Source: a bacterium (GTDB taxonomy: Bacteria; Arandabacterota; Arandabacteria; Arandabacterales; Arandabacteraceae). Taken from it: a DNA stretch of 64,000 nucleotides. The position numbers were made by a program, and so were the translations under genes. A model generated the notes under the pieces. The model did not search any database, had not been told where the DNA came from, and worked only from the letters and a program-made list of their open reading frames with translations. Where the stretch lies: NCBI GenBank assembly GCA_025774405.1, contig JALGWB010000001.1, forward strand, positions 16,609 to 80,608. Direction: 5' to 3'. Positions 1-64,000 of the stretch are shown one piece after another (position 1 is the stretch's first letter; each line of letters opens with the position of its first letter).

Positions 1-32
1 CAGCCGTTGTGCCTTCTCCAGGCGTGTCTCAG

Positions 33-146
33 TCATGCTCCGTACTTCTCCCCTGCAAGAAAGGCTCCTAGGACAAATACAAAGATCATGACAATACCCC
101 GTGCGATGGACACGGGTGTGGCGAGCCAAGTCCAAAGATCAGTCAT
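33..146 (-). CDS. small hydrophobic (single TM) protein, short form of ORF 33..263
   Basis: C-terminal 37 aa MTDLWTWLATPVSIARGIVMIFVFVLGAFLAGEKYGA has one clear TM helix; the upstream part of the ORF overlaps the next gene. Confidence 0.25.
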   Translation of the reverse strand: MTDLWTWLATPVSIARGIVMIFVFVLGAFLAGEKYGA

Positions 147-171
147 TTGCTCCTCCTTGCATAGTGTGTCT

Positions 172-534
172 TCATGATCTCTCAGCCTCATCGGGCCATA
201 GGGCTTGCAACAGAACTTTCTGGCATTTGAAACACAGGTAGAACGATTCGCCCCCCATCTCAAAGGCCTTGAGACTGTTTGTTGCTCTCTCTGGGATTCC
301 GCATCGCCTACAGAAAGGTTCGTCGGGTCTGCGTATACTTTGCCAGTATTGTTTTAGTGTGGGGCTGATGTCAGAAGCTAGGTGCATATCTCTTTCCTTC
401 TTTCCGTGATGATTGATACTGGGCGGCGTTCCTGGGTTGCCTTCAGGATCGAACCACGTCCAGTATTTGCCATCTACTGTGTATCGCTTTTCCCATCCCA
501 CCATCGGTTTGGCTTGTTGCTGATAGGGGGGCAT
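172..534 (-). CDS. hypothetical protein with CxxC pairs (CRRCG...CFKCQ)
   Basis: 120-aa ORF in the leftward operon, two Cys pairs suggest a zinc ribbon. Confidence 0.4.
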   Translation of the reverse strand: MPPYQQQAKPMVGWEKRYTVDGKYWTWFDPEGNPGTPPSINHHGKKERDMHLASDISPTLKQYWQSIRRPDEPFCRRCGIPERATNSLKAFEMGGESFYLCFKCQKVLLQALWPDEAERS

Positions 535-593
535 CGGTCAGTTCTCCTTTCGCATAGGATTACAACAACGAGCCTATTCATTGAGTTGCCTCG

Positions 594-887
594 TTATTGT
601 GTCTCTCTTCTTTTCTTCGCCAGATCACCTAATGCTTCCGACACAGCAATCAGGCAACTGGAAACACGAGAGTTGGCATAGCCTGTATAGCTCTTGTAAT
701 ACTCATCCCACAAGTGAGGCTCTTGGTAATAAGCTCTTGCGTTCCAGCCTCGATCACGTACTCCAATGGCAATCTCGGTGCCATCTGGCATGTTTGCTAT
801 CAGATTGCCTATCGCTGCATACTCTGTACCAGACGGCATGTTTGCTATCTGTTTGCCTAAAGCCTCACGCTCTGCCTCGGTTAGCAT
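594..887 (-). CDS. hypothetical protein with internal 14-aa repeat (IANMPSGTEYAAIG / IANMPDGTEIAIG)
   Basis: Start moved to internal Met (MLTEAEREA) so the gene abuts the stop of the upstream gene at 892; repeat seen in DNA at 770-860. Confidence 0.35.
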   Translation of the reverse strand: MLTEAEREALGKQIANMPSGTEYAAIGNLIANMPDGTEIAIGVRDRGWNARAYYQEPHLWDEYYKSYTGYANSRVSSCLIAVSEALGDLAKKRRETQ

Positions 888-891
888 TTGG

Positions 892-1320
892 TCAGTTCTC
901 CTTTTCCATGGCCAACTGAACGGCAAGTGCATGAACGCAGAGGTCGTCGGTGTAAGAATGGTGTTGACCCCAGTTGCAGGTGCAGAAGAACTTGCCAGAG
1001 GTATAGACCGTAGTGTGATAGTGGCTCCTCTCTGTCTGCACAACTGCTCCCGTCTCGTAAGCGCCACGATAGCCAATCTTCACCTTTCCCTCGTCCACCA
1101 GCCTCTGCGCCTTCTCCAGGCGTGTCTCGGCCATTTGCGGATTTCCTCCATGTTGTCCTCTCTGATCTAGCGCTTTCCTCAAAGCTTCTCTTGCATCCAG
1201 AATATCCAGATCGTACAGCATCCCGTTCCCGATGTTGTCCATCTTCTCTAGCAAAAGTTCACCCGCTTCCCTCAATTCATCCACCGGCTGCTGCACATTC
1301 TCTGTGCATGTCTCTGTCAT
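892..1320 (-). CDS. SWIM zinc-finger protein
   Basis: CTCNWGQHHSYTDDLCVHA matches the CxCxnCxH SWIM signature near the C-terminus. Confidence 0.55.
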   Translation of the reverse strand: MTETCTENVQQPVDELREAGELLLEKMDNIGNGMLYDLDILDAREALRKALDQRGQHGGNPQMAETRLEKAQRLVDEGKVKIGYRGAYETGAVVQTERSHYHTTVYTSGKFFCTCNWGQHHSYTDDLCVHALAVQLAMEKEN

Positions 1321-1375
1321 CGGTTACTCCTTTTCTACAGAGCTCTCATAGTGGTAAGTTACTCCATGGACATTC

Positions 1376-1750
1376 CTATGGTAGTAAGTGCAACCATGAC
1401 AATAGCCGATATAGCCAGGTTCGCCTGAGTGACTCATACTGGCGTATAATGACTCGCTGCTCTTGCAACTCTTTCTCTATTCGCGATGCCACAATGCTGT
1501 CCACCAAACCTGCCAATTTATCTGGCAGGTCGTCGTCACAAACCCAAATCGTCAGTACTTGGTCCTGCTTCCAGTGCCTCCTTGTTAGCTTGTGGCGATG
1601 ATAGACCTTAGAAGATACATTTGCCAGATTGCTCTGCCCGAAATCGTACCACACGTCTGGCTCTTCATAGAAACGTTCTCCAGCGAACTTGGGGGGTACA
1701 TTCACCGTTCGCGTCTTTACTTCCCACAACTCTATGGTTTCTGTAGTCAT
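1376..1750 (-). CDS. hypothetical protein
   Basis: 124-aa ORF, tight packing with neighbours. Confidence 0.45.
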   Translation of the reverse strand: MTTETIELWEVKTRTVNVPPKFAGERFYEEPDVWYDFGQSNLANVSSKVYHRHKLTRRHWKQDQVLTIWVCDDDLPDKLAGLVDSIVASRIEKELQEQRVIIRQYESLRRTWLYRLLSWLHLLP

Positions 1751-1762
1751 AGCGACCCTCCT

Positions 1763-1996
1763 TCAGTCTCCCACATGAGATAGCAAACTATCACCCCCAC
1801 TGCGCCAAGAGTCTAGCACGGCATCGAACCAGGCACTAGCCTCTCGTCCCTTCATCCGCATGGCTTGCAATTCTTCAGGGGTCACAGAGCCCCAATATTC
1901 CTGGCACATCCGCTCTAGTTCTTCATCAGAATATCCTAGGTCGCCCATCGTCCTCGGGTACTGATTCCATCCACTTTGCGCTTTTTCGTCGGCCAT
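1763..1996 (-). CDS. hypothetical protein
   Basis: 77-aa ORF in operon. Confidence 0.4.
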   Translation of the reverse strand: MADEKAQSGWNQYPRTMGDLGYSDEELERMCQEYWGSVTPEELQAMRMKGREASAWFDAVLDSWRSGGDSLLSHVGD

Positions 1997-2030
1997 CTAT
2001 AGTCTCCTCTTCGCTGCAACTTGGCATGTC

Positions 2031-2315
2031 TCACATATCTCTTCCGTCTCTCCTCCTTATGGAATCACGCAACTCCTCAATCCAGCACCAGTCTGGCAGA
2101 CCATAGCTGTGTCTCACTATGACCAGACCAGGGAATCGTTTCCTACCTATTCCTTGAGAAGTAGCGCACTCCATAATGTCAATATAGCCTGGGTCACCAG
2201 ACATAATGACATTCAACTCATCCTCTATCTTGGGCAATTTCGCCAGTAATCCCAACAGTGGAGTGGTCGCCAGTGCTTTTACAAACTCGCGGCGATTCAT
2301 CTCTCCTCCTATCAC
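2031..2315 (-). CDS. hypothetical protein
   Basis: 94-aa ORF in operon. Confidence 0.4.
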   Translation of the reverse strand: MIGGEMNRREFVKALATTPLLGLLAKLPKIEDELNVIMSGDPGYIDIMECATSQGIGRKRFPGLVIVRHSYGLPDWCWIEELRDSIRRRDGRDM

Positions 2316-2326
2316 ACGTGCAATTG

Positions 2327-2569
2327 TTAGTCTGCTACAAGATAGGCATGCTCTATCAGATACGTGTTCTCTGCCAGCAAATCGTCGGTTGATAAGAATT
2401 CACCGCAGGTAGGACAATGGGTAATGTATTCACCCGCAGTTGGGCTTTCTTCCTCCTCATCCCTATACTCTGGCCTATATCGAATCCCTGTCCATCGATA
2501 CACGAGCCAGATTCTGTGACCGCATCCGTGCCGCATGAATACCATAGCCGGGTCCTCCTCGCTAGTCAC
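2327..2569 (-). CDS. small zinc-ribbon protein (CGH...CPTCG)
   Basis: 80-aa ORF with Cys/His pairs. Confidence 0.4.
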   Translation of the reverse strand: MTSEEDPAMVFMRHGCGHRIWLVYRWTGIRYRPEYRDEEEESPTAGEYITHCPTCGEFLSTDDLLAENTYLIEHAYLVAD

Positions 2570-2573
2570 TCCT

Positions 2574-2828
2574 TCACAGAATATCTATTAGCCTAGTTCG
2601 AGCGGCCGATCTATCGCTTCGAACTGGCGTCTCGTCGCTACTGAGATGCAAATCTGTCACCAGCCAGTCTATCTCGTTCTTGCCCGTGATGTCCTTCTCT
2701 ATTGCACGCAGTGTCGACGAAAGTTTTGAGATGGCTTTGGCAAAATCGTCAAGTGAAACTTTGCCCTCAAGATGAATCGCCAAACTGTCTTTGTCCATGT
2801 TGTTGTTCCCCACACTTACTTTTGTCAT
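2574..2828 (-). CDS. hypothetical protein
   Basis: 84-aa ORF in operon. Confidence 0.4.
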   Translation of the reverse strand: MTKVSVGNNNMDKDSLAIHLEGKVSLDDFAKAISKLSSTLRAIEKDITGKNEIDWLVTDLHLSSDETPVRSDRSAARTRLIDIL

Positions 2829-3028
2829 CCCATCGCCTCGCTAACAACACCGCAATAAGGTTGTCAGTATCCTAGCCACAGAGAGGACTATGACGCGGGC
2901 GTGGCTCGCCTGCTTCCGCTAAGGGATTTTGGTTGCCCACGGTAAGCTCAGCTATGCCCCTGTATCATCCCAGACCGGTTGCCACACATACATATATCGG
3001 GCATATTATGCCGCCCGCGCCTTGTCCT

Positions 3029-3379
3029 TTAGCCTACACGATTGTTGATTTCATTTACCTCCTTCAGTACCCTCTCCAATCTTACAAGGATGTTGTCATT
3101 CAAAACCTGGGTACAGTTGTCAAGCCGCTGAATCACTTTTGTAGGCTTGGGTATGACCAGTTCTGTTCCCTCGCCGTTTTGAGAGATTCCCAAAACATCC
3201 TCGATATAGCAGAGCCGCCTTTGAATCCGGTCTACACAATCACAGAGTGTCGCAACCTTCACTTCGTCAATCGCCTCTGGATTTCTCATCGTAGCATCCT
3301 CTTGTAACGCTGTCCCACCATAACATCCCAGTGTCATTACTTCCCCTATCCCTGTCGCCTCTGGCCCTAAGATAACCAT
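3029..3379 (-). CDS. hypothetical protein
   Basis: 116-aa ORF. Confidence 0.4.
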   Translation of the reverse strand: MVILGPEATGIGEVMTLGCYGGTALQEDATMRNPEAIDEVKVATLCDCVDRIQRRLCYIEDVLGISQNGEGTELVIPKPTKVIQRLDNCTQVLNDNILVRLERVLKEVNEINNRVG

Positions 3380-3537
3380 CCTTCCTCCTTTCGGTTTTTT
3401 GCTATTCTCTCATCCCCTCTTGGTCATAGCCAACAACGCCATGATCGCCATCCCGAACCACACTCCTAACACCCAAGCTACGCCAACCCACCATCCCATT
3501 ATCCCCCCTCCAGACTCACGTTGGTCGAATACGAATA

Positions 3538-3993
3538 TCACTTGCCTCCAGCCTCCTCGCTCACCTCTTCACATGTCCAGACTAGATAGCCAGGGGTTTC
3601 GTGGAGAAGGCTCGCCACTTCCCTAGGAAGCACCTTGGACTTGACAAGTGCATTTACAGCTTTCTTGGAGACTTTGCGCTCAACCAGCTGGGGTAAAACC
3701 TCACCAAGGCCAAGGTCAGCAAGGTAGCTCTGAATCTCAGGGAAAAAGTATTCGCTATGTGTACGCCTGCTGGCTGTAAGTCTGACGCTGCCAACAATCC
3801 TTGTTTCTCGCTTGGCGACTAGAGGGCCCCAGGCTTCCTTGAGTTGCTTCTTGATAGATGCCTCGCGGCGGGCCAGGGCTTTCTGCGTTCTTCGGACGGA
3901 GTAAAGACTGTATGCCAAATATTCTAACTGTCTCTCTTTCATACCTATTCCTCTCTTACCCATGCGAGCCATTGCCCTTCCCATACTCAGCAT
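3538..3993 (-). CDS. hypothetical basic protein
   Basis: 151-aa ORF, overlaps the upstream gene by 38 nt. Confidence 0.4.
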   Translation of the reverse strand: MLSMGRAMARMGKRGIGMKERQLEYLAYSLYSVRRTQKALARREASIKKQLKEAWGPLVAKRETRIVGSVRLTASRRTHSEYFFPEIQSYLADLGLGEVLPQLVERKVSKKAVNALVKSKVLPREVASLLHETPGYLVWTCEEVSEEAGGK

Positions 3994-4672
3994 GGGCCGC
4001 TTGGTAGATTGACCTTGCAGTTACTTTCCCTATGCCTTTCACTGTCCTGAGTTCCTCTTGACTAGCCGATAAGACGGCCAAGGGAGTTTTCAGCTCCGCC
4101 AATAACCGCTTGGCAAGTTCCACACTGACTCGCGGGCAGCCAGTTACAATGTGGATGGCTCGAATGTCGTCTTGATTGCCCATCGCGAACGGCATCCGCC
4201 TTTTCATCAGGCTCTCATGACGCTCCTTCTGAAACCAGCTGTGGATAGAAACGAGTACCTGCGCAGCAGTGTACTTGTTTGGCGCTATAGGCAGAACTGT
4301 GACCCCGTGCTTGCTAATTGATAGCAAGGCATTGGTCAGTTGAGTATAAGTAGGCCAGGGAGGATGGACTTTGACTCCCGTCCTCGTGCGACAGTAACCC
4401 TGCTTAGTGACAGTCAGGAATCCAAAGGGGAGCAGGAGGGAGGACTCATAGGTCAGTATCATCCGAGCAGATTGCTCAAATAGCCTGCCGCTGCGGAGGG
4501 AGCTCAGCAAGTCATCAGACGCCTTCAGCTCGACGCCAACCGAGATGCCGCCATGAGCCAGGAAGCTGACGTCTCCTGCCTCCAGCCTGGTAGTCAGGAC
4601 CTCTGCGCCAGCCTCCTCCAGGAGCTCTAGCACATGGTGATGCCCACGATTGTCGGCTATAAAGAGCGCCAC
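3956..4672 (-). CDS. ERCC4-type (XPF/Mus81/Hef-like) structure-specific nuclease with C-terminal HhH
   Basis: GDVSFLAHGGISVGVELKASDDLLSSLRSGRLFEQ matches the GDx..ERKxxxD..GRLxxQ ERCC4 signature; C-terminal ELRTVKGIGKVTARSI is helix-hairpin-helix. Confidence 0.7.
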   Translation of the reverse strand: MALFIADNRGHHHVLELLEEAGAEVLTTRLEAGDVSFLAHGGISVGVELKASDDLLSSLRSGRLFEQSARMILTYESSLLLPFGFLTVTKQGYCRTRTGVKVHPPWPTYTQLTNALLSISKHGVTVLPIAPNKYTAAQVLVSIHSWFQKERHESLMKRRMPFAMGNQDDIRAIHIVTGCPRVSVELAKRLLAELKTPLAVLSASQEELRTVKGIGKVTARSIYQAAHAEYGKGNGSHG

Positions 4673-4691
4673 AGGACTATCCTCTTACAGA

Positions 4692-5723
4692 CTATTCCTC
4701 GCCATATAGACTGCCGTCTTCCTTGACCAATTCACTTAAGTCGAACGTCTCTGTATCCAGGCCTGGCTCCTGGCTTAGTCTTTGATCCACAAACTTAACA
4801 ATTCCCATTTTCTCAAGTTCGGGTATCTCCTTGGAGTAGAGGCCTGATATCATTGTTAAGATAGACTCTCGTCTATCAGCAGCCTCTTTGCTGTCTAGGA
4901 CTTCTTTGAGCGCATCCAAGGTAGCCTGAGGTGTGCCGAATTTGGCCTTAGCCTCAGGAATGTCTGAACATTCCAAGAGGTAGAGCGCCTCCTTGGGACT
5001 ACGGCCTAAGGCTACAGCAGCCCTAGTGAAGTCCAGCCAGTCTGAGACTGGGGTTCCTGCTAACCCTACTGGTTTCTCCTCACCAGACTCATCTAGCAGC
5101 GGTCTCTCCTCGCTTGCCATGGATACTACTAGCCCCTCCTCCCTCGACAGAGTAGCCGTTGGCAGTGTAGAGAAAGGAGACTCACCACTGAGCTCCTCCC
5201 AGCCATAGAGATGACTCGATATATCTGGAAATAAAGCTCGTCCTCCTCTTAGGATACATCTGGCTCGATGCATGTCCTTACCGAACTTACGGTAGGTGTC
5301 CTTGTTTGCAAAGCCAGCCCGCTTGTCATCAGCAGATGACCAAGTTGTGGTATAGGCGCTGGGGATTCCCTTTCGCTTCATGGTCATTGTGCAGGAATCG
5401 TCTGTCTCCTCGAAGGAGATATCCTCCAGGAGGCCGCTCCTGAAGATGAGGGCCAAGATAGTTTGAGAGTCTGCCTGGACCGCTCCGTGAACTGGGAACA
5501 GGCCCCCGCTGACGGATACCATTGGAGGGAGGCCTAACTCACGCCCCCTGAGCATCACTGCCAGTGCTTTCTCAGGAGTATCTAAGCTCTTTGGGAGGAA
5601 CCCAGATTCGACTAAGACGTTGGCCTGAGCTCTCATTTCCTCGAAGGAGGCCATGGGCGTAGGCTGCCTGATAGCTGGAACCTGGGAAGTTTGCGATTGT
5701 TGTGAATCTATCACCTCGGTCAT
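4692..5723 (-). CDS. putative RecT/Red-beta-like single-strand annealing protein
   Basis: N-terminal region KALAVMLRGRELGLPPMVSV...ILALIFRSGLL resembles the RecT core (LGLxP...IIGYRG..ARRSG); sits two genes downstream of a Cas4-like exonuclease. Confidence 0.45.
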   Translation of the reverse strand: MTEVIDSQQSQTSQVPAIRQPTPMASFEEMRAQANVLVESGFLPKSLDTPEKALAVMLRGRELGLPPMVSVSGGLFPVHGAVQADSQTILALIFRSGLLEDISFEETDDSCTMTMKRKGIPSAYTTTWSSADDKRAGFANKDTYRKFGKDMHRARCILRGGRALFPDISSHLYGWEELSGESPFSTLPTATLSREEGLVVSMASEERPLLDESGEEKPVGLAGTPVSDWLDFTRAAVALGRSPKEALYLLECSDIPEAKAKFGTPQATLDALKEVLDSKEAADRRESILTMISGLYSKEIPELEKMGIVKFVDQRLSQEPGLDTETFDLSELVKEDGSLYGEE

Positions 5724-6031
5724 GACTCATCCCACCTTTCTCTGTCTGCTCTGTTTTGCCATTCTGATACCCAGTTAGGCATGGGTTCCAATTTCTCACC
5801 CCGCAGGCGAGCCTCCTCCTTGAGCCAAGTGTCCTCAGCCTCGTCGTCCAATTCAACAAAGGGACCTCGGAAGGGGCCTTTGCGATTCTCTAGTTCTTGA
5901 AAGAAGGCTTGGTCCATAACCTCCTCTAACTCTTCAGACAATTCAGGCGTTCTCACTTTGCCTCCTTTACCAAAGTAACATCGACGGAAGAAATACTTAC
6001 TCCGACTTGAAAGCGGGTTTTGTGCCTCCAA
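5720..6031 (-). CDS. hypothetical acidic protein
   Basis: 103-aa ORF. Confidence 0.35.
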   Translation of the reverse strand: MEAQNPLSSRSKYFFRRCYFGKGGKVRTPELSEELEEVMDQAFFQELENRKGPFRGPFVELDDEAEDTWLKEEARLRGEKLEPMPNWVSEWQNRADRERWDES

Positions 6032-6333
6032 AACCGCATAATGCCGCTCGGATACTCACAGTCTGTTCGTAAAATGGGAATAAGGTTGAAGAGACTTTTG
6101 GGAACCGTCTCCTCAGTAAACTTCCAATTTACATCATCACAGTAGGCGGCTATCTCAGATATCCACTTTTCGCCTATTCGTGTCACTCCCACGACTGCAA
6201 TTTGCATGAAGCCGCTCTCATGCTTGCGACGTGTGGGGACAAGATATAGCCAGTCGTAAGTCGATACTTCGTCCCAAGGCCTTTCAGGTAGGCTCAATAG
6301 GGCCTTATGGGTGATCTTACCTAGAACTTCCAT
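5953..6333 (-). CDS. hypothetical protein
   Basis: 126-aa ORF; true start may be internal to avoid overlap. Confidence 0.35.
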   Translation of the reverse strand: MEVLGKITHKALLSLPERPWDEVSTYDWLYLVPTRRKHESGFMQIAVVGVTRIGEKWISEIAAYCDDVNWKFTEETVPKSLFNLIPILRTDCEYPSGIMRFWRHKTRFQVGVSISSVDVTLVKEAK

Positions 6334-6349
6334 GATATACCTCCCCTAT

Positions 6350-7099
6350 TCAACAAATGTCTCGATAGCTACACCAACGGCATAAGTAGGATTCTCTCCT
6401 GGGAAATCTGCCTGCCGAGACTCCTTCAACGAACTCTGGGATAATCACGGAGTCAAGTTCATCTAACTGTGCCTCACTACGGTGAACTTCAGCGATCTGC
6501 CACTGAACTGGGAGAGCCTTGGTGCCGATTACAAATAGGAATCTATGCCCAGGAATCTGTTTCATATAGCAAGTGGATTGCAAATCCTCCTTGAGGCGTT
6601 TCTTGGGCCAAGGTCGAGAGGCAGTTTTGAAATCGTAGATAGCGTCTTCAGTCACTAGGTCAGGATGAGATATAAAGGGCAGATGACCGCCGTCTGGCAG
6701 TGAAACCTGTCTCCTCACTGTCATCTCCACGCCCACGATGGGAGAGAGGATAGATGGGGCTATCTCAGTCATGTAGGAGCGAACCATGGCGAGGCCTAAG
6801 GCCCGGAGATCGCTGGGATCGTTCCCAGACCAGTCGATCTGCTCTGTGAAAGTCACTACCCCATCTCGGAAGAAGTCATCTGTGATCCCACAATCCCACT
6901 CTCTCTCGAATGCTGACAGAGCCCTGGTTTCCTCGTCTATCAGCCCAGCCGCTATGCCAGCATGCACACACCTACCAAAGTAAAGTGGCCATGGGCATGC
7001 TACTGGGATGGCTAGAACTTCCGAAAGATAGAACTTCCGAGGACACTGACGGTACTGGGATAGATATGTATAGGAGAGAGACTTAAGCTCGAAACTCAT
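6350..7099 (-). CDS. Cas4/RecB-family PD-(D/E)XK exonuclease with Fe-S cysteines
   Basis: N-terminal Cys (YRQCPRKFYL), DxK-type core (HPDLV...YDFKT) and C-terminal CRWCSYRDIC (Cx2Cx5C), the Cas4/AddB-like arrangement. Confidence 0.65.
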   Translation of the reverse strand: MSFELKSLSYTYLSQYRQCPRKFYLSEVLAIPVACPWPLYFGRCVHAGIAAGLIDEETRALSAFEREWDCGITDDFFRDGVVTFTEQIDWSGNDPSDLRALGLAMVRSYMTEIAPSILSPIVGVEMTVRRQVSLPDGGHLPFISHPDLVTEDAIYDFKTASRPWPKKRLKEDLQSTCYMKQIPGHRFLFVIGTKALPVQWQIAEVHRSEAQLDELDSVIIPEFVEGVSAGRFPRRESYLCRWCSYRDIC

Positions 7100-7470
7100 A
7101 CCAGTCTCTCCTCACACTTGCTTGGTCTCTCCACATATCTCCCTACCCTTCCCATCTCATCATAGACGACTTCACATGGCAACTCGCCCTTTGTCCAGGC
7201 CAACCCGTTTATGATGATAGTTGTGCCCTCGTCATATTTACATAAGAGGCTATAAAGTAGAGATAATTCTTGTTCATAGCCTCTGATTTGACCCATAAGG
7301 CCATATCGAGGCAGGGCAACAACAGGAGTGACTTTGCCTGTTAGCCAATTCTTCCTTGCAGGCTTTAGAACCTCAGTTAATGGCTCTTTGCGAAGATCAT
7401 CTAGTTCCATCTGATACTTTTCAAGTATGGGCTCAATTACGGTCCTGAGGTCACTCTGTGGCTTACTCAT
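7096..7470 (-). CDS. hypothetical protein
   Basis: 124-aa ORF, start overlaps next stop. Confidence 0.4.
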   Translation of the reverse strand: MSKPQSDLRTVIEPILEKYQMELDDLRKEPLTEVLKPARKNWLTGKVTPVVALPRYGLMGQIRGYEQELSLLYSLLCKYDEGTTIIINGLAWTKGELPCEVVYDEMGRVGRYVERPSKCEERLV

Positions 7471-7664
7471 GCTAACTCCCCTGTGAACTCTAGGCTATCT
7501 CTGGGCTTGATCTCCACCCTGACTTTGGCTCCTCTCAATGCCTCAAACAAGTCCTGGCCGTAATGACGCTGTGCTGTTCTCAGAGTTAGCACCACTATGC
7601 TCTCCTGGCTAGATGCCGAACGACTTACTATTCTAACCAACTCACCGCTCAGAGTGATTTTCAT
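7467..7664 (-). CDS. hypothetical small protein
   Basis: 65-aa ORF. Confidence 0.35.
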   Translation of the reverse strand: MKITLSGELVRIVSRSASSQESIVVLTLRTAQRHYGQDLFEALRGAKVRVEIKPRDSLEFTGELA

Positions 7665-7759
7665 GGATGTCCTCCTGGATGGTGGGCTAGGGCAAGAATG
7701 CTACTCTAGCCCACCTTCTCAAGGGAGATAAGCCTAAGGCAGACTTACTCCCCGCGACT

Positions 7760-8467
7760 CTAAAATCTCATCTCAAAGCTGTAGGCTCCGTTCTCCTCAC
7801 TCACGCACTCGGCTGCTACTAGGCTGCTCAGAGCGCTGGCTCCTCTAGTGGCTATCGCGGCTTTGAGTCCCTTCTCGTGCTGATTGATGCTCAGCATCAT
7901 CAAGGCAGGCCACTTGAGAGGGCCCTTGCCCGAAGCCTTGGCAGCTTCCAGAGTGTCCAGGAGAGCGTTCTGCACAGCTTCATCTGAGTCAGAGCCAGCA
8001 GAGCCAGTCTCCTCGGTCACGTCTCTCTTGCCCAAGTACTTGGTAGGGACCAGGATCATGGGCTCCCTATCACCGATCTTGATCTTGCGTCCTGATACCT
8101 CGGACATGGTCTTACGTTCCCAGTGGAAGGTCATACCCTCCCAAACTGAGGCCTCGTCCCCAGGAGGCAACTTAGCCTCACACTTCAGAGCGGACTTAAC
8201 CAGGAGGTCTATCTTGGAGTTCTCCTTGAACTGAGCTCCTCCTACTCTAAGCCCACCGTCCAGTACCACGAAGTCGCCCTTGCCAAGTGAGTACCAGGCA
8301 AGCTGATTCTCGCCTGCGTAGTCAGGGTCTAGGTTCTTGATCGAGAGAACCATCTGTACTCCGTAGTCGCCCTCTTGGAAGACGGCGGTCTCCACCACTC
8401 CATCGAACTTGTCCAGGAAGCCTGCAGGTTCAGGATTCCTGTTCCAACCAAACTCTCCTTTAGGCAT
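7760..8467 (-). CDS. hypothetical protein (possible ssDNA-binding role, unproven)
   Basis: 235-aa ORF with acidic patch SAGSDSDEAV; sits in the recombination cluster. Confidence 0.4.
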   Translation of the reverse strand: MPKGEFGWNRNPEPAGFLDKFDGVVETAVFQEGDYGVQMVLSIKNLDPDYAGENQLAWYSLGKGDFVVLDGGLRVGGAQFKENSKIDLLVKSALKCEAKLPPGDEASVWEGMTFHWERKTMSEVSGRKIKIGDREPMILVPTKYLGKRDVTEETGSAGSDSDEAVQNALLDTLEAAKASGKGPLKWPALMMLSINQHEKGLKAAIATRGASALSSLVAAECVSEENGAYSFEMRF

Positions 8468-8510
8468 GTCTTTCTCCTTTATGTAGATAAACGGCTAACC
8501 GATCTAGGCC

Positions 8511-8717
8511 TTATTCCCCTATTCTCCTCCTTTCGATTTTATCAGCTTGGCAGATGCGAGCAAGAACTGCCAGCAAGGATGAACCACAGAAGACCGCAGT
8601 GGCAGTGGGGAGATCTCCGAGACACAACAGGATAGTAGCTGCAAATCCGCCAAGTGTCGCTAGGGCCATGAGGAAGTTGTCCATCGTTACCTCTTTTCTC
8701 CAATCGAGTCCTTGCAT
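8511..8717 (-). CDS. small two-TM membrane protein
   Basis: MDNFLMALATLGGFAATILLCLGDLPTATAVFCGSSLLAVLARI is hydrophobic. Confidence 0.35.
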   Translation of the reverse strand: MQGLDWRKEVTMDNFLMALATLGGFAATILLCLGDLPTATAVFCGSSLLAVLARICQADKIERRRIGE

Positions 8718-8913
8718 TGTGAATCTCCCTTTTCTGTTTTAGCCCGCTGCCGAGACCTCTTAAGTCAGCTCCTACTGCGATGTGTGCTAAGGTAGCAAGA
8801 CCTTCCTTTTTACTGTCTAGCATCAATCCTCTAGGTTAAAGCAAGTACTGCCAAGAGACAAGCACCAACGAGCACACCAGCAATAGATGACCAGCCAGGT
8901 CTCGCCATAGGCC

Positions 8914-9216
8914 TCATTCCATAGGTACCTCCTCATTGCCAGGAGCCTCGCGGGGCTTCATCTCGATCTCAACTACATTCTTCTTGGCCAGAAGAACACT
9001 CAATTTCCCGCCCCCCGATTCTCGGACTGTAAGTGAATTCTTGACGCCACGGGTCAGGAAGATCTTCCAACGAGGCCCTTTCCAATCCTCGCCCAGCATG
9101 TCTATAACTATGCCGCCGAGATCTTCGGTAAACCCCGTATCGCCTTCACTAACGATCTCCTCCCAGGCACCAGGACATTCACTGCCTTTGGGGAACTTAA
9201 CCAAGTAAACCTTCAT
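8914..9216 (-). CDS. hypothetical protein
   Basis: 100-aa ORF. Confidence 0.4.
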   Translation of the reverse strand: MKVYLVKFPKGSECPGAWEEIVSEGDTGFTEDLGGIVIDMLGEDWKGPRWKIFLTRGVKNSLTVRESGGGKLSVLLAKKNVVEIEMKPREAPGNEEVPME

Positions 9217-9255
9217 TATCCCTCCTTTCCCTTGGACATACTTAGTTGTAACAGG

Positions 9256-10863
9256 CTAGCTACTTCCTTTTTTTCTCCAAACTATGGCATCTTTGAACCA
9301 CTGGGGGAAATAGTCTCTATACTTATTGACCAGCCAACCCAGATGCCCGTCTAGCATGTAATTGACCGACCAGTCAGTGGGACTCCTAGTTGTACGCCCC
9401 GTAGTCTGCACGATGTTCATGCAGGTCTGATACTGATACCAACGCTTGCTCTCGTTTGCCCTCGCCCGAATCTGCGGATCGGCTAGGGACGGAAAGGGCG
9501 TTTTGACCTGGATGGCGAATCTCGCTCTATCGTCATCGAAGGAGACCCCCTCGGACATAGATGGTGACACGAGAACCTTCGGTCCCTCTGCTGCCATGAA
9601 CTCACCCAAGACCTCGCTCCTGTCCGCTCGGCCATGGGTTATCATGTACTCAGACCACCGCGAGTAGGCAAGTAGATAGTCTCGTATCTTGTAGCTCACG
9701 CTGTGAATGATACCCTTCTGGCCCTCGGCGAAATGCCTATCTAGTATCTTGTCGCATTCTTGGACTACTCTGGGAAGTTGGCTCTCCAGTGTCTTGCGAT
9801 TCAACTTAACCACAGCCAGATTTATCAAAGGTCTACTTGCAACAGGAAAGGTAGATTGCACTTCAAGGCTACCATGCTCTCCTATTCCTAACACCTCAGG
9901 GAACGGTGGCGTTGCCGACATGAGCAGAAACTTCTGGCCATGCTTGAACAAGTACGGATAGGCATACTTGCTAACCCACACTGGCTTGAACTTGACAGAC
10001 CAGGGTTTGTATTCCTCCAGCCAGGTCTCATTGAGCTCAGACAGCTTCCCGACTTCCTTGTAGACGCGGTCAAGTCTTTGGTAGTCTTTCATGAAGGACT
10101 TATCCCAATTGAATGATTGAGCCTGGGCAGCGAGCTTAGCCAGGACATCGCTGACCTTGGGCAGGATGGCCATTGCCCATTCTTTCCACCTTGTAAAGCC
10201 TTTGAGACTGGGAACTTGGATGCCATACTTACCCAGGAGCTTCTTGTTGATAGAGATATTCACCCAGGACATGAGCTCCCGTTCTGTACGGTGAGACTCA
10301 TCCAAGATCACAAAAGGCCGTCTCATCTTGCCAATATAGTTGAGCTCATTGAGAGCATAAGCGTAGGGCATCGCCACGATGTCTGCTCCTAGCGCCCTCT
10401 TCTTAGCCAGGTAGTAGGGACATTTCGAGAACTTCACTGGGCACTGATCTCCCATAGTACATGGTGCGATGTCTGCAGTGAGATGCGGATAAACATAACA
10501 AGGATAATTACTCCTGCCTTTCATCACCACGACGCTTTCTGGGAAGGACATCTCATATTGAGAAGCCAGCTGCTTGGTGCCAACTAAGATGAGAGCTCTG
10601 AGCCTTAGCTCTTTTGCTACTGCGCAGCCAATCAACGACTTGCCCGTTCCGGTGGGTCCGCTCAGGCTTACAAGATTGTAAGAATCGCTAAGTTGTTTGG
10701 CGATTTCCCCAATGGCCTCGCGCTGATGGAGTCTCCAGTGCGGAAACCTTTCCCCTGGAAACCCCAAATCGGCAGGGGTGTCATAATTCATCGGCGCGTG
10801 GTCGGCGGGGAATCCTAGTTCTGATGGTCTAATCATCCAAGACCTCTGAGAGTACCTGGGCAT
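9256..10863 (-). CDS. Rad3/XPD/DinG-family Fe-S DNA helicase
   Basis: Walker A GPTGTGKS, DEAH box FVILDESH, four-Cys Fe-S insertion (CYVYP..C..C..CPYY), helicase C-terminal motifs (TTGRTTRS). Confidence 0.75.
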   Translation of the reverse strand: MPRYSQRSWMIRPSELGFPADHAPMNYDTPADLGFPGERFPHWRLHQREAIGEIAKQLSDSYNLVSLSGPTGTGKSLIGCAVAKELRLRALILVGTKQLASQYEMSFPESVVVMKGRSNYPCYVYPHLTADIAPCTMGDQCPVKFSKCPYYLAKKRALGADIVAMPYAYALNELNYIGKMRRPFVILDESHRTERELMSWVNISINKKLLGKYGIQVPSLKGFTRWKEWAMAILPKVSDVLAKLAAQAQSFNWDKSFMKDYQRLDRVYKEVGKLSELNETWLEEYKPWSVKFKPVWVSKYAYPYLFKHGQKFLLMSATPPFPEVLGIGEHGSLEVQSTFPVASRPLINLAVVKLNRKTLESQLPRVVQECDKILDRHFAEGQKGIIHSVSYKIRDYLLAYSRWSEYMITHGRADRSEVLGEFMAAEGPKVLVSPSMSEGVSFDDDRARFAIQVKTPFPSLADPQIRARANESKRWYQYQTCMNIVQTTGRTTRSPTDWSVNYMLDGHLGWLVNKYRDYFPQWFKDAIVWRKKGSS

Positions 10864-11179
10864 CTTTGGGCAGAACCAGGAACGGAAATCTCTGTTGCAT
10901 AGCGGCCATCCTAGATAGAATAGTTTGGCTTCCTGTATTCCGCCAATCTGCTGCTAGACGTTGAAAGGTGGCCCTAATGTTCTCCCTGCGTCTAACAATC
11001 CGCCTAGATTGAATCAGGGAAAGCTCATCCTCAGTAAACCCCTGATCTTCCTCAATAGCTTTCTGAAGCTTCTCTCTTGCATACTCTGAGATGTTCCCGC
11101 CACGGCGGTTGGTGACTCTGATAAGACCATCCCAGGTCTCATCATCTAGGCGAACCCGAATCGTGTGATTGAGAGCCAA
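10829..11179 (-). CDS. hypothetical DNA-binding protein (RHH-like N-terminus)
   Basis: 116-aa ORF; HTIRVRLDDETWDGLIRV resembles a ribbon-helix-helix strand-helix. Confidence 0.4.
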   Translation of the reverse strand: MALNHTIRVRLDDETWDGLIRVTNRRGGNISEYAREKLQKAIEEDQGFTEDELSLIQSRRIVRRRENIRATFQRLAADWRNTGSQTILSRMAAMQQRFPFLVLPKDAQVLSEVLDD

Positions 11180-11612
11180 TGTTGTCTCCTCCTGTTCTTT
11201 TTCGGGTTACCTCGAGTGCCCTGACGACGGCAGGTTCCAGGCCTAAATTGGGATAAGTCTCGCGAAGACTCTGAATCGCTTCGAGGTGAGTAAAGTCACC
11301 CGTTTTAGTCCAAAGGCTATAGAGAGTCTTCACCTTCTCCTCAGCTAACTCAATGCTATGAAGTTGATGATAGAGGCTGGCAAGGGAACGTTCCCCCTCA
11401 GACGTTCCCCTAAGAATCTTCTCCTCAATCGCGGATCGCACATATTCAGAGAGCGAGGACCTGCCAGTCTCAAGAGCCTCACGGAGAGCAGCATATTCAA
11501 CCCCGCTTAGACGGACCGAAATGACCTTCTCTTTCATTTCTCCTCCCTTTTGTATGACGGTAAGAACAGGGCGTTTACGTCCAAAACAGCCAAATCCTAT
11601 AAAATCTCGCAA
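11142..11612 (-). CDS. ribbon-helix-helix (CopG/Arc-like) transcriptional regulator
   Basis: KEKVISVRLSGVEYAALREALE is a canonical RHH beta-strand plus helix; first gene left of a repeat-rich intergenic region. Confidence 0.5.
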   Translation of the reverse strand: MRDFIGFGCFGRKRPVLTVIQKGGEMKEKVISVRLSGVEYAALREALETGRSSLSEYVRSAIEEKILRGTSEGERSLASLYHQLHSIELAEEKVKTLYSLWTKTGDFTHLEAIQSLRETYPNLGLEPAVVRALEVTRKRTGGDNIGSQSHDSGSPR

Positions 11613-11842
11613 TCAACAGTAACCAACCGCTATACATAACATGTGTAAACAATCATACGGCTTTTTGACTCTGGCCTATTAAAGAATAGAGTAGATTTCT
11701 CGGTGGGACGGAGACAGAATCCTTGTAAACGCATAAACATCCTACGCCCCGTTGACGTATTATCGTGTGAATCTAGCCTAATTCTACTATAGCACAAACG
11801 TACACGGTTGTCAAGTCCCAATTTCACCCCCACCTATGGGCG

Positions 11843-11917
11843 TCGTTATGTCTAGTGGCTATGAGTGTCGTTATGTCTAGTGACTACCCTCGGACAGCTA
11901 CCCGCGGACAGCTACCC
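11843..11917. repeat. two pairs of short direct repeats (GTCGTTATGTCTAGTG x2, CGGACAGCTACCC x2) in the 450-bp intergenic region
   Basis: Exact 16-nt and 13-nt tandem duplications read directly. Confidence 0.6.
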
Positions 11918-12009
11918 TCGGATAACTATCTATGAAACCCTATCCAGGCCAGGCAACCGAGCAAGACCACTATTGCTATCCCCGCCTCGACAGCCAGAAT
12001 CTCCCAAAT

Positions 12010-12140
12010 CAGTGTGGGCATGATTCACGTATCTCCCTTGGGCAATGTTTCATATGTCTCCCTATGGTTCACAGACCTCCTCTGGGCATGATTCACATGC
12101 CTCCCCTGGGTACACTTCACATACCTCTCTGGTGGGCCAC
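12010..12140. repeat. iteron-like array: about 28-bp direct repeat GGGCATGATTCACrTryCTCCCyTGGG (2 full plus 2 partial copies)
   Basis: Copies at 12016-12043 and 12084-12111 with degenerate copies between and after; overlaps the 3-prime end of the 12062..12487 gene. Confidence 0.55.
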
Positions 12141-12487
12141 CATGCCCAATTCTCACCAAGAGCATGGCAAGCTGCGAGACTGCTCATCCAGGGACTCAAA
12201 CGCGGATCGCCGTTCTTCTCCCAGTTCCATGTTACGCCCATATCGCGTAAGGCAACTCTGATGGATTCCTCATGCCACTGCCAAAGAGAAACAGCAGCCC
12301 CGTTATCGCCAACGGCATGTAGGTCCCAGTGCGACTCGTGCTCTACTATGCAGCAGGCCAGACTAGGGTCTACATGGTAGAGGCCCGCCGAGACTCTGAC
12401 AACAGCCCTGAGATAGTCCTCTGGTGGCGGCTCAGATGCAGGGTGGATAGCCAATATGAGCAGGGCAGCCAGAATGCGAGGGTTCAA
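12062..12487 (-). CDS. secreted lytic transglycosylase (SLT/lysozyme-like family 1)
   Basis: N-terminal signal-like MNPRILAALLILAIHPASE; catalytic motif VEHESHWDLHAVGDNGAAVSLWQW matches the E-S...G..G.(G)L.Q SLT signature. Confidence 0.6.
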   Translation of the reverse strand: MNPRILAALLILAIHPASEPPPEDYLRAVVRVSAGLYHVDPSLACCIVEHESHWDLHAVGDNGAAVSLWQWHEESIRVALRDMGVTWNWEKNGDPRLSPWMSSLAACHALGENWAWWPTREVCEVYPGEACESCPEEVCEP

Positions 12488-12837
12488 AATGGTGCCTCCT
12501 TGTCTCCTGTAGCAGCCTTGGCAGCTGCGATCCTGTCAGCTTGCATCAGGGCCGCCTCTTGAGCGTCCGCAATATGCCTACCGAGGCTATATCCTTGCTC
12601 GTCTATTTCTGCCTGCGCTATCTGGTCATGTATCTCGGCGATCTCGTCAGGCAAGCGTCCTCCTGTGCAGTTCTCACAAGGCTCTTCTACGAATCCGCCA
12701 GCTTCTGGATAGTCTTCAAGAACATAGCCCGTGTCGAAACATTTTGTACAATTGTGCAACATGTCTATTGTCCTTAGAAATACTTGATAGGAGCACCGAG
12801 ATAGAGCATCTCTCCCTTTTTCGCCGTTCTCGAACAC
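12484..12837 (-). CDS. zinc-ribbon protein (CTKC...CENCTGG)
   Basis: 117-aa ORF with two Cys pairs. Confidence 0.45.
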   Translation of the reverse strand: MFENGEKGRDALSRCSYQVFLRTIDMLHNCTKCFDTGYVLEDYPEAGGFVEEPCENCTGGRLPDEIAEIHDQIAQAEIDEQGYSLGRHIADAQEAALMQADRIAAAKAATGDKEAPF

Positions 12838-12854
12838 ATTCCTGATTGTTGAAG

Positions 12855-13211
12855 CTACAGCATTTGCCGGTCTACCAACATTTCTCCAACCCGCCAGTCA
12901 CCAGGAAGCGCATCAGCCCGTCTTTGAGCAGCTTCTCTAGTACTCCACGCGGAGTCTACCTCCCAAGGATCGTGGTTACTAAAGCATACCAGATATACAA
13001 TAGACGGCTTCCTTCCCTCTATTATACCAGTGAAATCTTCTGGTGGATTGGTGACATCAACACCCTCACCAGTTACTGTATGTCCTTCCCAGTCTCCCTT
13101 ACGCATCATGTGTCCTCCTATAATCTCTCTAATATCCACAATCCTGCTTGGACGGCCAGTAACACTAGCACACAAAGAACAGGTGGTTTCTCTTCTCTGT
13201 TCATGTTTCAC
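12855..13211 (-). CDS. hypothetical protein
   Basis: 118-aa ORF. Confidence 0.4.
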   Translation of the reverse strand: MKHEQRRETTCSLCASVTGRPSRIVDIREIIGGHMMRKGDWEGHTVTGEGVDVTNPPEDFTGIIEGRKPSIVYLVCFSNHDPWEVDSAWSTREAAQRRADALPGDWRVGEMLVDRQML

Positions 13212-13656
13212 TATCCAGATATTGAGATAGGTCTTTGGCTATCACAACCCGTTGCCTCTTGATGTTGCTGACTGGTGCGTTAGCAAGGAAGGGAGCGGCT
13301 TCTAGGAACGCTGGCTTATCCAGTTTCACTAGGATGCCTCCGCGCCCACGACACCAGGCTAAAGCGTCATTCTCATCGAACTCAACGGCCATGTGCTCCT
13401 CGATCTGCACCCCAGGCCAGGGATTCTTATTGCCAGTCTCTGCATAGACAGCCAGAGCTTTTTCTCGGATCCGTGCAGCAAGCCTATCTACTTCCCTTTG
13501 GCTTTCGCGTCGCCAGAATTGCGCATCGCGAAAATGGGTATATGCTGGGCTTTGTTCTACATCCGCCTGGCACTCTGCTTCAAACCGCTTCCGACTCTCC
13601 AGGCTCGCCCGTGCTTCAGCTAGTTGCTCCAATATCGCAAGTATCTCGTCATTCAT
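13201..13656 (-). CDS. hypothetical protein, paralog A of a tandem pair
   Basis: Shares SQREVDRLAARIREKALAVYAETGNKNPWPGVQIEE with its upstream neighbour (SQKEVDRLAAQIRAAALTVYATRSIKNPWPGVQVEE). Confidence 0.5.
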   Translation of the reverse strand: MNDEILAILEQLAEARASLESRKRFEAECQADVEQSPAYTHFRDAQFWRRESQREVDRLAARIREKALAVYAETGNKNPWPGVQIEEHMAVEFDENDALAWCRGRGGILVKLDKPAFLEAAPFLANAPVSNIKRQRVVIAKDLSQYLDSET

Positions 13657-13975
13657 CTATCTCCTCCTTCGGCAAGTATTGAGATAGGTCTTCCGCTATT
13701 GTAACCTGCGGCTCCTTAGCGATCGGGCTCTCCTCCTCGACCTGTACTCCAGGCCAAGGATTCTTGATGCTCCTCGTTGCATAGACGGTCAGAGCCGCAG
13801 CTCGGATTTGTGCGGCAAGCCTATCTACCTCCTTTTGGCTCATACGCCGTCGATATTGCGCCTTGGTAAGACAGGAATCTGCCAGGCGTTTTTCTTCCCG
13901 ACTCTCTGCTTCGATCCTTTTCCAATTTTCCAGGTTTGCCCGCATCTTAGCTAGTCGCCGCAGCATCCAGGCCAT
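13649..13975 (-). CDS. hypothetical protein, paralog B (start set at MAWMLRRLAK by alignment to paralog A)
   Basis: Alignment with paralog A begins at the internal Met; the longer ORF would overlap the next gene by 131 nt. Confidence 0.45.
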   Translation of the reverse strand: MAWMLRRLAKMRANLENWKRIEAESREEKRLADSCLTKAQYRRRMSQKEVDRLAAQIRAAALTVYATRSIKNPWPGVQVEEESPIAKEPQVTIAEDLSQYLPKEEIDE

Positions 13976-14141
13976 GTCCCTCCCTTCCCTGCTCATTCTC
14001 CACTTGTTGGAAATAACGTTCTGCATTCTCCATAGCCTCCTTGTAATGCTTCTCGCAATAGTCATGCGAGACACCACCGCTTGGCGTCTCTATCCAGCGT
14101 AAGTGCTTCCCACAGACGCAGCACCGGACTTCTGTTCGCAT
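13947..14141 (-). CDS. small zinc-binding protein (CCVCGKH...HDYCEKH)
   Basis: 64-aa ORF. Confidence 0.35.
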   Translation of the reverse strand: MRTEVRCCVCGKHLRWIETPSGGVSHDYCEKHYKEAMENAERYFQQVENEQGREGHGLDAAATS

Positions 14142-14368
14142 ATCATAGCCTCCAGCATCTCGTCAACGGCCTCTGTCCAGTCAAGGCTCTCTCGCAAACG
14201 CTTCTCTAAGGAAGGCGCTGGCAATAGCTTGCCCGTCTCTATGTATGAGATAAATCTGTTATCTGTCATCGCCAAATCTGCCAATTTCTCTTGACTGTAT
14301 CCTCTTGTGACTCGTAGGACCCGCATTCGCTTGCCAAAGTTCATCCAGATGCCTCCCCTCTGTAGCAA
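14090..14368 (-). CDS. XRE-family (Cro/CI-like) HTH transcriptional regulator
   Basis: RMRVLRVTRGYSQEKLADLAMTDNRFISYIETGKLLP is a canonical HTH_3 motif. Confidence 0.6.
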   Translation of the reverse strand: MLQRGGIWMNFGKRMRVLRVTRGYSQEKLADLAMTDNRFISYIETGKLLPAPSLEKRLRESLDWTEAVDEMLEAMICEQKSGAASVGSTYAG

Positions 14369-14622
14369 TGCACGGTTTTCATCAATTGTTCTTGTGTGGC
14401 CTTCCTAGCCTCGACTGCTATGTACTTGCGTTGTGATACTTTGCATAATAGCCATATCTCATTTGGGTGATTGATGATTAGCCAATAGCCTGGCCTGATT
14501 CTTTGTCATAGGGCCTCCTAAGGGGTGATCTGGGGGGCTGCAATGCTGACCAATGCTTTAGGCTGCTCCCCCCGCAGCAATTCAATCAAGCGCTCTACAG
14601 TCATTGTCATGTTTGTCCTTTC
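14369..14622. promoter_or_regulatory. intergenic control region with direct repeat CAATGCTGACCrATGCTT (14534-14552 and 14622-14640)
   Basis: 254-bp noncoding gap upstream of the Cro-like gene; 18-nt repeat read directly. Confidence 0.35.
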
Positions 14623-14937
14623 TCAATGCTGACCGATGCTTCGGAACTCATTGAGAGTTTTGCTTACTGCTTGGGCCATGGGTATAGGAAGACTGGCCGT
14701 AAGGCTAGTTCCATAACGCTCCTCAGTCCATGACAGGATGTCGCGACAAACGGAGTTGTTGCGCCTGAGGACTTCCCCGTAGACGAACAAGGCCCGTTTG
14801 AGGACTTGTAGTTCAGCGGGGGATACCTTGAGAACTACTTCTGCTTTCATTACGATCTCTCCTTTCTGCATGTTTGACTCATAGTGAGATTCATCGGTCG
14901 CATGCATCATCAAGTATAGATTGTGCAATGCTGCCAA
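14623..14937 (-). CDS. hypothetical protein
   Basis: 104-aa ORF. Confidence 0.4.
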   Translation of the reverse strand: MAALHNLYLMMHATDESHYESNMQKGEIVMKAEVVLKVSPAELQVLKRALFVYGEVLRRNNSVCRDILSWTEERYGTSLTASLPIPMAQAVSKTLNEFRSIGQH

Positions 14938-15097
14938 GATATGCTATCAGTCTAGTGAACGACAAGAGACTCCATCGCTCTGAGGCCAGAACAAGACGCA
15001 GCGCGCGACGTAAAGCCATCTGGCGAGAGTCAAATGGTTGTAAAGTGTCAGTTGCTTCATCCAGACACATTTCCAATTGTTCATCTACGGTGGTCAT
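14891..15097 (-). CDS. hypothetical small protein (C-terminal 68 aa of ORF 14891..15445)
   Basis: Only the part from MTTVDEQLEM looks protein-like; the upstream 115 aa is low-complexity and probably noncoding. Confidence 0.3.
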   Translation of the reverse strand: MTTVDEQLEMCLDEATDTLQPFDSRQMALRRALRLVLASERWSLLSFTRLIAYLGSIAQSILDDACDR

Positions 15098-15263
15098 CGA
15101 TCTTCCTCCTCTGGGGCACAAATAACTCCATATGGCAATCCCAGTGAGTTTTATCTGCCTGTTTACTTCCGCCAACGCCGCTGATGTAGTAGTCGAGTTG
15201 GTCACAAACAATGTACATGATGGACTCTGGCCTTGATACGCCGGAGGGCTTTGCCCTCCTCGA

Positions 15264-15530
15264 TTACGTGACCACTGGCGGGGCGTTGCCCGATTCTGTG
15301 ATGCCGTCTGAGCTATCGAAAACCAGATCGAGCTTGCAACCGCCCGGTTGTGCCCCTTCTTGATAGTGCTTCTCGCAGAGGGCAAAAGTGGGCACCTTCT
15401 CGCCGGCTCGTGCAATGATGGTAGTGACACGCTCTCTACACCCACGGCAGTTGCAACGACGTAACCCCCAAGTGATAGCTAGTGCAGCTGTGTAGATGTT
15501 TGCTGTGTCTGGGTCTCGGATGATCTCCAT
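15264..15530 (-). CDS. zinc-binding protein (CNCRGC...CEKH)
   Basis: 88-aa ORF with Cys cluster. Confidence 0.4.
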   Translation of the reverse strand: MEIIRDPDTANIYTAALAITWGLRRCNCRGCRERVTTIIARAGEKVPTFALCEKHYQEGAQPGGCKLDLVFDSSDGITESGNAPPVVT

Positions 15531-15550
15531 TTGTTCCTCCTTGTCTACCG

Positions 15551-15829
15551 TCAGGGCGGGTCTGGCAACCCACTGAAAGGCATCCAGTGTGTAATCTCTG
15601 TGTAAGGAATTAAGCCCCGTGTGGGCCAGCGCATAAAGCTAGGGAGACCGAGAGATGTTGAGTGGCCCCAATAGCGAGCTAAAGCCACGATGCGCTCACC
15701 TTTACACAGACGCCGATAACAGATAAATACGTCACGGTCTCTAGGTACTGGGAAGTCTACTACCCGCTTCCACTCAGTCATTTGATTTCTCCTTCCTGCG
15801 GCTCGCTCTTCACTCGATACAGGCATCAC
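15551..15829 (-). CDS. hypothetical protein
   Basis: 92-aa ORF, start overlaps the MTase stop by 4 nt. Confidence 0.4.
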   Translation of the reverse strand: MMPVSSEERAAGRRNQMTEWKRVVDFPVPRDRDVFICYRRLCKGERIVALARYWGHSTSLGLPSFMRWPTRGLIPYTEITHWMPFSGLPDPP

Positions 15830-17226
15830 TTAGCATTGGGACCTCCTTCGCATAACATATTCAGCATCGGGCAATCATCTATCACCCGCTTTCTTGCCAT
15901 CTTGCAATACTCCTCTGACAAGTCTATCCCAATCGCCCTCCTTCCTAGCCGCAGGGCCACCATGACGCTTGTCCCACTCCCAACAAAGGGGTCAAGAACT
16001 ATGCAAGGAACTGGGTTATGCCCACATGAACACCCAGGCCGCCATTTGTCCGTTGCGCGACTGGTGAGAGCCCATCCCGTGCTATCAGTTTTCGTGGGTG
16101 CGTTGTTAGGTACGTGCGCTGGCTCTCGCTTGTTAATGTGGCCTGTCCGTTCGATGATTCTGTTCCATCCCTTCCCGCACTCCGGGCAGCATCCGCGCTC
16201 GGAAGTTCCGAGGTGAATGCACCTCTCAGGAAGCACAGTGGGAAATACGGCGAAGTGCAGCCCTGGAAATCCGCTTGTGGGGAATCTCCAAACGTCTCTC
16301 AGGTTGGCTCCTCGCCTATCAGGCTCCCATCTCTTACCACTGTAGGTCGGATTCCCGTAGCCAGCTGCCTTCTCACCACCGAACTTGATATTCAATCGCG
16401 GTCTGTCCATTGAGTGTACTGTCTGCCCAGGGACGCCGCGTGAGCGCTTATGGCTGTCGCTCACCCCGCGTTTGTACCTTGCTACTGAGGCTTCTTTCAA
16501 AGGCGTCCTTACAGCGTAGTTGTCATAGTAGTATCGGGCGCTTTTCGTAAGTAGCAGAATATGCTCGTAGCTGGATGTGCATCTGTCAGTGACACTTTCC
16601 GGCATCGGGTTCGGTTTGGCCCAGACTATTGACGACCTCAGCCACCATCCGTCTCTTTGCAGAGCCATGCCCAGCATCCAGGGGATAGGAACCCATTGTT
16701 TATCCTGGAATGAACCGGCTATGTTCAGCCACAGCGTGCCGTCATCCCTGAGCACCCTTTTCACTTCTCTGAATATCCCAACCAGATGGCAAATGTAGCA
16801 AGCTCCGCAAAGGCGCGGCCTGAAATACTTGGCTAGATGAGCAGGCACAGCGTATCTCGGTAGAGTTATCTCGGTTTGCATCCTAGCCCTTTCGAGTTCT
16901 GACATGACATAGGCACGCTCTTTATCAGTCAGGTCTGGCCGCAATTCCTGGAATGGCCGCCCACAGTCTGGCGTTGGCTCCAGGCCCAGCGACCCGCGCC
17001 AGCAGCCACAGAGACGACAGAAGGCATGATTGTGCGGTTTATGTCGGCTTCCTGCATTACTATCCTGTTTTGCTGATGGCCCACCTGACATTCCTGGTCG
17101 TATCTGCTCGTCCCACTCATGCTTGCACTCATCCGAGCCGCCCCAGAGTAAGGGCGGCAAATTGTAGTCTCTTAATCCCCATGGAATCACCAGTAGGGTG
17201 GCGAGGTACAAACCGTCTGGACGCAA
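15826..17226 (-). CDS. DNA N4/N6 methyltransferase (beta-class, DNA_methylase N-4/N-6 domain) with inserted zinc-finger segment
   Basis: SIVWAKPNPMPES (conserved iiW.KpN block) and C-terminal SAM motif DPFVGSGTSVMVALRLGRRAIGIDL; inserted CPECGKGW...GCSCGH cysteine cluster. Confidence 0.7.
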   Translation of the reverse strand: MRPDGLYLATLLVIPWGLRDYNLPPLLWGGSDECKHEWDEQIRPGMSGGPSAKQDSNAGSRHKPHNHAFCRLCGCWRGSLGLEPTPDCGRPFQELRPDLTDKERAYVMSELERARMQTEITLPRYAVPAHLAKYFRPRLCGACYICHLVGIFREVKRVLRDDGTLWLNIAGSFQDKQWVPIPWMLGMALQRDGWWLRSSIVWAKPNPMPESVTDRCTSSYEHILLLTKSARYYYDNYAVRTPLKEASVARYKRGVSDSHKRSRGVPGQTVHSMDRPRLNIKFGGEKAAGYGNPTYSGKRWEPDRRGANLRDVWRFPTSGFPGLHFAVFPTVLPERCIHLGTSERGCCPECGKGWNRIIERTGHINKREPAHVPNNAPTKTDSTGWALTSRATDKWRPGCSCGHNPVPCIVLDPFVGSGTSVMVALRLGRRAIGIDLSEEYCKMARKRVIDDCPMLNMLCEGGPNAK

Positions 17227-17498
17227 GCATCTGGCATAGTACGCAAGACATCCCTAACATCGCCCTGCACAACAGCCCACTGCCGGCTTCCAGCCAATAC
17301 CTCACTCAACCCTACTGGTTGTCTCTCTCCCTTCATCTGATAAATTGCCTTTCATATTAGCCATGCTATGAACCCAGTGGTGACACTTACGCAAAGCAAA
17401 GTTAGATTGCCAAGGTCACAACGCAGCCATCTATCCTCGCCAAGACCTCCCTACAATCCCCCTGCACGATGGCCCACTTGCGCTGGCCTGATAATACT

Positions 17499-17759
17499 TC
17501 ATCTATCATTTGAGACTACCTCACCAGATATTTTGAGATTCAATTTAAGATATTCAGGGACACTCTCTCCTTCCTCGAAGAAGAGATACTCGGCGTCTTT
17601 ACCTAGCCGTCGAATACACCGATCCCTGAATTCAGGCGTTACTGGCTCATGACCATGCTTGAGACGAGAGAGATGCTCGTAACTATAGCCTAACAGGTCA
17701 GCCATCTCTTTCATAGGTACTCTGTAGTCTTCGGCCCATCGAAACAGACTTGTCTGCAT
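17499..17759 (-). CDS. HTH DNA-binding regulator
   Basis: VPMKEMADLLGYSYEHLSRLKHG is an HTH. Confidence 0.5.
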   Translation of the reverse strand: MQTSLFRWAEDYRVPMKEMADLLGYSYEHLSRLKHGHEPVTPEFRDRCIRRLGKDAEYLFFEEGESVPEYLKLNLKISGEVVSNDR

Positions 17760-17840
17760 AACAGTCTCCTTGCTAGTTGTTGTTAGTCATTGGTCACTTA
17801 GTCTCTTAGTCGCTCTAGGCTAGTATTCTCTCTAGCCTCT

Positions 17841-18782
17841 CTAACCTAGTATTCTCTCAAGATGGTTGCCAAAATTGCTATGCCCTGCCCTCTTGAGATA
17901 CTGTAAGCCGAGAACAGTCAGCTTGCGTCCCCGCCCTGTAATCTCAATAAGAGCCTTTCGCAGCAACAAGGGCTCATAGATCTCCTTGATAGTTCTCGCG
18001 TTCTCGGCTAAGGCTCCTGCTAAGGTCGATGCGCCTGCTGGCCCTCCCCCAAACATTATACCAAGAACCATCAGGTACTTTCTCTCCTCAGGCCTAATTC
18101 CCAAGAAGTCTATCCCCAAACTAGACAGGATTTCGCCGATGTCAGAAGCCGATGCCTGGTTAGTCACGTCCCTGACACGTCTCAGCAGATGGTTCGCGAT
18201 CCTCGGCGTGCCCCTGGCCCTTTCTGCCAAAGCCTCACTAGCACCTGGCTCCAGCGTCACGCCCAGTGCTGCTGCTGAGTTCTCGACAATCTCGGCTAAG
18301 TCCTCAGTCGGATAGAAGTCCAGTCTCAGTCTCAGAGGAAACCTGGTTCTGAGGGGGGCTGTTACCTCCGCAGGCCGCGTTGTGGCTGCTATGATAGTCC
18401 CTCGAGCGCTTCGATCCATTAGGTTTGCCAAACGCTCCTGGCTATCTATGTCCAGAGCATGAACCTCGTCTATGAAGATGAACTGAACGGATTCAGGTTC
18501 CCTGCTTCCTAGTTCTCTAGTTAGGCCTGCTTCCAAGTCATCATAGTCTTGGCCTGTAACTCTGACAAGGTCCTGGCCTCCTACCAGCCTAGCCAGCGTC
18601 GTCTTGCCGAGCCCTGGTGGTCCAGTCAAGAGAAGGTGATCAAGAGGTTCTGACCTTCCCTCGGCTGCCCCCAGGGCCCTTCGCAAGACATCTTTGATTT
18701 GTTGCTGGCCAATAAAGTCCTGCCAGGCTTGGGGGCGGAGTTTACTATCGAGCATTGCTATTGACAATAGAGTGCAAGCCAT
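17841..18782 (-). CDS. RuvB-like AAA+ ATPase (Holliday-junction branch-migration-type motor)
   Basis: LRPQAWQDFIGQQQIKDVLRRALGAAEGRSEPLDHLLLTGPPGLGKTTLARLV closely parallels the RuvB N-terminus; Walker B FIFIDEVH; RTRFPLRLRLDFY sensor region. Start trimmed to an internal Met because the first 55 codons are Cys-rich and overlap gene 18794..18988. Confidence 0.65.
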   Translation of the reverse strand: MACTLLSIAMLDSKLRPQAWQDFIGQQQIKDVLRRALGAAEGRSEPLDHLLLTGPPGLGKTTLARLVGGQDLVRVTGQDYDDLEAGLTRELGSREPESVQFIFIDEVHALDIDSQERLANLMDRSARGTIIAATTRPAEVTAPLRTRFPLRLRLDFYPTEDLAEIVENSAAALGVTLEPGASEALAERARGTPRIANHLLRRVRDVTNQASASDIGEILSSLGIDFLGIRPEERKYLMVLGIMFGGGPAGASTLAGALAENARTIKEIYEPLLLRKALIEITGRGRKLTVLGLQYLKRAGHSNFGNHLERILG

Positions 18783-18793
18783 CCACGTTTCCT

Positions 18794-18988
18794 CTACCTC
18801 CGAAAGTACGGGTTGACTAGCAGAGCCACTACAACCAAGAGCCAGCCCAGAACAAAGAAGACAACAAAGACACCAACCGCGACATCCAAGAGATTTCTCT
18901 TCATCACACCAACGCCTGGTTTGACCAACTGCCAGAACTTGGTCCACGTCATCATGGCCTTTTCCTCCTTCCTAGAATTACCTCTCAT
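18794..18988 (-). CDS. small membrane protein
   Basis: VAVGVFVVFFVLGWLLVVVALLV TM helix. Confidence 0.35.
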   Translation of the reverse strand: MRGNSRKEEKAMMTWTKFWQLVKPGVGVMKRNLLDVAVGVFVVFFVLGWLLVVVALLVNPYFRR

Positions 18989-19000
18989 TGTCGCCTCCGT

Positions 19001-20083
19001 CTAAATGTGTGCATCAACCAGATAGACCCTCTGGTTAGGACTCGACTTCTCAAGCTCTCCCACGAAAGACCAGAAGGCTGCATCATAGCCTTCGTTTGGG
19101 TTGGTAGTCAGGGCCCAGTAACCCATCTGGGCTCGTTCTACCCATTCGCCATCCGAGGTCACAAAGGCAAAAGTCAGCGCCCTGGCCTTCTGCTTCAGGA
19201 TGAACTCCTTTTCGGATAATGCCAGGAGACTATCGTCCCCCCAGAGAAAGATATTTTCCCTTTGCAGAACTCTCCCCAGTAGCCTCTGTTTAGTATACTC
19301 GTGAAGTGTGCCTTCCCAGTTCTTGTCTCTCTCAAGGAGACTCAGGAAGTCAGCTCTGAACTCGCCAAGGTGAGCCTGAACATCCATCGCCTCAGCCTCT
19401 ACCTGGCATGCCTTAACAGCACGGAAGCTCTCTAGGGCTTTCGTGAAATCTTTGCCTCGCATTCCTTCCCAGTCTATCCAGGATACAGGAGCCCAATCGC
19501 AACAGAGCGGGTCTCTCTGGGGCTTGCCAACGACGCCTGGCTCCCCGAACCCCACTGTACCGTCCGCAATACTCGCTGGACTGGGCTTCCGCTTCATTCG
19601 CAAGTAGCCTGACCAGCGGCCTCCTATCTCCCACCAGTCGTACTTCGCGTTTTCGTTCTGCCAGTAGCCAATACGTCCCTTGAGTGGGTCTCGGTTGAGG
19701 CCCGCCCACTCATTGCAGAACTTGTCAAAGTCCCCCTGACCATAGTACTCCAACAGAGTCTGACCAACAGACTCAGGATACTGCCGACCTGTGTAGCTCT
19801 CCTCTGTGATGATCTCCTTGGCCTTCTCCTGGAGCTCGTCCTCTTTGTCAAAGAAAGACATGTAGTCGTAGGGAGGCTGGCTTACGCAGTTCTCCATGTA
19901 GGGTAACATCTTGTCTTCCAGGTCGTTCACGTCATCTGCGGGTATCAAGACACTAAAATGACTCATCGAGATTCCTCCTTTTGTTGATTCAGCCGCCGCC
20001 CCAGAGCAGAAACCCTCCCTGCTCAGCAACAACCAGTGGCTCCTTCTGAATATCCTTCTCGACTTGCTCCCGCAACGAAGCAA
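19001..20083 (-). CDS. hypothetical protein (360 aa)
   Basis: Long clean ORF, no recognisable motif. Confidence 0.5.
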   Translation of the reverse strand: MLRCGSKSRRIFRRSHWLLLSREGFCSGAAAESTKGGISMSHFSVLIPADDVNDLEDKMLPYMENCVSQPPYDYMSFFDKEDELQEKAKEIITEESYTGRQYPESVGQTLLEYYGQGDFDKFCNEWAGLNRDPLKGRIGYWQNENAKYDWWEIGGRWSGYLRMKRKPSPASIADGTVGFGEPGVVGKPQRDPLCCDWAPVSWIDWEGMRGKDFTKALESFRAVKACQVEAEAMDVQAHLGEFRADFLSLLERDKNWEGTLHEYTKQRLLGRVLQRENIFLWGDDSLLALSEKEFILKQKARALTFAFVTSDGEWVERAQMGYWALTTNPNEGYDAAFWSFVGELEKSSPNQRVYLVDAHI

Positions 20084-20471
20084 GGAGAATTGGATTCTTC
20101 ACATGCTCGCCGATACTCTGCTCATACGCCTGAAACACTGCCCTCCGCGCTTCCTCAACATCACAAGCCAACGCAAACACCACCCCGCTAGTCCAGTTGT
20201 AAAGAACATCCTCCCAGACGAACAGTTTGAGTTGATCTTGACCTCCCAACACCACAACTCTGTAAATAGACACATTCTCCTGATTCTCTGGACAGGGTGC
20301 ATTCGTCCTGATGTAGACCTTCTCGCCGATGCTCTCCTTGTCCATGGCGTTATCCCAGTACCTAGAACCCGCCGTAGAGAAAAGGTCGCCTGGCTGTAAG
20401 TCTTTTCCCAGAACCGCCTCTGCGCGAGCCTTGACTGTCATTTCTCCTCCTTTTGACATCAATTCCTTCAT
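19989..20471 (-). CDS. hypothetical protein
   Basis: 160-aa ORF. Confidence 0.4.
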   Translation of the reverse strand: MKELMSKGGEMTVKARAEAVLGKDLQPGDLFSTAGSRYWDNAMDKESIGEKVYIRTNAPCPENQENVSIYRVVVLGGQDQLKLFVWEDVLYNWTSGVVFALACDVEEARRAVFQAYEQSIGEHVKNPILLASLREQVEKDIQKEPLVVAEQGGFLLWGGG

Positions 20472-20528
20472 CGAGGAAGCCCCGCCATGACTATACTTCC
20501 GCCATCGAAGATTAGGGTTTGCATATTC

Positions 20529-21074
20529 TCACCCTCCCTTGCGGGCTCTCACAATCTGCGCTTCATACAGTAAGATAGCTTCTTTCCGAGTTGGCAGAGA
20601 ACCCTTAGCGCAGAATATCATGCAGCGGTAGAAACAGCCGTCTGGGGACCTCGCAATTTCAGGTTTACCGCTAAAGTGGTCGGAGACTCGCCGATCAAAT
20701 GGGCAGAAGTTCCTCAATGTATTGTACTTTGGAGCTACTCGCCCTCTCTTAATGAACTCGTCTGGCCACAGGTGATCTTCGGCATCTGGCCATGCTTCTG
20801 CGTCCCTACTACACTTACCCCAAGAGCAGTAGAACTCCTTGGCCCCGATCTCGTCACAGTTGTAGTATGAGAAATTCAAGCCTGCTTTCAATCGTTCCAC
20901 CATCCGTTCAAGAAATACTACATAGCGTTCATTGGACAGTTCCATCTTCTTGTACCGACAGAGAATACAGATCGTCTCGGCCTCGACTGGGATAAACTCC
21001 TTGCCACAAGAATCACAAATGGCTGTCTTTCGCCTTCTTACTCGCATAGCCTTCTCGCCTCCGCAGTGTACCAA
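20529..21074 (-). CDS. Cys-rich hypothetical protein (multiple CxxC)
   Basis: CDSCGKEF...CILCRYKK plus further Cys. Confidence 0.45.
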   Translation of the reverse strand: MVHCGGEKAMRVRRRKTAICDSCGKEFIPVEAETICILCRYKKMELSNERYVVFLERMVERLKAGLNFSYYNCDEIGAKEFYCSWGKCSRDAEAWPDAEDHLWPDEFIKRGRVAPKYNTLRNFCPFDRRVSDHFSGKPEIARSPDGCFYRCMIFCAKGSLPTRKEAILLYEAQIVRARKGG

Positions 21075-21421
21075 TCCCAGGTATTCATCGAGGAAGCCTT
21101 ACCTTTGTAAATTACTATCCCTCCACCACCGAAGTCGCCCACTCGCGGCTTAGAGCAGGTCCCTGCCCAGGAAAGACTCCAGGGCTCCTCTACCTCAAAC
21201 CGTTCCTGGAAGGCGGCAACTGTGTCTGCCAGAGCGCCAATATCGCCTGAGTCTTCAGAGTGGACCCAAACATCCTTCCCCTCTGCTGCGAACTCGCACG
21301 GCGGATACGCTGTTCCGTCATCATCCTTGACTGCCCCTGTGAGTTTCTGTATCAGCCAGTCCTGCTGCTCCTTCGTCTTACAAGGAACTATCTCCGAGAA
21401 CAGGGTCCAATAGTCAGCCAT
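21038..21421 (-). CDS. hypothetical acidic protein
   Basis: 127-aa ORF. Confidence 0.4.
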   Translation of the reverse strand: MADYWTLFSEIVPCKTKEQQDWLIQKLTGAVKDDDGTAYPPCEFAAEGKDVWVHSEDSGDIGALADTVAAFQERFEVEEPWSLSWAGTCSKPRVGDFGGGGIVIYKGKASSMNTWDWYTAEARRLCE

Positions 21422-21424
21422 CAG

Positions 21425-21925
21425 TTACCTCCCAGGAGACTTTTCCGCTGTCGCCAAAGTCTTCAAGCTGCTGTCCTCGGGCAACTCCCCTTCCTCTGTG
21501 ACGTAGGGCAGGACTCCCTCCAGGACATCCGCACTCTTGTAAGTAGGACCCGTCACAAACATATCCAGGAGATGGTGGTCAGGCGTAGTGATGATATAGC
21601 CATGCACGATACACCTGTCACCATTGTAGTGGAAGAGCTCTGAGACCCAGATGGAGTCCTTGCGCCCCGCTGTCAGTCTGATAACTGACTGCCGCACCGA
21701 CGTAGGCATTGTGGGCCAGTTGCCCAGATCATAGTTGCGTAAGTAGCCTGGCTCATAGTCCGTTCGACTCCAGGTCTTGACACACATCTCGCCTCGCACA
21801 TAGAAGGCAGACTGAGTATTGGCTATAATGTTGCCTGTGCTGACGATGTTCGTCTGGCGGTCGAAAGTCTTATGCCCAGTCTCGACCAGCATACGATTAG
21901 GATTCTTCCAAACTTTCGCTTTCAT
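21425..21925 (-). CDS. hypothetical protein
   Basis: 166-aa ORF. Confidence 0.45.
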   Translation of the reverse strand: MKAKVWKNPNRMLVETGHKTFDRQTNIVSTGNIIANTQSAFYVRGEMCVKTWSRTDYEPGYLRNYDLGNWPTMPTSVRQSVIRLTAGRKDSIWVSELFHYNGDRCIVHGYIITTPDHHLLDMFVTGPTYKSADVLEGVLPYVTEEGELPEDSSLKTLATAEKSPGR

Positions 21926-22347
21926 GATCCCTCCCTTGAGACGCTAAAGAACCCGTTTTCGTCTCCGTACAGACCTCTCAACTCATCAAATATCTCCAGT
22001 AGCAAGGCTCGATCCTCGCCCTTCAACTCCCGACTAGCGCCATCAAACCAGTTGAGAAACCAGTACTCCACTCTCCAGGCATCATACCTCCCACCAGGAT
22101 AGAAGCGAAACTCGTCCTGAGGGCCACCCCAGGAAATCTGATAACGATAGTAGCCCTGTTGCTGGTCCCTGAAAGTGCCCGCTTCCACATAGTCAAAACT
22201 CAGGCCATAGTCAAACAGATAGGACTCTACCTCTTCGCAGTACTCTTCGCTCCGCTGGTAGGAAGCCCAGAGCAACCTCAAATCCCTGAGCCTGGCCTCC
22301 ATCTCCTCGTCAGTTCGCTCCTCACAAGTTCTCTGTTTCACAGTCAT
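21922..22347 (-). CDS. hypothetical protein
   Basis: 141-aa ORF. Confidence 0.45.
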   Translation of the reverse strand: MTVKQRTCEERTDEEMEARLRDLRLLWASYQRSEEYCEEVESYLFDYGLSFDYVEAGTFRDQQQGYYRYQISWGGPQDEFRFYPGGRYDAWRVEYWFLNWFDGASRELKGEDRALLLEIFDELRGLYGDENGFFSVSREGS

Positions 22348-22424
22348 ACTTCTCCCTCCTTAACAACTTAGTGAGATACTACTGTCAATCCATTCGCTCC
22401 CTCAGCCTTGTGAGGGGGGTCAAA

Positions 22425-22482
22425 GGTGGGGGCGGGACTCGAACCCGCCCAGGCCTCATACCTGCCTGTTGCCATGCCCACC
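22425..22482 (-). other. tRNA-like element lacking a D-arm (58 nt): acceptor stem GGTGGGC/CCCCACC, anticodon-like hairpin, canonical T-arm GCGGG-TTCGAGT-CCCGC
   Basis: Minus-strand read GGTGGGCATGGCAACAGGCAGGTATGAGGCCTGGGCGGGTTCGAGTCCCGCCCCCACC; 6/7 acceptor pairs and a perfect T-arm, but only 26 nt between acceptor and T-arm, so no complete cloverleaf. Confidence 0.45.
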
Positions 22483-22498
22483 TTTAACTGCCGTCTTC

Positions 22499-22825
22499 TC
22501 ACGCCCTCGCCATGGCTTCTCGCCAGTCTCTTACCTTCTCTCGCCATAGTCCTGCGAACTCCCGCTGCTCGTCTGGGGTGACGTCTGCCACCTTGAACAG
22601 CCGCCTTAGGTTGGCCTCCCAGTCACTCAGGCTTCCAATGAAGTCGTTGCAGCCGATGTCTCCATCAATGCGAGCCAGCAGGCCACCATCGCAAGTGACA
22701 TGCAGCTCCCGTATCTCAGGCTTTGTCCAGGACTGACCCAGAACATAACCCAGAATGGCTGACATCTTGCCACTCATAGCCGTGAACCTACTTGGGTGCA
22801 GCTTCTCACTTAGAGACATGTTCAC
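22499..22825 (-). CDS. hypothetical protein
   Basis: 108-aa ORF. Confidence 0.4.
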   Translation of the reverse strand: MNMSLSEKLHPSRFTAMSGKMSAILGYVLGQSWTKPEIRELHVTCDGGLLARIDGDIGCNDFIGSLSDWEANLRRLFKVADVTPDEQREFAGLWREKVRDWREAMARA

Positions 22826-23064
22826 TTCCTCCTTCTGCTATCCGCCCGTTGGCGGGGCTATTTTCTTGCCTGCCCACAATGCACTCTCCTGGTAAGCTGG
22901 CACTCGCAAGAGCGCGGCCATCGCATATCTACGCTGTCACCCTCCCCACCCCGCGTCGCTGCTCTTATCCAGCGTTGCTATGTTCACATGCACATCGCAG
23001 ACTCGGCCAGGTCGCTTTGCCAGTTACGAGGCCACTGGCAGGGCACTGATTCTGCTCTCTGTGG

Positions 23065-23259
23065 TCATCTCGCCTTTTGGCAGACAGCACACCAGAGAGT
23101 TGCCGCCGAAGGGTGTTTACAGCGAATGCTGTACAAGTTGTGCCCACACTTCGGACACAGATAGCGAGTACGCCGCGAGCTGCTGACCCTCCAGGACGGC
23201 GTTCCTGGAAACGGCTGCCCTTTTCGGGGGATATATGGTGTATCCCTTGGGGTTGCCAT
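23065..23259 (-). CDS. small zinc-ribbon protein (CPKCGH...CAVCQK)
   Basis: 64-aa ORF. Confidence 0.35.
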   Translation of the reverse strand: MATPRDTPYIPRKGQPFPGTPSWRVSSSRRTRYLCPKCGHNLYSIRCKHPSAATLWCAVCQKAR

Positions 23260-23466
23260 CTCTCTTACTCCTTATCAGTCACGAGGCTACTGGTGAGCCG
23301 CACATCTACCTGCTTATCAATATTCCAGATAGTCCAGTAGCCAAAGCATCACTTGAAACCCAACTATGCCTAGCATCAGCCACAAGCCGCTCAGGTCAGG
23401 ACGTCTCTTCTCAGGCTTCAGCCAGTCTTGACTCGCCCAGTCTCTCTTCATTTGCCTCTCTCCTGT

Positions 23467-23757
23467 CTACCTCACTATCTGATTGGCGATATATTCTTGT
23501 ACAGCCACGAGAGCCCTCTCGCCTATCGAGCCTGTCTCTCCGCCCTTCATACGAGCCAGTGCGGGAATATCAGCACACATCTGCAATGCCTCTCTCCTGT
23601 CCCAAGGCCCAAGGTCTTTAGCGACATCCAGGGCCAGATGCCAAGGGCTCCAAGAATTCCAGGAGTCAGGGCTCTCTTTCTGTCGGTACTTGGCCCACTC
23701 TTTGTGCTTGGCCCTGGCTTGCCTAACTATTCTCTCCAGTTTCTGTTTGCTGGTCAT
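23467..23757 (-). CDS. hypothetical protein
   Basis: 96-aa ORF. Confidence 0.4.
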   Translation of the reverse strand: MTSKQKLERIVRQARAKHKEWAKYRQKESPDSWNSWSPWHLALDVAKDLGPWDRREALQMCADIPALARMKGGETGSIGERALVAVQEYIANQIVR

Positions 23758-23785
23758 CCGAGTTCCTCCTTTTATGCTTGAGTTC

Positions 23786-23992
23786 CTATAACCATGGAAG
23801 AGTCTTTGCCTTACCTTCCTTTCTCCACTCCCACCCGCAAGTTAAGCAAAACCGTCTTTGCCTCTTTCTATGAATGTACCGCCGCCTTGTCTCGCCACAT
23901 ACAGGACACTCCTCTCCAAGAGAGACTTTTCGCAGCGCCCCTTTGGAGATAACAATTCCTTTCGCTGCGAGGATTTCTCCTATCGTTGCCAT
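23786..23992 (-). CDS. small zinc-ribbon protein (CPVCGE...CLTCGW)
   Basis: 68-aa ORF. Confidence 0.4.
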   Translation of the reverse strand: MATIGEILAAKGIVISKGALRKVSLGEECPVCGETRRRYIHRKRQRRFCLTCGWEWRKEGKAKTLPWL

Positions 23993-24192
23993 CAGTCTGT
24001 GCCCCTCACTGCCGTCTGAGCAGCGATCTCCCTCTTCACTCCTACTAACGCCCTCTCAGCCCGGCTGGCTATCCATCGGGCCGTGTCAAGGCGATACCCT
24101 AGCCAAGGTTTCTCGGCAACGATTTTCTCCAAGCGATGTACTTCCGCCTTCGCCTTGGCTGCTGCGTCCTCAAAGTCAACCAGGTTTGTCAT
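23992..24192 (-). CDS. hypothetical small protein
   Basis: 66-aa ORF. Confidence 0.35.
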   Translation of the reverse strand: MTNLVDFEDAAAKAKAEVHRLEKIVAEKPWLGYRLDTARWIASRAERALVGVKREIAAQTAVRGTD

Positions 24193-24728
24193 CTTGTGAA
24201 TCTCTCTGGCCCAAAGCTCTCAAAAGGATAGTTTTGGACCAGCCTTCTTAGTATTGCCACAAAGTAGCGATTGTGCACTGAGCCTTTCCATCTCTCGTCT
24301 CTGTCCACCTGCAACACATGGGCAAACTCGTGCAGCACTACCCGCCAGACTCCCTCATATCCTCTTTTTACCCCACGCCAGACACACTCCTGTTCGAGCC
24401 TAGAGCCAACGCTGCCATACTGGTAGGCCCAGAGCAATCCTTCTCTGCCATAGGTGATGGCATGTGCCTGGCTTCGCTTGCCGCCACCTCGATGGCGACT
24501 ACCTGTGCCTCTCACTACCTCAGTGTAGAAGTGCAAGCCAACTCGCTCCTTGCGATAGAGTTCCTCGGTCAGCGCAACTGCGTACCGTGCTAGGCTTACT
24601 TGCTCAAGGCTTACTTCCTCAGTGTATACTTGCTCCATATCTACCTGCCCCGCCGCTTGCGCCTTGGGCAAGTAGGCAAATCTCGGTAGCAACATACCGC
24701 GCATCTCCATCGGAAAGCCTTCTGGCAA
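24189..24728 (-). CDS. SprT-like / WLM-type zinc metalloprotease-like protein
   Basis: HExxH motif VVLHEFAHVLQ and overall SprT-like layout. Confidence 0.5.
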   Translation of the reverse strand: MPEGFPMEMRGMLLPRFAYLPKAQAAGQVDMEQVYTEEVSLEQVSLARYAVALTEELYRKERVGLHFYTEVVRGTGSRHRGGGKRSQAHAITYGREGLLWAYQYGSVGSRLEQECVWRGVKRGYEGVWRVVLHEFAHVLQVDRDERWKGSVHNRYFVAILRRLVQNYPFESFGPERFTR

Positions 24729-24901
24729 TCTTCTATCTCTCGCTTCCTAGCCATCTTCCGGTCCTTCGCCTCTAACCTCCTGGCAAGCCGCAGATACCGC
24801 ATGGTGCCAGGCTTAGCGCCGCGTTCCTGGACACGAATGTCCAAGTCAGAATAATAGCCCACAATTCCCTCCTTTCGGCTACTTGCTCTTCTCTCTCCCA
24901 C
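24641..24901 (-). CDS. hypothetical basic protein
   Basis: 86-aa ORF overlapping the previous gene. Confidence 0.3.
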   Translation of the reverse strand: MGERRASSRKEGIVGYYSDLDIRVQERGAKPGTMRYLRLARRLEAKDRKMARKREIEDCQKAFRWRCAVCCYRDLPTCPRRKRRGR

Positions 24902-24908
24902 CTACTCC

Positions 24909-25121
24909 CTACTCTATCTTGTCCATTGCCGTAAAGTCCCCGCAAGATACCGTATACCTACCACGGCGCGCCTTGGGATGCTCATCAAAGGCAAGATAAT
25001 CCCACGTGTTCCAGTTCCCTCTACCCTGTTCGTATGCAGCAACTACGGCTTGCTCAGGTGAACAGGTGTACCAACGCTCCTCTCCCGTATCAAGATTCTT
25101 TACTCTCATCATCTCCATCAT
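24909..25121 (-). CDS. hypothetical small protein
   Basis: 70-aa ORF. Confidence 0.35.
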   Translation of the reverse strand: MMEMMRVKNLDTGEERWYTCSPEQAVVAAYEQGRGNWNTWDYLAFDEHPKARRGRYTVSCGDFTAMDKIE

Positions 25122-25348
25122 ACCAGAGCCATCTCGCGCGTCTCTTCATCTTCCCGCATAGCCGACGCAATCAAGTCCAGTATCCATACCGACTCTTGGC
25201 CAAAGTCCACAATGCTCATTCCAGGATTCTCTGGATCGAAGATGAACCCGCAGGCCAGGCACTCCGTGTTGCCGTCGCCCAGTTCCTCCAACTCGTGCGC
25301 CCCGCACATAGCACAGGTGTGAGACGCATAACTCTCTCTCTGATACAT
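25118..25348 (-). CDS. small zinc-ribbon protein (CAMCGA...CLACGF)
   Basis: 76-aa ORF. Confidence 0.4.
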   Translation of the reverse strand: MYQRESYASHTCAMCGAHELEELGDGNTECLACGFIFDPENPGMSIVDFGQESVWILDLIASAMREDEETREMALV

Positions 25349-25372
25349 GGCTATCCTCCTTATACTCCACCC

Positions 25373-25840
25373 TTAATATTGACGGAAGCCCATAGGCATC
25401 TCCTCTCTTCTCTCCCATGCCACTTGCTCTACTAGCTCCTCAGACCACTGAGGGTGTAGGATATGAAGCAACTCGTGTTCTAGGGTCGCTTGCCAATACC
25501 ACTGACGCAAAGTCTCCGTTGGTATAAGTATGACCTTCGCCTTGCGATTAAGTGCCCTACCAGCAGACCGACACTGATATTGCGGAGGAATTGTCATTCT
25601 GGCTCGTGCATATTCCTCTTTATACTGGGCAATCCACTCATCATCAAACAAGTTGAAAACGTCAGTGGGCATCACGACAACTTTGACAGGAACCTGAAGG
25701 TCCGCGCATCGCGCTTCCCACCAGGCCTCTGCCCGCCGCCGCGCCGCACCAGTTCTACTGCCCCTGTCGAGAAACCTTACTCCTCTCATCTGTCCCTCCT
25801 TAATATCTTGTGCCCCGCATATAGCGCAAGTGCGGGGCAC
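25373..25840 (-). CDS. second HExxH metalloprotease-like protein with N-terminal CxxC
   Basis: LEHELLHILH motif; CAICGAQD at the N-terminus. Confidence 0.45.
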   Translation of the reverse strand: MPRTCAICGAQDIKEGQMRGVRFLDRGSRTGAARRRAEAWWEARCADLQVPVKVVVMPTDVFNLFDDEWIAQYKEEYARARMTIPPQYQCRSAGRALNRKAKVILIPTETLRQWYWQATLEHELLHILHPQWSEELVEQVAWERREEMPMGFRQY

Positions 25841-25849
25841 ACTTCCCCT

Positions 25850-26170
25850 CTACCTGCTCGCTGAATAGTTGCGTCGCATACTTGCAACTGCATCCTCCAA
25901 GGACTCATAGTCGAAGCCAACGTCCTCTGTCTCGAAACGCGAGCCTTCACTGTCGATACCATGATAGAAGTACCCGAAGCCCCCGTTCGCCTTGAAAATC
26001 GTTCCCCAAGTTCCCGCTTGGGGGGGCTCACCTTCTGTCTCGGCTCCATGTGGTCTTTTCTTGGACACCAGAATTGTGATGTACGCCATGTTCCCTCCCT
26101 TGTCCTTCCGAGTTATGCCAGTTCTTCTGCCGCTAAGTCCTACTCCTCTCATCTGTCCCTCCAGTTCCAT
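25850..26170 (-). CDS. hypothetical protein
   Basis: 106-aa ORF. Confidence 0.4.
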   Translation of the reverse strand: MELEGQMRGVGLSGRRTGITRKDKGGNMAYITILVSKKRPHGAETEGEPPQAGTWGTIFKANGGFGYFYHGIDSEGSRFETEDVGFDYESLEDAVASMRRNYSASR

Positions 26171-26189
26171 AGTCGCTAATCCAGTTCCC

Positions 26190-26410
26190 AGTTTCGCCTT
26201 TGACTGCCAGCCCTCAGTTCGACTATAGCCAGCAAATCGGCCAGTTCAGCTCGGCCAGTTCCTAGCCCCAGTTCGCCCCCTTGCCTAACTGCTGCTCGGT
26301 CTAGCAGTCGGACTGGCACGGGGGCTATAATAGCAGCCAGTTCAAAAGTGGCCAGTTCGGAGTGGCTAGCGGCCAGTTCCCAGTTCATAATGGCCAGTTT
26401 CCGCCCGCCT
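26190..26410. repeat. array of about 13 CCAGTT cores (5 copies of GGCCAGTTC) at irregular 10-25 bp spacing
   Basis: Read directly; the ORF 26176..26421 translated from it is low-complexity ELA repeats and probably not a real protein. Confidence 0.55.
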
Positions 26411-26477
26411 GGTGTAGCCATGGTTGGCCAAGGCTATGACTATGATCGATCCCAGGCTAGGCCGCCGGCGAAATAGA

Positions 26478-27056
26478 CTATGTTATGCTCGCGTACATTT
26501 CTGGTTTGTGTGTTTTTATCCAAGTGGCTGCGTTTGGTGGGTGTGTGCCCTCACCTCGCCAACTGATGCCGCCGCCGTTTGTGAGCTCGAGGATGTCGGC
26601 CATAGAAGCCCAACTGGAGTAGCTAACGCCCTCATAGGTGGGTTTGCGTATACCTCGACTGTCACCGTTGCCACGTGGTCCGCCCGTGGACCCCTTGCGC
26701 TTTTTTCCATAGACGGTTTCTATTCTGTCTATGGCAGCGGTGCCGTCCTCACGTCGGCCAATGCAGAAGCTAGTTATGGCGTCGGGTATGGCTACGCTGT
26801 TGACCCGTTCGAGGATCGCTTTGGCACATGGCGCGAAATCCGCCGATAGCTTCTCTATGAGCTCATCGTGAATAGACCGCTCCAAAGACCGAATCTCACG
26901 GGTTAGCGATCCGATAGTCCGAGCGAACATTATGGGATCTCTCTCCTCGAGATCGTAGCGCATGTCCTTCAAAGTTTCCAATTGTAACAGTGTTGCCGAT
27001 GGCGTTTTGGTCGCTGCCACTTTACTAGTTATCGCCGTCGTCTTCTCATTAGGCAT
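26478..27056 (-). CDS. hypothetical protein, first gene of the leftward operon
   Basis: 192-aa ORF bordering the divergent control region. Confidence 0.45.
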   Translation of the reverse strand: MPNEKTTAITSKVAATKTPSATLLQLETLKDMRYDLEERDPIMFARTIGSLTREIRSLERSIHDELIEKLSADFAPCAKAILERVNSVAIPDAITSFCIGRREDGTAAIDRIETVYGKKRKGSTGGPRGNGDSRGIRKPTYEGVSYSSWASMADILELTNGGGISWRGEGTHPPNAATWIKTHKPEMYASIT

Positions 27057-27437
27057 GTCATTCCCTCCACATGCGTGACGCCGGCGGCCTAGCCTAGAGT
27101 CGATCCATATGGAGGTTGATCGGTCGCGGAGGTTCCTCCCCTCCCCTCACCCTCGCCCAACACCTCATTTTTTAAGGTACTCAAACCTACCCCCATGATA
27201 GTCCTCGTGATGTAGATGTCAAATCCGCTATTGTAGCGATGTGCGGTCGGTTGCTGTTTTCTATACCATAACACGACGACTCAAAAGCAGGTTTTCCTGC
27301 TTTATGGGAACCCTGGCGCAGGAAAGTGAGATGGGGATGGATAGCCCCAGCCTCCATTTCCCCCATGTCTGAAACTTTTCCCTCTGCATAACAGCGTAAA
27401 CGACTACAACCCGCTGCTAAGGACTAGGCTAGACCGT

Positions 27438-27507
27438 AGTTCACATAATGGTTATTAGCGGTTGGTTTACATAATGGCTATCTGTCTGTGGGTAGTTTAC
27501 ATAACGG
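27438..27507. promoter_or_regulatory. three direct repeats of GTTyACATAAyGG spaced about 26-31 bp apart, immediately upstream of the rightward promoter (4th copy at 29423-29433)
   Basis: AGTTCACATAATGG, GGTTTACATAATGG, AGTTTACATAACGG read directly. Confidence 0.55.
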
Positions 27508-27535
27508 CTAGATAACCACTAGCCAAAATTGGGCC

Positions 27536-27564
27536 TTGACAAGAGTGCCAATTAGGTGTATAAT
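27536..27564 (+). promoter_or_regulatory. consensus sigma70-type promoter TTGACA-17 bp-TATAAT
   Basis: TTGACA at 27536-27541, 17-nt spacer, TATAAT at 27559-27564; faces the rightward gene block. Confidence 0.6.
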
Positions 27565-27613
27565 AGTAATTGCTAGGCTAAAGGGCAGGCTGGGCAATCT
27601 ATGTAGTGGCATC

Positions 27614-27723
27614 CGAGAAGTCGGCTTTTTCTCTCAGGCAACCAGGAAGGAAGTTCATTCCTTCCCCCTGTTTGGATGCCCAGGGTTGCCCTTGGTTGCC
27701 TGAGAGAAGAGGGCGACTTCTCG
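27614..27723 (+). other. large imperfect hairpin (about 30-bp arms) enclosing a second 7-bp palindrome, in the leader between promoter and first rightward gene
   Basis: Left arm CGAGAAGTCGGCTTTTTCTCTCAGGCAACC pairs with right arm GGTTGCCTGAGAGAAGAGGGCGACTTCTCG (24/30); inner GGAAGGA-AGTTCAT-TCCTTCC. Confidence 0.5.
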
Positions 27724-27772
27724 TGTTATAGGCGATGCAAATAGGAGTAACCAGTAGATAAGCCGATTTGCT

Positions 27773-28513
27773 ATGAAGGAAATTCCCCTCACGCAGGACA
27801 AGGTGGCCCTGGTTGATGACCAGGACTACGAATGGCTTAATCAGTGGAAATGGACGTATACTTCTAGGGGCTGCACAGGCTATGCTTATCGGAATGTCTA
27901 TCAAGGCTCCCGATATGTTAGGTGTGTCTTTATGCACCGTTTCATACTGAATCCACCTCCTGGCTTGGAGACAGATCATATCAATGGCAATGGCTTGGAT
28001 AACCGCCGTTGCAATCTGCGTGCGTGCACACATATCCAGAATTCATGGAATAGCCGCAAGCAACAAGGCGCTACGAGTCAGTACAAAGGAGTCTCCTGGG
28101 CACGGAAAAACCAATGCTGGAGGGCGTTTATACATCAAGGTGGTCAGCAGATATCGTTAGGCAACTTTGACTCAGAGGAGGCCGCAGCGCTTGCCTACAA
28201 CTATGCTGCGATCAAACTACGGGGTAGCCATACTCTTCTCAACCTTGTCCCTGACGGCCCTCCTCCATCCCGTCGACTAAAAAAGCGTCCAGGAAAGACT
28301 TCTCGCTATGTAGGAGTCTCCTGGTCTCGCCAACCGCAAGGTTGGCGAGCTGAGATTCGAGTTAAAGGCAAGCTCATATATCTGGGTTGCTTCACCTCAG
28401 AGGATGAGGCAGCGCGGGTCTGGAATGCGGCAGCGCTGAAGTGGAGAGGACCAGGAGCCAAGCAAAACATAGTACAAGGAGAAAGAGATGAATTTCTTGT
28501 TGAGCGAAGTTGA
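27773..28513 (+). CDS. HNH endonuclease with two AP2 DNA-binding domains
   Basis: HNH core HRFILNPPPGLETDHINGNGLDNRRCNLR; AP2 repeats YKGVSWARKNQCWRAFI and YVGVSWSRQPQGWRAEIRVKGKLIYLGCF. Confidence 0.8.
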   Translation: MKEIPLTQDKVALVDDQDYEWLNQWKWTYTSRGCTGYAYRNVYQGSRYVRCVFMHRFILNPPPGLETDHINGNGLDNRRCNLRACTHIQNSWNSRKQQGATSQYKGVSWARKNQCWRAFIHQGGQQISLGNFDSEEAAALAYNYAAIKLRGSHTLLNLVPDGPPPSRRLKKRPGKTSRYVGVSWSRQPQGWRAEIRVKGKLIYLGCFTSEDEAARVWNAAALKWRGPGAKQNIVQGERDEFLVERS

Positions 28514-29411
28514 GTTGTCAAGAAAGCCAAGGCTCTCTTTTTCATGGAGCGAGAAGCCTGTGCCTGTTCCCTATCACCGCCCACGAGACCCAGAGAGAAG
28601 GAAAAGATACTGTAATTTCTATTCTACTGAGATCGGTCTCTTAAGCGGTAGTCGGGTTTTCAAGCACGGGCCATGTGGAATCTTTCAAGGACCCGACCCA
28701 TGCCCTTCCTGCAGAGCAAGCCGCAAGCGAGAGATTCGCCTCGACTTGTCTTTGGCAAAGGAGATTTTCTATTTCTATGTACTTGCCCCCTCCAAAACAG
28801 AATGGGATACTCTCACCAAATACTGGAAGCGTCACAACATTCTCTTCAAGTGGTGCTATCAGGGCGAGAACTTGCTCCGACTGGTCTTTCTCAGTGGATT
28901 CGACGAACGGATAGGCAAAAGAGGGGCCACTAGGGCGTCGAGTCTCAACTCTGTCTCACTTGACATGATAAGCCTCGATACAATCATGAATCAGATGCCG
29001 TTAGGGTCGAGTTTCCATGGAACATTGAGGGCCTCAAGGGGAGGAAGAGGGAAGCCAGAAGACGAGCAGACCGAGGATGTTCCCCCTGTACCTAAAGAGG
29101 CAATCCCCATAGAGGTCTTTTATGTTAAGGCTTCTCCTGGGGTCGAAGACGAAGCCTGGGATGCCGCCATGGAGAAGTCTTTGGATCTCAACCCGAAAAC
29201 TAGGCAAGAGCTTATCCAGGGAGTCAGGAGACGCTGTGCTATTTATAAAGCGGAGCTGATTGCTAGGAATGCTGTTATTTCATATTCTCGCTGGGAGAAA
29301 CGTTATGTCCAAATAGCCCTATTGGATTGGGAATCCTACAATTCTATCTGGACAGCTGCCCATGAGAGGGCATTTAGTTTTGCCCTACCTAGCCGTGCTT
29401 ATGTCAATTGA
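28488..29411 (+). CDS. hypothetical protein (position compatible with a terminase small subunit, unproven)
   Basis: 307-aa ORF between the HNH gene and terminase; no recognisable motif. Confidence 0.45.
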   Translation: MNFLLSEVELSRKPRLSFSWSEKPVPVPYHRPRDPERRKRYCNFYSTEIGLLSGSRVFKHGPCGIFQGPDPCPSCRASRKREIRLDLSLAKEIFYFYVLAPSKTEWDTLTKYWKRHNILFKWCYQGENLLRLVFLSGFDERIGKRGATRASSLNSVSLDMISLDTIMNQMPLGSSFHGTLRASRGGRGKPEDEQTEDVPPVPKEAIPIEVFYVKASPGVEDEAWDAAMEKSLDLNPKTRQELIQGVRRRCAIYKAELIARNAVISYSRWEKRYVQIALLDWESYNSIWTAAHERAFSFALPSRAYVN

Positions 29412-29627
29412 CTAGCACGGCTGTTTACATAATCCACGATCTACTACATGGGCCTGAGCCACTAGAGTGGCCAGGTCTGAAAGGTGCTGTTTAAGAAATG
29501 TTTCTCTACTTCGCGCCAACACTCGGAAACTTCCTTCTCTGTCTGGTTTTTTTCCTGGCAGGTTGTCTCTACCTCTACAGTAAATGGTAGGCAGGGCCAG
29601 CAATCCATCTCAGTAGATACGACCTGC

Positions 29628-30155
29628 CTAGCTGCGTCTGGCCCCCCTCACTGCTGTCTTATGACCGATACCTATCTTCTCCTCAATCCAAATGCGTGTA
29701 TCAGGATGCAGTTGCATCTTATCCTTATTCGCCTGGTACCAAGTCTTGGTATTGTCTTCGTAACCCTGTGCCTTGCCAGCTCCCCGCCAATCTGCCAACA
29801 TCTCTTTTCGGTAGCGATCAGGCATAGGTAAGACCTTGATATCACCATCATCCTCTCGCAAAACCCACCATTGCCAGTGATGCCTATTGCGATGGATGTG
29901 CTTGAGCCAAGCTAAGTCGAACTTGTCCTGCACCTCCTGTTTCGTCAGACCGAAGAGCCGCCCCTTGGTCCCTGGCGCGAATCTGTGCCAATCGGGATAG
30001 TTGCCGTAGAAGTATTTCGTATAGGGCCGCCATTCATCAGGCAGGAACTTGCTCCAATCATGCAAAAAGCCCAACCAAGGTATGCCTAACTTGCATGCCT
30101 CAACGAACACAAACCACTTATGTGCAATCATGTAGCGTAAATATTTCAGATACAT
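29628..30155 (-). CDS. hypothetical His/Trp-rich protein (HIHRNRHHWQWW)
   Basis: 175-aa ORF on the opposite strand inside the late region. Confidence 0.5.
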   Translation of the reverse strand: MYLKYLRYMIAHKWFVFVEACKLGIPWLGFLHDWSKFLPDEWRPYTKYFYGNYPDWHRFAPGTKGRLFGLTKQEVQDKFDLAWLKHIHRNRHHWQWWVLREDDGDIKVLPMPDRYRKEMLADWRGAGKAQGYEDNTKTWYQANKDKMQLHPDTRIWIEEKIGIGHKTAVRGARRS

Positions 30156-30725
30156 CTACTGCCTCCTTGCCCACCTCGCCGCTGGATCAACCCAGGCTCC
30201 CTTGTTATCCACTGCCAACTGACTCTTCAGTACAGCCAATATCTCGTCCCTCAGCGCAAACCTCTGCTCCACGGGCAAATGTCTGGCCACTATCTCGGTT
30301 ACTTTCTTGGCCATGGTTACAGCCACACTGACAGGAATCAGATAGCGTCGCTCTTGCTCGATCTTGTTCTTGGTCTGAACTAGCTTCCGAATGGTGTCCA
30401 GCAGCAAGGCTAAGGTCCTCAAGTCTCCCTCTTTCTCAGCCTCAACCACCTTCTCCCTCGCTAGGGCAATCTCCCCCCTCAATTCCAACACCTCAGGGTC
30501 TTCGAGCTCCTGGCTTGACAGTTCTACCAAGTCCACAGGCTCGGCTACTGGCAATCGCTTGTCATGCAACCAGCAATAACCGACCCCCTTGTGGTTAGTT
30601 CTGGCTCCTGCCCATCTGTGACAGATGCCGTCTTTGCCTTCTTTGCAAGGCGCACCACAGATTCTGCTCGGATCATTGCGGGCTTTGGCAAGCCCAATTC
30701 TCACTTTGTCTGTTATCATGGGCAT
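30156..30725 (-). CDS. hypothetical protein with CxC...C..H cluster
   Basis: 189-aa ORF contiguous with the previous gene; CGAPCKEGKDGICHRW...GYCWLHD. Confidence 0.5.
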   Translation of the reverse strand: MPMITDKVRIGLAKARNDPSRICGAPCKEGKDGICHRWAGARTNHKGVGYCWLHDKRLPVAEPVDLVELSSQELEDPEVLELRGEIALAREKVVEAEKEGDLRTLALLLDTIRKLVQTKNKIEQERRYLIPVSVAVTMAKKVTEIVARHLPVEQRFALRDEILAVLKSQLAVDNKGAWVDPAARWARRQ

Positions 30726-30800
30726 GGTTCTTCTCCTAGATAGTCCATGGGGAGGCTCTGGTACTGTCTTGTAAGTAGATACTAGCCGTTATTTCGGAAT

Positions 30801-30843
30801 TTGTCAAGCATACTTGACAATTCAGAAGTTTGCTGCTAAGATA
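30801..30843 (+). promoter_or_regulatory. perfect palindrome TTGTCAAG-cata-CTTGACAA whose right half supplies a TTGACA -35, followed 16-17 nt later by TAAGAT; candidate regulated promoter of the terminase operon
   Basis: Palindrome at 30801-30820 read directly, 14 bp upstream of terminase RBS/ATG at 30857. Confidence 0.45.
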
Positions 30844-30856
30844 GAGACGAGAAAGA

Positions 30857-31717
30857 ATGGAGACTAAAGGCATGGAGACATCCTGGGACGCTAAAAGTCC
30901 ACGCGCAGCCCTTGTTGAAACCTTCCTGACTGGCCTTGGCGAGGAGAAGACCAAGCCCAGGCGAGCTCGTCGGGACTTTGCATACTTCATAGAATATGTC
31001 TTTTCTGATCAGAGAGGAAAGCCCCTCAAGCTTCAGTGGTTCCACAGGCAAATGATCAAATATCTGATGTTTGAGAAGAGGGTGCTGGTACTCTTGCCGA
31101 GATCGTGGGGGAAAAGTACCATAGGCTCAGTAGCCTATCCGGCCTGGCGTCTTGGGGTAAACCGAGACCTCAGAATTATCATAGCATCAAATACTATAAC
31201 GCAAGCTAAGTGGTGGTTATCTGAGATCGAGAACTTGATGCTCAAGAATGATAACTTTCACGAGGTATTCGGCTTCATGGTTCCCAAGCCTAGGACGCTT
31301 CGCTGGACTGATACCGAGAAGCGAGTACTTGGGCGTTCTCCTTACGCTATGCACTCCTCACTTCTAGCCACGGGCATTGGTAGTGCATTGCTAGGAGCTA
31401 GAGCGGATGTTATCATTGCCGATGATTGTATCGGTGAAAGAGAGGCCATTTCACCTATCCAGCGCAAGCAAGCCTCGACCTGGTTCTGGAAAGTTCTCCT
31501 CAACACGTTAGAGCCTGATGGCCAGGTGGTCGTCCTCGGCTCTCCCTGGGGGCCCAATGACCTCTACAAGGAAATCCAGGAGAGATGGAAGGATCTCCCG
31601 TCTGAGATGGCTACCTGGCAACGAGGCGACTTCGTTATGCCAGGGGATTATCCCAGCCAAAGTCAACTGCGTAAGATGGAGCGAGAAGGCAGCCTGGACC
31701 CACTGAGGAATGTTTGA
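30857..31717 (+). CDS. terL: terminase large subunit, ATPase domain (separate ORF)
   Basis: Walker A LLPRSWGKST, Walker B ADVIIADD, coupling motif VLGSPWG; ends at a TGA stop with no nuclease domain. Confidence 0.75.
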   Translation: METKGMETSWDAKSPRAALVETFLTGLGEEKTKPRRARRDFAYFIEYVFSDQRGKPLKLQWFHRQMIKYLMFEKRVLVLLPRSWGKSTIGSVAYPAWRLGVNRDLRIIIASNTITQAKWWLSEIENLMLKNDNFHEVFGFMVPKPRTLRWTDTEKRVLGRSPYAMHSSLLATGIGSALLGARADVIIADDCIGEREAISPIQRKQASTWFWKVLLNTLEPDGQVVVLGSPWGPNDLYKEIQERWKDLPSEMATWQRGDFVMPGDYPSQSQLRKMEREGSLDPLRNV

Positions 31718-31779
31718 TAACTTAGCCCCACTAGAACCTAGACCCACTAGAGAATGTTTGATAACTTTGAGGAGGGAAA

Positions 31780-32268
31780 ATGTTTGACGACGTGATAGTA
31801 ACTGACAAGTATGGAGCTCCAACAATGAGAGGGGAAGTGACCAGATATGGTCTCGTAACAAAGAATCCTGATGATGTCAGAGGTGGCCTATACTGCTGGT
31901 ATAAGCTAAAAAAGGCAGATGAATTTCTCCTCGCCTACAGGATCGAGGCAAGTAAAAAGCCCGTAGTTGAGCACACAGATGTGGAGGAGTGGTATCCTGT
32001 TACGCTCAGAGAGTCTTTCAAGATAGCAGGAAAAGGGCGATTCATGTTCGAGGAAGGAGAAGGGCCCCATATCTGGTTCAGACTCTCGACGTTTACCACA
32101 CCTAACAGGCTGAGGGCCAGGATAGCCGCAGTCAGGTCTGGCTGGCAACGATTCAGGCTTGCAGTTAAGTTTCTAAGAAGACGCCTTCGGGAAACCCTGG
32201 AGATTCTGAAGCCTGTCTATCGAAGAAGTGCCCGTCTCACTAATCCCCTCAGATGGCCTGGATATTAG
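31780..32268 (+). CDS. hypothetical basic protein encoded inside the insertion that splits the terminase gene
   Basis: 162-aa ORF with its own GGAGG RBS; no recognisable homing-endonuclease motif. Confidence 0.4.
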   Translation: MFDDVIVTDKYGAPTMRGEVTRYGLVTKNPDDVRGGLYCWYKLKKADEFLLAYRIEASKKPVVEHTDVEEWYPVTLRESFKIAGKGRFMFEEGEGPHIWFRLSTFTTPNRLRARIAAVRSGWQRFRLAVKFLRRRLRETLEILKPVYRRSARLTNPLRWPGY

Positions 32269-33185
32269 GGAGCATCGCCCCGATAGGCTGGGGGGAAGAG
32301 CATTGGAGGTTTATTATCGCTGGCATCTTGATCATACCTGCTCTAACGAACGACTCAGAAGGTAACCAGATCTCGAATTGGCCTGACCGCTGGCCTCTGA
32401 ATCGTCTCCTGGCTAAGAAGCAGGAGATTGGTCCCATCCCTTTCTCTAGCCAGTTTATGCTTGATCCCGTTAACTTGGAACACGCATTCCTCAAACGGGA
32501 ATGGCTGCAATTCTACCTAGATGAAGACCTTCCTGACCTTATCAACTATATCGGAGTGGACCCGTCACCCTCAGGCAGGCAAGGTACTGACTACTTCGCC
32601 CTCGCTGTTCTAGGGGTAGATGTTGCCCATGTGGGATATCTCGAATCTGCCTACCGCATCCAAATCGATCCCCTGGAGCAGGCTCAGCGTATCCGCATTG
32701 AGGCGGGGGTCTGGCATCCAGCTTTAGTCATGGTAGAAGCCGTGGCAGCTCAAGCTCTCTTTACTCGCTATATGCTTCAGGACGTTACCTTTCCTCTCCG
32801 CGAGGGCACGACCAGATTTCCCAAGGAGCTTCGCTATGTCTCAATGTCTCGCTTATTCGCAAGTGGCAGAATCAAGATCAGAGGCAAGCGAAACAGTGAC
32901 GGCGAGATCGTGCCTGCTGACTCTGTTGCCGACTTTGTTGAAGAGTGGGTAGGCTATGCGCCTAAGGGGCCTCGGGACGACACTTTGGATGCTGTCGAGA
33001 AGGCTATTGAGGCCTCTCAGCTAATCTCAGGCAATCCTGTATTCCAGGCATCTCGCCCTGAAAATGTTCCTGTGGGTCGGGGGACGCATCCTGGACTTGC
33101 AAGTGGCGGCAACTTGCTGAGAGGGACCCGAACGCCATTTGGGAACAGGCAGCTGCGCTCGCGGCGATCCCTAGGGAGACGATAG
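32253..33185 (+). CDS. terL: terminase large subunit, linker plus RNase-H-like nuclease domain (separate ORF)
   Basis: FSSQFMLDP linker motif followed by YIGVDPSPSGRQGTDYFALAV (first catalytic Asp region of terminase nucleases). Confidence 0.7.
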   Translation: MAWILGSIAPIGWGEEHWRFIIAGILIIPALTNDSEGNQISNWPDRWPLNRLLAKKQEIGPIPFSSQFMLDPVNLEHAFLKREWLQFYLDEDLPDLINYIGVDPSPSGRQGTDYFALAVLGVDVAHVGYLESAYRIQIDPLEQAQRIRIEAGVWHPALVMVEAVAAQALFTRYMLQDVTFPLREGTTRFPKELRYVSMSRLFASGRIKIRGKRNSDGEIVPADSVADFVEEWVGYAPKGPRDDTLDAVEKAIEASQLISGNPVFQASRPENVPVGRGTHPGLASGGNLLRGTRTPFGNRQLRSRRSLGRR

Positions 33186-33221
33186 GTTTAGCGAGATACA
33201 CCTTCTACTGGGAGGAAGACA

Positions 33222-33800
33222 ATGACGAGAATACGTTCCTGGTTCCGAGACACAGTTGAACGAATAGTTGAAGACCATCTTGAGAGTCGCTTTGTTGAGA
33301 TGCGTGGCGAGCTCTCCTCGAGTATCAGCCAGACCCAGAACGGCCTAGCTGCCGAGATCAAAGAGCGAGAAGACCGCATTCTGGGCCAATTGAAGAATAC
33401 CGAGAAGGCTATCCAGAGACGTCTCAAAGGCCAACTCACCTACTACCTTGAGAAGAAAATCAAGGCTCCTGATATCCTGGTTCAGGAGGAGCTCCAGCCT
33501 GAAATCGGAACTGACTATATCTTGGTAAACCTCGAGGTGAAAAACAACCAGCCTATCATGTTTGGGGGCAATCTGAATCTGGCCAATCTTGGGCGAGGGG
33601 ACGCCGTGAATCTCGTCTGTCTTTATACCGATCATAAGGGTTCTGAGTCCACCTTCTTCAGACATGAAATCAGAGGCCCGCTTGATGACCCTTTCTACAT
33701 TGTTGAGCCTCAAGTAGTAACTGCGGGAGCGAGAATAGTCTTCCGAGCTCTGCAGGGGCGCTCTCGACCTTTTACTTACTGCTTTTATCGCTGGATATAG
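33222..33800 (+). CDS. hypothetical protein
   Basis: 192-aa ORF between terminase and the portal candidate. Confidence 0.45.
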   Translation: MTRIRSWFRDTVERIVEDHLESRFVEMRGELSSSISQTQNGLAAEIKEREDRILGQLKNTEKAIQRRLKGQLTYYLEKKIKAPDILVQEELQPEIGTDYILVNLEVKNNQPIMFGGNLNLANLGRGDAVNLVCLYTDHKGSESTFFRHEIRGPLDDPFYIVEPQVVTAGARIVFRALQGRSRPFTYCFYRWI

Positions 33801-33842
33801 TTGTTGCGAATAGACTGATGGCGCAGGGGGCTCTGCTAAGTT

Positions 33843-35303
33843 GTGATAAGCTGGTCTAAGGAGATATCCATTATGCCGATTTTAGGGCGAATTGCAAAGA
33901 GACGACTGGTTGAGGCAGCGGTTCCTGTTGACGATACGGCTTCCGATACCTCTCGATGGCGCCGATTGACCGAGAAGGCCCCCAGGAACCTTTCTGACTA
34001 CGACCACAAGCGAATGTTAGATATCGCCTTGTATCTCTATCGCTTCAATCCATTAGCCCATCGAGGCGTTGAGATCATGCGAGATTTCGTAGTGGGCAGT
34101 GGCATTCGTATTGAGGCCAAGGACAAATCCATCCAGTCAGTCATAGATAGGTTCTGGAACAATCCCGTTCATAAGATGGATCGCCTGCTGGCCAGGATAG
34201 CCTTCGAGCTCAGTCTCTATGGGGAATTCATATCTCCCGCACTGGTAAACAGGCATAACGGGGATGTCGAGCTGAGTTATATTTCCCCCCTCCAGGTCAA
34301 GGATGTCACTCTCAATCGAGGAAACCTTCTCCTGTTTGATTCAGTCGAGATCATGCCCACTGACATCTCTACCGAATCATCGAAGCTCAAGGTCATCAAC
34401 CTAGAGACAGATGTTGAGGCCCACCTCGATCCTGAGGACCCAAACTCGCCCTCCACCTATGGCTATCGAACTGGAGACTGTTTCTACTTCTCGGTGAACC
34501 GAGTAGGGGATGCCAGCCGTGGCCTGAGCGATCTCCTGGCTGTTGCCGATTTCGTAGACAGCCTCGACCAACTTATCTTCAATTCATTGGAACGCATGAC
34601 CCACGAGACAGGCTGGCTCTGGGATATCGAGATGCAGGGGGCCTCAAATGAGCAATGCCAGCAGAAAGTCGCGGAGTTAGAGGCCGCTCCTCCCCGACCG
34701 GGCTCCTTCCTAGTCCACAACGAATGGGTCAAGTGGAACCCCATGAAGATCGGTCTGGAAGCCGAGAACGTCACTGACGAGTCTCTTCTCATTCGGAACT
34801 ATGCCCTGGGTGGCATGGGAGTTCCCGTTCACTTCTTCAGTGAACCGCAAGGAGCAGGTCGTGCTGTCGCTGAGTCCATGGCTGCTCCAGCCTATCAATC
34901 TCTGGAGTCTCGCCAGTCTGAAGTTGAGGGCTTTGTTCGGGAGATTCTGGACTTCGTCATAGACCAGAAACTCGTTCGGAAGATGCTAGACAGCAACTTG
35001 GATCGAAGCTATGATGTGATCATGCCAAAGATTTCCCTCCGCAATCTCCAGCGTACAGGAGGGGCCATGAACAGGACGGCGCAGGCTCTCAAGACCGCCC
35101 AAGACGAAGGTTGGATCGATAGCGAGCAAGGAAAGAAAGTCTTTGTGGCCATGCTGGAGCAACTTGGGCTGGGTGTAGACCTCACTCCTAGCCAAGAGTT
35201 GCCAGGTGTCGCTTCTAGCCAAAGGCTACCGTCTGATGTAGGTTTTAGCCAGGCAGATGTAGGTGTCGCTTCTAGCCAGGAACTGCCCAAGGAGCTGCGC
35301 TGA
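33843..35303 (+). CDS. putative portal protein
   Basis: 486-aa ORF directly downstream of the terminase module; size and position typical of portals. Confidence 0.5.
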   Translation: MISWSKEISIMPILGRIAKRRLVEAAVPVDDTASDTSRWRRLTEKAPRNLSDYDHKRMLDIALYLYRFNPLAHRGVEIMRDFVVGSGIRIEAKDKSIQSVIDRFWNNPVHKMDRLLARIAFELSLYGEFISPALVNRHNGDVELSYISPLQVKDVTLNRGNLLLFDSVEIMPTDISTESSKLKVINLETDVEAHLDPEDPNSPSTYGYRTGDCFYFSVNRVGDASRGLSDLLAVADFVDSLDQLIFNSLERMTHETGWLWDIEMQGASNEQCQQKVAELEAAPPRPGSFLVHNEWVKWNPMKIGLEAENVTDESLLIRNYALGGMGVPVHFFSEPQGAGRAVAESMAAPAYQSLESRQSEVEGFVREILDFVIDQKLVRKMLDSNLDRSYDVIMPKISLRNLQRTGGAMNRTAQALKTAQDEGWIDSEQGKKVFVAMLEQLGLGVDLTPSQELPGVASSQRLPSDVGFSQADVGVASSQELPKELR

Positions 35304-36781
35304 TGCAAATTGGTCTTTTGCTTAGCTCCAAACACCATGCTGAGATGTTAGCATCTGGTAACAAGACCATGCTCATCAGAGCGAGGCGTTTCTACCGCTA
35401 TGTCCGCATACCAGTCTACCTGCTGGCTGATCAGAAGTGTTATGCCAAGATGGTTCTTGGGTCTCCCCAAAAAATAGACCTGAGTGGGTTTAGAGCATTG
35501 CGGAGTCAACACAGAGTAACTGAAAAGGAAAGGGAGCAACAGTGGCCTGACGAACTAGACTTCTACAGCTATAAAGTCCAGGTTCTCGAAACTTACGATC
35601 CGCCTAAGAAGGTTAAGTTCCCTCCCACCTCTCAGGCTTGGGTACGCCATTGGGAATGGTTAGACCGCCCTCCCAAGGAGCTCCATCTTGAGAAGGTGGC
35701 TGACCTAGAACACTATCATCCGTCCAAGATTCCTGACACAGCACGCGGCAGTGCTATCCTCAGGGACGACGCTCGGCTACTCTTGGCCTACTGGTCGTCA
35801 AAACGGTCAGGCAAGGATGTCAAATATACCTACGACCTCTTGGAGCAGAAGTACACAGCCATCCTCCGTGAACTCGTTCGCAGGAGAGCAGCTCAGTTCA
35901 GTCCTCAGAACTATAAGCCTCATGCTAGAGATCTATTTGACAGAGCTGCGCGAACCCTCCAGTTGGAAGGTATTACTGTCCCACTCAGAAAGAGCTCGCA
36001 TCTGAAAGGACTCACAGCCCTCCAGAATATGACGGATAAGGAACTCCTGGCTCACCATGACCACTTGCATCAAATGTATGCTGAGGGCAAAGTGACTAAG
36101 GAGAGCATCGTCAATGCTCATATCTTTGCAGTCCAGGCAATGAGACATAGGGGCCTATCTCACAAGATCGAGGATGACCTTGACAGGGAGCTCCAGGGAT
36201 CTGCTGCATCACGCCTCGTCCCCTTCGTCATCATAGACTCAATGGTTTGTCAAACTGGCTCTTCTGTCTACGACATCAGGCCCCCTCACGACTGCGACTT
36301 AGTGATACGCAGCGATGAGGAAGACTCCAAGATGACCGCAGCTATCCTTAAGGCCGTTAACCTCCCTCCATCAACCATCCACCGTATTTATGAACCCAGA
36401 GGCCCCTCCTTTGACTATGTGGCCCTCCTGGATTATGTAGCAGTGCCAGTAGCCTGGAAAGGTACCTGGACGAAGAAGAGCATCCGCCCCGAGGACATCC
36501 CCGAACACTCTTGGGCTATCTATCGGCAGTTGCCTCCTGCCGTCTTAGTCCACGACCCCTTCGTCACTCAAAGCAACAATACTTTCTACGTCCGAGATGC
36601 TCGCCGCAACACTGGCATTGAGATCAAGCTCACCAGGCTGTTAGCGGCTAACCTCTCCTTCCGATGGCGCGGGGAGGACGAAGCCATGGCAGGAACGCCG
36701 CTCTTTAAGTCTTTCCTGATTCCACATATACCTCTGAGGAGGGCCAAAGTCGATGAGCCTTTCTTCCGAAGATACTACTGA
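35303..36781 (+). CDS. hypothetical protein (possible minor head / morphogenesis protein)
   Basis: 492-aa ORF following the portal, start overlapping its stop. Confidence 0.45.
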   Translation: MQIGLLLSSKHHAEMLASGNKTMLIRARRFYRYVRIPVYLLADQKCYAKMVLGSPQKIDLSGFRALRSQHRVTEKEREQQWPDELDFYSYKVQVLETYDPPKKVKFPPTSQAWVRHWEWLDRPPKELHLEKVADLEHYHPSKIPDTARGSAILRDDARLLLAYWSSKRSGKDVKYTYDLLEQKYTAILRELVRRRAAQFSPQNYKPHARDLFDRAARTLQLEGITVPLRKSSHLKGLTALQNMTDKELLAHHDHLHQMYAEGKVTKESIVNAHIFAVQAMRHRGLSHKIEDDLDRELQGSAASRLVPFVIIDSMVCQTGSSVYDIRPPHDCDLVIRSDEEDSKMTAAILKAVNLPPSTIHRIYEPRGPSFDYVALLDYVAVPVAWKGTWTKKSIRPEDIPEHSWAIYRQLPPAVLVHDPFVTQSNNTFYVRDARRNTGIEIKLTRLLAANLSFRWRGEDEAMAGTPLFKSFLIPHIPLRRAKVDEPFFRRYY

Positions 36782-37865
36782 GATTCGTGGTCTCCTGTAT
36801 CGAGATAGGCAGACTAAGGTGGCATTAAGGTTTCTCAAAAGGATAAATGTATCCCTAGAAGCCATTAGGCGAAACCTCGCAAGAGCAGAGGAGGCCCTTG
36901 CGGATGAGCCTCTATCTAGCAATGTGAGACTTCTAGCCGGCAAGTTTCTGCTAGCGGAGGAAGACATCCCTCTGGAGGATTTGGGTATTCTGACAAAGAC
37001 TCCAAATCTAGCCAGCATCATCATTCTGAACTACAATACTCTCAAGATCACCTCTGACTGTATCAAAAGCGTTCTAGCCTTGACTGAATACCCTGCGGAG
37101 ATGATAGTAGTTGATAACGGCAGCACGGATGGCAGTGTGGCCTGGCTCAAGAAACAGAATTACCTAACTTTGATATCTAACAAGAATAACCGTGGCTGGA
37201 CTGCCGCAAACAATCAGGGCATCAGAGTCTCCAAAGGGGCCTACTGCCTGTTACTTAACAGCGATACCATTGTGAGGACAAGGGGCTGGCTCAAAGCCAT
37301 GATTCGCCTCGCTCAGCCCCCTGACGTGGCGACGGTCGGGGCCAAGCTTCTTTACCAAGATGGTACCATTCAGCATATAGGGGGCAGCATCCACGACGTC
37401 AATCCCTTCCATCCCTTTGACGGAGCGCCTGCCGACATTCCCGAATCACTTAAAGTCAGAGAAGTCCCTTTCAACACGGGGGCCTGTCTCCTTATCAAGA
37501 AATCCGTCATCGAGCGGGTGGGCTTACTTGACGAGAAATATGTGTTCGGTTATGGTGATGTGGACTATGGCTTGAGGTGTCTTGAGGCAGGATTTAGGAA
37601 TCTCTACTGTCCATCGTCTATCCTAACTCATCTCTGGGCTTACACTCAGCGAAAAACAGGCAAGTGGATTCCATCTGAGAGCTTTGCCAGGTACAAACAG
37701 AAGTGGACTGACAAGACGCCCGCTCTCTCTAAAAAGGTTGACATGGATTTCAGGTGGCCTGATTCTGCACAGTATATCAGAAGGACTGGTCCGGGCAGTC
37801 ATATAGCAACTATTCGCAAGAAGGAGAGCGCTATGACCTGGGGGGCATTAAATGAAAACCAATGA
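36753..37865 (+). CDS. family-2 (GT-A fold) glycosyltransferase
   Basis: IIILNYNT...EMIVVDNGSTDGS...NRGWTAANNQG...LLNSDT, the typical GT2 N-terminal block. Confidence 0.75.
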   Translation: MSLSSEDTTEIRGLLYRDRQTKVALRFLKRINVSLEAIRRNLARAEEALADEPLSSNVRLLAGKFLLAEEDIPLEDLGILTKTPNLASIIILNYNTLKITSDCIKSVLALTEYPAEMIVVDNGSTDGSVAWLKKQNYLTLISNKNNRGWTAANNQGIRVSKGAYCLLLNSDTIVRTRGWLKAMIRLAQPPDVATVGAKLLYQDGTIQHIGGSIHDVNPFHPFDGAPADIPESLKVREVPFNTGACLLIKKSVIERVGLLDEKYVFGYGDVDYGLRCLEAGFRNLYCPSSILTHLWAYTQRKTGKWIPSESFARYKQKWTDKTPALSKKVDMDFRWPDSAQYIRRTGPGSHIATIRKKESAMTWGALNENQ

Positions 37866-38703
37866 GTTTGAGCCTAAAGTCTTTGTCAAGAACGCAAAGG
37901 AATCTGGGCAGCAGGTATCTCTAACCATGGTCACCTTTAATCGGTGGAATCTCACTCAGCAGAGTCTCTCTTCCATTTTCGAGCACACTCATCTGCCATA
38001 CATTCTGACTGTTGTCGATAACGGGAGCTGGGACGAGACGAGGGAAAACCTACAGGAACTCAGGCGGTCTGGTAAGATTAACAGATTGATTCTTCTCCCC
38101 GAGAACCGAGGCATTGACATGGGGAAGAACTTCGGCCTGCGAGCTACCCAGGGCCAGGCTAGCTGGTACTGCTGTATCGACAACGATATCAGAGTCAGTC
38201 CCTACTGGCTCAGCTACCTCTGCTATACATCTACTCTCCCTCGCCTTGGCATAATCGGCTGCAATGTTCAGGGATTTGGCACTCCTGGAGGCCCGAGCTG
38301 GTTTACACCCACGCACTGGAAAACTGTGAAAGGAGTTGTCCTAGACAACTGCCCTAATCCAGGTGGAATCTATGTCATCAGTGCAACTACATTCGAGAAG
38401 CTAGGCTTCTTCGTTGAGAGGGGCCTCTACGGTCTAGGGGACAGCCAATACTACTCACGGGAGTTTCAACATGGCCTCAGAAGCGTCTATGTGAGAAATG
38501 TCGATTGCAGAGAGATACCTGATGAGGACTTTGTGATGGCAGACGGTACGTCGTATAGGACTTTCAAGGCGACTTCTCACAACTCTATGCGTCAGAAGGT
38601 CAGAGAAATGGCATCTCAAGGCATTGATATCCACCCAAAGCATTACGAGACTAGAGTAACGGCCCAAGAAGTTGAGAAGTATACCTGGACGCCAGAATCA
38701 TGA
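37852..38703 (+). CDS. family-2 glycosyltransferase
   Basis: VSLTMVTFNRWNL...LTVVDNGSWDET...ENRGIDMGKNFG. Confidence 0.7.
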   Translation: MKTNEFEPKVFVKNAKESGQQVSLTMVTFNRWNLTQQSLSSIFEHTHLPYILTVVDNGSWDETRENLQELRRSGKINRLILLPENRGIDMGKNFGLRATQGQASWYCCIDNDIRVSPYWLSYLCYTSTLPRLGIIGCNVQGFGTPGGPSWFTPTHWKTVKGVVLDNCPNPGGIYVISATTFEKLGFFVERGLYGLGDSQYYSREFQHGLRSVYVRNVDCREIPDEDFVMADGTSYRTFKATSHNSMRQKVREMASQGIDIHPKHYETRVTAQEVEKYTWTPES

Positions 38704-38729
38704 CCTTAGATACTTAGGGGTCCCCAACT

Positions 38730-39206
38730 ATGATTTTAGATGCAGGATCAGGCATGGCATCGAACCCAAGAGCCAACATACTCATGGACAAATATCTTCA
38801 AGGAGACAGTACCTCTCGTATAACGGGCACTCTTATGATTCGCAAAGGACAGACTATGATTTGTGGTGACCTTGAGGCCATGCCATTTCTGGATAAGTCC
38901 TTCGACATTGTTATTTGCTCTCAGACGCTCGAACATGTTGATAATCCTGAGAAAGCCTGTGCTGAGTTGGTGCGGGTAGGAAGGAGTGGTTTCATAACTG
39001 CGCCAAACGAGACAGTAGAAAGGCGTCGATATGAGCGTCGCGAGAAGCTCTATCACAAGTGGCTTATCAAGCAACGGGGCACTCACCTCGACTTCTATCT
39101 CAGAAGTCTCGTTCCAAGCCTCCCGATGATGGAGCATCCTAGCCAGGGCGTGGATATGGCTTGGAAAGGGAGCTTCACTTGGTCAGTGTTCAGAGAATCG
39201 CCATGA
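38730..39206 (+). CDS. class I SAM-dependent methyltransferase (Methyltransf_11-like)
   Basis: LEAMPFLDKSFDIVICSQTLEHVDNPEKACAEL post-motif II/III block. Confidence 0.6.
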   Translation: MILDAGSGMASNPRANILMDKYLQGDSTSRITGTLMIRKGQTMICGDLEAMPFLDKSFDIVICSQTLEHVDNPEKACAELVRVGRSGFITAPNETVERRRYERREKLYHKWLIKQRGTHLDFYLRSLVPSLPMMEHPSQGVDMAWKGSFTWSVFRESP

Positions 39207-40195
39207 CAAGACTCCCCAGAGTCCTATTCGTTAGCATAGCTCCGTCTCTCCACACGGAGTTCTGGGCTGCTGGCTTTATGAAGGCCCTTCGCAAAGTTGC
39301 CGTTCCACTGGCTTTCCCTTTCAGGAAAATGGCTCATGACCACGGGGCAGCCTACATGAACGAGACGCTAGTGGAAACTGCTCTGGAGTTTCGTCCTGAC
39401 CTGATCTTTATTAGGAAGGGGGAAAGCATTCTCGGCTCTAGCATTAAGACGCTCAGGGATTCCCTGCCTGCTTATATCATCTACTATTGTGGGGACTTCC
39501 GTCTCAATCCAGTCTCCTTCATCGTCGATATTGGACGATACGCAGATTGTACCATTTTCAACAACGAGGACGAGAAGGTTGCTGATAGATATCAGGTTGC
39601 GGGTGTGAGACATGTGGGTCCTTGGTGGGACGGTGGAATTGACCCAGAAGTCTTTTGCCCGCAAGACGTACCCAGAGCCTGGGACCTAGCCTTCATGGGC
39701 ACTAACGTCCCCTTGCCTCACAGGGGCTATCAGGTACGTCGCCAACTACTGGAGGCTATCGTCGAGAGTAACTACTCTCTTCACATCTTCGGTGGGGCTG
39801 AAGGCTGGAAGTACCTCCACACGAATACCCACCCGTTCGTTTATGGCCCTGCTTTCGCTAAGGCCTGTTCTCAATCGCGTATCACTCTGGGCGTCAATGG
39901 AGTGAACGACATGTATCTGTATGCTTCCTGGCAACGTACTTTCAAGTCAATGGCCAGTGGAGCGTTTCACCTTACTCACTATGTCCCTGGACTGGAGACG
40001 TTCTTTGAGAACCGCAAGCATCTGGTCTGGTTCATCTCCATACCTGAGGCGATGAGTCTCATTGCTTACTATCTCACTCACGACGAGGAACGTGAAGAAA
40101 TAGCCATGGCAGGCCGACAGGAGGTTCTTGCTCACTTCACTTGGGACGATGCTGTCGCAAGGCTTATGAGGATTTGGCAAAGTGACTGCTGTTGA
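39161..40195 (+). CDS. CgeB-like / GT1-type glycosyltransferase
   Basis: C-terminal FKSMASGAFHLTHYVPGLETFFENRKHLVWFISIPEAMSLIAYYLTHDEEREEIAMAGRQEVLAHFTWD parallels the CgeB/DUF3880 spore-glycosylation family. Confidence 0.55.
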   Translation: MERELHLVSVQRIAMTRLPRVLFVSIAPSLHTEFWAAGFMKALRKVAVPLAFPFRKMAHDHGAAYMNETLVETALEFRPDLIFIRKGESILGSSIKTLRDSLPAYIIYYCGDFRLNPVSFIVDIGRYADCTIFNNEDEKVADRYQVAGVRHVGPWWDGGIDPEVFCPQDVPRAWDLAFMGTNVPLPHRGYQVRRQLLEAIVESNYSLHIFGGAEGWKYLHTNTHPFVYGPAFAKACSQSRITLGVNGVNDMYLYASWQRTFKSMASGAFHLTHYVPGLETFFENRKHLVWFISIPEAMSLIAYYLTHDEEREEIAMAGRQEVLAHFTWDDAVARLMRIWQSDCC

Positions 40196-40865
40196 ACAAT
40201 ACCGTAGGGACTTCGCCACGTACATGAGCCTTCCTGGAGCTGAGAGGTGTAGACTCCAAATGTATCCTCGTCTTGAGGATAAGACCGCATCAACTCCCCT
40301 GGATGCCTATTACTTTCGACAAGATACCTGGGCGTTCAAGCGGATAGTAGACCTCAAGCCTAGCAGCATAGTAGATGTAGGATCGACTGCGCTCCTCGTG
40401 GGAATTCTTGCCCAGATGTTTCCTACAACGAGTATCGATATAAGGCCCATTCCAGTATCTCTTCCTGGATTAACATGTAGGCAAGGCTCGATCACTAATC
40501 TCCCCTTCAAAGACGCCTCAGTTGAGCTCCTGAGCAGCCTATGTGTGATAGAGCATATAGGTCTAGGTCGATACGGCGACAAGCTCGATCCGCTCGGTAG
40601 CATCAAAGCCTGCAAGGAGATCTCGAGGGTGCTCAAGCCTGGTGGACATTTCATAATGAGCACTCAAGTGAGTCATACCCCTGCCCTCTGCTTCAATGCG
40701 CACCGAATCTTCACGCAGGCCCAAGTTCTGGATATGTTGCCAGCCTTCTCGGTAACGGATGAGGCGTTCTTCTTCCCTCGGCCTGGCAATGCAGAAGACA
40801 TAGAGGCACTCACGGGTTTCAGGTTCTGCTTCTGGTGCGTAGACTTGGTTAAGGAGTCAGCATGA
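40182..40865 (+). CDS. SAM-dependent methyltransferase (DUF268-like)
   Basis: VDVGSTALLVGILAQ (motif I-like) ... LKPGGHFIMST. Confidence 0.55.
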   Translation: MTAVEQYRRDFATYMSLPGAERCRLQMYPRLEDKTASTPLDAYYFRQDTWAFKRIVDLKPSSIVDVGSTALLVGILAQMFPTTSIDIRPIPVSLPGLTCRQGSITNLPFKDASVELLSSLCVIEHIGLGRYGDKLDPLGSIKACKEISRVLKPGGHFIMSTQVSHTPALCFNAHRIFTQAQVLDMLPAFSVTDEAFFFPRPGNAEDIEALTGFRFCFWCVDLVKESA

Positions 40866-41665
40866 CGCTCTCGGTTGTAACTCCTAGCTACATTAACAAC
40901 CAGCAACGAGCTGATTGGGCCAGAGACTCTCTGGCTTCCCTCAGGGAAACTATCGGCGACGGCTACTTACATGTTGTGGTGCTTGACAAATCCCTTGAAT
41001 GGAATATTATTGCTCAGGCAATCTATAACCAGCCTAATGTAATGCTCATGCAGCGTCCCAAGCCTCTTGGCAATACTTCAGCTTTGCTAAAGGCCGTGAA
41101 GGAATCTCGCAAGTTGGGAGCAGATCTCTGTTTTGTCCATATGGACGATAACATCTATGTCCCCGAATTCGGACCTCTTCTCAGATATGCCCAGGACGCT
41201 TTCAGCAACGATAGGGAGTTGCAAGAAGTGCTCTTTGTTGGCTACCCGATCCTTATAAAGAGGCATAGCAAACCACTTCTTGGCAATCGCACAGGCCTAA
41301 CTATCGAGGAGAATCAAGTCTCTTTCGATACCATACAGTTGCACCCTACTCGCTGTACGGATTATACTCTCTGGTGGTCTTATTTTCATGACCGAATGGT
41401 GGACGGGCGATTTTGGGCAGTTGTCATGTGGATGGCTCTCTACCGAGCTGAGTTCTTGGAGAGTGTCCTTACACTTGCCCCTACGGGCCGGACGCTTGGT
41501 CAGGTTGAATCTTACTACAGAAACAGAAGCAACTGGGAGAGACTATCCCATCGCTTTCCAGGAAAGCTCGGTTACATAAACATGCAGTTCGGCGGTTTGG
41601 AGATGCACCATCATAGTCAGGAATGGTGTGAGATGATCCGTTTTCCTAATACGCCTGTGAGGTGA
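40862..41665 (+). CDS. GT-A-like glycosyltransferase (DxD HMDDN)
   Basis: LSVVTPSYINNQQR...VHMDDNIYVP layout resembles GT-A enzymes. Confidence 0.45.
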   Translation: MTLSVVTPSYINNQQRADWARDSLASLRETIGDGYLHVVVLDKSLEWNIIAQAIYNQPNVMLMQRPKPLGNTSALLKAVKESRKLGADLCFVHMDDNIYVPEFGPLLRYAQDAFSNDRELQEVLFVGYPILIKRHSKPLLGNRTGLTIEENQVSFDTIQLHPTRCTDYTLWWSYFHDRMVDGRFWAVVMWMALYRAEFLESVLTLAPTGRTLGQVESYYRNRSNWERLSHRFPGKLGYINMQFGGLEMHHHSQEWCEMIRFPNTPVR

Positions 41666-41701
41666 GACATATAGGAGAAGACTTACCTGTGAGGTGAAGG
41701 A

Positions 41702-42340
41702 ATGACTTACAGAGAGAATCCAGAACTAGGTCAGGACATGGTTAAGTTTGCCTTTCATCGTTGGCAGCAAGGAGAATATCTCTTAGAGCCTCCTCAGCGT
41801 CAAATCTACGAGAATATTGCGGTCAGAGCGAAAGGCAAGACGGTCTGTGATATAGGCTCTGGAGCGGGACTGGGAACTACTATCCTAGCACAAAGGGCTC
41901 AGTCAGTTATTGGCATCGAGAAGGTTGCGTCTTCCGTCAGGTTCTCTAGGAAATGTCATCCCCTAACAAATGTGCAGTTTCTGAATGAGGATATAGGGAA
42001 GTGCTCTCTTTCTGACAACAGTTTCGATGTAGTGGTGGCGGTTGAGGTGATAGAGCATATCGCAAACTACCAGGCAGCACTGGATCAGATGGCTCGAATT
42101 CTGAAAGAGTCTGGAACCCTATACATCTCGTCTCCTAACAGGAATCAAGATATTAGAGGAGGAGCGTCAGGCGCAGGCCCGCCAAGGAACAAGTATCATG
42201 TTCGAGAGTGGACAGCCGAGGAGTTTCGGCATATTCTTCTCTCGCGCTTCAGTCAGGTTAGGCTTTCTGACTATACCCTTGACCCTTGCCTAGACTCCTG
42301 TACGCGAGTCTCGCCAGTTATCGCGATCTGTCGAATATGA
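41702..42340 (+). CDS. class I SAM-dependent methyltransferase
   Basis: Motif I VCDIGSGAGLGT, then FDVVVAVEVIEHIANYQAAL...LKESGTLYISSPN. Confidence 0.7.
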   Translation: MTYRENPELGQDMVKFAFHRWQQGEYLLEPPQRQIYENIAVRAKGKTVCDIGSGAGLGTTILAQRAQSVIGIEKVASSVRFSRKCHPLTNVQFLNEDIGKCSLSDNSFDVVVAVEVIEHIANYQAALDQMARILKESGTLYISSPNRNQDIRGGASGAGPPRNKYHVREWTAEEFRHILLSRFSQVRLSDYTLDPCLDSCTRVSPVIAICRI

Positions 42341-43005
42341 GAACTCTGTGGATCGTTATTCCAGCAAAAGATGAGGCTGCTACTATTGCAGACCTAGTTG
42401 CCGAAGCCGCCCACTACGGAACGGTGTTAGTAGTTACCAGTGGGCCTTCAGACGATACTGGCCCAAGAGCTGCCAGCGCGGGAGCCCAGGTAATCTACAA
42501 CGGCCAGAGCATTGCAGGAAAGATAGTCACTGGCTGGCAGAGAGCCCTCGACAACAATGCGACACGAGTCATAGTCATGGATGCAGGCGGATCGCATAGG
42601 CCATCAGATATCCCCCGTCTCCTGGCAGCAGAGGCTGACATCGTAATAGGCAGTCGGTTTGTGGCTGGAGGCCAATATCATGGCAGATCGTGGCGCAGGG
42701 TATGCAGTCAAGTCATGGCTCTGCTCTGCAACCTAGCCCAACCAGGTAAACAGGTCCATGACTGGTCTAGCGGCTTCAGGTGTTATTCGGTAGAAGCAAT
42801 TGGGCAGCTACTAGCCGTCCATTATAAATCTGATATGCACGCTTGGCAAATCGAGGTGCTAGGCTGGGCTAGGCGCTTGCACCTTTCAGTTGAGGAAGTC
42901 CCTATACAGTATACTGCTGGGCACTCGTCTCTCTCCTGGGATGGGGCTCTCAGGGCTCTCAATATATTGTTAGACATCTTGCTCCGCAGGTGGGTAGTCG
43001 GATGA
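42286..43005 (+). CDS. family-2 glycosyltransferase, DPM1/GtrB-like (polyprenyl-phosphate sugar transferase type)
   Basis: LWIVIPAKDEAATI...VVTSGPSDDTG...RVIVMDAGGSHRPSDIPRLL...DIVIGSRF. Confidence 0.7.
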   Translation: MPRLLYASLASYRDLSNMRTLWIVIPAKDEAATIADLVAEAAHYGTVLVVTSGPSDDTGPRAASAGAQVIYNGQSIAGKIVTGWQRALDNNATRVIVMDAGGSHRPSDIPRLLAAEADIVIGSRFVAGGQYHGRSWRRVCSQVMALLCNLAQPGKQVHDWSSGFRCYSVEAIGQLLAVHYKSDMHAWQIEVLGWARRLHLSVEEVPIQYTAGHSSLSWDGALRALNILLDILLRRWVVG

Positions 43006-44075
43006 TATTCTACCTTGATACATACATTACTGACGAGCCTCTCCATCCTGCGTTTGTTTGGCCAAACAGGGAGATCAGGAACTCCTGTCCCCAGTATAAG
43101 ATGCCACGGAGAATAGATATCACAAAGTACACGCTTGCGAGTTATAAGATGATTCCGTGGACACATGTTGTCATCGCATACGATGTTGCTGATAAGGATG
43201 ATGAAAGCACGTTCCTGGACTTTGTGCAAGAAGTTTTCCCAGACGCAGATGTTAGTCGGCCTCGCTCCTCTAACCAGAAGACGTACAGGGCAAGAGTGGA
43301 GCAAGTTTGCAGTTTTGAGGATGACTTCATCTTTTATGCACCTAACAACGATCATCCCCTCATAGCAAGCAATCTCAATCACCTGCCCAAGTTACTCAAA
43401 AAGGCTTCAAGGTTCTCACAAAACTACCCATTTGTCTCCGTTGTCTACTCGCACTTCAGTGAGTTCGTCAACGCGCCTGTCGTTGGGAGTCCTTTCTACA
43501 GACAGTTCTCTAGCGACTCACGCATAGTAGAAGACGACGAGATTGCTACGAGCTTTGTGAGATTCAATGGCGACAACTCTTCTATCCAGATCGTCAATAG
43601 GAATCTCCTGCAACACTGGTTTTGCTCACATGATCTCGGTGATGCCAGAATCATCAGAGCAGAAGATGTTCGCAGGTTTCTTCCAACTCCTAACCAGTTG
43701 ATGATAGTGCCCAAGAAGGAGCTCTGTGCGCACTTTGACGGCTACTCGCATACAACTGGTATCACTAAGATCAGTCCTGACCAGATTCCTCCTCTATTCA
43801 TTCCAACAGGGTTCTTCGACAGCTCGATTCGGATCGCCTACGGATATCCAGAATACCGAGATGGCTGGGTAAACATAAACCCTTCTGCGAGGGATTTCAG
43901 TTTCCGCGACCGAAAGACGGGCACAGATCTGAAAATTGGTCTTCAGGACATACCTCTTTTCTGGAAGAGCAGAATCGCAGAAATAGACATCAATGTGAAT
44001 GCCGACCTCGAGCGAATTAAGGAGGGCAGAGAGAAATACTTTGAGACAGTTCGTAACCCCTGGAGGAAAGCCTAG
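42990..44075 (+). CDS. hypothetical protein inside the glycosylation cluster
   Basis: 361-aa ORF, no motif recognised. Confidence 0.45.
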   Translation: MGSRMIFYLDTYITDEPLHPAFVWPNREIRNSCPQYKMPRRIDITKYTLASYKMIPWTHVVIAYDVADKDDESTFLDFVQEVFPDADVSRPRSSNQKTYRARVEQVCSFEDDFIFYAPNNDHPLIASNLNHLPKLLKKASRFSQNYPFVSVVYSHFSEFVNAPVVGSPFYRQFSSDSRIVEDDEIATSFVRFNGDNSSIQIVNRNLLQHWFCSHDLGDARIIRAEDVRRFLPTPNQLMIVPKKELCAHFDGYSHTTGITKISPDQIPPLFIPTGFFDSSIRIAYGYPEYRDGWVNINPSARDFSFRDRKTGTDLKIGLQDIPLFWKSRIAEIDINVNADLERIKEGREKYFETVRNPWRKA

Positions 44076-44650
44076 TGATCAAGTTGCATATAGGCTGTGG
44101 CCCCAGAGTGCTAAAGGGATGGATAAATATCGATCTCAAGTTCACTCCTTACCAGGCGTACCTGAAATACTACACTGACAAGTACTACCCAGAGTCCGCT
44201 AGGGGCGACAAGTCAGATTTTCTTGCACTAGATGTGTCTAGGCAGCCTTTGCCCTTTCCTGACAATTCGGTAGATGTCGTCTTCCATGAGGACTTCCTTG
44301 AGCACCTGAACCAGCGTAGCCAAGTTCTCTTCCTAGCTGATTCTCTCCGAGTCTTGAAGCCAGACTCCATTCATCGAATTGATACGCCTAACCTGTTAGC
44401 ATCGATGCGCGATCACTCTAATTTCTCCCTTGGCTTTCAGGGTGTCTATGTCCATGAGTGGGATAAGTCCAAGCATCTCAATGTATTGACCCCTAGCTCG
44501 CTTGAAGAGATGGCTCTTATGGTTGGATATTCAACAGTAGTCTTCACAGGTAGAAACCAAAGTGCGTCGCCTCTGATTCCGCCTGAGTATCGCCCTGATC
44601 CAAGAGATCGGCCCGAGAACGGAAACATCTTTGCAGATTTGGTTGCTTAG
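44075..44650 (+). CDS. SAM-dependent methyltransferase
   Basis: HIGCGPRVLKGWINID (motif I) ... LRVLKPDSIHRIDTPN. Confidence 0.55.
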   Translation: MIKLHIGCGPRVLKGWINIDLKFTPYQAYLKYYTDKYYPESARGDKSDFLALDVSRQPLPFPDNSVDVVFHEDFLEHLNQRSQVLFLADSLRVLKPDSIHRIDTPNLLASMRDHSNFSLGFQGVYVHEWDKSKHLNVLTPSSLEEMALMVGYSTVVFTGRNQSASPLIPPEYRPDPRDRPENGNIFADLVA

Positions 44651-45539
44651 GAGTAGCGCCTTGAGGATATTTGTTCTTCCTGTGTCGTCTCAGTTTCAAC
44701 CTCCTCCCATGAAGATTCTCTATCCTCCTCACAACAAGCGAGACTACGGCATTGAGCAAGACTTCGCTCAGCATCTCACAGAGCCTTCTAGTGACTGGAC
44801 GATCGCAGAGTCTTCTGACGTTGCTGATTGGCATTACCTTCCTATCTACTGGACACGTTACCATGTGACACATAACTATGCCAAGACTGGCCTAGAAGCA
44901 CTTCAGCGTGAAGTTGCCCGAAGAATCATTGACGACAAAAGGACCTTTACAATTTGCCAGTATGATGATGGGCCTTTGGTAGACCTTGGTAGAACTGTGC
45001 AGTTTCTAGGGTCTCGCAAAGGGGAAGAAGGCATCGACGTCCCTCTTCTTTCCTATCCTCATAAGCTCCCTGCAGTTGATCCCCCTAAACAGTGGTTAGC
45101 GTCTTTTGCAGGGAGACTCCGAACGCACGAGGTTCGCGCAGACATGCAGCGTGTTCTGGGGCCTCGCCAGGACATTGACATTCAGGACACACGCAAAACC
45201 AGTAGATTCTTTGTAGACTTGATCCTTCGGTCGTATGTTTCCCTCTGTCCCAGGGGATGGGGTGGCTCGTCTTTTAGGTTTTATGAATCTATGCAACTGG
45301 GAGTAGTGCCCCTTCTCATTGGCAGCATAGACACCCGCCCCTTCAAACGTTTCCTGAACTGGAGTATAATGAGTCTCTATGCTCGCACGGCCGAGGAAGC
45401 AAATGTGTCCCTCGACTCCCACACTCTGACAGAATTGCTAGAGATGGGGCGATGTGCCAAGAAAGCCTGGCATCAAGATCTATCGTTTGGGCACTGGCAC
45501 AAGTATGTGTTTCAGGAATTGGAGGCTCTATGGCATTAA
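44631..45539 (+). CDS. exostosin-like (GT47-type) glycosyltransferase
   Basis: SLCPRGWGGSSFRFYESMQLGVVPLLIG closely matches the exostosin C-terminal catalytic block. Confidence 0.6.
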   Translation: MQIWLLRSSALRIFVLPVSSQFQPPPMKILYPPHNKRDYGIEQDFAQHLTEPSSDWTIAESSDVADWHYLPIYWTRYHVTHNYAKTGLEALQREVARRIIDDKRTFTICQYDDGPLVDLGRTVQFLGSRKGEEGIDVPLLSYPHKLPAVDPPKQWLASFAGRLRTHEVRADMQRVLGPRQDIDIQDTRKTSRFFVDLILRSYVSLCPRGWGGSSFRFYESMQLGVVPLLIGSIDTRPFKRFLNWSIMSLYARTAEEANVSLDSHTLTELLEMGRCAKKAWHQDLSFGHWHKYVFQELEALWH

Positions 45540-46984
45540 AGCACCATCAGCACTCTCTACAGGCCGAGGCGGTATGGGGGAAAGCCTACGGCGTGTTTGA
45601 TCGAATTGTTCAGTTGAGAGGTTTCAGGACTGGCGTCGAGGTTGGCGTTGCTTTTGGAGGGCACATAGAAGCACTTCTCAACATCCCCACTATTGAGAAG
45701 GTCTATGGAGTTGATCCCTATCAGCAAACAGGAACTAGCAGCTCCTTGGGCCTCTCGCAGTCTGAGATGGATACCCTCTATCTCTTCGTTCTGAACAGAC
45801 TTGCCCCGTTTGGCGATCGTTACCAGCCTGTACGAAAAAGCTCGGTAGAGGCATCGTCTATCATCCCGCAGGAGATTGATTTCGTCTACATAGACGCTGA
45901 CCATTCCTACCAGGAAGTTATGGCGGATCTCTGTGCTTGGTTTCCCAAAGTACGCGAAGGCGGGATAATTGGCGGCCATGACTATTCTCATCCTGACTTG
46001 CCAGGAGTTAAGAAAGCCGTGGATAGATTCTTCAGTCGGTTTGCTCAGCGCGTTCACTCACTAGGCGAATATGTCTGGTGGATAGAGAAGAAGATGCCCA
46101 GCATCAGCTTCGTATTGCCTGCATACAACTGCGCTGAGTTCGTCGAGGAGTCTGTGAAGTCTATTCAGAAGGGGAACTTTGAAGATGGCGACGAGCTCAT
46201 CATTGTTGACGATGGCTCATCTGACAATACCCTGATGATTTTGCAGAGACTGGCCGCGTACTATCCCTCAATAAGGCTTCTCAAACACGACAGTAATAGG
46301 GGCGCATCAGCAGCCAGGAATACAGCGATAGCCAGTGCCAAGAACTCCCTACTCTTCAACCTAGACTCAGATAATATCCTAGTGCCAGGCAGCATCCCCA
46401 AACTCAAAACATATTTGATTAGCTCCAATGCTGATATAGCAGTGTTCGAGGAGACGCGTTTCTTTAGAAACGGAACTGGCCAGATAACACACAGCTGGAA
46501 GTATGGCCCAGGTCTGTTGACTCTATCCGACTGCTTGGCTGGCCAAATAACTCCTGGGGCTAGTGGGAACTATATGTTCACTAAGGAGTCCTGGGCCAAA
46601 GCTGAAGGTTACCCTGAGTTCGCAAAGACCTATGAAACCTGGGGATTCGCCTTCAGGCAGCTAGCCACAGGCTCCAAAATGATGGCAATGCCCGACTCTT
46701 TCTATCTCCATAGGTATGGCCATTCGTCACTCTGGGTGCGAGAAGGAGGAAATCGGAACGCTTCTCGGAAAACTCTAAAGATGATTCTGCCCTTTCTTGG
46801 CCTGCTTGACTACAAGGACGTTGAATACATAATGAGCCACAAGGAGACCTGGCTTACTAACTTATCTCAGCACCCAATACGAGTCAAGGGGAGCGCTCCT
46901 GGGAATTCGGGCAGCATCAAACTCCAGAGCCCTCCACTTGACTATATGGAGCTTTTGTGTCAGAATATAGACGAGGAGACATAA
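45530..46984 (+). CDS. bifunctional TylF/MycF-like O-methyltransferase (N-terminus) and GT2 glycosyltransferase (C-terminus)
   Basis: N-terminus GVEVGVAFGG...FVYIDADHSYQEVMADL...GGIIGGHDY (Methyltransf_24 pattern); C-terminus SISFVLPAYNCAEF...LIIVDDGSSDNT...NRGASAARN. Start set to the internal Met MALKHHQ. Confidence 0.65.
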   Translation: MALKHHQHSLQAEAVWGKAYGVFDRIVQLRGFRTGVEVGVAFGGHIEALLNIPTIEKVYGVDPYQQTGTSSSLGLSQSEMDTLYLFVLNRLAPFGDRYQPVRKSSVEASSIIPQEIDFVYIDADHSYQEVMADLCAWFPKVREGGIIGGHDYSHPDLPGVKKAVDRFFSRFAQRVHSLGEYVWWIEKKMPSISFVLPAYNCAEFVEESVKSIQKGNFEDGDELIIVDDGSSDNTLMILQRLAAYYPSIRLLKHDSNRGASAARNTAIASAKNSLLFNLDSDNILVPGSIPKLKTYLISSNADIAVFEETRFFRNGTGQITHSWKYGPGLLTLSDCLAGQITPGASGNYMFTKESWAKAEGYPEFAKTYETWGFAFRQLATGSKMMAMPDSFYLHRYGHSSLWVREGGNRNASRKTLKMILPFLGLLDYKDVEYIMSHKETWLTNLSQHPIRVKGSAPGNSGSIKLQSPPLDYMELLCQNIDEET

Positions 46985-47571
46985 TGATTGACTACAAGAC
47001 AACCGCTGGTTTCTCCCTGACACTTGAGGAGCGTGAGTTCCTCAAAGACTCTGCTGAGGGCTCTGGCTCCATTGTCAGTATCGAGTCTGGCCCCTGCGCT
47101 GCGCTATGGTGCTTCAGGGCAGGCGCGCCTGAGTCTTCCATCTACAGCGTGAAGGAGCAAGGATCGATCATAGATGGTGATCCAGGAGTAACTATCCTTA
47201 GTGGCTTTTCTGACTTCCCTGGAAACTCTGTAGACCTGCTCTTCATAGATGGCTCACATGCTTTCAAGGATGTTCTACTCGACTTAGTTACTTGGCAAGA
47301 TAGCATCCCGCTGAAAGGCTTAGTGGTCCTTCACGACTATGAGCACAACAATATGCCTGAAGTTAAGCTGGCTACTGAGTTCTGGCTCAAGAACGTCACC
47401 AGGAAAACCTGGCAGCCGATTGAGGCTCCTGGCTCTCTCTTTGCCCTCAGGCGTATTGCTCGTGGGAGGAAGCCAGCTGTTGTCCCCGTAGAGGCCCTCA
47501 AGGAACAGCACGCTGAGCAAGAGAGCGTATCAGAGAAGGCAACCGGCCAAGTGGACCCTAGACAGGACTGA
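46984..47571 (+). CDS. TylF/MycF-like (Methyltransf_24) SAM-dependent O-methyltransferase
   Basis: LLFIDGSHAFKDVLLDLVTWQDSIPLKGLVVLHDY; TAATG stop/start overlap with the upstream gene. Confidence 0.6.
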   Translation: MIDYKTTAGFSLTLEEREFLKDSAEGSGSIVSIESGPCAALWCFRAGAPESSIYSVKEQGSIIDGDPGVTILSGFSDFPGNSVDLLFIDGSHAFKDVLLDLVTWQDSIPLKGLVVLHDYEHNNMPEVKLATEFWLKNVTRKTWQPIEAPGSLFALRRIARGRKPAVVPVEALKEQHAEQESVSEKATGQVDPRQD

Positions 47572-47582
47572 GGAGGGAATAG

Positions 47583-47912
47583 ATGAGGTACTGCCCCATG
47601 TGCGACATCGCTTTGGGCTCACCTGAAGCCCACAAGACCGAATGGTTCTATCATTCAAGGGCAGTTACTATCGTTGAAGACCTTGATCCCAAGGGCTATG
47701 TCCTAAGGCTCTTGGGCGTACCTCGCAAACATTTCGACTGTGAGGCTACAGGGGAGCTTATAGCAGCGATCCGCCAACAGACCATTGAGATAGCCTTAGG
47801 TGTAGCGCGGGCAATATGTCTGGAGCGAGGGCTAGCAATTGCCCAGATCGATACTGAGCATCATTCATTCAGAGATCACTGGCATCTCCAGGTCTGTCTG
47901 AGTTTGAGGTGA
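47583..47912 (+). CDS. HIT-like small protein (N-terminal CPMC, C-terminal HWHLQ)
   Basis: 109 aa; partial histidine-triad pattern (H-x-H-x-Q) and N-terminal CxxC as in some HIT proteins; weak. Confidence 0.3.
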   Translation: MRYCPMCDIALGSPEAHKTEWFYHSRAVTIVEDLDPKGYVLRLLGVPRKHFDCEATGELIAAIRQQTIEIALGVARAICLERGLAIAQIDTEHHSFRDHWHLQVCLSLR

Positions 47913-47918
47913 AAACCT

Positions 47919-50900
47919 ATGTCTGAGCTTCTGATTCGCAAGGTCGGCAACATCTGCTTTGTGCTGGACGAGAAGGGCAAAGATGTCTCAGGTGACTATG
48001 CAGACAGCCTTAACCAGTACAGAGATCTCGGGTTGTCCTCATTCTCCCTGTCAGCGCTGGGCTATGAGAATTCTCTCTATCCTACTGACTGCCTGGAACT
48101 ATCAGGGGAGAGCCTGGCTGAGCTCTCCCATCAGGAACGGGTAGACTTGTTCCTCACGGCTCTTCCCCAAGACCAGGATATCTCCTTCCGGCAATCGAAG
48201 CAAGTAGAGCTATTCAAACCCTTCACTCCGCTGAAGGCCCGCACTGGCTATGGTCTCTATGAGTTCAATAACAAACAAGACCTCTGGGAGATGTGGGCCA
48301 AGGAGCGCATAGAGGCCAAGCGACCGATTGCTGTTCAGGCCAAGTTTGACGGTATCCGGCTTATCGTATTCAGGAAGGGCGACAGAGTTCAGATGCTCAC
48401 CGAGGATAAGAAACGAGACCGTGCTTCTATTCTCCCTGAAGTCGTAGCAGAGATTAAATCTCTGCCAGGCGACTCCTGCATACTGGATGTGGAAGCTGTC
48501 ATTTGGCAGGAGAATCAGCCCATTCCTCGTCGTGAGATGATAAAGATGGTTGTGGGCAAAACACCTCTCAGGGGTGAGGATATCCACATTAATGTCCACG
48601 ATTGTCTGCTAGTAGATGGTAAGCCTCTTAACACTGAGCCCTACTCGGTGCGATTGGCAGCTCTTGACGAACTTCTCCCTAAGGATAAGAAGTTTCTCAG
48701 AAAGGCTCAAACTTGGGTAGCTAAGACTAAAAGCGAGTTCCTGTCTGCCCTCGACAAGGCATCTGCTTATCCTGGCTCAGAAGGAGCTATGGTCAAAACC
48801 TTGGATAGCGACTATCCTATTCGGGGTCGTACCCGAGAAGAGACTGCTGACTGGGGAAAGTTAAAGTTGGCGGTGGAGCTGCATTGCAAAGTCATAGGGC
48901 GTACTCGCAAGCCTAATCCCTGGCCTCCTGACGAACGCCCCAAACGCAATCTCCAGGGTGATGAGGCCCTTAAAGCCTTTCGTAAGTTGCAGAAAGGCTC
49001 CAAGACTTTCTACTATCGCTGTGCCCTTCGGGACGGTAAGAAGCTCATCCCTATCGACTCTGAGCACAAGCTGACTCCTGGAAACCTCTCCCTCAAGTGG
49101 GACGCCGAACACGAGGGCGGAGTCTGGAAAGGCACTGACGACCCTGAAATCTGGGAGATGGCTAAGGGTTTTGAGAACAGGCCCCGAGGCGACTGGGCTT
49201 ATGGCAATACCTACGCCGTTAAGTACGACCCTCCGCCGAAACTGGGCGATATCATCACAGTGGCTCCCATCCTGATGCGAGCCTGGAAGGACAACAGCAC
49301 TACTCACTACTCCTGGACTTTTCCTAGATGCAAAGAGTTTGATCCTACCCGTACACAGCCTGACACCGTCCAGGACGCAGAGCGCATCGTGGCAAAGTCT
49401 CCCAAGTCCATCCGCAAGCATGTTCGTCCTGGGCCTTTTGGGCATCCTGGAGGCAAAACCGTCTTGCTGAAGCATATCCTGCCTAGGATACCTGCCCATG
49501 AGACTTATTGTGAGCCTTATGTCGGATCAGGGGCTGTATTCTTCGCCAAGCCCAAAGCCCACAAGTCAGTTCTAGGGGATACAGACCCTGAGATAATAGC
49601 AGCCCTCCGCTTTGTTCGGGACGCCTCAGCAGAGGATATCGAATGGCTGCGCAAGCAGAACTGGCAGCCGTCCAAGGGTCGCTGGCAGTTCCTCAAGGAT
49701 CAAAAGCCAGTCCGCAAACGAGAGCGCTTCTATCGCTTTAGATACCTGGATATCAACTCCTGGGCTCACTCGCCTGCTAAAGGCTTCGCCCGTAGCAACC
49801 AGCCCGCATCCATGAAAGCCGAAATGGATAAGATCAGGGCAGGCCAGCAGAAACTACGTGGCAATGTCTCTATCGTCCAGCAAGACGCCTTCAAGACTAT
49901 GCGGGAGAATGACTCACTGTCTACTTTCCACTACATTGATCCGCCCTATTGGGGCAGTGGTGACCTTCAGCCCTATGGTGGTAAGGCCCCTGACCCCGAA
50001 GCCCTTGTTAAGTTCCTCAAAGGACTACGCGGCAAGTGGCTACTATCCATGGCAGACAAACCTAGAACGCGCAAGGCCTTCAAGGATTTCAATATCAAGT
50101 CAGTCTCTCGTCAAATGACTTATACAGTTTACTCGCGTAAGACTAAGGCTGGTCAGCCAACACGCACTCGCCGTGAGCTCCTAATTGCTAACTACGACTT
50201 CGCCGATCTCCACGAAGCCGTAGTTCCTCCTGGCGAAGGCGAGAAACCCACCCACAAGAAGCAGCGTGCTGAGGCTGAGCGCAAGTTCGGCGATCCCTAC
50301 ATGGTTCACCAACCTCCCGACAAAACCTTTCCCTTTGTCTATATGCACCATGAGCGGGGTATCTGGACTCAGGCTGAGCTTGTGGGCCTACGCGCCGCAC
50401 TCAAGAACGCCAGACGATATCCTGATCTTATTCCTGACATCTGGAAACGTTACAAGCCTGTCGTCCTAACGACTAGCCTAGAGTCTCTCAGGCGAGACGC
50501 AGAGGCAACCTCCGAGAAGCGGGGTGATGTCACTGCTGCTGTCCACAAGCACCTTGACGAGAAACCTCCCAAAGTTCTTCCTTCCAACAACAAGATACTC
50601 AATGTGGGCAATGTCCATGGTGACTGGCGAATGCGCTCTCCAGAGGGCGAGTTCCTCATTGGGTGGACCCTCTCTACCCCGTCGGTTGTACTCCAGTTTG
50701 CCGACGGCAAAACCGTCTATCCTATCAGGGACAGATTCCTTGAGAACAAGGAGGGCGACAAGATAGTAGCCTACCGCAAGTGTCCTAATCCACTCTGTGA
50801 CGAGGAGCGCTATTTACGCCTAGTTGAATCCAATCCTCATGAGAGCGTGTCCCAGATGTTCGCCAGCGAGGAGGGCGAAATAATTCTCGGTTCCCAACGT

Positions 50901-51950
50901 CCGTTAGCTATGCGATTGGCAGAATCAGGTGCAATCCAACTCTTGGCAGGCTTGCCAGAGAATCTTACTCAGGAATCGGTTCAGCCGATGGTATGGCTCA
51001 CTATCGTCAATCCTAAGCGTCTCGTCTATCAGGTCTCAGCTGGAGGCGTAGGTGCAACGGCGAAGACTGGCGCTAGGTTCATCTTTCGGGATGCTGGGAA
51101 AGTGGCATATGGTTGCCAAAAGTCGGATTTCCATGAGGGGTTTTTCTGGTTCAACCGCCACAAAAATCTCTCAGGCCGCTGGGGAGTCCAGGAGCTAGCA
51201 GGTAGGCCTGAGTACACAAAGCTCGGAACTGAGGGTAACTGGTGGATGGTCAATCATGTCGTCAAAGACCCTCGGCCCTACATCCTCCGCTACTCCCGTG
51301 ATGCTAAGGAGCGGCAGGCTAAAAAGGAACATCTCAAACACATCATCTGGAACGCCGATGTCCTCAAAGTTCTCAAGGCTGACCCTCATGGCCGCAAATG
51401 GCTAGGGCTAACCTCCCAGAAGAAACTAGACGAGAAGTGGGCTGAGTTCTCTGCTGGCAATGGAGAGTTTCGCCTTCGCAAATCGCTCAGCTTCAGCTCG
51501 AAGCTCTTTCACTCACCGGCCGCCGAAAAGCAACTGTTTGTCTATGGGGCAATTCTCATCCCAGGCAAAACTGACGCTCAGGGCCACCATGTTACAGCAA
51601 TAGAGGTCGCTAAGGCCATTCGCACAATGGGGGACATTGGTTTCGATATTGAGCATTCTGAGAAAGTCTCTCCCAACGATCTTAGGCTTACCCAAATCTT
51701 CCAAGCCCCAGTTGGGTTCAAGATTGGCAGCCAGCATTTCAAGAAAGGCACTGCTATTGCCGAGATCGCTGTTCTGTCGCCCGCGATTCGCAAGCGTGTT
51801 CTCTCAGGTGAGATCAGGGGCTTCTCGATCTCCGGGAAAGGGGTTATGGACAACTCGGCAGGCCTGTACGACATTAAGATTCAGAAGATCTCCCTTGTTG
51901 GGAGCCCTGCTATCAAAGAGGATTTCATAATAAAGGTTGAGGACGTGTAA
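47919..51950 (+). CDS. 1343-aa multidomain fusion: ATP-dependent DNA-ligase-like nucleotidyltransferase + Dam-like N6-adenine DNA methyltransferase + unknown middle region + C-terminal prohead-protease-like (XkdF/DUF2213-type) domain
   Basis: Ligase motifs I AKFDGIR (K142), III ILDVEAVIW, IIIa/IV INVHDCLLVDGKPL..PYSVRLAAL, V EGAMVK, VI DWGKLK. Dam motifs FGHPGGKTVLLKHILPRIP..YCEPYVGSGAVFF and HYIDPPYWG. C-terminus ILIPGKTDAQGHHV..GFDIEHSEK..GFSISGKG. Confidence 0.7.
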   Translation: MSELLIRKVGNICFVLDEKGKDVSGDYADSLNQYRDLGLSSFSLSALGYENSLYPTDCLELSGESLAELSHQERVDLFLTALPQDQDISFRQSKQVELFKPFTPLKARTGYGLYEFNNKQDLWEMWAKERIEAKRPIAVQAKFDGIRLIVFRKGDRVQMLTEDKKRDRASILPEVVAEIKSLPGDSCILDVEAVIWQENQPIPRREMIKMVVGKTPLRGEDIHINVHDCLLVDGKPLNTEPYSVRLAALDELLPKDKKFLRKAQTWVAKTKSEFLSALDKASAYPGSEGAMVKTLDSDYPIRGRTREETADWGKLKLAVELHCKVIGRTRKPNPWPPDERPKRNLQGDEALKAFRKLQKGSKTFYYRCALRDGKKLIPIDSEHKLTPGNLSLKWDAEHEGGVWKGTDDPEIWEMAKGFENRPRGDWAYGNTYAVKYDPPPKLGDIITVAPILMRAWKDNSTTHYSWTFPRCKEFDPTRTQPDTVQDAERIVAKSPKSIRKHVRPGPFGHPGGKTVLLKHILPRIPAHETYCEPYVGSGAVFFAKPKAHKSVLGDTDPEIIAALRFVRDASAEDIEWLRKQNWQPSKGRWQFLKDQKPVRKRERFYRFRYLDINSWAHSPAKGFARSNQPASMKAEMDKIRAGQQKLRGNVSIVQQDAFKTMRENDSLSTFHYIDPPYWGSGDLQPYGGKAPDPEALVKFLKGLRGKWLLSMADKPRTRKAFKDFNIKSVSRQMTYTVYSRKTKAGQPTRTRRELLIANYDFADLHEAVVPPGEGEKPTHKKQRAEAERKFGDPYMVHQPPDKTFPFVYMHHERGIWTQAELVGLRAALKNARRYPDLIPDIWKRYKPVVLTTSLESLRRDAEATSEKRGDVTAAVHKHLDEKPPKVLPSNNKILNVGNVHGDWRMRSPEGEFLIGWTLSTPSVVLQFADGKTVYPIRDRFLENKEGDKIVAYRKCPNPLCDEERYLRLVESNPHESVSQMFASEEGEIILGSQRPLAMRLAESGAIQLLAGLPENLTQESVQPMVWLTIVNPKRLVYQVSAGGVGATAKTGARFIFRDAGKVAYGCQKSDFHEGFFWFNRHKNLSGRWGVQELAGRPEYTKLGTEGNWWMVNHVVKDPRPYILRYSRDAKERQAKKEHLKHIIWNADVLKVLKADPHGRKWLGLTSQKKLDEKWAEFSAGNGEFRLRKSLSFSSKLFHSPAAEKQLFVYGAILIPGKTDAQGHHVTAIEVAKAIRTMGDIGFDIEHSEKVSPNDLRLTQIFQAPVGFKIGSQHFKKGTAIAEIAVLSPAIRKRVLSGEIRGFSISGKGVMDNSAGLYDIKIQKISLVGSPAIKEDFIIKVEDV

Positions 51951-52005
51951 GGAAAAGGAGACCTTCGCCTTAGCCATCATCTGGGAACTTGAATGAGGAA
52001 AAGAC

Positions 52006-52224
52006 ATGGCCTTAGATTCCTTCCTAGGACTTGACAAGCGCAGCATAACCGGTTATAATGAAGATAACAAAGCTCATCCCATAGTGCGGGCCTGGATTAG
52101 CCAACTAATTCAGTCTAAAGAGCTAGCCCTGGTCCTAGACAGGTATGAGTTTCGGCGTATCGATGTGACGCTCTCAGCTAGTGGAGGTAAGGCGGTACTC
52201 AAACCGACGATCTCGTTTCGCTAA
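52006..52224 (+). CDS. hypothetical small protein
   Basis: 72-aa ORF between the protease-like domain and the capsid gene. Confidence 0.3.
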   Translation: MALDSFLGLDKRSITGYNEDNKAHPIVRAWISQLIQSKELALVLDRYEFRRIDVTLSASGGKAVLKPTISFR

Positions 52225-52313
52225 TCACATAACCGCTCGCAATAGGCGGAGCAACTGTTTTGTAGTGAGGAGGAGACTACAGCCTCCTCTCTTTCATTCT
52301 AAGGGAGGTAACA

Positions 52314-54992
52314 ATGGGTTTCACATTAAAGGTGAAAGGTTGGATTGAGGACTTCGTGAAGGCGGCTGAGGCGTCCAAAGAGGAGATTCCCAAGGCGGCC
52401 CAGGGTAGCTTCACTCGCCTGAAACTACTCTCGGCCCAGAAGCCTGTCAAGGATGTGGAGTCTAGCCGCAACTCCGAGGGTCTGGAGAAGCTTCAGGCAT
52501 TCCTGAAGAGTGTGAAGGGCAAAGCCAAGTTGGAGACTGTTGCCAAGAAAGCCATTGACAACCTGACCGAATACTTTGGGAAGGACTATGGGGCAAAAGG
52601 GGAGGTCGCAAAAGCTTCCACTTATGTCTGCCCAAAGTGCGGCTACAAGGGCAAGCCTGACAAAGACGGCAACTGTCCCAAGTGTGGCACTAAGATGAAG
52701 GTGGATTACGGGAAAGCCTACGGCGACTACGGCAAGACCAAGTATGAGGATTATGGCAAGACCGAAGTTGCCAAATCTGAGCCCCATCCCCACGGCAAGC
52801 ATGTCGTCTATTGCCCTAAATGTGGCTATGAGGAGACAGTCGAGGCTGGCGTCAAGGCTAAGGACAAGAAGTGTCCCAAGTGCGGAACTCGGATGCGGGC
52901 TAGGGAAATAGGTGAGCGGCGCGAGGCTGTCCACTTCAGGACCCTAACTGGCCGACTTCTTGAAGCTGTTGAAGGCACAGAGGGTAGCCAGTGGGAAGTC
53001 ACTCTCATCGAGGCAGGCGTCTCTGAGAATCGCACCAAGTACAGTCTCCCTGTTCTTGAAAAAGCGCTTCCCCTCTTCGATGGTGCTAAGTGCTTCGCTG
53101 ACCATTCAACTGCCTCTGAGCGTCGCGAGCGCCCTGGACGCTCTATCAGAGACATCGTAGGCTGGTTTGAAAGCCCGAAAGTTCTCGGCGACGGAGTCAA
53201 AGGAATTGGGGCTGTCTTCAACATCCTAGAATCAGAACGATGGTTTCGAGATAAAGTCGTAGAGGCCTGGGAGCGAGGCAAACGAGACCTCATTGGCTTC
53301 TCGATCAGCGCCATCGGCAGACAGAAACTGATTCGCGAGGAGGACAAACTCCTCAAGGAAGTCGTTTCGATTGACAAAGTACAATCTGTAGATGCTGTCA
53401 CTGAGCCTGCAGCTGGTGGCAAATTCGTGAAAATGCTAGAAGGGAAGGAGGCAGAAGAAGTGAGCCAACTAGATATTCTGAACACCATCACACTGGAGAA
53501 TCTGAGAGAGGTGAGGCCAGACTTGTTCCCTGAGCCTGCTTCTGAGCCAGAGCCTGATTTGGAGCCTACGCCTGAGCCAGAGACTGAACCATCTCCTGAT
53601 CTTTCTCACCTCACTGAGGCGGTCAAAGAGATCGAGAGCCTAAAGGCTACCCTGGCTGAAATGCAGGATACGTCTCGGAAGACGGATCTCAAGGCGCAGC
53701 TTGACTCGGCGCTTCAGTCCAGCGGTCTTCCCAAGCCTGTCCAGGATAAACTTGGGCGACGCTTCTCTTCTCTCGAATTCACCTCGGAGACTCTCACTGA
53801 GGCGATTCGCGAGGAGAAGGAAGTCTTAGCCCAAATTCTGCCACCAGAGCGTCGTTACTTCCCATCAATCAAGATGGGCGAGAGCGAGCGGGACAAGATT
53901 GACAAGGCTATGGATGGTCTCCTGGAGGGCGAAGATATCGACGGGATTCCTCGCTTCAGGAATCTGCGTGAAGCCTACTCGATAGTCACTGGTACACCGA
54001 TTCTGGATGTCAGAGCTCAGCATATCCTGAATGCGTCGTCAGCCTTTGACTCGTCAGTTGGTTTCTTGCGAGAGGAGATATCGACAAGCACTTGGACGAA
54101 CGTCTTCGGAACCAGCATGACCAGGAGACTGCTTAAGGAATACCGCAAACCTGGCTATGATGACTGGAAGAAGATTTGCTCCAGCGTCGAGACTCTCGAC
54201 AACATGAAGTCCCAGGAGCGAGTCCGCATAGGTGGCTATGTTGCCCTCAGCTCGGTTTCCGAGGGAAGCACCTACACAGAGCAGTCGTATGATCCTCCAA
54301 ATGAGATGCAGAACTACACCCCGACCAAAAAGGGTAACTTGGAGAGTATCACACTGAAAGCTATCGCCAACGACGACCTTGGTGCTCTACGGCGAATTCC
54401 CAAGGCTATGGCCTTTGCAGCCAAGGTGGGTGTCTACAAGGCAGTTTTCGACGTTCTGACCACGAACGCTGCAATGAACTATGATTCAGTGGCTCTGTTC
54501 AACGCGGCCAGTCACGGGAACTATGGGACAACTGCTCTTAGCTATGAAGAGCTCACAAGTGCCAAGAATGCTATGCTGGAGCAGATGGAGCCAGTAGGGT
54601 CTGGTGGAACTGAGCTCACCTATCTGGACGTGGAGCCCAAGTACTTGCTGGTTCCACTAGAGCTCCGAGGCACAGCCTGGGACCTCATCAATTCGCCAGT
54701 TAGGGCACTTGCCAGTTCCTTCAACGCAACTCAGCCCAACATGCACTATAAGACGCTTGAGCTGATTGTAGTGAGGCACTGGACTGATTCTAACAACTGG
54801 TACTTGATCGCAGACCCTTCATTGATTGCAACCATCGAGGTTGGTTTCTATGGTTCTCAGGAGCCCGAAATCTTTACCGAGTTGGCCAATGCTGGGTCGA
54901 ATTTCACTGCTGATAAGCTCCGCTACAAGATTCGTCATATCTATGGGGTAGCAGCTCTTGAGCATCGTGGAATGTACGCCGAGATCGTGTGA
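52314..54992 (+). CDS. scaffold-domain / major capsid protein fusion (892 aa) with two zinc ribbons and a Pro/Glu-rich linker
   Basis: Strong RBS AAGGGAGG; N-terminal about 400 aa is Lys/Glu-rich coiled-coil-like with CPKCGYKGKPDKDGNCPKCG and CPKCGYEET..CPKCG; linker PEPASEPEPDLEPTPEPETEPSP; C-terminal about 450 aa has the composition and position of an HK97-fold capsid protein. Confidence 0.6.
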   Translation: MGFTLKVKGWIEDFVKAAEASKEEIPKAAQGSFTRLKLLSAQKPVKDVESSRNSEGLEKLQAFLKSVKGKAKLETVAKKAIDNLTEYFGKDYGAKGEVAKASTYVCPKCGYKGKPDKDGNCPKCGTKMKVDYGKAYGDYGKTKYEDYGKTEVAKSEPHPHGKHVVYCPKCGYEETVEAGVKAKDKKCPKCGTRMRAREIGERREAVHFRTLTGRLLEAVEGTEGSQWEVTLIEAGVSENRTKYSLPVLEKALPLFDGAKCFADHSTASERRERPGRSIRDIVGWFESPKVLGDGVKGIGAVFNILESERWFRDKVVEAWERGKRDLIGFSISAIGRQKLIREEDKLLKEVVSIDKVQSVDAVTEPAAGGKFVKMLEGKEAEEVSQLDILNTITLENLREVRPDLFPEPASEPEPDLEPTPEPETEPSPDLSHLTEAVKEIESLKATLAEMQDTSRKTDLKAQLDSALQSSGLPKPVQDKLGRRFSSLEFTSETLTEAIREEKEVLAQILPPERRYFPSIKMGESERDKIDKAMDGLLEGEDIDGIPRFRNLREAYSIVTGTPILDVRAQHILNASSAFDSSVGFLREEISTSTWTNVFGTSMTRRLLKEYRKPGYDDWKKICSSVETLDNMKSQERVRIGGYVALSSVSEGSTYTEQSYDPPNEMQNYTPTKKGNLESITLKAIANDDLGALRRIPKAMAFAAKVGVYKAVFDVLTTNAAMNYDSVALFNAASHGNYGTTALSYEELTSAKNAMLEQMEPVGSGGTELTYLDVEPKYLLVPLELRGTAWDLINSPVRALASSFNATQPNMHYKTLELIVVRHWTDSNNWYLIADPSLIATIEVGFYGSQEPEIFTELANAGSNFTADKLRYKIRHIYGVAALEHRGMYAEIV

Positions 54993-55009
54993 TATCCTTT
55001 CTCTCTCGC

Positions 55010-55048
55010 CTGGAGAGTCAGTCTTGCCCAGGGGCTGACTCTCCCAAA
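55010..55048 (+). terminator. stem-loop GGAGAGTCAG / CTGACTCTCC (10 bp) just after the capsid gene
   Basis: Inverted repeat read directly; no strong U-tract. Confidence 0.35.
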
Positions 55049-55068
55049 CCCTATATCAGGAGCAGAAC

Positions 55069-55767
55069 TTGACAAAGTATCTGAGCTCCTACGTTGATGC
55101 TGTGCGTAATCGGCTTCAGGAGGTTGAGGCCAGTGAGGAAATCAGCACTACTGAGATCAACGACTCCATAGAGCTCGCCGTGCGGTATCACAGTCGTTTC
55201 AGGCCACAGATCATCGTAGACGATATCGCAGGCTCTGGAGTCTATGACCTCACTCTGCCTGACACTTGGGAAAAGGACTTCTCGGTTATCCTGGCTGTGG
55301 AGTGTCCTCAGGGCAGCAGGACGCCCACTTACCTTGAGCCCAAGGATTGGATGCTTTATCGGGGTACAAGCGGCAATCCTTCCTTAAGGCTCCTCAGCTT
55401 CACTCCGAGCGCCAGCCAGACTGTACGTATAACCTTTACCCATACTCATTTAGTAACTGCCTCTACTACTACCATCCAGGATGAGGATTACTGGGCTGTG
55501 GGTAACTTAGCTGCCTCGATGGCAGCTCGCCTGCTTGCTGCCCGCTACGCTCGCGTGTGGGGGCCAGTTCTTAATGTAGATGTTGTGAACTATCCTAACA
55601 AATCGGAACAGTATCTAGCTTTGGCCAAGGAATGTGAGAATATCTGGAGGCTCCATCTTGGGCTTCCTCCTGAGGGAGCGCCTAGCCCCTCGTTCCAATA
55701 TGGGGACTGGGATATGACATATTCTTGGAATAGAGGGCTTCTGGTTCACAAGCCTGAATATAGATAA
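55069..55767 (+). CDS. hypothetical head-tail module protein
   Basis: 232-aa ORF after the capsid gene. Confidence 0.45.
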   Translation: MTKYLSSYVDAVRNRLQEVEASEEISTTEINDSIELAVRYHSRFRPQIIVDDIAGSGVYDLTLPDTWEKDFSVILAVECPQGSRTPTYLEPKDWMLYRGTSGNPSLRLLSFTPSASQTVRITFTHTHLVTASTTTIQDEDYWAVGNLAASMAARLLAARYARVWGPVLNVDVVNYPNKSEQYLALAKECENIWRLHLGLPPEGAPSPSFQYGDWDMTYSWNRGLLVHKPEYR

Positions 55768-55779
55768 TGGCTGAGGATA

Positions 55780-56268
55780 ATGGCTTCCACCCGTAAGCAG
55801 ATTTCAACTGCCATCAAAGGCATTCTAGAAACCGTCAGTGGTGTAGGGGTAGTTCAGGAGTATCACCGCTATACCCGCTCCCCTGAAGGGTTCAAAGAGT
55901 ACTTTACTAAGTTGGTAGATCAGTACTCACGGGAAGCCAATGCTTGGCTAGTCTGCCGAGACAGCTTCTCACAGACCACGGCAGGAATGCCGATTCCTCA
56001 GGAGATGCGAGAGCATCAGTGGACTATTGTGGGCTATGTCGGGCTGAAAGATTCAACAGGTTCTGAGGAGACGTTCCAGGACTTGGTCGATGAAATCGTG
56101 AACGCTTTTGAGGCTCGCAAGCAGTTAGGGCTTCCTACCATAGTCGAATATGTCAGGCCGCCCCAGGTTCCAACAATCGACCACGCCTGGTTTGGGCCAG
56201 TTCTATGTCATCATTGTGTGATTCAGTTGGCAGTTCTCGAAAGGCGTACTATAGTATATGCGTCCTAG
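55780..56268 (+). CDS. hypothetical head-tail module protein
   Basis: 162-aa ORF. Confidence 0.45.
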   Translation: MASTRKQISTAIKGILETVSGVGVVQEYHRYTRSPEGFKEYFTKLVDQYSREANAWLVCRDSFSQTTAGMPIPQEMREHQWTIVGYVGLKDSTGSEETFQDLVDEIVNAFEARKQLGLPTIVEYVRPPQVPTIDHAWFGPVLCHHCVIQLAVLERRTIVYAS

Positions 56269-56323
56269 CAAGCAACGAATTGGTGTATCCTAAGTAAGTG
56301 GTGGCCCTAGTTGAGGATAAGCA

Positions 56324-57487
56324 ATGGCCCGCTATGGGAGAGTTCTTCAGTCCAGACGTCAGCAACCTTTAAGGGTGATAGCTCCTTGCTATGAACTAGC
56401 AGCTAGTGGCTATTATCGGGTTCTGCTACCGCTCAAGGTCTTGCTCGACAGGGGGGCTATCGAGGCAGTTTGGAAGGGGATGTTACCCTGCAAGCCAGGG
56501 GAGAAGCCTGAGCGCGGCTCTCGACTTGCTAATTTGATGGCTCAACTCCTCAATTGGGCTAACGTCTACTTCCTAGAGAGAGAGGAACGAGAGAACCTTA
56601 TTCCCATACTTGAGAAAGCCAAACGACTCGGCAAGGCTATCGTGATGGACATAGATGACCATGTAGTTGCCTTTCCTGATATTCCTCAAAGGCAGGTATC
56701 GGATTTTTGGAAGGAGCGAGTGCCCTATTTCCTGAAGATCCTCCAGCAGGTTGATTTGTTGATTACCACTACCGACAGACTAGCAAGGAGTTATAAGGAG
56801 TACCTGGGCGATGGTGCCGAGACAGTTAGTATTCCAAACTTCATCGATACGAGGCATCCTCGCTGGCAAGTTCAGCCTAGCGAAAAGACTGACGGGACAA
56901 TCACTATTGGCTGGATGGGCGGCCCGACTCACATAGATGATCTGGAACTCCTCCGAGAGCCGCTCTCTATTATTCTGAACCGATACCCCAAGGCTGTCTT
57001 CAAGTGTGTAGGGCTGATTCCAGAGTGGTTGGACAGTTTGCCTTCCGGCCAGGTCGTCAGGAGTGAGGGCTATTCTGGCCTTGCTGACTATCCAAAGCGC
57101 TTCGCAGATTTCGATATAGGACTTATCCCACTCACTGACAATGAGTTCAATCGGAAGGGTAAATCAGCGTTAAAGTATCTCGAATATTCGATGTTCGGAA
57201 TTGCCTCAGTTGTCAGCAAAGTGCCCGCTTATTGGGGAGCGGTTAGCAGGAAGCGAGGCTTTCTAACGCCCAATACGACCGAAGATTGGATCAAGTCCAT
57301 AGAAACACTTATCACCAGGGAAGCCCTTCGCAAATCCCTGGGCAATGCGGCCAAAGACTATGTTCTCAAGCAGCGTTCTATCGATGGCAACGCCTATCGT
57401 TGGGCTGCTGCCTTTGAGCAAGCTCGTCGAATCAGACGGAGCCGGAATCAAATCCTAGTGCCTGCACTAGAAGGAGTAGCAATATGA
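56324..57487 (+). CDS. GT1-family (GT-B, Glycos_transf_1) glycosyltransferase
   Basis: ITIGWMGGPTHIDD... and the C-terminal block KGKSALKYLEYSMFGIASVVSKVP typical of retaining GT4-type enzymes. Confidence 0.6.
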   Translation: MARYGRVLQSRRQQPLRVIAPCYELAASGYYRVLLPLKVLLDRGAIEAVWKGMLPCKPGEKPERGSRLANLMAQLLNWANVYFLEREERENLIPILEKAKRLGKAIVMDIDDHVVAFPDIPQRQVSDFWKERVPYFLKILQQVDLLITTTDRLARSYKEYLGDGAETVSIPNFIDTRHPRWQVQPSEKTDGTITIGWMGGPTHIDDLELLREPLSIILNRYPKAVFKCVGLIPEWLDSLPSGQVVRSEGYSGLADYPKRFADFDIGLIPLTDNEFNRKGKSALKYLEYSMFGIASVVSKVPAYWGAVSRKRGFLTPNTTEDWIKSIETLITREALRKSLGNAAKDYVLKQRSIDGNAYRWAAAFEQARRIRRSRNQILVPALEGVAI

Positions 57488-58440
57488 CCATATCACGATT
57501 GACCAAGATTGGTGTTGCGCGCGAAAGCTCCTGGGGAGCCGCTGATGCTCCACAGGTACTTCTGCCTGTCGAGCCGCCTAGTATAACAGAGCCTTATGAG
57601 CAGATTCTGGACAATCTACAGCGTGGCCTCTATGCTGCGGACTTCGGCGCATATCAGGGCGCAGGCCATGTGGAAATGTCGCTTTCTGGGCAATTCTACC
57701 CAGAGGAAGTGGGCTTTCTACTTACAGCTATGATAGGCTCACCCTCTAGCGGTACGAGTGTACCCTATGAGCATGACTTCACCATGGCGACTTCTCAGCC
57801 GCCTAGTCTCGCTATCCAGGACGAAGGCGCTGTCTATAAATCAGGGGCCACCAAGCGACGCTACACAGGGATGCTGCCATCTAGCCTCGTTTTCAGCTTT
57901 AGCTCAGCTGAGGGAGTGCTTGCCTGGTCTGCTGACCTAACAGGCAAACTAGGAACTGCGCCAGGCAGCGGAGCTATCCCTAGTGCTGTAGGTACGTCTC
58001 CCTTCCTTGGCTGGCAAGGAGCCCTCACTATTGGGAGTGCTAACACTCGCCTCATTGACGCTGAGATTACTCTTGAGCGAGAGGTTGAGATGCGGCATGG
58101 CTCAGACGGAACTCAGTATGCAGTCGCGGGTTACTCTGGAGCCTTAACTGCCACAGCCACCATGACACTTGATGCAATAGACAACACAGAGCTTGACTAC
58201 GTTCTTGGTCACTCTTCCAACACAGTTGTGCTCACTTTCTCCTATGGAGCTGGCAATGCTGAGCGTAGCATCGCCTTCACTATGACTAAATTCAACTGGG
58301 GGGAGGCACCAGCAGAACTAGACCGCAGCGGGGTCTTCGTCACTTTGGGAATCAGCGGCAGAGCTCTCTACAATGATACGGATGCTGGGCCTATCGCAGT
58401 TACGCTCAAAAACGCTAGGTCTAGTTACGCAGCTGCCTGA
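57484..58440 (+). CDS. putative major tail (tube) protein
   Basis: 318-aa ORF upstream of chaperone/tape-measure genes; start overlaps the previous stop. Confidence 0.45.
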   Translation: MTISRLTKIGVARESSWGAADAPQVLLPVEPPSITEPYEQILDNLQRGLYAADFGAYQGAGHVEMSLSGQFYPEEVGFLLTAMIGSPSSGTSVPYEHDFTMATSQPPSLAIQDEGAVYKSGATKRRYTGMLPSSLVFSFSSAEGVLAWSADLTGKLGTAPGSGAIPSAVGTSPFLGWQGALTIGSANTRLIDAEITLEREVEMRHGSDGTQYAVAGYSGALTATATMTLDAIDNTELDYVLGHSSNTVVLTFSYGAGNAERSIAFTMTKFNWGEAPAELDRSGVFVTLGISGRALYNDTDAGPIAVTLKNARSSYAAA

Positions 58441-58536
58441 TAAGGGAGTATGGGCTGTCAGCGATGTCCTTGCCTCTCTTTCAGTTCACTTGACATCTTG
58501 GCTCGTTTCTGCTAGAATAAGAAGCAGGAGGTTAGG

Positions 58537-59151
58537 ATGCCAAAGGGAGTCTATGCCAGGGTTCAAGAAACCCAGGGCTATCGCGATAGGAGCTACTGGG
58601 CGAAGAAGATTAAGGCGCAGGCTGGTTTCGTCTGCCAGAGATGTGGCAGGTATCAGCCTGCTTCCCTGTTAAGGGTTAGGCCCCTCTCGGAGAAACTCAC
58701 TCTCGATGCTGGAGAGGTGCTGTGCTTCCGATGCCTAGCTGAGGAAGAATTCGGTGGAGATGTTGTTCTTCTTGCCGACTTCCTGCTATGGGTTTCGGAT
58801 GCTGGTGTATCTCTCACTTCAAATCTCCTCAAACAGTGGACTAGGGAGGGGCTACTCCCCAAGCCCCTCTATGGATTTCTTCCGATGTCGCTTCGCCCAA
58901 AAGTGGCTCTCCTGTTCCATAACCGCTCCCTTCCTACAGAATCCCTGAGGGAACTTCTCTCCAGGCAGAAGGTCGAAACCCTGATTATGCGTAACCTCAA
59001 AACAGGCAAAACTGAAATCCTAACCGTTATAGAAGAATTTCCTGCCATCAGTCTTGATGGCCATAGATACTATTGTCGCAGACTTCTCAACGGAGATATC
59101 CTTACAAGATCAGAGAGGAGGAAAAAAGATGAGCGGCTGGTTCAATCCTGA
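58537..59151 (+). CDS. hypothetical protein with CxxC pairs (CQRCG...CFRC)
   Basis: 204-aa ORF. Confidence 0.4.
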   Translation: MPKGVYARVQETQGYRDRSYWAKKIKAQAGFVCQRCGRYQPASLLRVRPLSEKLTLDAGEVLCFRCLAEEEFGGDVVLLADFLLWVSDAGVSLTSNLLKQWTREGLLPKPLYGFLPMSLRPKVALLFHNRSLPTESLRELLSRQKVETLIMRNLKTGKTEILTVIEEFPAISLDGHRYYCRRLLNGDILTRSERRKKDERLVQS

Positions 59152-59524
59152 GACGATCAAAGTCGATTTTGAGGATTTAGGCTATTCCCAGTTCTGGGTG
59201 GATGTTAAGAAGCCTGGCTCTTTGCTCTATGGTGAGATGTTGGGCCTCGATAAGTTAGGCGAGGACAGTCCTCCCAAGGAGGTAATGGGAGCCTTAGCCC
59301 TGATGATTCAGGACTGGAACTTGACTGATCCTGTGACAGAGGAGGCTCTGTCAGTCCCAACTCAGAAAGACCCAACTCCTCTCTATCGGCTGCCAAACGC
59401 CTTTTTGAGGTTACTCCAGCAACGTATCACTGCTGAGTCAGAGGCCTTTGCAGGGCCTGAGGGTGTGCTAAAAAAAGCCAAAGAGATGCCGCTCGAAGCT
59501 ATTTCAGAGGAATCAAGGGAGTGA
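59129..59524 (+). CDS. putative tail assembly chaperone
   Basis: Start set at Met26 (MSGWFNPE) preceded by GAGGAGG; acidic 131-aa protein just before the tape-measure gene. Confidence 0.4.
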   Translation: MSGWFNPETIKVDFEDLGYSQFWVDVKKPGSLLYGEMLGLDKLGEDSPPKEVMGALALMIQDWNLTDPVTEEALSVPTQKDPTPLYRLPNAFLRLLQQRITAESEAFAGPEGVLKKAKEMPLEAISEESRE

Positions 59525-59674
59525 AAGCCCCAGGCTGGGTAGTGGAGATAGCCATCATGGAGCGATTTGGATGGACTGAGCGGCAGCTCTATGAAGAGAA
59601 CTCTGTCAAGCGCATCTTTACAATTGTCGAGGAGATGAATCTGAGAGGGCAGGCCGAGAAGTCGAGGAGATAGC

Positions 59675-60373
59675 ATGGCAGAGAGCTTCCAGGTGAGAAT
59701 AGACATTCTGACTAGGAAAGACGGCTGGGTTGAGAGCCTTATTGCCGATGGTCTGCAAAACAAGGCAGGTCGCCAGATACTCCTGGAAAGGCTTGGGCCT
59801 CAGCTCAAGCCCATCCTCGACGAATGCACTAGGAGAACTAAAGAGATTGTCTTGGAGGCGTACCGAACTCCAGGTTTCGTCCCAGGCGATACTCTCCGAA
59901 TGGCTTTCTTGGGCGGCTATGGTGAAAGCGTCCAGCGGCGCTTCCGAGCTCAGACAACTCAGACCTGGCCCTGGGCCTATGTAGGTCTTTATCCCCAGCC
60001 AGGAGCAGATACGCTCCAATCTCGCAATCCTGCTATCTACATTCCCTCGATAGAGACAGGGATGACGCCTGCGGGCTGGACAGACTTTCAACATGATGGC
60101 TCTGGGAGACGCAAATCCACAGGCACTGGTGGCTGGATGATGTTTCAGCGATTGGCTTATTGGGCCAGGAAGAAGCTTGGGGTTGATGAGGGAACTCGCA
60201 GGGGACATACTTTCGTTTGGTTGCTCTATAAGAAGATTCTTGAGAGAGGCACGAGAGCTAAGTATCTCTTTCGTCAGGTCGAGGACACACCTGAGTTTCA
60301 GAAGTTCCTTCAGGAGAAACAGAAACGAGTCTTTAATGCAATTCGGAGAGCGTTCCTGCCCTTTCGGAGATAG
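59675..60373 (+). CDS. hypothetical protein (possible second chaperone or tail component)
   Basis: 232-aa ORF ending 3 nt before the tape-measure start. Confidence 0.35.
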   Translation: MAESFQVRIDILTRKDGWVESLIADGLQNKAGRQILLERLGPQLKPILDECTRRTKEIVLEAYRTPGFVPGDTLRMAFLGGYGESVQRRFRAQTTQTWPWAYVGLYPQPGADTLQSRNPAIYIPSIETGMTPAGWTDFQHDGSGRRKSTGTGGWMMFQRLAYWARKKLGVDEGTRRGHTFVWLLYKKILERGTRAKYLFRQVEDTPEFQKFLQEKQKRVFNAIRRAFLPFRR

Positions 60374-60375
60374 CA

Positions 60376-63300
60376 ATGCCAACTGATGTCTTCACCACAG
60401 TATTTGATTTCAAGTCCCGCAACGACAAAGTTGTAAGCAAGGTTGCTGCCGACCTTGCTCGGTTGAGCAAGGCTGCCCAATCTGCTGGCCAGCAGGCAAT
60501 TCCGCCTATGGTGAAGTCCGTTAACCAGATGGTGGCCGCCTTCCCGAAAGTCTCTCCCCGTATCATGGATATCTCCAAAGCCCTTCAGCGAATCTCCGAG
60601 CCAGCGAAAGTTACAGGGAACCTGATCACCGCCCTCCGCGCGGACATTATGAATGTCAAAAAGGCAGGGGGTCCTTTTTCCGCTACAGCTAGAGATATCG
60701 ACAAAGTCCTGAGGAAGATGAGTGGGACTCTCCTAGTCCTCACATCAGGTACGCAAGTTGCTGAAGAAGGTGCCAAAAGATTTCTAAGCGTACTTACAAA
60801 GGACGCTCCCCCGAAAATCATAGCCTTACGAGAAGAGGTTGCAAGACTTGAGGAGGAGCTCGAGGCTGAGCAGGCCATAATAAAAGAAACGGGGTCTCTT
60901 GAGGAATTTGCGGGTGTACACAAGGCGGCTTCGATTAATGTTAAAGATCTCAAGGAAAAACTGAAAGGAGTCAAAGGTGAGCTGAAAGCAGTAGAGACTC
61001 CCTACAAACGTGCAATTGCTCCTATAATTTCCACTATGGAAAAACTTGCTTCAGGAGGCCGAGTTACATCGGGCAAAATTACAGAATTAATGAGCAGAGT
61101 ACGCCGTTTGGGTAAGGACTTTGGCTATGCAGCAGGATGGGCCCGGCCCTTGGTTCGAAGACTCTCCGATATGCAGCGAGCCTTAGTTGATACCGAGAGG
61201 GCAGCTAAGTCTCAAGTCTCTGATGCCCTTAGGCCCTGGTCGAAGACCCTCCAGAACGTCATTGCTCAGTTTGGAACCGTCCCCGCGCCCATGCAACGTA
61301 TCCAAAAGGGGATGACAGATCTCCAGGCATCTTTCCAGGCGGGCAGCCTTAGCGCCAAGCAAGTTCAGCGGGCGATCAACTTGGTCAGGGTAGCTGGCGG
61401 AGAGCTCTCTGCCCAGCAACGCGCCATGATTCCCAAAACTCTGGTTTCAGACCTTGAGAAGCTCTTTAGCGTTCTCAAGAAGAATGAGGCGGTACAGAGA
61501 GAGCTTGGGCGGGCTATGGCTTTCGGCTTTGATCGAGGAGAAAAAGAGATAAAGTCTCTCCGTAGAATGCAGTCGGTTGCCTCAGGTGTGATGATGGGAA
61601 CATCGTTGCTCCAGGGCAATATCAGGTCGCTGGCCTTCTCTTTCGTCTTCCTCAGGTTTGCACAGAAGAAAGCCGTCTTTCAAGCAGCGGCTCTCACTGT
61701 TGCATTTGGACTCCTGGCTAAAGCCGTGAAGCTAGTTATCTCCACTCTCTTGTCTCTTATCAAGGGTTTCCTCTCAATCATTGTCAAGGCTATCAAAGGA
61801 GCTGTCTCACTCATAACTAGGCTCGTCAAGGGTATTTGCTCCCTTGTGGTCAAACTCGTCAAGGGAGCTATGAGTCTCGCAGTCAAGGTTCTGAAAGGCG
61901 CTCTGGGGGCAGCAGGAGGATTGCTAACAAGTTTTCTCGATCTTGTTAATAGGATATTCAGCAAAGTTGCTGAGATAATAGTGAGGAGTGTTCAGAGAGC
62001 TTCTACCGCCTTACAGGGATTAGGTAAGGCTATCTTGGAAGCGACAAGGAAGATACCCCAGATAGGAGAGCCATACGAAAAGGCATCTGCTTCTATTCGG
62101 GAATCAATTCAGAAGCTGCTGGCTGTTATCGGTCAGCCCTTTGTCAGGGATGTCATTCTTCCCCTGTTAGAAATCCTTGCGAGATTAGCAAATGAGGTCT
62201 TTTCACTTGCCAGATCGTTTATGACCTGGGTTCAGAAGTCTGGCCTGTGGGCGGCGGCTCTCCAGGTCTGGAAGGATGCCATCCAGGATTTCATGCCCAC
62301 CTTAAGGGAGATGTGGATTGGCATCAAGATCATACTCATTGGAGCCATTTACCTCAGCATAGCAGCTTTCAAGGCCCTGGGTTTCATCATTGGCAGAGTT
62401 ATGAAGGCAGTGGCTGGACTCTGGGCCTGGTTCAAGAAGTGGCTCAAAACCATGAAGCCCCTCTGGGACTCTCTCAGAATGATGTCTCAAGCCCTCAAGG
62501 AGATGGACTGGCGAGCCTTCCTGCAAGGAGCCAAAGATTTCATTACTAACTTGCCTCCCCAGCTTTACTCTGCTCTTCTTGCAGCCATTGGGCTGATTGC
62601 CCTCTTCTTTGGCGCGAAACTAGCTAGCGCGATTGCCACAAGTCTAGGAGGGCAAGCATGGGGAATGGCAGTCAATGCTATCTTTATAGGATTGGCCGCT
62701 GCCCTTTTAGCAGGGATTATTGACTTTGAGAAGAACCCTGATTTTGTAACAGCTTGGCACAAGCTCCTTGGCGCAATCGCGAAGGCATTAGCGTCAGGCG
62801 AATACTCAGATGCTTTCATGATGGTTGGGGGAGCCCTCTTAGCAGGGATAGCAAGAGGGCTAACCATGTTTATTATGCCTAAGGGAGCACAGGGTGAATT
62901 ATCAGATAGGGTTACCAAAGGAATCAACGAAGCCCTCGGAATGGTTGCTGATAAAGATGTCAAAGGAGGAGTAGGGAAATTAGGCGAGGTACTTGAAGAT
63001 GTTGTGAGCACAGAATGGCTTCGTGTTCTCATAATAGGACTCGCTGCTGCTTTGGCCACGGCCTTCGGCAGCCCCGCCCTGGGTGTCGCGATGGCCGCTG
63101 GGGTTGGCTTGATGTTACGAAATGTCCCAGAGGGGAAACTGAAGGAGGAGCTAGTCAGTTGGACAAAGGACACCTTCGGGCCTGCGCTTGCAGGTGCACT
63201 AGCGGCACTTGTAGTTCCTCCACCAAAGCATGTATTTCGATATCCGAGTGAAGTGGAGCCAGACACGTCTTTTCTGAAAAGACTCGCGACATTCGCGGTG

Positions 63301-64000
63301 GAGCTTGTCAAGGCTATTGGGAAAAAGATCCAAGCGGCATTCGAAACCCCTGAGGGCAAGGCCACAATCAAGACCGTCCTGGAGGCCTTTGGGGCCGCCA
63401 TAATTGGAGGCCTCGAATTCCTGACCCAGTTTCTGGAAAAACATAAATCTGACATTGTTGGCTGTATCACAGACACCCTGAACGCAATTACAGATGCAAT
63501 CACGAGTGGCCCAGAAACCCCTCCTCGACCCTCGTGGATGATACCAGATATCCCACCGCCGGTTCCTCCTAAGAAATCTGACCTCTCAGGAGTTGCTGGT
63601 GCGTTTGCGAGGTTCTTTACTACGGTACTAGAGATAGTACAGGCGTCCTTGATAGATTCAGGAGCCCTTGCAAATCTCGCTGGTGCGCTTATAAACGAAC
63701 TTGTGAAGTTCTTCGATCCAAAGAGTGGGCCAGGGGGCAAGCTAGTCACGGCTCTTACTGAGCTCTTTGTCTCTAGTCTCAGGTCTGCCATTGATACGCT
63801 CCTAGAAGCAGAGGAGGGGGAGGAGAACCGTCTTGTCAAGATTGGCAAGGCCATTGGGGGTGGAATAATAGCAGGGGTAGAAGAGAGCCTTAAGGGAACT
63901 CCTTTATCTGAAGCGTATGACCTTGAGGTAACCCCTGAAGGTGAAAGAAAGGCCAGAACCTTTGGGGGCTTGCTAGCTGCCATAGTCACTAATGCCTTTG
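60376..64000 (+). CDS. tape measure protein, 5-prime partial (open to window end)
   Basis: Frame 1 is open from the ATG at 60376 through 63999 (about 1208 codons, no stop); coiled-coil-rich N-terminus, 11-aa tandem repeats and TM-like segments typical of tape-measure proteins. Confidence 0.7.
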   Translation, partial: MPTDVFTTVFDFKSRNDKVVSKVAADLARLSKAAQSAGQQAIPPMVKSVNQMVAAFPKVSPRIMDISKALQRISEPAKVTGNLITALRADIMNVKKAGGPFSATARDIDKVLRKMSGTLLVLTSGTQVAEEGAKRFLSVLTKDAPPKIIALREEVARLEEELEAEQAIIKETGSLEEFAGVHKAASINVKDLKEKLKGVKGELKAVETPYKRAIAPIISTMEKLASGGRVTSGKITELMSRVRRLGKDFGYAAGWARPLVRRLSDMQRALVDTERAAKSQVSDALRPWSKTLQNVIAQFGTVPAPMQRIQKGMTDLQASFQAGSLSAKQVQRAINLVRVAGGELSAQQRAMIPKTLVSDLEKLFSVLKKNEAVQRELGRAMAFGFDRGEKEIKSLRRMQSVASGVMMGTSLLQGNIRSLAFSFVFLRFAQKKAVFQAAALTVAFGLLAKAVKLVISTLLSLIKGFLSIIVKAIKGAVSLITRLVKGICSLVVKLVKGAMSLAVKVLKGALGAAGGLLTSFLDLVNRIFSKVAEIIVRSVQRASTALQGLGKAILEATRKIPQIGEPYEKASASIRESIQKLLAVIGQPFVRDVILPLLEILARLANEVFSLARSFMTWVQKSGLWAAALQVWKDAIQDFMPTLREMWIGIKIILIGAIYLSIAAFKALGFIIGRVMKAVAGLWAWFKKWLKTMKPLWDSLRMMSQALKEMDWRAFLQGAKDFITNLPPQLYSALLAAIGLIALFFGAKLASAIATSLGGQAWGMAVNAIFIGLAAALLAGIIDFEKNPDFVTAWHKLLGAIAKALASGEYSDAFMMVGGALLAGIARGLTMFIMPKGAQGELSDRVTKGINEALGMVADKDVKGGVGKLGEVLEDVVSTEWLRVLIIGLAAALATAFGSPALGVAMAAGVGLMLRNVPEGKLKEELVSWTKDTFGPALAGALAALVVPPPKHVFRYPSEVEPDTSFLKRLATFAVELVKAIGKKIQAAFETPEGKATIKTVLEAFGAAIIGGLEFLTQFLEKHKSDIVGCITDTLNAITDAITSGPETPPRPSWMIPDIPPPVPPKKSDLSGVAGAFARFFTTVLEIVQASLIDSGALANLAGALINELVKFFDPKSGPGGKLVTALTELFVSSLRSAIDTLLEAEEGEENRLVKIGKAIGGGIIAGVEESLKGTPLSEAYDLEVTPEGERKARTFGGLLAAIVTNAF
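61720..61900 (+). repeat. about 33-bp tandem repeats encoding (x-LVKG-x-x-SL-x-x)n within the tape-measure gene
   Basis: KLVISTLLSLIKGFLSIIVKAIKGAVSLITRLVKGICSLVVKLVKGAMSLAVKVLKGAL read from the translation. Confidence 0.6.

Follow-up and report, generated by a model that had tools for sequence, protein, structure and literature searches.

A probable divergent control region between the arms of an uncharacterised tailed-phage genome

Layout of the locus and its relatives

The DNA analysed here, a stretch of 64,000 nucleotides (the window), is part of Ga0366832_1000270, a JGI metagenome contig of 87,282 bp, which looks like an uncharacterised two-armed tailed-phage genome of ~87 kb. The two arms are separated by a 716-bp non-coding interval (27057-27772). 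ORFs of the minus-strand arm extend from position 1 to 27056 and include those for a RuvB-like ATPase, a DNA methylase, an XPD-type helicase, a PD-(D/E)XK nuclease and an ERCC4 nuclease. ORFs of the plus-strand arm run from 27773 to ~59500, with terminase and portal among them. At ~27 kb the GC skew shifts together with the coding strand.

A DNA search of annotated phage records gave no match, and the sole match in the phage database was the portal of a Microcystis phage, at 29% identity. Word-indexed protein searches with gp192, a flanking gene, and with ORF307 returned only self-matches, and in IMG/VR nothing was found when gp192 or the N-terminal terminase gene (TerL-N) served as single-protein queries. 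TerL-N has homologues at 60-81% identity. Relatives L018, L019, L020, L021 and L022 were taken from contigs carrying TerL-N homologues and from a scan of IMG/VR using the TerL-N alignment, and L052 and L053 were added via proteins of the ORF307 family. In L022 (IMGVR_UViG_3300029813_000617, 91 kb) the N-terminal part of the terminase is 71% identical to that of the window, and the orthologous control region lies at 5850-6320. Four blocks are common to both control regions: block 1, one box, the -35 region of a promoter (ATTGGGnCTTGACAA) and a hairpin. The features of the locus and of the adjoining genes are as follows.

27195-27222, minus strand: PL, leftward promoter serving the minus-strand arm (TTGACA-16-TATCAT, 11/12)
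27306-27359, no strand assigned: block 1, GGGAACCCT-N23-TGGATANCC-N7-CCATTT, between the divergent promoters
27383-27395, plus strand: box 0, a degenerate box (TCTGCATAACAGC) aligned to the single box of L022
27439-27451, 27465-27477 and 27495-27507, plus strand: three exact boxes, GTTYACATAAYGG (exact matches)
27536-27564, plus strand: PR, rightward promoter of sigma70-type consensus (12/12)
27571-27772, plus strand: predicted 5' leader of the PR transcript, ~200 nt, delimited by PR and the start of the HNH gene
27614-27723, plus strand: compound hairpin of ~110 nt (inverted repeat, RNA fold, covariation)
27614-27623/27714-27723, plus strand: outer stem of the hairpin (fold)
27626-27638/27699-27711, plus strand: invariant core of the hairpin, TTTTTCTCTCAGG / CCTGAGAGAAG, identical in the window and L022
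27639-27644/27693-27698, plus strand: inner stem of the hairpin (fold)
27645-27665 and 27666-27685, plus strand: apical hairpins, enclosed by the arms
27773-28513, plus strand: HNH_3 gene with two AP2 domains, 246 aa (Pfam and PHROGs matches, phrog_99)
28488-29411, plus strand: ORF307, last gene of the PR unit, conserved, no function assigned by domain
29423-29435, plus strand: fourth box, GTTTACATAATCC, 11/13 positions, 12 nt after the ORF307 stop codon
30779-30842, both strands: divergent promoter pair directly upstream of TerL-N (minus strand 30807->30779; plus strand 30814-30842, with TG motif)

Promoters, cargo genes and the limits of the PR unit

PR carries both hexamers of a sigma70-type promoter (TTGACA and TATAAT at a spacing of 16-18 bp), with TTGACA at 27536-27541 and TATAAT at 27559-27564 across a 17-nt spacer, and the perfect promoter reported in the original prediction was thereby confirmed. 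The orthologue in L022 (6099-6127) reads ATTGGGnCTTGACAA...TACGAT, matches the consensus at 10/12 positions and has a TG motif. By this alignment PR is conserved in L022, and the transcription-control region that had been proposed here appears genuine. A sigma70-type RNA polymerase of the host would be expected to start at ~27571. On the other side of the interval, PL has positional counterparts in L022 (5891->5862) and L019 (153->125, 11/12), and the first gene of its arm is located at 26478-27056. Together, PL and PR flank a stretch of conserved, non-transcribed DNA that holds block 1 and the boxes. PR is not the sole textbook sigma70 promoter in the 64 kb, as had been stated, since a second 12/12 TTGACA-17-TATAAT site is present at 52031-52059 on the plus strand. 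Near-consensus sites with up to two mismatches are enriched window-wide (12 vs 2.5 expected).

The unit downstream of PR consists of the HNH gene and ORF307. It is 1.9 kb long and ends against two convergent minus-strand genes at 29628-30725, which encode a DUF5662 protein and then gp189 (189 aa). TerL-N starts 3.1 kb downstream of the PR region, and its promoter has counterparts in L018 (4658-4686), L022 (9915-9943) and L019 (1172-1200). Because the minus-strand genes intervene and the TerL-N promoter is conserved in three relatives, PR is not regarded as the promoter of a terminase, packaging or late operon. The sequence comparison indicates that the terminase operon has its own conserved promoter (30814-30842) and is not driven by PR. 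The proposed late or terminase-region control element has thus to be redefined as the promoter of a two-gene unit. Its placement upstream of the terminase holds in a loose sense only, with the two minus-strand genes and the divergent promoter pair lying between.

By its domain architecture, the HNH-AP2 protein is a free-standing endonuclease of the homing type. Four relatives have contigs that extend this far, namely L022, L018, L052 and L053; the comparison covered the upstream genes of the first three, and all of these lack the HNH gene here. The slot between leader and ORF307, occupied by HNH-AP2 in the window, holds an unrelated 136-aa gene with a GTG start and two small ORFs in L022 and at least four small genes in L052. 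In L018 no cargo precedes ORF307, and an array of ~800 bp with a 36-bp period is found upstream instead. Since a different gene follows the hairpin in L022 and each relative has other cargo, the HNH gene is accessory, swappable cargo, probably a mobile insertion, and not a packaging factor. The HNH gene and TerL are 2.3 kb apart, and of the three genes that separate them two run in the opposite direction. An identity with the packaging HNH of HK97-like phages was rejected, as the protein is of the HNH_3 type with two AP2 domains, is not encoded next to the terminase and is missing from the three relatives named above. Domain type, position and accessory status together remove the basis for HNH-assisted cos cleavage, which had been suggested from the neighbourhood of HNH gene and terminase.

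ORF307 has homologues in L022 (7501-8334, 29% identity) and L018 (3114-3914, 34%). An exhaustive search recovered only 12 representatives among 1.84 billion proteins, none of which could be tied to a Pfam domain, and the AlphaFold model of ORF307 (pLDDT 35) was unusable.

The hairpin in the predicted leader

The arms of the hairpin (27614-27644/27693-27723; 31 nt each, 90% complementary) form the longest inverted repeat in the window, and RNA folding of 27608-27729 gave -74.2 kcal/mol (z = -8.7). Both the long imperfect hairpin of the original prediction and the second palindrome enclosed by its arms, which corresponds to the apical hairpin at 27645-27665, were therefore recovered. The hairpin of L022 folds with -63.1 kcal/mol (z = -7.6). 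Along the 26-bp helix shared by the window and L022, 16 pairs are unchanged, five have changed in a compensatory manner and three have gone from C-G to U·G, and two U·G wobble pairs are shared by the window and L022. The helices flanking the core differ between the two sequences, yet remain paired. Across the two sequences, 96% of helix cells are paired, a value that drops to 42-55% if the 3' arm is shifted by 1-3 columns, and 17 of 500 column shuffles of the two-sequence alignment reached the observed covariation values. Compensatory changes as in a conserved structured RNA were thus found on two sequences, L022 being the only relative with the hairpin. A covariance model built from both hairpins scored them with 123-131 bits on the plus strand and 33-45 bits on the minus strand; beyond these two it gave no hit, either elsewhere in the window or in the relatives examined. 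Rfam 15 gave no match for the window and relatives at gathering or permissive thresholds, and an ARAGORN scan for tRNAs found nothing. When the pattern of the hairpin core was searched in IMG/VR, only L022 and one match within a coding region were returned; in GTDB genomes it occurred at 26 loci, which is near the chance expectation, and none of these was related. A small ORF over the hairpin was considered and rejected: window and L022 have different reading frames there and share no ORF in hairpin or leader.

Two levels at which the hairpin could act were compared, RNA in the plus-strand leader and DNA, where it might be a cruciform, an inverted-repeat site for a protein or a small mobile palindromic element. 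A DNA-level role would account for the 11-13-bp core that is identical on both arms in the two phages around a freely varying apical part, as such invariance could reflect recognition of an inverted repeat. However, the conserved U·G pairs and the changes from C-G to U·G would be mismatches in DNA and on the other strand, and the fold of the sense strand is more stable than that of the antisense strand, with -74.2 vs -64.7 kcal/mol for the window (a difference of 9.5 kcal/mol) and -63.1 vs -49.2 kcal/mol for L022 (13.9 kcal/mol). Further evidence against a DNA-level role is the single copy in the window and in all relatives' loci examined, together with the pattern matches in other genomes, which are unrelated and at chance-expected number. 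We therefore consider a role as DNA highly improbable. Covariation, conserved G·U pairs and a sense strand more stable by 9.5-14 kcal/mol argue that the hairpin most likely acts as RNA, and they lend support to the structured regulatory RNA that was one option of the original prediction. Overall, a regulatory role at the RNA level seems somewhat more probable than its absence. Another option of that prediction, a cos or pac site in the hairpin, is indicated by nothing at the locus, and the better folding of the sense strand favours RNA over DNA here as well.

What the RNA might do was judged from its surroundings. In L022 the hairpin is followed by the U-run ACUUUUUUGUUUGG (U-tract UUUUUUGUUU; fuller tail ACTTTTTTGTTTGG) and then by a ribosome-binding site, GGAGGG, and the GTG start codon of the 136-aa gene. 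Hairpin and U-run of L022 have the anatomy of a putative intrinsic terminator within the leader. The tail of the window hairpin (TGTTATAGG) contains fewer U residues. Thus, a stable stem is present in both phages, and the U-tract is full in L022 and degenerate in the window (UGUUAUAG). With no proper U-tract behind the window hairpin, termination would not be a property that the two phages share. One possibility is attenuation, in which a promoter-proximal terminator, strong in L022 and leaky in the window, would throttle a very strong promoter, so that the hairpin would set how much transcript reaches the cargo genes. Alternatively, the hairpin could be processed by RNase III, which would set mRNA stability or translation. 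An RNA duplex of 25-30 bp is a substrate of RNase III, and the near-continuous helices of the window (30 bp) and of L022 (25 bp) are both longer than the ~20 bp needed at least for such a duplex. We prefer neither of these mechanisms over the other. If the hairpin is an attenuator or a processing site, this would explain how a toxic homing endonuclease can lie behind a perfect promoter.

Boxes, block 1 and comparison with known systems

The three 13-bp boxes of the original prediction are exact copies of GTTYACATAAYGG on the plus strand, where dinucleotide shuffles gave an expectation of 0.00. Their spacing was described as even, but is 26 and 30 bp; in L019 it is 38 and 13 bp. The repeat extends to ~21 nt, and the spacers between the cores have diverged. 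A conserved core between diverged spacers argues for selection on the core and against a recent duplication. The exact boxes are centred at about -126, -100 and -70 from the predicted transcription start, and all lie at least 28 bp upstream of the -35 hexamer. A simple repressor would not usually bind there, and an activator would be superfluous at a perfect promoter. The expansion to three boxes is specific to the window phage and falls in a gap of the alignment with L022, which has one box (CTTTACATAATAGG) upstream of its promoters, aligned to 27383-27395. L019 has three boxes and block 1 near PL, ~170 bp from gp189-TerL, with no cassette between.

A fourth copy had been noted after the next gene, and its 11/13 match at 29423 is not due to chance, as the position is kept in six loci. 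On the plus strand of all six (window, L022, L053, L018, L021 and L052), a box of the form TT[T/C/G]ACATAA[Y/A] or a variant with one mismatch stands at the stop codon of the ORF307-family gene or up to 12 nt past it. Because of this copy, the boxes bracket the PR unit, with 1.9 kb from box to box in the window and 2.3 kb in L022. The conserved cores, diverged spacers and conserved position support the earlier view of the boxes as protein-binding sites; these asymmetric sites are probably recognised by a sequence-specific DNA-binding protein. Bound on either side of the unit, such a protein, of phage or host origin, could act as a repressor, loop the intervening ~2 kb or form a roadblock where the unit ends. 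No box-binding protein was identified, and no regulators were found in the left arm among 37 ORFs of the window compared with Pfam and 20 compared with PHROGs (the sets overlap). The pattern of paired boxes had no match in IMG/VR and 16 unrelated chance matches in the metagenome collection, which does not include the source contig. The boxes were rejected as sigma70 promoters, since there is no -35 partner at 16-18 bp, and as target sites of HNH-AP2, since relatives carry boxes without the HNH gene.

The three patches of block 1 recur with the same sequence and the same spacing in the window, in L022 (5957-6010) and in L019 (285-338). It lies in DNA transcribed from neither PL nor PR and contains no conserved ORF; a function as RNA was rejected, the consensus fold reaching only -6.2 kcal/mol. 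In IMG/VR its pattern was found only in the known relative. Block 1 is probably a protein-recognition site.

For a packaging or replication site, block 1 together with the boxes would be the most plausible place left, though we regard packaging as unlikely here and replication as quite improbable. Packaging would require that boxes and block 1 bind the small terminase subunit, as a pac or cosB-like site, and that the DNA is cut nearby. In favour of this, boxes and block 1 co-occur in three phages, in L019 they lie close to gp189-TerL, and block 1 shows the fixed patch spacing typical of a DNA-protein site and lacks an RNA fold. The junction of phage arms is, moreover, a common place for genome ends, and TerL has a conserved neighbour in gp189 (30156-30725, minus strand), whose arrangement of zinc ribbon and coiled coil would suit a small terminase. 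However, gp189 is without a match in Pfam, PHROGs, PDB or fold searches (single-sequence model with pLDDT 56; no Foldseek match at E <= 0.001), the box spacing is not conserved between the window and L019, and a pac site would leave the box after every ORF307 stop codon unexplained. The 87-kb contig and the 91-kb contig of L022 both run through the region unbroken, which is not decisive, and the argument for a cos site from the HNH gene fails. The control region as a cos or pac site is unsupported, though it keeps a low probability.

A replication origin, with the direct repeats as iterons for an initiator protein at the point of the strand switch, would be in line with three or four direct repeats in non-transcribed DNA and with the change of GC skew at ~27 kb. 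Iteron plasmids also have a further repeat copy beyond the neighbouring gene, and L018 carries its ~800-bp array of 36-bp period at the equivalent place. However, as the skew change coincides with the switch of the coding strand, no origin is needed to explain it. Repeats are present, but their spacings in the window, 26 and 30 bp, are not helically phased; only one box occurs at the site in L022, no initiator was recognised, and ORF307 is without a recognisable domain. Even less probable, we consider, is the binding of an OmpR-family response regulator of the host, for example the cyanobacterial RpaB at HLR1 sites, by which the cassette would be coupled to host physiology. HLR1 consists of two imperfect octamers, (G/T)TTACA(T/A)(T/A), 2 nt apart, and has been reported in cyanophage genomes (PMC6525291). 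The box cores TTTACATA and TTCACATA match this half-site at 8/8 and 7/8 positions, and the only match in the phage database was to a Microcystis phage, although the host may not be a cyanobacterium. Partner octamers at +/-10 bp match only 2-4/8 positions, so that no HLR1 pair was found; the HIP1 palindrome of cyanobacteria (GCGATCGC) is absent from the window, the boxes of relatives (TTGACATAAC, TCCACATAAT) fit the half-site less well, and the box after the ORF307 stop codon does not lie in a promoter.

Taken as a whole, 27057-27772 is best explained as a conserved region of divergent control where the two phage arms meet, a reading that we hold with slightly more confidence than doubt. The features described in the original prediction largely hold; its connection of the region to late genes, terminase and cos lacks support. 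As an element the region is of an ordinary kind, in a phage lineage that has been sampled poorly, and its mechanism is one that we infer. The unit controlled by PR would be arranged as a cassette of PR, a leader of ~200 nt with the hairpin, a slot for variable cargo, the conserved ORF307 and a box after the stop codon. That this amounts to a new kind of phage expression cassette appears doubtful. On that reading, the consensus promoter followed by a cis-acting leader RNA may form a self-contained attenuator or antiterminator, or the leader may instead be a phage small RNA of ~150-170 nt with its own target. The asymmetric boxes at both ends may be sites of a monomeric DNA-binding protein that regulates the promoter and blocks elongation at the end of the unit, the slot may be the place where relatives exchange unrelated cargo genes, and block 1 may be an additional recognition site of three patches.

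For a phage lineage in which hardly any genes are annotated and database relatives are nearly lacking, the control region described here offers a first regulatory map. It comprises strong host-type promoters before each module, a conserved leader RNA outside Rfam and a short recognition box at both ends of a gene cassette. These findings overturn no current understanding; leader RNA and box-bracketed cargo cassette are modestly interesting new instances. If boxes or block 1 were a packaging or replication site, they would provide a handle on the genome ends of the lineage.

In phage lambda, the late unit PR'-tR' consists of a strong constitutive promoter and a short terminated leader RNA that is read through with the help of the Q antiterminator. 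The PR unit resembles it in having a consensus sigma70 promoter and a strong hairpin within ~170 nt, to which L022 adds a U-run before the first gene. Unlike in lambda, neither a Q-like gene nor, in the initial transcribed region, a conserved -10-like pause element was found, the window copy is without the U-run, and the unit is a 2-kb cassette instead of the operon for lysis, terminase and structural proteins. Hairpins processed by RNase III are known from the early mRNAs of T7 and the N leader of lambda. Here too, a long near-perfect RNA duplex with internal irregularities (25-30 bp) would form in the 5' leader of a transcript that starts at a strong host-type promoter, and its cleavage is putative; sequence similarity to known sites is lacking and the branched apical part is atypical. 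In HK97-like cos packaging, a small HNH gene lies directly upstream of terS/terL in the same orientation and is conserved among relatives. The locus shares with this arrangement an HNH-family gene in the general region of the terminase, but the gene is of the HNH_3 and AP2 homing type and lies 2.3 kb from TerL, with opposite-strand genes between.

With HLR1 sites bound by RpaB, the boxes share one half-site, the octamer TTTACATA (PMC6525291), but a paired second octamer in the 10-bp register is missing and the host may not be a cyanobacterium. Cluster A mycobacteriophages such as L5 have 13-mer operator/stoperator sites in more than 20 copies (PMC9283540). In the window there are four copies in 64 kb (five with box 0), none of which overlaps the -35 or -10 hexamers, the lineage is unrelated, and neither a repressor nor an integrase was found in the ORFs scanned. 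Hence the more than 20 genome-wide 13-mers and the cognate repressor of a stoperator system are not seen here, whereas the orientation and the position after a stop codon fit. Like stoperators, the boxes are asymmetric sequences of 13 nt, co-oriented with transcription, which occur near a promoter and again in the short intergenic space right after a stop codon. By analogy, the L5-type operator/stoperator system would be the closest functional counterpart of the boxes.

Block 1 and its surroundings in related phages

The control region (window 27057-27772) lies between the minus-strand left arm and the plus-strand right arm, and its conserved non-coding three-patch element, block 1, was compared between three phages. 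The spacing of the patches (N23 and N7) is exactly kept in the window, L022 (IMGVR_UViG_3300029813_000617) and the related phage contig L019, and in all three block 1 is always adjoined by the boxes, the short 13-nt repeated elements, and by the leftward promoter.

Positions of block 1, the three-patch element
Window: 27306-27359
L022: 5957-6010
L019: 285-338

Between the leftward promoter PL of the window and block 1, a stem-loop with 8 perfectly matched base pairs and a loop of 4 nt (AAAGCAGG TTTT CCTGCTTT) was found at 27284-27303; this stem-loop is absent from L022. L019 has a perfect 11-bp inverted repeat (ATATATTGTGG ... CCACAATATAT, 155-205) immediately upstream of its leftward promoter, and this repeat looks like an operator. 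The related locus L018 carries about 800 bp of non-coding DNA (2216-3040) where the control region would stand, with an array of about 16-23 units of 36-bp period and the unit form AGCGAGCC-n10-AGAAACCC-n10. Directly downstream of this array lies the homologue of ORF307, the conserved last gene of the rightward-promoter unit.

Two-ORF layout of the large terminase

Two ORFs encode the large terminase, both in the window and in all relatives (L018, L019, L020 and L021).

Positions of the two-ORF large terminase
Window: 30857-33185
L018: 4714-6894
L019: 1213-3306
L020: 3820-6203
L021: 2019-3444

The ATPase part measures about 285 aa, except in L020, where it reaches 475 aa; the nuclease part has 287-316 aa. 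The two parts are separated by a variable ORF of 162, 150 or 125 aa, which is absent in L020 and L021. This layout could represent either a conserved split terminase or an insertion hot spot.

Further promoters, repeats and palindrome avoidance in the window

A second promoter of the perfect TTGACA-17-TATAAT form, together with a leader of about 250 nt, was detected at 52031-52313. Its leader harbors a possible 47-aa ORF (52086-52226), whose stop codon is immediately followed on the 3' side by the box-like ATCACATAAC, and a terminator-like hairpin (GAGGAGG...CCTCCTC), then TCTTTCATT, upstream of an 892-aa gene. Short tandem repeats with periods of 25, 14 and 26 nt occur in other left-arm intergenic stretches (11786-11922 and 17783-17858), the first of which is adjoined by a near-consensus minus-strand promoter (11786-11814).

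Many palindromic hexamers are strongly depleted in the window as a whole: AAATTT, CCCGGG, CGTACG, TATATA, TCCGGA and TTTAAA were observed 0 times, where 13-18 copies would be expected, and several others have a single copy each. This avoidance is suggestive of a host with abundant restriction systems. GAGCTC and GATATC are over-represented.

What the first reader, a model, noticed from the sequence alone, without database searches (positions are those of the whole stretch)
31690..32290. Large terminase gene split into ATPase and nuclease ORFs by a 535-bp insertion bounded by direct repeats and carrying its own ORF
The ATPase ORF ends at a TGA (31715-31717) right after the coupling region. The nuclease ORF resumes in another frame at 32253 with the normal inter-domain linker (FSSQFMLDP) and RNaseH-like motifs. 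Between them is a 162-aa ORF with its own GGAGG RBS. The junction shows GAATGTTTGATAACTT twice (31708-31723 and 31752-31767) and CCCACTAGA twice, and the insert ORF itself starts ATGTTTGA. This looks like either a mobile insertion (group I intron or free-standing endonuclease-like element with a duplicated junction) or a terminase that works as two polypeptides. The inserted protein has no recognisable LAGLIDADG, GIY-YIG or HNH motif, so it may be a new intron- or insertion-encoded protein.
Basis: seen in the sequence. Interest (0 to 1): 0.65.

Follow-up and report, generated by a model that had tools for sequence, protein, structure and literature searches.

The report
Two-gene phage terminase with cargo slot
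This phage encodes its DNA-packaging enzyme (large terminase) as two separate genes, as its relatives do, and the 162-codon gene between them is changeable cargo in the gap, not an intron or mobile element that broke the gene.

Summary
The sequence features are real: an ATPase ORF (30857-31717), a 162-aa ORF with a strong ribosome-binding site (31780-32268), a nuclease ORF (32253-33185), and a 31-nt direct repeat. Both repeat copies lie on the left side of the insert, so they do not bound it.

The insert did not split the gene. Three related phage contigs (L001, L003, L018) have the ATPase stop and the nuclease start 1-43 nt apart with nothing between. Of the 150 nearest protein-cluster representatives, 24 are stand-alone nuclease genes starting at the same residue. 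Other relatives carry different genes in the gap: a PAPS reductase, an MT-A70 methyltransferase plus a 77-aa ORF, a 33-aa ORF, or ORF162 homologues (L007, L017).

Rfam finds no intron here. The same search finds the group I intron in the split terminase of phage K1E. ORF162 matches no endonuclease family or any other family, and its codon usage is like the phage's other genes.

Best reading: an ancestral two-polypeptide large terminase, broken just after the helix that follows ATPase motif III. The gap between the genes serves as an accessory-gene slot. How the two halves assemble is inferred, not tested. I found no paper describing this intron-less arrangement.

The parts
30814..30842 (+). 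Sigma-70-like promoter match (TTGACA-17-TAAGAT) upstream of the ATPase gene. It is paired with a divergent match at 30807-30779 on the - strand.
   Evidence: This is a consensus match only. No promoter-like or terminator-like site was found on the + strand inside the insert.
30857..31717 (+). terL-N, the large-terminase ATPase subunit (286 aa). It has Walker A PRSWGKST, Walker B DVIIADD and motif III GSP. A 40-aa tail (DLPSEMATWQ...YP...LDPLRNV) is conserved in the nearest relatives.
   Evidence: phrog_38 E=2.5e-48, residues 30-248. NF033889 E=9.4e-20. AF2 pLDDT 77.7, best fold hits TerL 8dgc, T4 gp17 and HK97 TerL. Tail conserved in L001, L003, L005, L007 and L018.
31693..31723 (+). Direct repeat copy 1. 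It is the true 3' end of the ATPase gene (LDPLRNV, stop) plus 6 nt.
31737..31767 (+). Direct repeat copy 2 (87% identical). It would read LDPLENV-stop and lies just before the ORF162 ribosome-binding site.
   Evidence: L018 has a parallel 17-nt duplication of its ATPase stop region.
31707..32295 (+). Variable slot. About 590 bp here has no counterpart in L003, L001 or L018. Homology to relatives stops near 31706 and resumes near 32296-32316.
   Evidence: DNA alignments.
31769..31776 (+). Shine-Dalgarno sequence GAGGAGGG for ORF162.
   Evidence: Read from the sequence.
31780..32268 (+). ORF162, a cargo gene of unknown function. The first ~105 residues are predicted beta-rich at low confidence, followed by a long basic C-terminal helix (108-151).
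   Evidence: Codon-usage score is +0.22 bits/codon in frame against -0.6 and -0.5 out of frame. Homologues in the same slot: L007 ORF140 (E=4e-7) and the L017 C-terminus (E=6e-7). No family match. AF2 pLDDT 44.
32253..33185 (+). terL-C, the large-terminase nuclease subunit (310 aa as an ORF). The ATG at 32253 overlaps the end of ORF162 by 16 nt. Residues 22-62 are the beta-strand, the WPDRWP motif and a helix, which lie between ATPase motif III and the nuclease domain in one-piece relatives. The RNase H-like nuclease follows, with conserved acidic residues in GVDPS, VEA and RDDTLDA.
   Evidence: phrog_38 E=1.1e-27, residues 18-257 on profile positions 468-705. Terminase_6C. Invariant columns.
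32305..32318 (+). Ancestral start region of the nuclease gene: GGAGG (32305-32309), then 6 nt, then ATC (32316). This ATC aligns with the ATG or GTG start of every stand-alone relative.

Best explanation
The window comes from a large uncultured tailed phage (contig of at least 87 kb). Its large terminase belongs to the T7-gp19-like lineage and is encoded as two genes: terL-N (ATPase) and terL-C (nuclease).

The break is ancestral to a whole clade. It falls at one fixed place, just after the helix that follows ATPase motif III and just before the beta-strand/WPExxP/helix segment.

The space between the two genes is an accessory-gene slot whose content differs between relatives. It can be empty, or hold an ORF162-family gene, a PAPS reductase, a DNA methyltransferase or a tiny membrane-like ORF. 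ORF162 is this phage's cargo.

Inferred expression: ATPase, ORF162 and nuclease are co-transcribed from the promoter-like site upstream of the ATPase gene. ORF162 starts at its own strong ribosome-binding site. The ancestral nuclease ATG has become ATC here, so the nuclease gene is translated from ATG 32253, coupled to termination of ORF162.

Inferred function: the two polypeptides assemble non-covalently into the packaging enzyme. The nuclease subunit probably docks by supplying in trans the strand and lid elements that single-chain terminases have in cis.

Shown: the two-gene state, its conservation, the variable cargo, and the absence of an intron or endonuclease. Inferred: the co-transcription, the start codon used, and the way the halves assemble.
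For: 1. The halves map end to end on terminase profiles. The ATPase covers phrog_38 positions 266-473 and the nuclease covers 468-705. On NF033889 they cover 1-195 and 229-273.
2. Relatives have adjacent halves and no insert. L001 reads TAA-5 nt-ATG. L003 reads TGAAATG. L018 has a 43-nt gap.
3. Relatives carry other cargo. L005/L004 have a PAPS_reduct gene, E=1.7e-23. L014 has a 77-aa ORF plus MT-A70. L012 has a 33-aa ORF. L007 has ORF140 plus ORF111.
4. ORF162 homologues sit in the same slot in L007 and L017.
5. Among the 150 nearest 50%-identity representatives, 24 are stand-alone nucleases starting at the same beta-strand and 106 are one-piece proteins. On a rough tree the stand-alone state clusters: 11 state changes against 23 with shuffled labels.
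6. The frame offset between the halves differs among loci (+1, +2), and cargo intervenes in several. A conserved frameshift or bypass fusion is therefore excluded.
7. There is no intron in the junction or in six relatives. The positive control is Intron_gpI at 63.6 bits in K1E.
8. Catalytic motifs are intact in both halves. The ATPase core folds confidently as a terminase ATPase.
9. ORF162 has the phage's own codon usage, and the insert has no sharp GC break.
Against: - No experiment shows that the two polypeptides form an active terminase.
- The docking mechanism is inference. The ATPase tail is predicted only at pLDDT 38-54.
- The ATPase tail's resemblance to the strand/WPExxP/helix segment is not significant (best E=0.25), even though BLAST alignments run through it.
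- All relatives are metagenomic contigs with no host and no proof of viability.
- The start codon of the nuclease gene is not established (ATG 32253 or ATC 32316).
- The ATPase-end duplication is unexplained.
- The direction of change (gain or loss of ORF162) cannot be rooted firmly.
Confidence: 0.8

Rival explanations
1. A mobile group I or II intron, or an intron-like element carrying ORF162, interrupted a one-piece terminase gene. RNA splicing restores it.
For: The layout terL-N | ORF | terL-C looks like phage K1E gp40A/40.5/40B, where a group I intron is present, and like the Jug phages (PMC12880540).
Against: There is no Rfam intron match even at E<=10 across 31300-32600, and none at gathering score in the whole window. 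Relatives have stop and start codons 1-5 nt apart, which leaves no room for an intron. The ATPase tail after the break point is conserved as protein in five relatives, so it is coding. The intergenic RNA is less structured than shuffled sequence (z=+1.66).
Confidence: 0.02
2. ORF162 is a selfish free-standing element, a new kind of homing endonuclease or similar. It invaded the pre-existing gap between the two terminase genes and spreads between related phages. The duplicated ATPase end is its insertion scar.
For: ORF162 is present in some close relatives and absent from others at one site (window, L017 and L007 against L003, L001 and L018). The ATPase 3' end is duplicated 44 nt apart at its left edge, with a parallel in L018. 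Terminase genes are favoured homing targets: relatives carry P-loop inteins, and an HNH-AP2 endonuclease gene lies 2.3 kb upstream.
Against: ORF162 matches no nuclease motif or family. Only three family members are known, all in this slot. Its codon usage is native. It has no promoter or terminator of its own. The repeats do not flank it. The other cargoes are ordinary enzymes, not endonucleases.
Confidence: 0.1
3. ORF162 is a terminase accessory factor, such as a small-terminase-like DNA-recognition subunit or an adaptor that holds the two halves together.
For: It sits between the halves and overlaps the nuclease start, so it could be made in step with them. No recognisable small terminase gene lies next to terL-N. 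It has a long basic C-terminal helix.
Against: It is absent from L001, L003 and L018, whose halves are otherwise the same. Unrelated enzymes replace it in L005 and L014. It matches no TerS family.
Confidence: 0.07
4. The terminase is a broken pseudogene or an assembly or frameshift artefact in a defective element.
For: The data are metagenomic only, and the ancestral nuclease start codon is ATC here.
Against: The same split occurs in at least eight independent contigs from different samples. Both halves are full-length, conserved and keep their catalytic residues. The sequence is identical to another copy of the contig over 10.5 kb. The 590-bp difference is a whole gene, not a frameshift.
Confidence: 0.01

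Closest known systems
Phage K1E gp40A / gp40.5 / gp40B, and Lelliottia phage phD2B: T7-like large terminase split by a group I intron that carries a homing endonuclease
   Same: It is the same broad terminase lineage (T7 gp19-like). The gene order terL-N | small ORF | terL-C is also the same (PMC4246154).
   Different: K1E has a bona fide Intron_gpI (63.6 bits) and an annotated homing endonuclease. Its break comes after about 405 residues, later in the protein. The window has no intron and no endonuclease. Its break comes right after ATPase motif III, and relatives are split with nothing in between.
Jug (jumbo gut) phages: terL cut into two or three pieces by group I introns
   Same: The terminase is annotated as several ORFs, with inserts that often encode proteins (PMC12880540).
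   Different: Those are intron-mediated and vary between near-identical genomes. Here the split is intron-less and conserved at one position across relatives down to about 30% identity.
Intein-interrupted large terminases (for example cyanophage Mic1 and actinobacteriophages)
   Same: Relatives of this phage carry inteins in the P-loop of the same ATPase gene (L001, L005, L018). The literature is PMC7156551 and bioRxiv 10.1101/2025.01.02.630785.
   Different: Inteins are in-frame and spliced at the protein level. The window's three ORFs are in three different frames with stop codons. Neither half has room for split-intein fragments: L012's ATPase ends right at the break, and the nucleases start directly with terminase sequence.
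Engineered separation of the T4 gp17 ATPase and nuclease domains
   Same: The ATPase and nuclease are on separate polypeptides.
   Different: The laboratory constructs cut at the hinge between the domains. As I recall, they keep the partial activities but not packaging. The natural split here lies upstream of the last strand and lid segment, so the nuclease subunit carries part of what is normally the ATPase domain.
Phage 'morons' and plasticity slots between conserved genes
   Same: Cargo at one fixed junction between conserved genes is present, absent or replaced among relatives.
   Different: Classic morons bring their own promoter and terminator and often differ in base composition. Neither is seen here. 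The slot lies inside what is normally a single essential gene.

Membership tests
Large terminase (TerL), T7 gp19-like lineage (phrog_38 / NCBIfam NF033889) | N-terminal ASCE ATPase with Walker A, Walker B and motif III | tested here: met
   PRSWGKST, DVIIADD and GSP are present in ORF 30857-31717. phrog_38 E=2.5e-48. The AF2 model matches TerL structures 8dgc, 2o0h and 6z6d.
Large terminase (TerL), T7 gp19-like lineage (phrog_38 / NCBIfam NF033889) | C-terminal RNase H-like nuclease with conserved acidic residues | tested here: met
   Terminase_6C spans 100-253 with E=0.0062, below Pfam's cut-off. phrog_38 E=1.1e-27. D82, E141, D221, D222 and D225 are invariant among 12 stand-alone homologues.
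Large terminase (TerL), T7 gp19-like lineage (phrog_38 / NCBIfam NF033889) | Both activities on one polypeptide | tested here: not met
   There are two genes in different frames with a gene between them. At least eight related contigs show the same split.
Large terminase (TerL), T7 gp19-like lineage (phrog_38 / NCBIfam NF033889) | Reaches the NCBIfam equivalog cut-off (150 bits) | tested here: not met
   The scores are 70.9 and 21.5 bits. It is a distant relative, not an equivalog of T7 gp19.
Group I/II intron-interrupted gene | Catalytic intron RNA between the exons | tested here: not met
   There is no intron hit at E<=10 in 31300-32600 and none in the whole window. The positive control in K1E scores 63.6 bits.
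Group I/II intron-interrupted gene | Joining the exons restores one continuous reading frame matching uninterrupted homologues | tested here: not met
   The nearest relatives are themselves two genes with adjacent stop and start codons.
Homing endonuclease gene (LAGLIDADG, GIY-YIG, HNH, PD-(D/E)XK, EDxHD) | A recognisable nuclease domain in the inserted ORF | tested here: not met
   Pfam, PHROGs, NCBIfam and PADLOC give no hit for ORF162. The AF2 model is too poor for a fold search.
Intein / split intein | In-frame insertion with splicing blocks, or N- and C-intein fragments at the broken ends | tested here: not met
   The three ORFs use three frames with stops. There is no Hint or Intein match in the window proteins. 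The nuclease genes begin directly with terminase sequence.
Moron-type accessory cassette | Presence/absence or replacement at a fixed site between conserved genes in related phages | tested here: met
   Six slot states were seen across ten related contigs.
Moron-type accessory cassette | Own promoter and terminator, and deviant base composition | tested here: not met
   There is no + strand promoter-like or terminator-like site in 31700-32300. GC is 0.445-0.55 against 0.47-0.57 in the flanks. Codon usage is native.

The most novel reading that the evidence does not exclude
A sizeable clade of tailed phages runs its genome-packaging motor with the ATPase and the headful/cos nuclease on two separate polypeptides. 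The cut lies inside the ATPase fold, before its last strand and lid, so the nuclease subunit must complete the ATPase in trans. The resulting gap inside an essential late operon has become a preferred landing site for accessory genes such as DNA-modification enzymes and orphan ORFs like ORF162. If this is undescribed, it provides a natural system to ask whether covalent coupling of motor and nuclease is needed for packaging and for timing of the terminal cut. It also allows a test of whether splitting affects recognition by terminase-sensing defences such as Avs.
Probability: 0.45. Interest if true: 0.65.

Novelty: new variant of a known kind. Interest (0 to 1): 0.5.

Why it matters
Large terminase is treated as the universal single-chain hallmark of tailed phages. 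It is used as a marker gene, as a phylogenetic anchor, and as the target of bacterial sensors.

- **Annotation.** An intron-less two-gene form conserved across a clade means half-size terL calls in metagenomes are not always fragments, introns or errors. Pipelines that expect one ~500-aa protein will mis-score such phages.
- **Mechanism.** It offers a natural test of whether the ATPase and nuclease must be covalently linked.
- **Accessory genes.** The variable slot is a defined place to look for new phage accessory genes.
- **This finding.** The 'new intron-encoded protein' idea should be dropped. ORF162 is a lineage-restricted cargo gene of unknown function.

Tried and rejected
- **Intron search.** Rfam with permissive thresholds over the junction, and at gathering score over the whole window and six related loci, found nothing. 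The method was validated on K1E.
- **Identity of ORF162.** These searches found only itself, P0159 (the L007 homologue), or nothing: Pfam, PHROGs, NCBIfam, PADLOC, tblastn against 50,697 phage records, a pattern scan of IMG/VR, and single-sequence and two-sequence profile searches of the 5.8-billion-protein set. The single-sequence AF2 model was unusable (pLDDT 44), so I ran no fold search on it.
- **Duplicated lid segment.** I tested whether both halves carry a duplicated strand/WPExxP/helix segment. BLAST alignments to P0002 and P0004 overlap by 22 residues. The L007 tail aligns to phrog_38 positions up to 489. However, an HMM of five tails gives no significant hit in 105 one-piece terminases (best E=0.25; only 6 of the top 25 land on the WPE segment), and AF2 leaves the tail at low confidence. 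I treat this as unproven.
- **Frameshift, bypass or split-intein fusion.** Rejected, because frame offsets differ between loci, cargo genes intervene, and there is no room for intein fragments.
- **RNA structure in the repeat region.** None (z=+1.66).
- **Genome collection scan for prophage relatives or a host.** No hits.
- **Literature.** Seven full-text searches found intron, intein and bypass cases, but no description of an intron-less two-gene TerL. The library is incomplete, so this is absence of evidence only.
- **Remnant of an ATPase tail.** A possible remnant (…EHRPD…) in the ATPase frame at 32270-32300 was considered and dropped as unconvincing.
Full report
**1. What is in the sequence**

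The region holds three + strand ORFs in three different frames.
- The first ORF is 286 aa (30857-31717, stop TGA 31715-31717).
- The second is 162 aa (31780-32268), preceded by GAGGAGGG at 31769-31776.
- The third is 310 aa (32253-33185). Its ATG overlaps the end of the 162-aa ORF by 16 nt.

The first ORF is a large-terminase ATPase.
- It carries Walker A PRSWGKST, Walker B DVIIADD and motif III GSP.
- It matches phrog_38 at E=2.5e-48 and NCBIfam termin_lrg_T7 at E=9.4e-20.
- Its AF2 model (pLDDT 77.7) matches the TerL of phage PhiV-1, T4 gp17 and HK97 TerL.

The third ORF is the RNase H-like nuclease half.
- It matches phrog_38 at E=1.1e-27 and Terminase_6C.
- Its acidic catalytic residues are conserved.

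On the phrog_38 profile the two halves abut. The ATPase covers positions 266-473 and the nuclease covers 468-705.

The direct repeat is real and longer than reported. It is 31 nt at 31693-31723 and 31737-31767, with 27/31 identical and a spacing of 44 nt. Both copies lie upstream of ORF162, so they do not bound the insert. Copy 1 is the true end of the ATPase gene (LDPLRNV-stop). Copy 2 would read LDPLENV-stop.

The window is identical to JGI contig Ga0366832_1000270 over the 10.5 kb compared.

**2. Is it an intron or a homing element?**

A permissive Rfam scan of 31300-32600 gave only three chance-level hits and no intron. The whole window has no Rfam hit at gathering score. Six related loci also have none.

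As a positive control I scanned the split terminase of phage K1E (gp40A, gp40.5 homing endonuclease, gp40B). The same search found Intron_gpI at 63.6 bits, E=1.4e-15.

ORF162 matches nothing in Pfam, PHROGs, NCBIfam or PADLOC. It also has no hit in 50,697 phage genomes. The RNA around the repeats is less structured than shuffled sequence (z=+1.66).

**3. What relatives look like**

One-piece relatives exist: P0002-P0005, 459-508 aa, about 33-41% identical to the ATPase ORF. The closest relatives, however, are split in the same place.

| Locus | Relation to the window | Between the ATPase and nuclease genes |
|---|---|---|
| L001 | ATPase 58-61% identical, carries a mini-intein | Nothing: stop TAA, 5 nt, then ATG-GCT-GGC-ATC (MAGILIVPAL...) |
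| L003 | nuclease ~69% identical | Nothing: TGAAATG |
| L018 | ATPase carries an intein | 43-nt gap only |
| L005/L004 | ATPase carries a LAGLIDADG intein | A PAPS-reductase gene (E=1.7e-23) |
| L014 | ATPase carries an intein | A 77-aa ORF and an MT-A70 DNA methyltransferase |
| L012 | ATPase ends right after ...DLYAELASKWSNK | A 33-aa hydrophobic ORF |
| L007 | 91-kb viral contig, nuclease 63% identical | ORF140 and ORF111 |
| L017 | nuclease 72% identical, only 90 nt of upstream sequence | The end of an ORF162-like gene, 1 nt before the nuclease ATG |

ORF140 of L007 is homologous to ORF162 (BLASTP E=4e-7). The ORF162-like C-terminus in L017 matches at E=6e-7.

DNA alignments place the edges of the window's extra DNA at about 31707 and about 32295.

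An exhaustive HMMER search with the nuclease half gave a census of the 150 nearest 50%-identity representatives.
- 24 are stand-alone nuclease proteins (222-357 aa) that begin at the same beta-strand just before the WPExxP motif.
- 106 are one-piece terminases.
- 20 are fragments or are split elsewhere.

On a rough neighbour-joining tree the stand-alone state is clustered. It needs 11 state changes, against 23 with shuffled labels. The window falls in an all-split clade with P0010, P0011, P0012, P0023 and P0025.

**4. Interpretation**

The split predates ORF162 and does not depend on it.

Fusion by frameshifting or ribosomal bypass is not tenable. The frame offset between the halves differs from locus to locus, and whole genes intervene in several loci.

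Split inteins are excluded. The nuclease genes start directly with terminase sequence, and L012's ATPase stops at the break point.

The gap behaves as an accessory-gene slot with at least six different states. ORF162 is a real gene.
- Its in-frame codon score is +0.22 bits/codon, against -0.6 and -0.5 out of frame. Other genes of this phage score 0.24-0.42.
- It has two homologues in the same slot in related contigs.

Its function is unknown. The AF2 model is poor (pLDDT 44) apart from a long basic C-terminal helix at 108-151. It has no promoter or terminator of its own, and its GC content is not sharply different from the flanks. It is therefore expressed as part of the terminase operon.

**5. 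How it most likely works (inferred)**

Transcription probably starts at the promoter-like site at 30814-30842.

The codon that aligns with the ATG or GTG start of every stand-alone relative is ATC in the window (32316). It is still preceded by GGAGG at 32305-32309. The reading frame is open back to ATG 32253, which overlaps the ORF162 stop. The nuclease is therefore probably translated by coupling to ORF162, which adds 21 N-terminal residues. Weak initiation at ATC is the alternative.

The break lies after the helix that follows motif III. The nuclease subunit therefore carries the strand, the WPExxP motif and the helix that in one-piece terminases lie between ATPase motif III and the nuclease domain. 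From general knowledge of terminase structures (T4 gp17, P74-26), I infer that this segment completes the ATPase fold and lid in trans and holds the two subunits together.

In the window's subclade the ATPase also has a conserved 40-residue tail (…MATWQ…YP…L…LDP…), seen in the window, L003, L007, L001, L005 and L018. It may be a decayed copy of that segment, but the evidence is not significant.

**6. Comparison with what is known**

Published terminase interruptions that I could find are of three kinds.
- Group I introns with or without homing endonucleases: K1E and phD2B (PMC4246154) and Jug phages (PMC12880540).
- Inteins: Mic1 (PMC7156551) and actinobacteriophages (bioRxiv 10.1101/2025.01.02.630785).
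- Proposed translational bypass: Hau3 (PMC10732093).

Seven full-text searches found no description of an intron-less, conserved two-gene large terminase. Two PHROG families of half-size 'terminase large subunit' proteins (phrog_4758, phrog_5573) match the window's halves. This hints that half-size genes are already present in deposited phage genomes.

I therefore rate this as a new variant of a known kind, with moderate interest. The specific claim of a new intron- or insertion-encoded protein is not supported.

**7. Open points**

The duplicated ATPase 3' end is unexplained. L018 has a parallel: a 17-nt repeat at 94% identity, spaced 41 nt, that includes the stop codon and ends at the nuclease start. 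This suggests a scar of unequal recombination at the left edge of the slot, but I did not test it.

No host was identified. There were no hits in 185,579 species genomes, and the window has no tRNA genes.

Noticed in passing
L001 3820-5247; L005 2058-3995; L018 1467-2756; L014 1137-3032: The ATPase genes of four relatives carry inteins. L001 has a mini-intein and L005 a LAGLIDADG intein, both directly after the Walker A GK. L018 has a precomputed Intein_splicing hit on record. L014 has an intein after about residue 153. The window's ATPase has none.
   Followed up: partly
L018 2744-2760 and 2785-2801: A 17-nt direct repeat (94% identical, spacing 41) duplicates the end of the ATPase gene, including its stop codon, and ends at the nuclease GTG start. 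It parallels the 31-nt repeat in the window.
   Followed up: partly
window 32305-32318: The start codon shared by all stand-alone nuclease relatives is ATC in this phage and is still preceded by GGAGG. The ORF is instead open from ATG 32253, inside the end of ORF162.
   Followed up: partly
window 47919-51950: A 1343-aa ORF combines an ATP-dependent DNA ligase domain, a Dam-type (D12) adenine methyltransferase and an XkdF-like prohead protease domain. A 641-aa ORF in L018 (5446-7371) has precomputed Pfam hits on record for the methyltransferase plus the protease.
   Followed up: no
window 52314-54992: An 892-aa ORF has a Phage_capsid_4 major-capsid domain at residues 586-888. Zinc-ribbon-like motifs and a low-complexity repeat region precede it.
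   Followed up: no
window 36753-46984: At least four glycosyltransferase genes lie inside the head/packaging gene block, one of them fused to a methyltransferase domain. L001 also has glycosyltransferase, radical SAM/SPASM and methyltransferase genes around its terminase.
   Followed up: no
window 27773-28513: A free-standing HNH + AP2 endonuclease gene lies 2.3 kb upstream of the terminase ATPase gene.
   Followed up: no
window 30156-30725 (- strand); L007 2545-3177 (- strand): A conserved 189-210-aa protein with a Cys/His-rich N-terminus and a predicted coiled C-terminus is transcribed divergently from the ATPase gene in both phages. It matches no family. It could be a small-terminase candidate, but I did not test this.
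   Followed up: no
L014 3022-3255: The 77-aa ORF between the terminase halves of L014 is built from internal DNA repeats, including a 79-nt unit at 77% identity.
   Followed up: no
proteins P0015, P0026, P0040, P0042, P0142: Some relatives of the nuclease half are 900-1300 aa long, with the nuclease region at the far C-terminus. They are probably terminases with several inteins or fusions.
   Followed up: no

What the first reader, a model, noticed from the sequence alone, without database searches (positions are those of the whole stretch)
36753..47912. An ~11 kb glycosyltransferase plus SAM-methyltransferase cluster inserted between portal/head-morphogenesis genes and the protease-capsid genes
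Thirteen consecutive, translationally coupled ORFs carry about 8 glycosyltransferase domains: GT2 x4 including a DPM1/GtrB-like polyprenyl-phosphate type, a CgeB-like GT, an exostosin/GT47-like GT, a GT-A-like protein and a GT2 fused to a methyltransferase. They also carry 6 class-I SAM methyltransferases, two of the TylF/MycF sugar-O-methyltransferase type, plus a HIT-like protein. They sit in the middle of the virion-assembly operon, and a further GT1 gene lies between the connector and tail-tube genes. Phage GTs normally act singly on DNA or in O-antigen conversion cassettes; a cluster this large inside the structural module points to a phage-encoded pathway that builds a complex, O-methylated glycan. 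Such a glycan would most plausibly sit on virion proteins (capsid or tail tube), by analogy with the few known glycosylated phage capsids and with spore-surface glycosylation systems that use CgeB-like GTs and methylated rhamnose. The content seen here (GT47-like, CgeB-like, multiple TylF-like MTs, MT-GT fusion) goes far beyond those examples.
Basis: partly seen in the sequence, partly recalled or inferred. Interest (0 to 1): 0.92.

Follow-up and report, generated by a model that had tools for sequence, protein, structure and literature searches.

The report
Phage head-operon glycan and methylation gene cluster
An uncultured 87-kb phage carries 14 sugar-adding and sugar-methylating enzyme genes in the middle of its head-assembly operon, most likely to coat its own particle with a heavily methylated sugar chain, which is a much larger, unrelated version of a small cassette already known in some mycobacteriophages.

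Summary
Window 36753-47912 holds 14 (not 13) co-oriented, mostly overlapping ORFs with 8 glycosyltransferase (GT) domains and 6 class-I SAM methyltransferases (MTs). They lie between portal and a protease/scaffold/capsid fusion, and a further GT1 gene overlaps the tail-tube start by 4 nt. In 65 distant relatives the portal-to-capsid spacing has a median of 2.3 kb; here it is 17.7 kb.

The "TylF/MycF" and "HIT-like" labels were not reproduced. No protein has a convincing transmembrane segment. No transporter, flippase, priming transferase or DNA-base hydroxymethylation enzyme was found in the ~72 kb checked.

Three related uncultured phages keep the left-hand core but swap the right-hand module. 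The window's right-hand four-gene block is syntenic (44-59% aa) with ABC-transporter-type polysaccharide loci.

The best reading (about 0.55) is cytoplasmic glycosylation of virion proteins with an O-methylated glycan. It is positionally analogous to Corndog gp35-38, but no sequence similarity to those genes was found by tblastn. The main rival is remodelling of a host lipid-linked surface glycan.

I rate it a new variant of a known kind.

The parts
33873..35303 (+). Portal protein (left boundary of the insertion).
   Evidence: phrog_10963 portal, E 1e-34. The start comes from the JGI gene call. Its orthologue in the relative is 66% identical.
35303..36781 (+). 492-aa lineage-specific protein that always precedes the cluster. 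It overlaps the first GT2 gene by 29 nt. Function unknown.
   Evidence: Only 5 homologues exist; the two with fetched context sit in the same slot in related phage contigs. No Pfam, PHROG or NCBIfam hit. The AF2 model is poor, pLDDT 55. A G[SG]-x10-DxD nucleotidyltransferase-like motif is seen by eye only.
36753..37865 (+). GT2 glycosyltransferase number 1 (conserved core).
   Evidence: Pfam Glycos_transf_2, 9e-24. Sub-cut-off NCBIfam 'rhamnosyltransferase' hit, 4e-14. Remote homologues are named WbbL-type rhamnosyltransferases by JGI. It is 51-74% identical in four related phage-like contigs.
37852..38703 (+). GT2 glycosyltransferase number 2 (conserved core).
   Evidence: Pfam GT2, 2e-17. 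It is 53-66% identical in L004, L092, L095 and L096.
38730..39206 (+). Short class-I SAM methyltransferase.
   Evidence: Methyltransf_11, 4e-13. Motif I (ILDAGSG) sits at residues 2-8.
39203..40195 (+). GT-B glycosyltransferase of the Glyco_trans_1_2 (CgeB-like) family.
   Evidence: PF13524, 2e-25. The relative has a 53% identical orthologue plus a paralogue.
40182..40865 (+). DUF268/Methyltransf_11 methyltransferase.
   Evidence: Pfam, 2e-12 and 2e-8. Its orthologue is 68% identical.
40862..41665 (+). 267-aa divergent GT2-like (GT-A) protein.
   Evidence: Sub-threshold GT2 match over profile positions 1-104 (E 0.02; orthologue 0.0011). The N-terminal 'VVTPSY' and the 'DDN' motif are seen by eye.
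41702..42340 (+). Class-I SAM methyltransferase.
   Evidence: Methyltransf_31, _11 and _23 at 2e-20 to 7e-17. Best NCBIfam similarity is to the UbiG O-MT, below its cut-off.
42337..43005 (+). DPM1/PpgS/AglJ-like GT2. It is the first gene of the window-specific right-hand module.
   Evidence: Pfam GT2 at the cut-off, 23.3 bits. NCBIfam PpgS 4e-18 over positions 2-223 of 226 and AglJ 5e-16, both far below their cut-offs. No orthologue in the relative.
43002..44075 (+). 357-aa member of an uncharacterised, well-conserved GT-A-fold family.
44075..44650 (+). Methyltransf_11 methyltransferase, paired with the 357-aa GT.
   Evidence: Pfam, 1e-7. It is 57% identical to the adjacent gene in L087. In several homologues the 357-aa domain and an MT11 domain are fused in one protein.
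44709..45539 (+). Exostosin/GT47-like glycosyltransferase.
   Evidence: PF03016, 3e-17. It is 50% identical to the L087 gene and 52-60% identical in the relative phage. It is 28% identical to a gene of Synechococcus phage S-SKS1.
45530..46984 (+). Methyltransf_24-GT2 fusion protein.
   Evidence: PF13578, 4e-13, and PF00535, 7e-27. It is 44% identical to the MT24-GT2(-MT21) fusion in L087. The GT2 part gives 1e-18 against K4CP chondroitin synthase in the PDB.
46984..47571 (+). Methyltransf_24 methyltransferase.
   Evidence: PF13578, 2e-9.
47583..47912 (+). 109-aa protein, function unknown. A HIT-like motif is visible but not verified.
   Evidence: No Pfam hit at E<=5. A CxxC...HxHxQ motif is seen by eye. 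BLASTP E 0.39 against HINT1.
47919..51950 (+). 1343-aa fusion of ATP-dependent DNA ligase, Dam-type N6-adenine DNA methyltransferase and a C-terminal XkdF/S78_2-like domain. It forms the right boundary and is not part of the glycan pathway.
   Evidence: Pfam 6e-22, 1e-17 and 9e-8. PHROG hits. The relative has a 64-71% identical orthologue.
52314..54992 (+). 892-aa zinc-ribbon, protease/scaffold and HK97-type major capsid fusion. It is a candidate glycan acceptor.
   Evidence: Phage_capsid_4, 8e-36. phrog_29592, 7e-129. Alignment.
56324..57487 (+). GT-B (GT1/GT4-like) glycosyltransferase whose stop overlaps the tail-tube start codon by 4 nt.
   Evidence: Pfam Glyco_trans_1_2 (25.3 bits) and Glyco_trans_1_4. 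phmmer finds 14,246 homologues. The orthologue in the relative is 62% identical and in the same position. No match in Mae-JY22.
57484..58440 (+). Tail tube protein. It is a candidate glycan acceptor and has the highest Ser+Thr content (19%) of the late proteins examined.
   Evidence: Phage_tube_2, 4e-21. Ser+Thr content. Alignment.

Best explanation
The cluster is a phage-encoded cytoplasmic glycosylation pathway. It is expressed with the head and tail genes late in infection and decorates virion proteins with a hetero-oligosaccharide in which most residues are O-methylated. The major capsid protein and the tail tube protein are the most likely acceptors.

Proposed mechanism (inferred):
- One initiating transferase attaches the first sugar from a host NDP-sugar to the folded or assembling structural protein. 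Candidates are the conserved core GT2 pair, the CgeB-like GT, or, for the tail tube, the GT1 coupled to its gene.
- The remaining GTs extend the chain. They only need a sugar acceptor.
- The MT encoded next to each GT, or fused to it, methylates the newly added residue. The gene order is GT,GT,MT,GT,MT,GT,MT,GT,GT,MT,GT,MT-GT,MT.

The pathway is modular. The left-hand core (the 492-aa protein through the MT at 41702, plus GT47) was inherited vertically in this phage lineage. The right-hand module is exchangeable, and in this phage it was captured from an ABC-transporter-type polysaccharide locus without the transporter.

Shown here: gene content, arrangement, conservation, modularity and the absence of membrane or export components. 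Inferred: the acceptor, the sugar identities and the biological role (shielding or stabilising the particle, or changing its surface properties).
For: 1. Eight GT domains and six small-molecule-type SAM MTs lie in 14 tightly packed genes.
2. The cluster is embedded in the late operon. It overlaps the upstream gene by 29 nt and lies 6 nt from the downstream gene. Terminator-like sites do not exceed the shuffled expectation (14 found, 15.7 expected).
3. A separate GT1 gene overlaps the tail-tube start codon by 4 nt and is conserved at that spot in the relative.
4. No protein has a convincing transmembrane segment (maximum Kyte-Doolittle 19-residue mean 1.67). No Wzm/Wzt, Wzx/Wzy, WecA/WbaP, GtrA/GtrC or ligase is called on the parts of the 87-kb genome examined.
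5. There is a precedent in the same slot. Corndog has portal gp34, MT gp35, GT gp36-38, protease gp39 and capsid gp41. Papers citing Freeman et al. 2023 report that these modify capsid and tail tube.
6. The core is as diverged between the two phages (47-74% aa) as the structural genes are (57-71%). This indicates long co-inheritance under selection.
7. The right-hand module differs between relatives. One carries a PglD-like acetyltransferase, two DegT aminotransferases and a GNAT. Others carry an ABC importer, a cytidylyltransferase-like gene and a radical-SAM/SPASM gene. Such turnover is expected for an exposed glycan under diversifying selection.
8. In another phage contig (L096) the same GT2 pair follows the large terminase directly.
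9. The cluster is dispensable for this capsid type. It is absent from 80 relatives and from Mae-JY22.
Against: - No acceptor site, glycan or glycoprotein has been observed, because the phage is known only from metagenomes.
- No recognisable dedicated protein-glycosyltransferase family was found (OGT/GT41, HMW1C or Maf type).
- The closest homologues of four genes (44-59% aa, same order) lie in loci with Wzt-type ABC transporters, where such enzymes act on undecaprenyl-linked glycans. Soluble GTs are normal in that pathway too, so the absence of transmembrane segments does not discriminate.
- One GT2 resembles polyprenyl-phosphate sugar synthases.
- There is no detectable sequence similarity to the Corndog cassette, so the analogy rests on position only.
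- Freeman et al. 2023 could not be read. Its content is taken from citing papers.
- About 15 kb of the genome was not inspected.
Confidence: 0.55

Rival explanations
1. The cluster remodels a lipid-linked host envelope polysaccharide. The soluble phage GTs and MTs would extend or cap an undecaprenyl-PP-linked chain at the inner face of the membrane. The host's own priming transferase, ABC transporter and ligase would then display the altered, methyl-capped glycan. The effect would be to block superinfection or to stop progeny adsorbing to debris.
For: - The block 43002-46984 (GT-A family, MT11, GT47, MT24-GT2) is syntenic and 44-59% identical to loci that carry ABC_tran+Wzt_C or ABC2_membrane together with sugar-nucleotide enzymes.
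- Enzymes of ABC-transporter-dependent O-polysaccharide pathways are soluble or peripheral, and methyl groups are known chain terminators in that pathway (established knowledge).
- The GT2 at 42337 resembles the PpgS/AglJ/DPM1 polyprenyl-phosphate transferases.
- Published cyanophage genomes with many GTs are usually interpreted as modifying the cell wall.
Against: - The cluster sits inside the head-assembly operon with overlapping stop and start codons and no sign of its own promoter or terminator. That is the wrong timing for lysogenic conversion, and late for export before lysis.
- Known conversion cassettes such as GtrABC include membrane proteins, and none is present here.
- The extra GT1 is coupled to the tail-tube gene.
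- The conserved core half has no such cellular syntenic counterpart among the loci examined.
- The donor-like loci have 29-35% GC against 51% for the phage, so they are unlikely to be the host's own locus.
Confidence: 0.2
2. The enzymes make or modify something else in the cytoplasm. Possibilities are a soluble polymethylated polysaccharide or glycoside (as in mycobacterial methylglucose or methylmannose polysaccharides), glycosylation of non-structural or internal phage proteins (for example the 492-aa or 1343-aa proteins), or glycosylation of host proteins.
For: - All enzymes are soluble.
- The alternating GT/MT order resembles the logic of polymethylated polysaccharide synthesis (established knowledge).
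- The DPM1-like GT2 also gives a weak hit to glucosyl-3-phosphoglycerate synthase (3e-7).
- The lineage-specific 492-aa protein is always the first gene of the block.
Against: - There is no known phage precedent.
- There is no rationale for placing such a pathway between portal and capsid, or for coupling a further GT to the tail tube.
- The variable module contains amino-sugar enzymes of the kind typical of surface glycans.
Confidence: 0.12
3. The GTs glycosylate phage DNA (hypermodified bases) to evade restriction, and the MTs further modify the sugars.
For: - Phage GTs, including GT-A types, can build di- and trisaccharides on 5hmC.
- The cluster is flanked by a protein that carries DNA ligase and Dam domains.
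Against: - DNA-glycan pathways cluster with C5-MT plus 5mYOX/TET or with ThyS-like hydroxymethylases. No such domain was found in about 72 kb of the 87-kb genome.
- There is no hit to the T4 alpha- or beta-GT families.
- The nearest homologues are polysaccharide enzymes.
- The MTs are small-molecule class-I types.
Confidence: 0.03
4. The arrangement is an assembly chimera or decaying cargo with no function.
For: The sequence comes from a metagenome assembly. The MT at 38730 is short, and GT2 number 1 lacks the first GT2 domain that is present in the relatives' 603-617-aa fused proteins.
Against: - The same arrangement is found on three contigs carrying identical proteins.
- It recurs in independently assembled relatives from other samples.
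- All 14 ORFs are intact, and the shared ones are 47-74% identical across diverged phages.
Confidence: 0.02

Closest known systems
Cluster O mycobacteriophage (Corndog) virion glycosylation cassette gp35-gp38. The cluster F (Che8) and cluster C (Myrna) systems are related.
   Same: The genes are phage-encoded O-methyltransferase and glycosyltransferase genes in the same slot, between portal and capsid protease or capsid, co-oriented with the late operon. They are reported to modify capsid and tail-tube subunits. The enzymes themselves were not found in virions.
   Different: - Corndog has 4 genes (1 MT and 3 GTs), against 14 genes plus a separate GT1 here.
- There is no detectable sequence similarity (tblastn E >= 0.2 for all cluster genes).
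- The structural module is unrelated (HK97-type protease-capsid fusion).
- The genome has 51% GC, and its closest cultured relative by capsid is a Microcystis phage at 30% identity.
- The cluster has an exchangeable module and synteny with cellular polysaccharide loci.
- Glycosylation has not been demonstrated here.
ABC-transporter-dependent (Wzm/Wzt) polysaccharide or O-antigen biosynthesis loci.
   Same: The four-gene block (GT-A family, MT11, GT47, MT24-GT2) has the same order and 44-59% aa identity. Both use soluble GTs and methyltransferases. Methyl capping is a hallmark of this pathway (established knowledge).
   Different: The phage copy lacks Wzm/Wzt, a priming transferase, a ligase and sugar-nucleotide synthesis genes. 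It lies in a virion assembly operon.
Chlorovirus PBCV-1 capsid glycosylation machinery (multidomain GT-GT-MT enzyme A064R and partners) and giant-virus fibril glycosylation clusters.
   Same: These viruses encode cytoplasmic GTs and MTs, including GT-MT fusions, that build methylated glycans on the viral capsid or surface independently of host machinery. This rests on my own knowledge of the field; the relevant reviews were listed but not read.
   Different: They are eukaryotic giant viruses with unrelated capsids, and homology was not tested here. In the phage the genes sit inside the head operon rather than dispersed or in separate clusters.
GtrABC and other prophage O-antigen conversion cassettes.
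   Same: They are phage-encoded GT2 enzymes of the DPM1/GtrB kind that act on surface glycans.
   Different: Those cassettes need GtrA (flippase) and GtrC (a membrane GT-C), lie next to the attachment site and are expressed in lysogens. No membrane protein is present here, and the location is in the late operon.

Membership tests
Actinobacteriophage virion glycosylation cassette (Corndog gp35-38 type) | Phage-encoded O-methyltransferase plus glycosyltransferases located between the portal gene and the capsid protease or capsid genes of the late operon. | tested here: met
   for the window. for Corndog.
Actinobacteriophage virion glycosylation cassette (Corndog gp35-38 type) | Sequence homology to Corndog gp35-gp38. 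| tested here: not met
   tblastn of all window late proteins against Corndog 13000-25000 gave no cluster gene with E < 0.19. Structure-level comparison was not done.
Actinobacteriophage virion glycosylation cassette (Corndog gp35-38 type) | Glycans demonstrated on capsid and tail-tube subunits. | not testable with these tools
   This needs mass spectrometry or glycoprotein staining of virions. The phage is uncultured.
Actinobacteriophage virion glycosylation cassette (Corndog gp35-38 type) | An actinobacterial host. | tested here: inconclusive
   The host is unknown. The window has 51% GC. The best cultured capsid relative is a Microcystis phage at 30% identity. There are no tRNAs and no match in GenBank phages.
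GtrABC O-antigen conversion | GtrA flippase, GtrB with C-terminal transmembrane helices, and a polytopic GtrC. | tested here: not met
   No Pfam GtrA or GT-C hits. No convincing transmembrane segment in any cluster protein.
DNA-base glycosyltransferase pathways (T4 alpha/beta-GT; 5mYOX- or ThyS-associated GTs) | T4-type GT families, or co-location with C5-MT plus 5mYOX/TET or a ThyS-like hydroxymethylase. | tested here: not met
   No such Pfam hits in the cluster or in about 72 of the 87 kb. About 15 kb was not inspected.
ABC-transporter-dependent polysaccharide locus | Soluble GTs and MTs homologous to, and syntenic with, those of such loci. | tested here: met
   Four genes are 44-59% identical and in the same order as in L087/L088.
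ABC-transporter-dependent polysaccharide locus | Wzm/Wzt transporter and a polyprenyl-phosphate priming transferase in the locus. | tested here: not met
   None appears in the gene calls and Pfam hits of L086, L093 and L094.
TylF/MycF sugar O-methyltransferases (claimed for two MTs) | A match to the TylF family profile or to solved TylF/MycF proteins. | tested here: not met
   Only Methyltransf_24 was hit. No TylF or MycF entry appeared in the PDB sequence searches.
HIT superfamily (claimed for the 109-aa ORF) | A profile match and the histidine triad HxHxHxx. | tested here: inconclusive
   No Pfam hit at E<=5. BLASTP E 0.39 against HINT1. Only CxxC and an HxHxQ motif are seen by eye.

The most novel reading that the evidence does not exclude
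Environmental tailed phages outside the Actinobacteria would carry O-antigen-like 'virion serotype' loci. Each would have a vertically inherited core of GTs and MTs in the head operon, plus an exchangeable module captured from cellular polysaccharide loci. Together they would coat capsid and tail with a long, almost fully O-methylated and strain-variable glycan.
Probability: 0.4. Interest if true: 0.8.

Novelty: new variant of a known kind. Interest (0 to 1): 0.58.

Why it matters
If the product really sits on the virion, particle glycosylation would not be a peculiarity of a few mycobacteriophages. It would be a broader phage strategy, evolved independently and on a far larger scale, with modular and swappable chemistry like bacterial O-antigens. 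That would bear on phage stability, adsorption, grazing and immune recognition, and on engineering phage surfaces.

The cluster also flags a large, well-conserved, uncharacterised GT-A family. All of its named members come from CPR bacteria and DPANN archaea, and it is repeatedly fused to a methyltransferase. That pairing makes it a candidate 'add-then-methylate' enzyme unit worth biochemical study.

If the cluster instead remodels the host envelope from within the late operon, that would be an unusual timing and location for surface conversion.

Tried and rejected
- Megablast of the cluster against GenBank phages found nothing.
- tblastn of GT2 number 2 and of the CgeB-like GT against phages found nothing.
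- A metagenome scan with the 1343-aa protein gave only one weak hit.
- IMG/VR scans with the MT-GT2 fusion and with the GT2 number 2 alignment gave no new relatives.
- NCBIfam gave no family above its cut-off for any cluster protein.
- Single-sequence PDB searches of the unknown ORFs were uninformative.
- A profile of the 357-aa family against PDB sequences found nothing. Its fold was found only through a structure comparison.
- The structure prediction for the 492-aa protein was too poor to use, with pLDDT 55.
- Two contig look-ups were wasted on ORFs with the wrong start codon. One of them (62565-63989, minus strand) is a spurious ORF inside a 1477-aa + strand tail gene.
- Freeman et al. 2023 is not held in the library.
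- The afdb50 fold library was unavailable.
- Rfam found nothing in the window, including around the split terminase.
- The tail-tube and capsid alignments with Mae-JY22 (22-33% identity) were too divergent to identify lineage-specific acceptor loops reliably.
- I considered and rejected GtrABC-type conversion, DNA glycosylation and assembly artefact. The reasons are given under the rivals.

Full report
**1. What is there**

The window is 64 kb of an uncultured tailed phage. Identical proteins occur on JGI contig Ga0366832_1000270 (87,282 bp). That contig begins and ends inside the same gene, so the genome is a circular or permuted assembly.

The genome has two arms.
- The minus-strand arm (about 1-30.7 kb) carries replication and recombination genes: an ERCC4 nuclease, a PD-(D/E)XK nuclease, a helicase, an N6/N4 DNA methylase and a RuvB-like ATPase.
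- The + strand late operon starts near 30.8 kb.

The late operon reads as follows:
- A large terminase split into two ORFs.
- Portal (33873-35303).
- A 492-aa protein found only in this lineage.
- Fourteen genes from 36753 to 47912.
- A 1343-aa fusion of DNA ligase, Dam methylase and an XkdF-like domain.
- An 892-aa zinc-ribbon, protease/scaffold and HK97-type capsid fusion.
- Two head-tail proteins.
- A GT1-like gene (56324-57487).
- The tail tube gene (57484-58440), followed by the tail genes.

**2. Check of the observation**

Profile searches confirm six glycosyltransferase (GT) domains at or above Pfam thresholds:
- GT2 at 36753.
- GT2 at 37852.
- GT2 in the fusion protein at 45530.
- The CgeB-like Glyco_trans_1_2 at 39203.
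- Exostosin/GT47 at 44709.
- A DPM1/PpgS-like GT2 at 42337, exactly at the cut-off.

Two more are GT-A enzymes on weaker grounds.
- The 267-aa ORF (40862) gives a sub-threshold GT2 match, as does its orthologue.

Six class-I SAM methyltransferases (MTs) are confirmed.

Two details of the finding were not reproduced.
- The two Methyltransf_24 proteins give no TylF/MycF match.
- The 109-aa ORF has only an eye-visible CxxC...HxHxQ motif. It has no Pfam hit at E<=5, and BLASTP against HINT1 gives E 0.39.

There are 14 genes, not 13. Nine of the 13 internal junctions overlap and the other four are 11-58 nt. Terminator-like sites do not exceed the shuffled expectation.

**3. Is it an insertion?**

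Eighty prophage-like loci from very diverse bacteria encode the same protease-capsid fusion at 29-40% identity. In the 65 that also show the portal, the portal-to-capsid distance has a median of 2.3 kb (5-95%: 0.34-4.1 kb). Here it is 17.7 kb. None of the 80 has tblastn-detectable homologues of any cluster gene.

The closest cultured phage by capsid is Microcystis phage Mae-JY22 (30% identity). In the same search it shows no match to any cluster gene or to the GT1 gene. So the 492-aa gene, the cluster and the 1343-aa gene are accessory additions to a widespread head module.

**4. Relatives and modularity**

One related virus is represented by IMG/VR UViG_3300029813_000617, which matches JGI Ga0311296_1204309. 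Its structural proteins are 57-71% identical to the window's, and it has a cluster in the same place.

The genes it shares with the window are:
- the 492-aa gene;
- GT2 number 1 (74%; there it is fused to a second GT2);
- GT2 number 2 (63%);
- the CgeB-like GT (53%, plus a paralogue);
- an MT11;
- the 267-aa GT2-like gene (47%);
- the MT at 41702 (56%);
- the DUF268 MT (68%);
- GT47 (52-60%);
- an MT24;
- the GT1 in front of the tail tube (62%).

The core is therefore as old as the lineage.

The right-hand end differs. The relative carries a PglD-like acetyltransferase, two DegT/EryC1 aminotransferases, a GT2 and a GNAT, which are amino-sugar nucleotide enzymes. The window instead carries the DPM1-like GT2, the GT-A family protein, MT11, the MT24-GT2 fusion and the 109-aa ORF.

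A third relative (L092) has portal, the 498-aa protein and GT2s. These are followed by an MT, a cytidylyltransferase-like gene, an ABC ATPase with a binding protein, an SDR and an adenylate-forming enzyme.

Two further phage-like contigs share the GT2 pair at 51-67% identity. In one of them (L096) the cluster starts directly after the large terminase (phrog_38, 1e-81).

The cassette has no close counterpart in GenBank phages. It is rare in IMG/VR.

**5. Origin of the right-hand module**

The genes at 43002-46984 are, in order, the GT-A family protein, MT11, GT47 and the MT24-GT2 fusion. They are 59, 57, 50 and 44% identical to four adjacent genes in the same order on low-GC contigs (L087/L088, 29% GC). 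Those contigs also encode an ABC ATPase with a Wzt C-terminal domain, STELLO, GT6 and GT11 transferases, a cytidylyltransferase and an epimerase. A second locus (L089) adds the ABC-2 permease and GDP-sugar enzymes.

These are ABC-transporter-type polysaccharide loci. The phage took the glycan-building enzymes but not the transporter. A dip in GC to 0.474 at 43-45 kb fits a later acquisition.

In several homologues the GT-A domain and an MT11 domain are fused. This mirrors the adjacent gene pair in the phage and the MT24-GT2 fusion. It argues that each MT acts on the product of its neighbouring GT.

**6. What it most likely does**

Four observations bear on the target.
- Every enzyme is predicted soluble.
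- No exporter, flippase, polymerase, ligase or priming transferase is present in the ~72 kb inspected.
- The genes are fused into the head operon, and a further GT is coupled to the tail-tube gene.
- The one experimentally studied analogue occupies the same slot. In Corndog an O-methyltransferase and three GTs lie between portal and protease. Papers citing Freeman et al. 2023 report that these modify capsid and tail tube and reduce antibody recognition.

I therefore favour cytoplasmic glycosylation of virion proteins with an oligosaccharide that is methylated on most residues (confidence about 0.55). The alternating gene order (GT,GT,MT,GT,MT,GT,MT,GT,GT,MT,GT,MT-GT,MT) suggests this methylation pattern. 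Only the initiating enzyme would need protein specificity, so elongating enzymes borrowed from a lipid-linked pathway are compatible with this reading.

The steps that are inferred and not shown are the acceptor, the sugars and the benefit. Weak rhamnosyltransferase-like similarity of GT2 number 1 is the only hint about the sugars.

**7. Rivals**

(a) Remodelling of a host undecaprenyl-linked surface glycan using host priming and export (about 0.2).
- For: the synteny with ABC-transporter loci and the PpgS-like GT2.
- Against: the late-operon embedding, the GT coupled to the tail tube, and the lack of any membrane partner.

(b) Another cytoplasmic product or a non-virion protein target (about 0.12).

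(c) DNA glycosylation (about 0.03). Such pathways cluster with C5-MT plus 5mYOX or with ThyS. None was found.

(d) Artefact (about 0.02). This is excluded by independent assemblies.

**8. Comparison with known systems and novelty**

The cluster works like the actinobacteriophage virion-glycosylation cassettes but is not a member of that family. The position is the same, yet tblastn finds no similarity. The structural module is unrelated, and the host is probably not an actinobacterium.

It is partly derived from ABC-transporter-type polysaccharide loci but lacks their defining transporter. It also recalls, by analogy only, the chlorovirus and giant-virus capsid glycosylation machineries with GT-MT fusions.

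Phages with many GTs are on record, for example 13 in a cyanomyovirus, read there as cell-wall or DNA modification.

New here are four things:
- the scale (14 genes, 8 GT domains and 6 MTs, plus a ninth GT at the tail tube);
- the core-plus-exchangeable-module architecture across related phages;
- the demonstrable capture of a cellular polysaccharide block;
- the occurrence in an unrelated phage lineage.

I rate it a new variant of a known kind, with interest 0.58.

Noticed in passing
window 47919-51950: A 1343-aa single ORF fuses an ATP-dependent DNA ligase (residues 134-316), a Dam-type D12 N6-adenine DNA methyltransferase (510-734), about 450 residues with no match, and a C-terminal XkdF/Peptidase_S78_2-like domain (1200-1308). 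It lies directly upstream of the capsid gene. The related phage has a 1507-aa orthologue (64-71% identity). It may be a capsid-targeted, injected 'polyvalent' DNA-protection protein.
   Followed up: partly
window 52314-54992: The major capsid protein is an 892-aa fusion. Its lineage-specific N-terminal ~210 residues hold three to four CxxC zinc ribbons. Then come a protease-like/scaffold part, a Pro/Glu-rich linker (about residues 418-445) and the HK97-type capsid domain (586-888). Distant relatives start at about residue 212.
   Followed up: partly
window 30857-33185: The large terminase is split into an ATPase ORF (30857-31717) and a nuclease ORF (32253-33185), with an unassigned 162-aa ORF (31780-32268) between them. 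The related phage shows the same split, and L092 has a LAGLIDADG gene just upstream of its portal. No Rfam intron was detected.
   Followed up: partly
window 35303-36781: The 492-aa protein is found only in this phage lineage and always sits between portal and the first GT2. By eye the N-terminus looks ASCH/PUA-like. The C-terminus has a 'TGSxVY...PHDCDLVIR' motif like those of minimal nucleotidyltransferases. The AlphaFold model was too poor (pLDDT 55) to test this.
   Followed up: partly
window 43002-44075; proteins P0001-P0120: This is a large, well-conserved protein family (42-72% identity) with no Pfam model and a GT-A fold. All of its named members come from CPR bacteria and DPANN archaea, and it is repeatedly fused to a Methyltransf_11 domain.
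   Followed up: yes
L092 9169-10970; L095 15526-18049; L096 9757-13545: Related phage-like GT clusters contain a complete or partial ABC importer of the NMT1/SsuA-type (ATPase, binding protein, permease). They also contain a SPASM radical-SAM protein, a cytidylyltransferase-like gene and an AMP-binding enzyme. This is unusual content for a phage glycan locus.
   Followed up: no
window ~56428-56541: The 87,282-bp JGI contig starts and ends inside the GT1 gene with about 114 nt of overlap. This indicates a circular or terminally redundant genome, and the window is a different permutation of it.
   Followed up: partly
window 30000-49999: Sigma-70-like promoter matches are about twice the shuffled expectation (34 found, 15.1 +/- 4.6 expected). 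They include a strong divergent pair at 30779-30842, at the switch between the two arms. Their significance inside the cluster is unknown.
   Followed up: no
window 27773-28513 and 29628-30155: An HNH-AP2 domain protein (a putative homing endonuclease) and a DUF5662 protein (E 8e-41) lie just upstream of the late operon.
   Followed up: no
window 62565-63989 (- strand): The 474-aa minus-strand ORF in the mechanical ORF list is spurious. It lies inside a 1477-aa + strand gene, probably the tape measure, that runs off the end of the window.
   Followed up: yes
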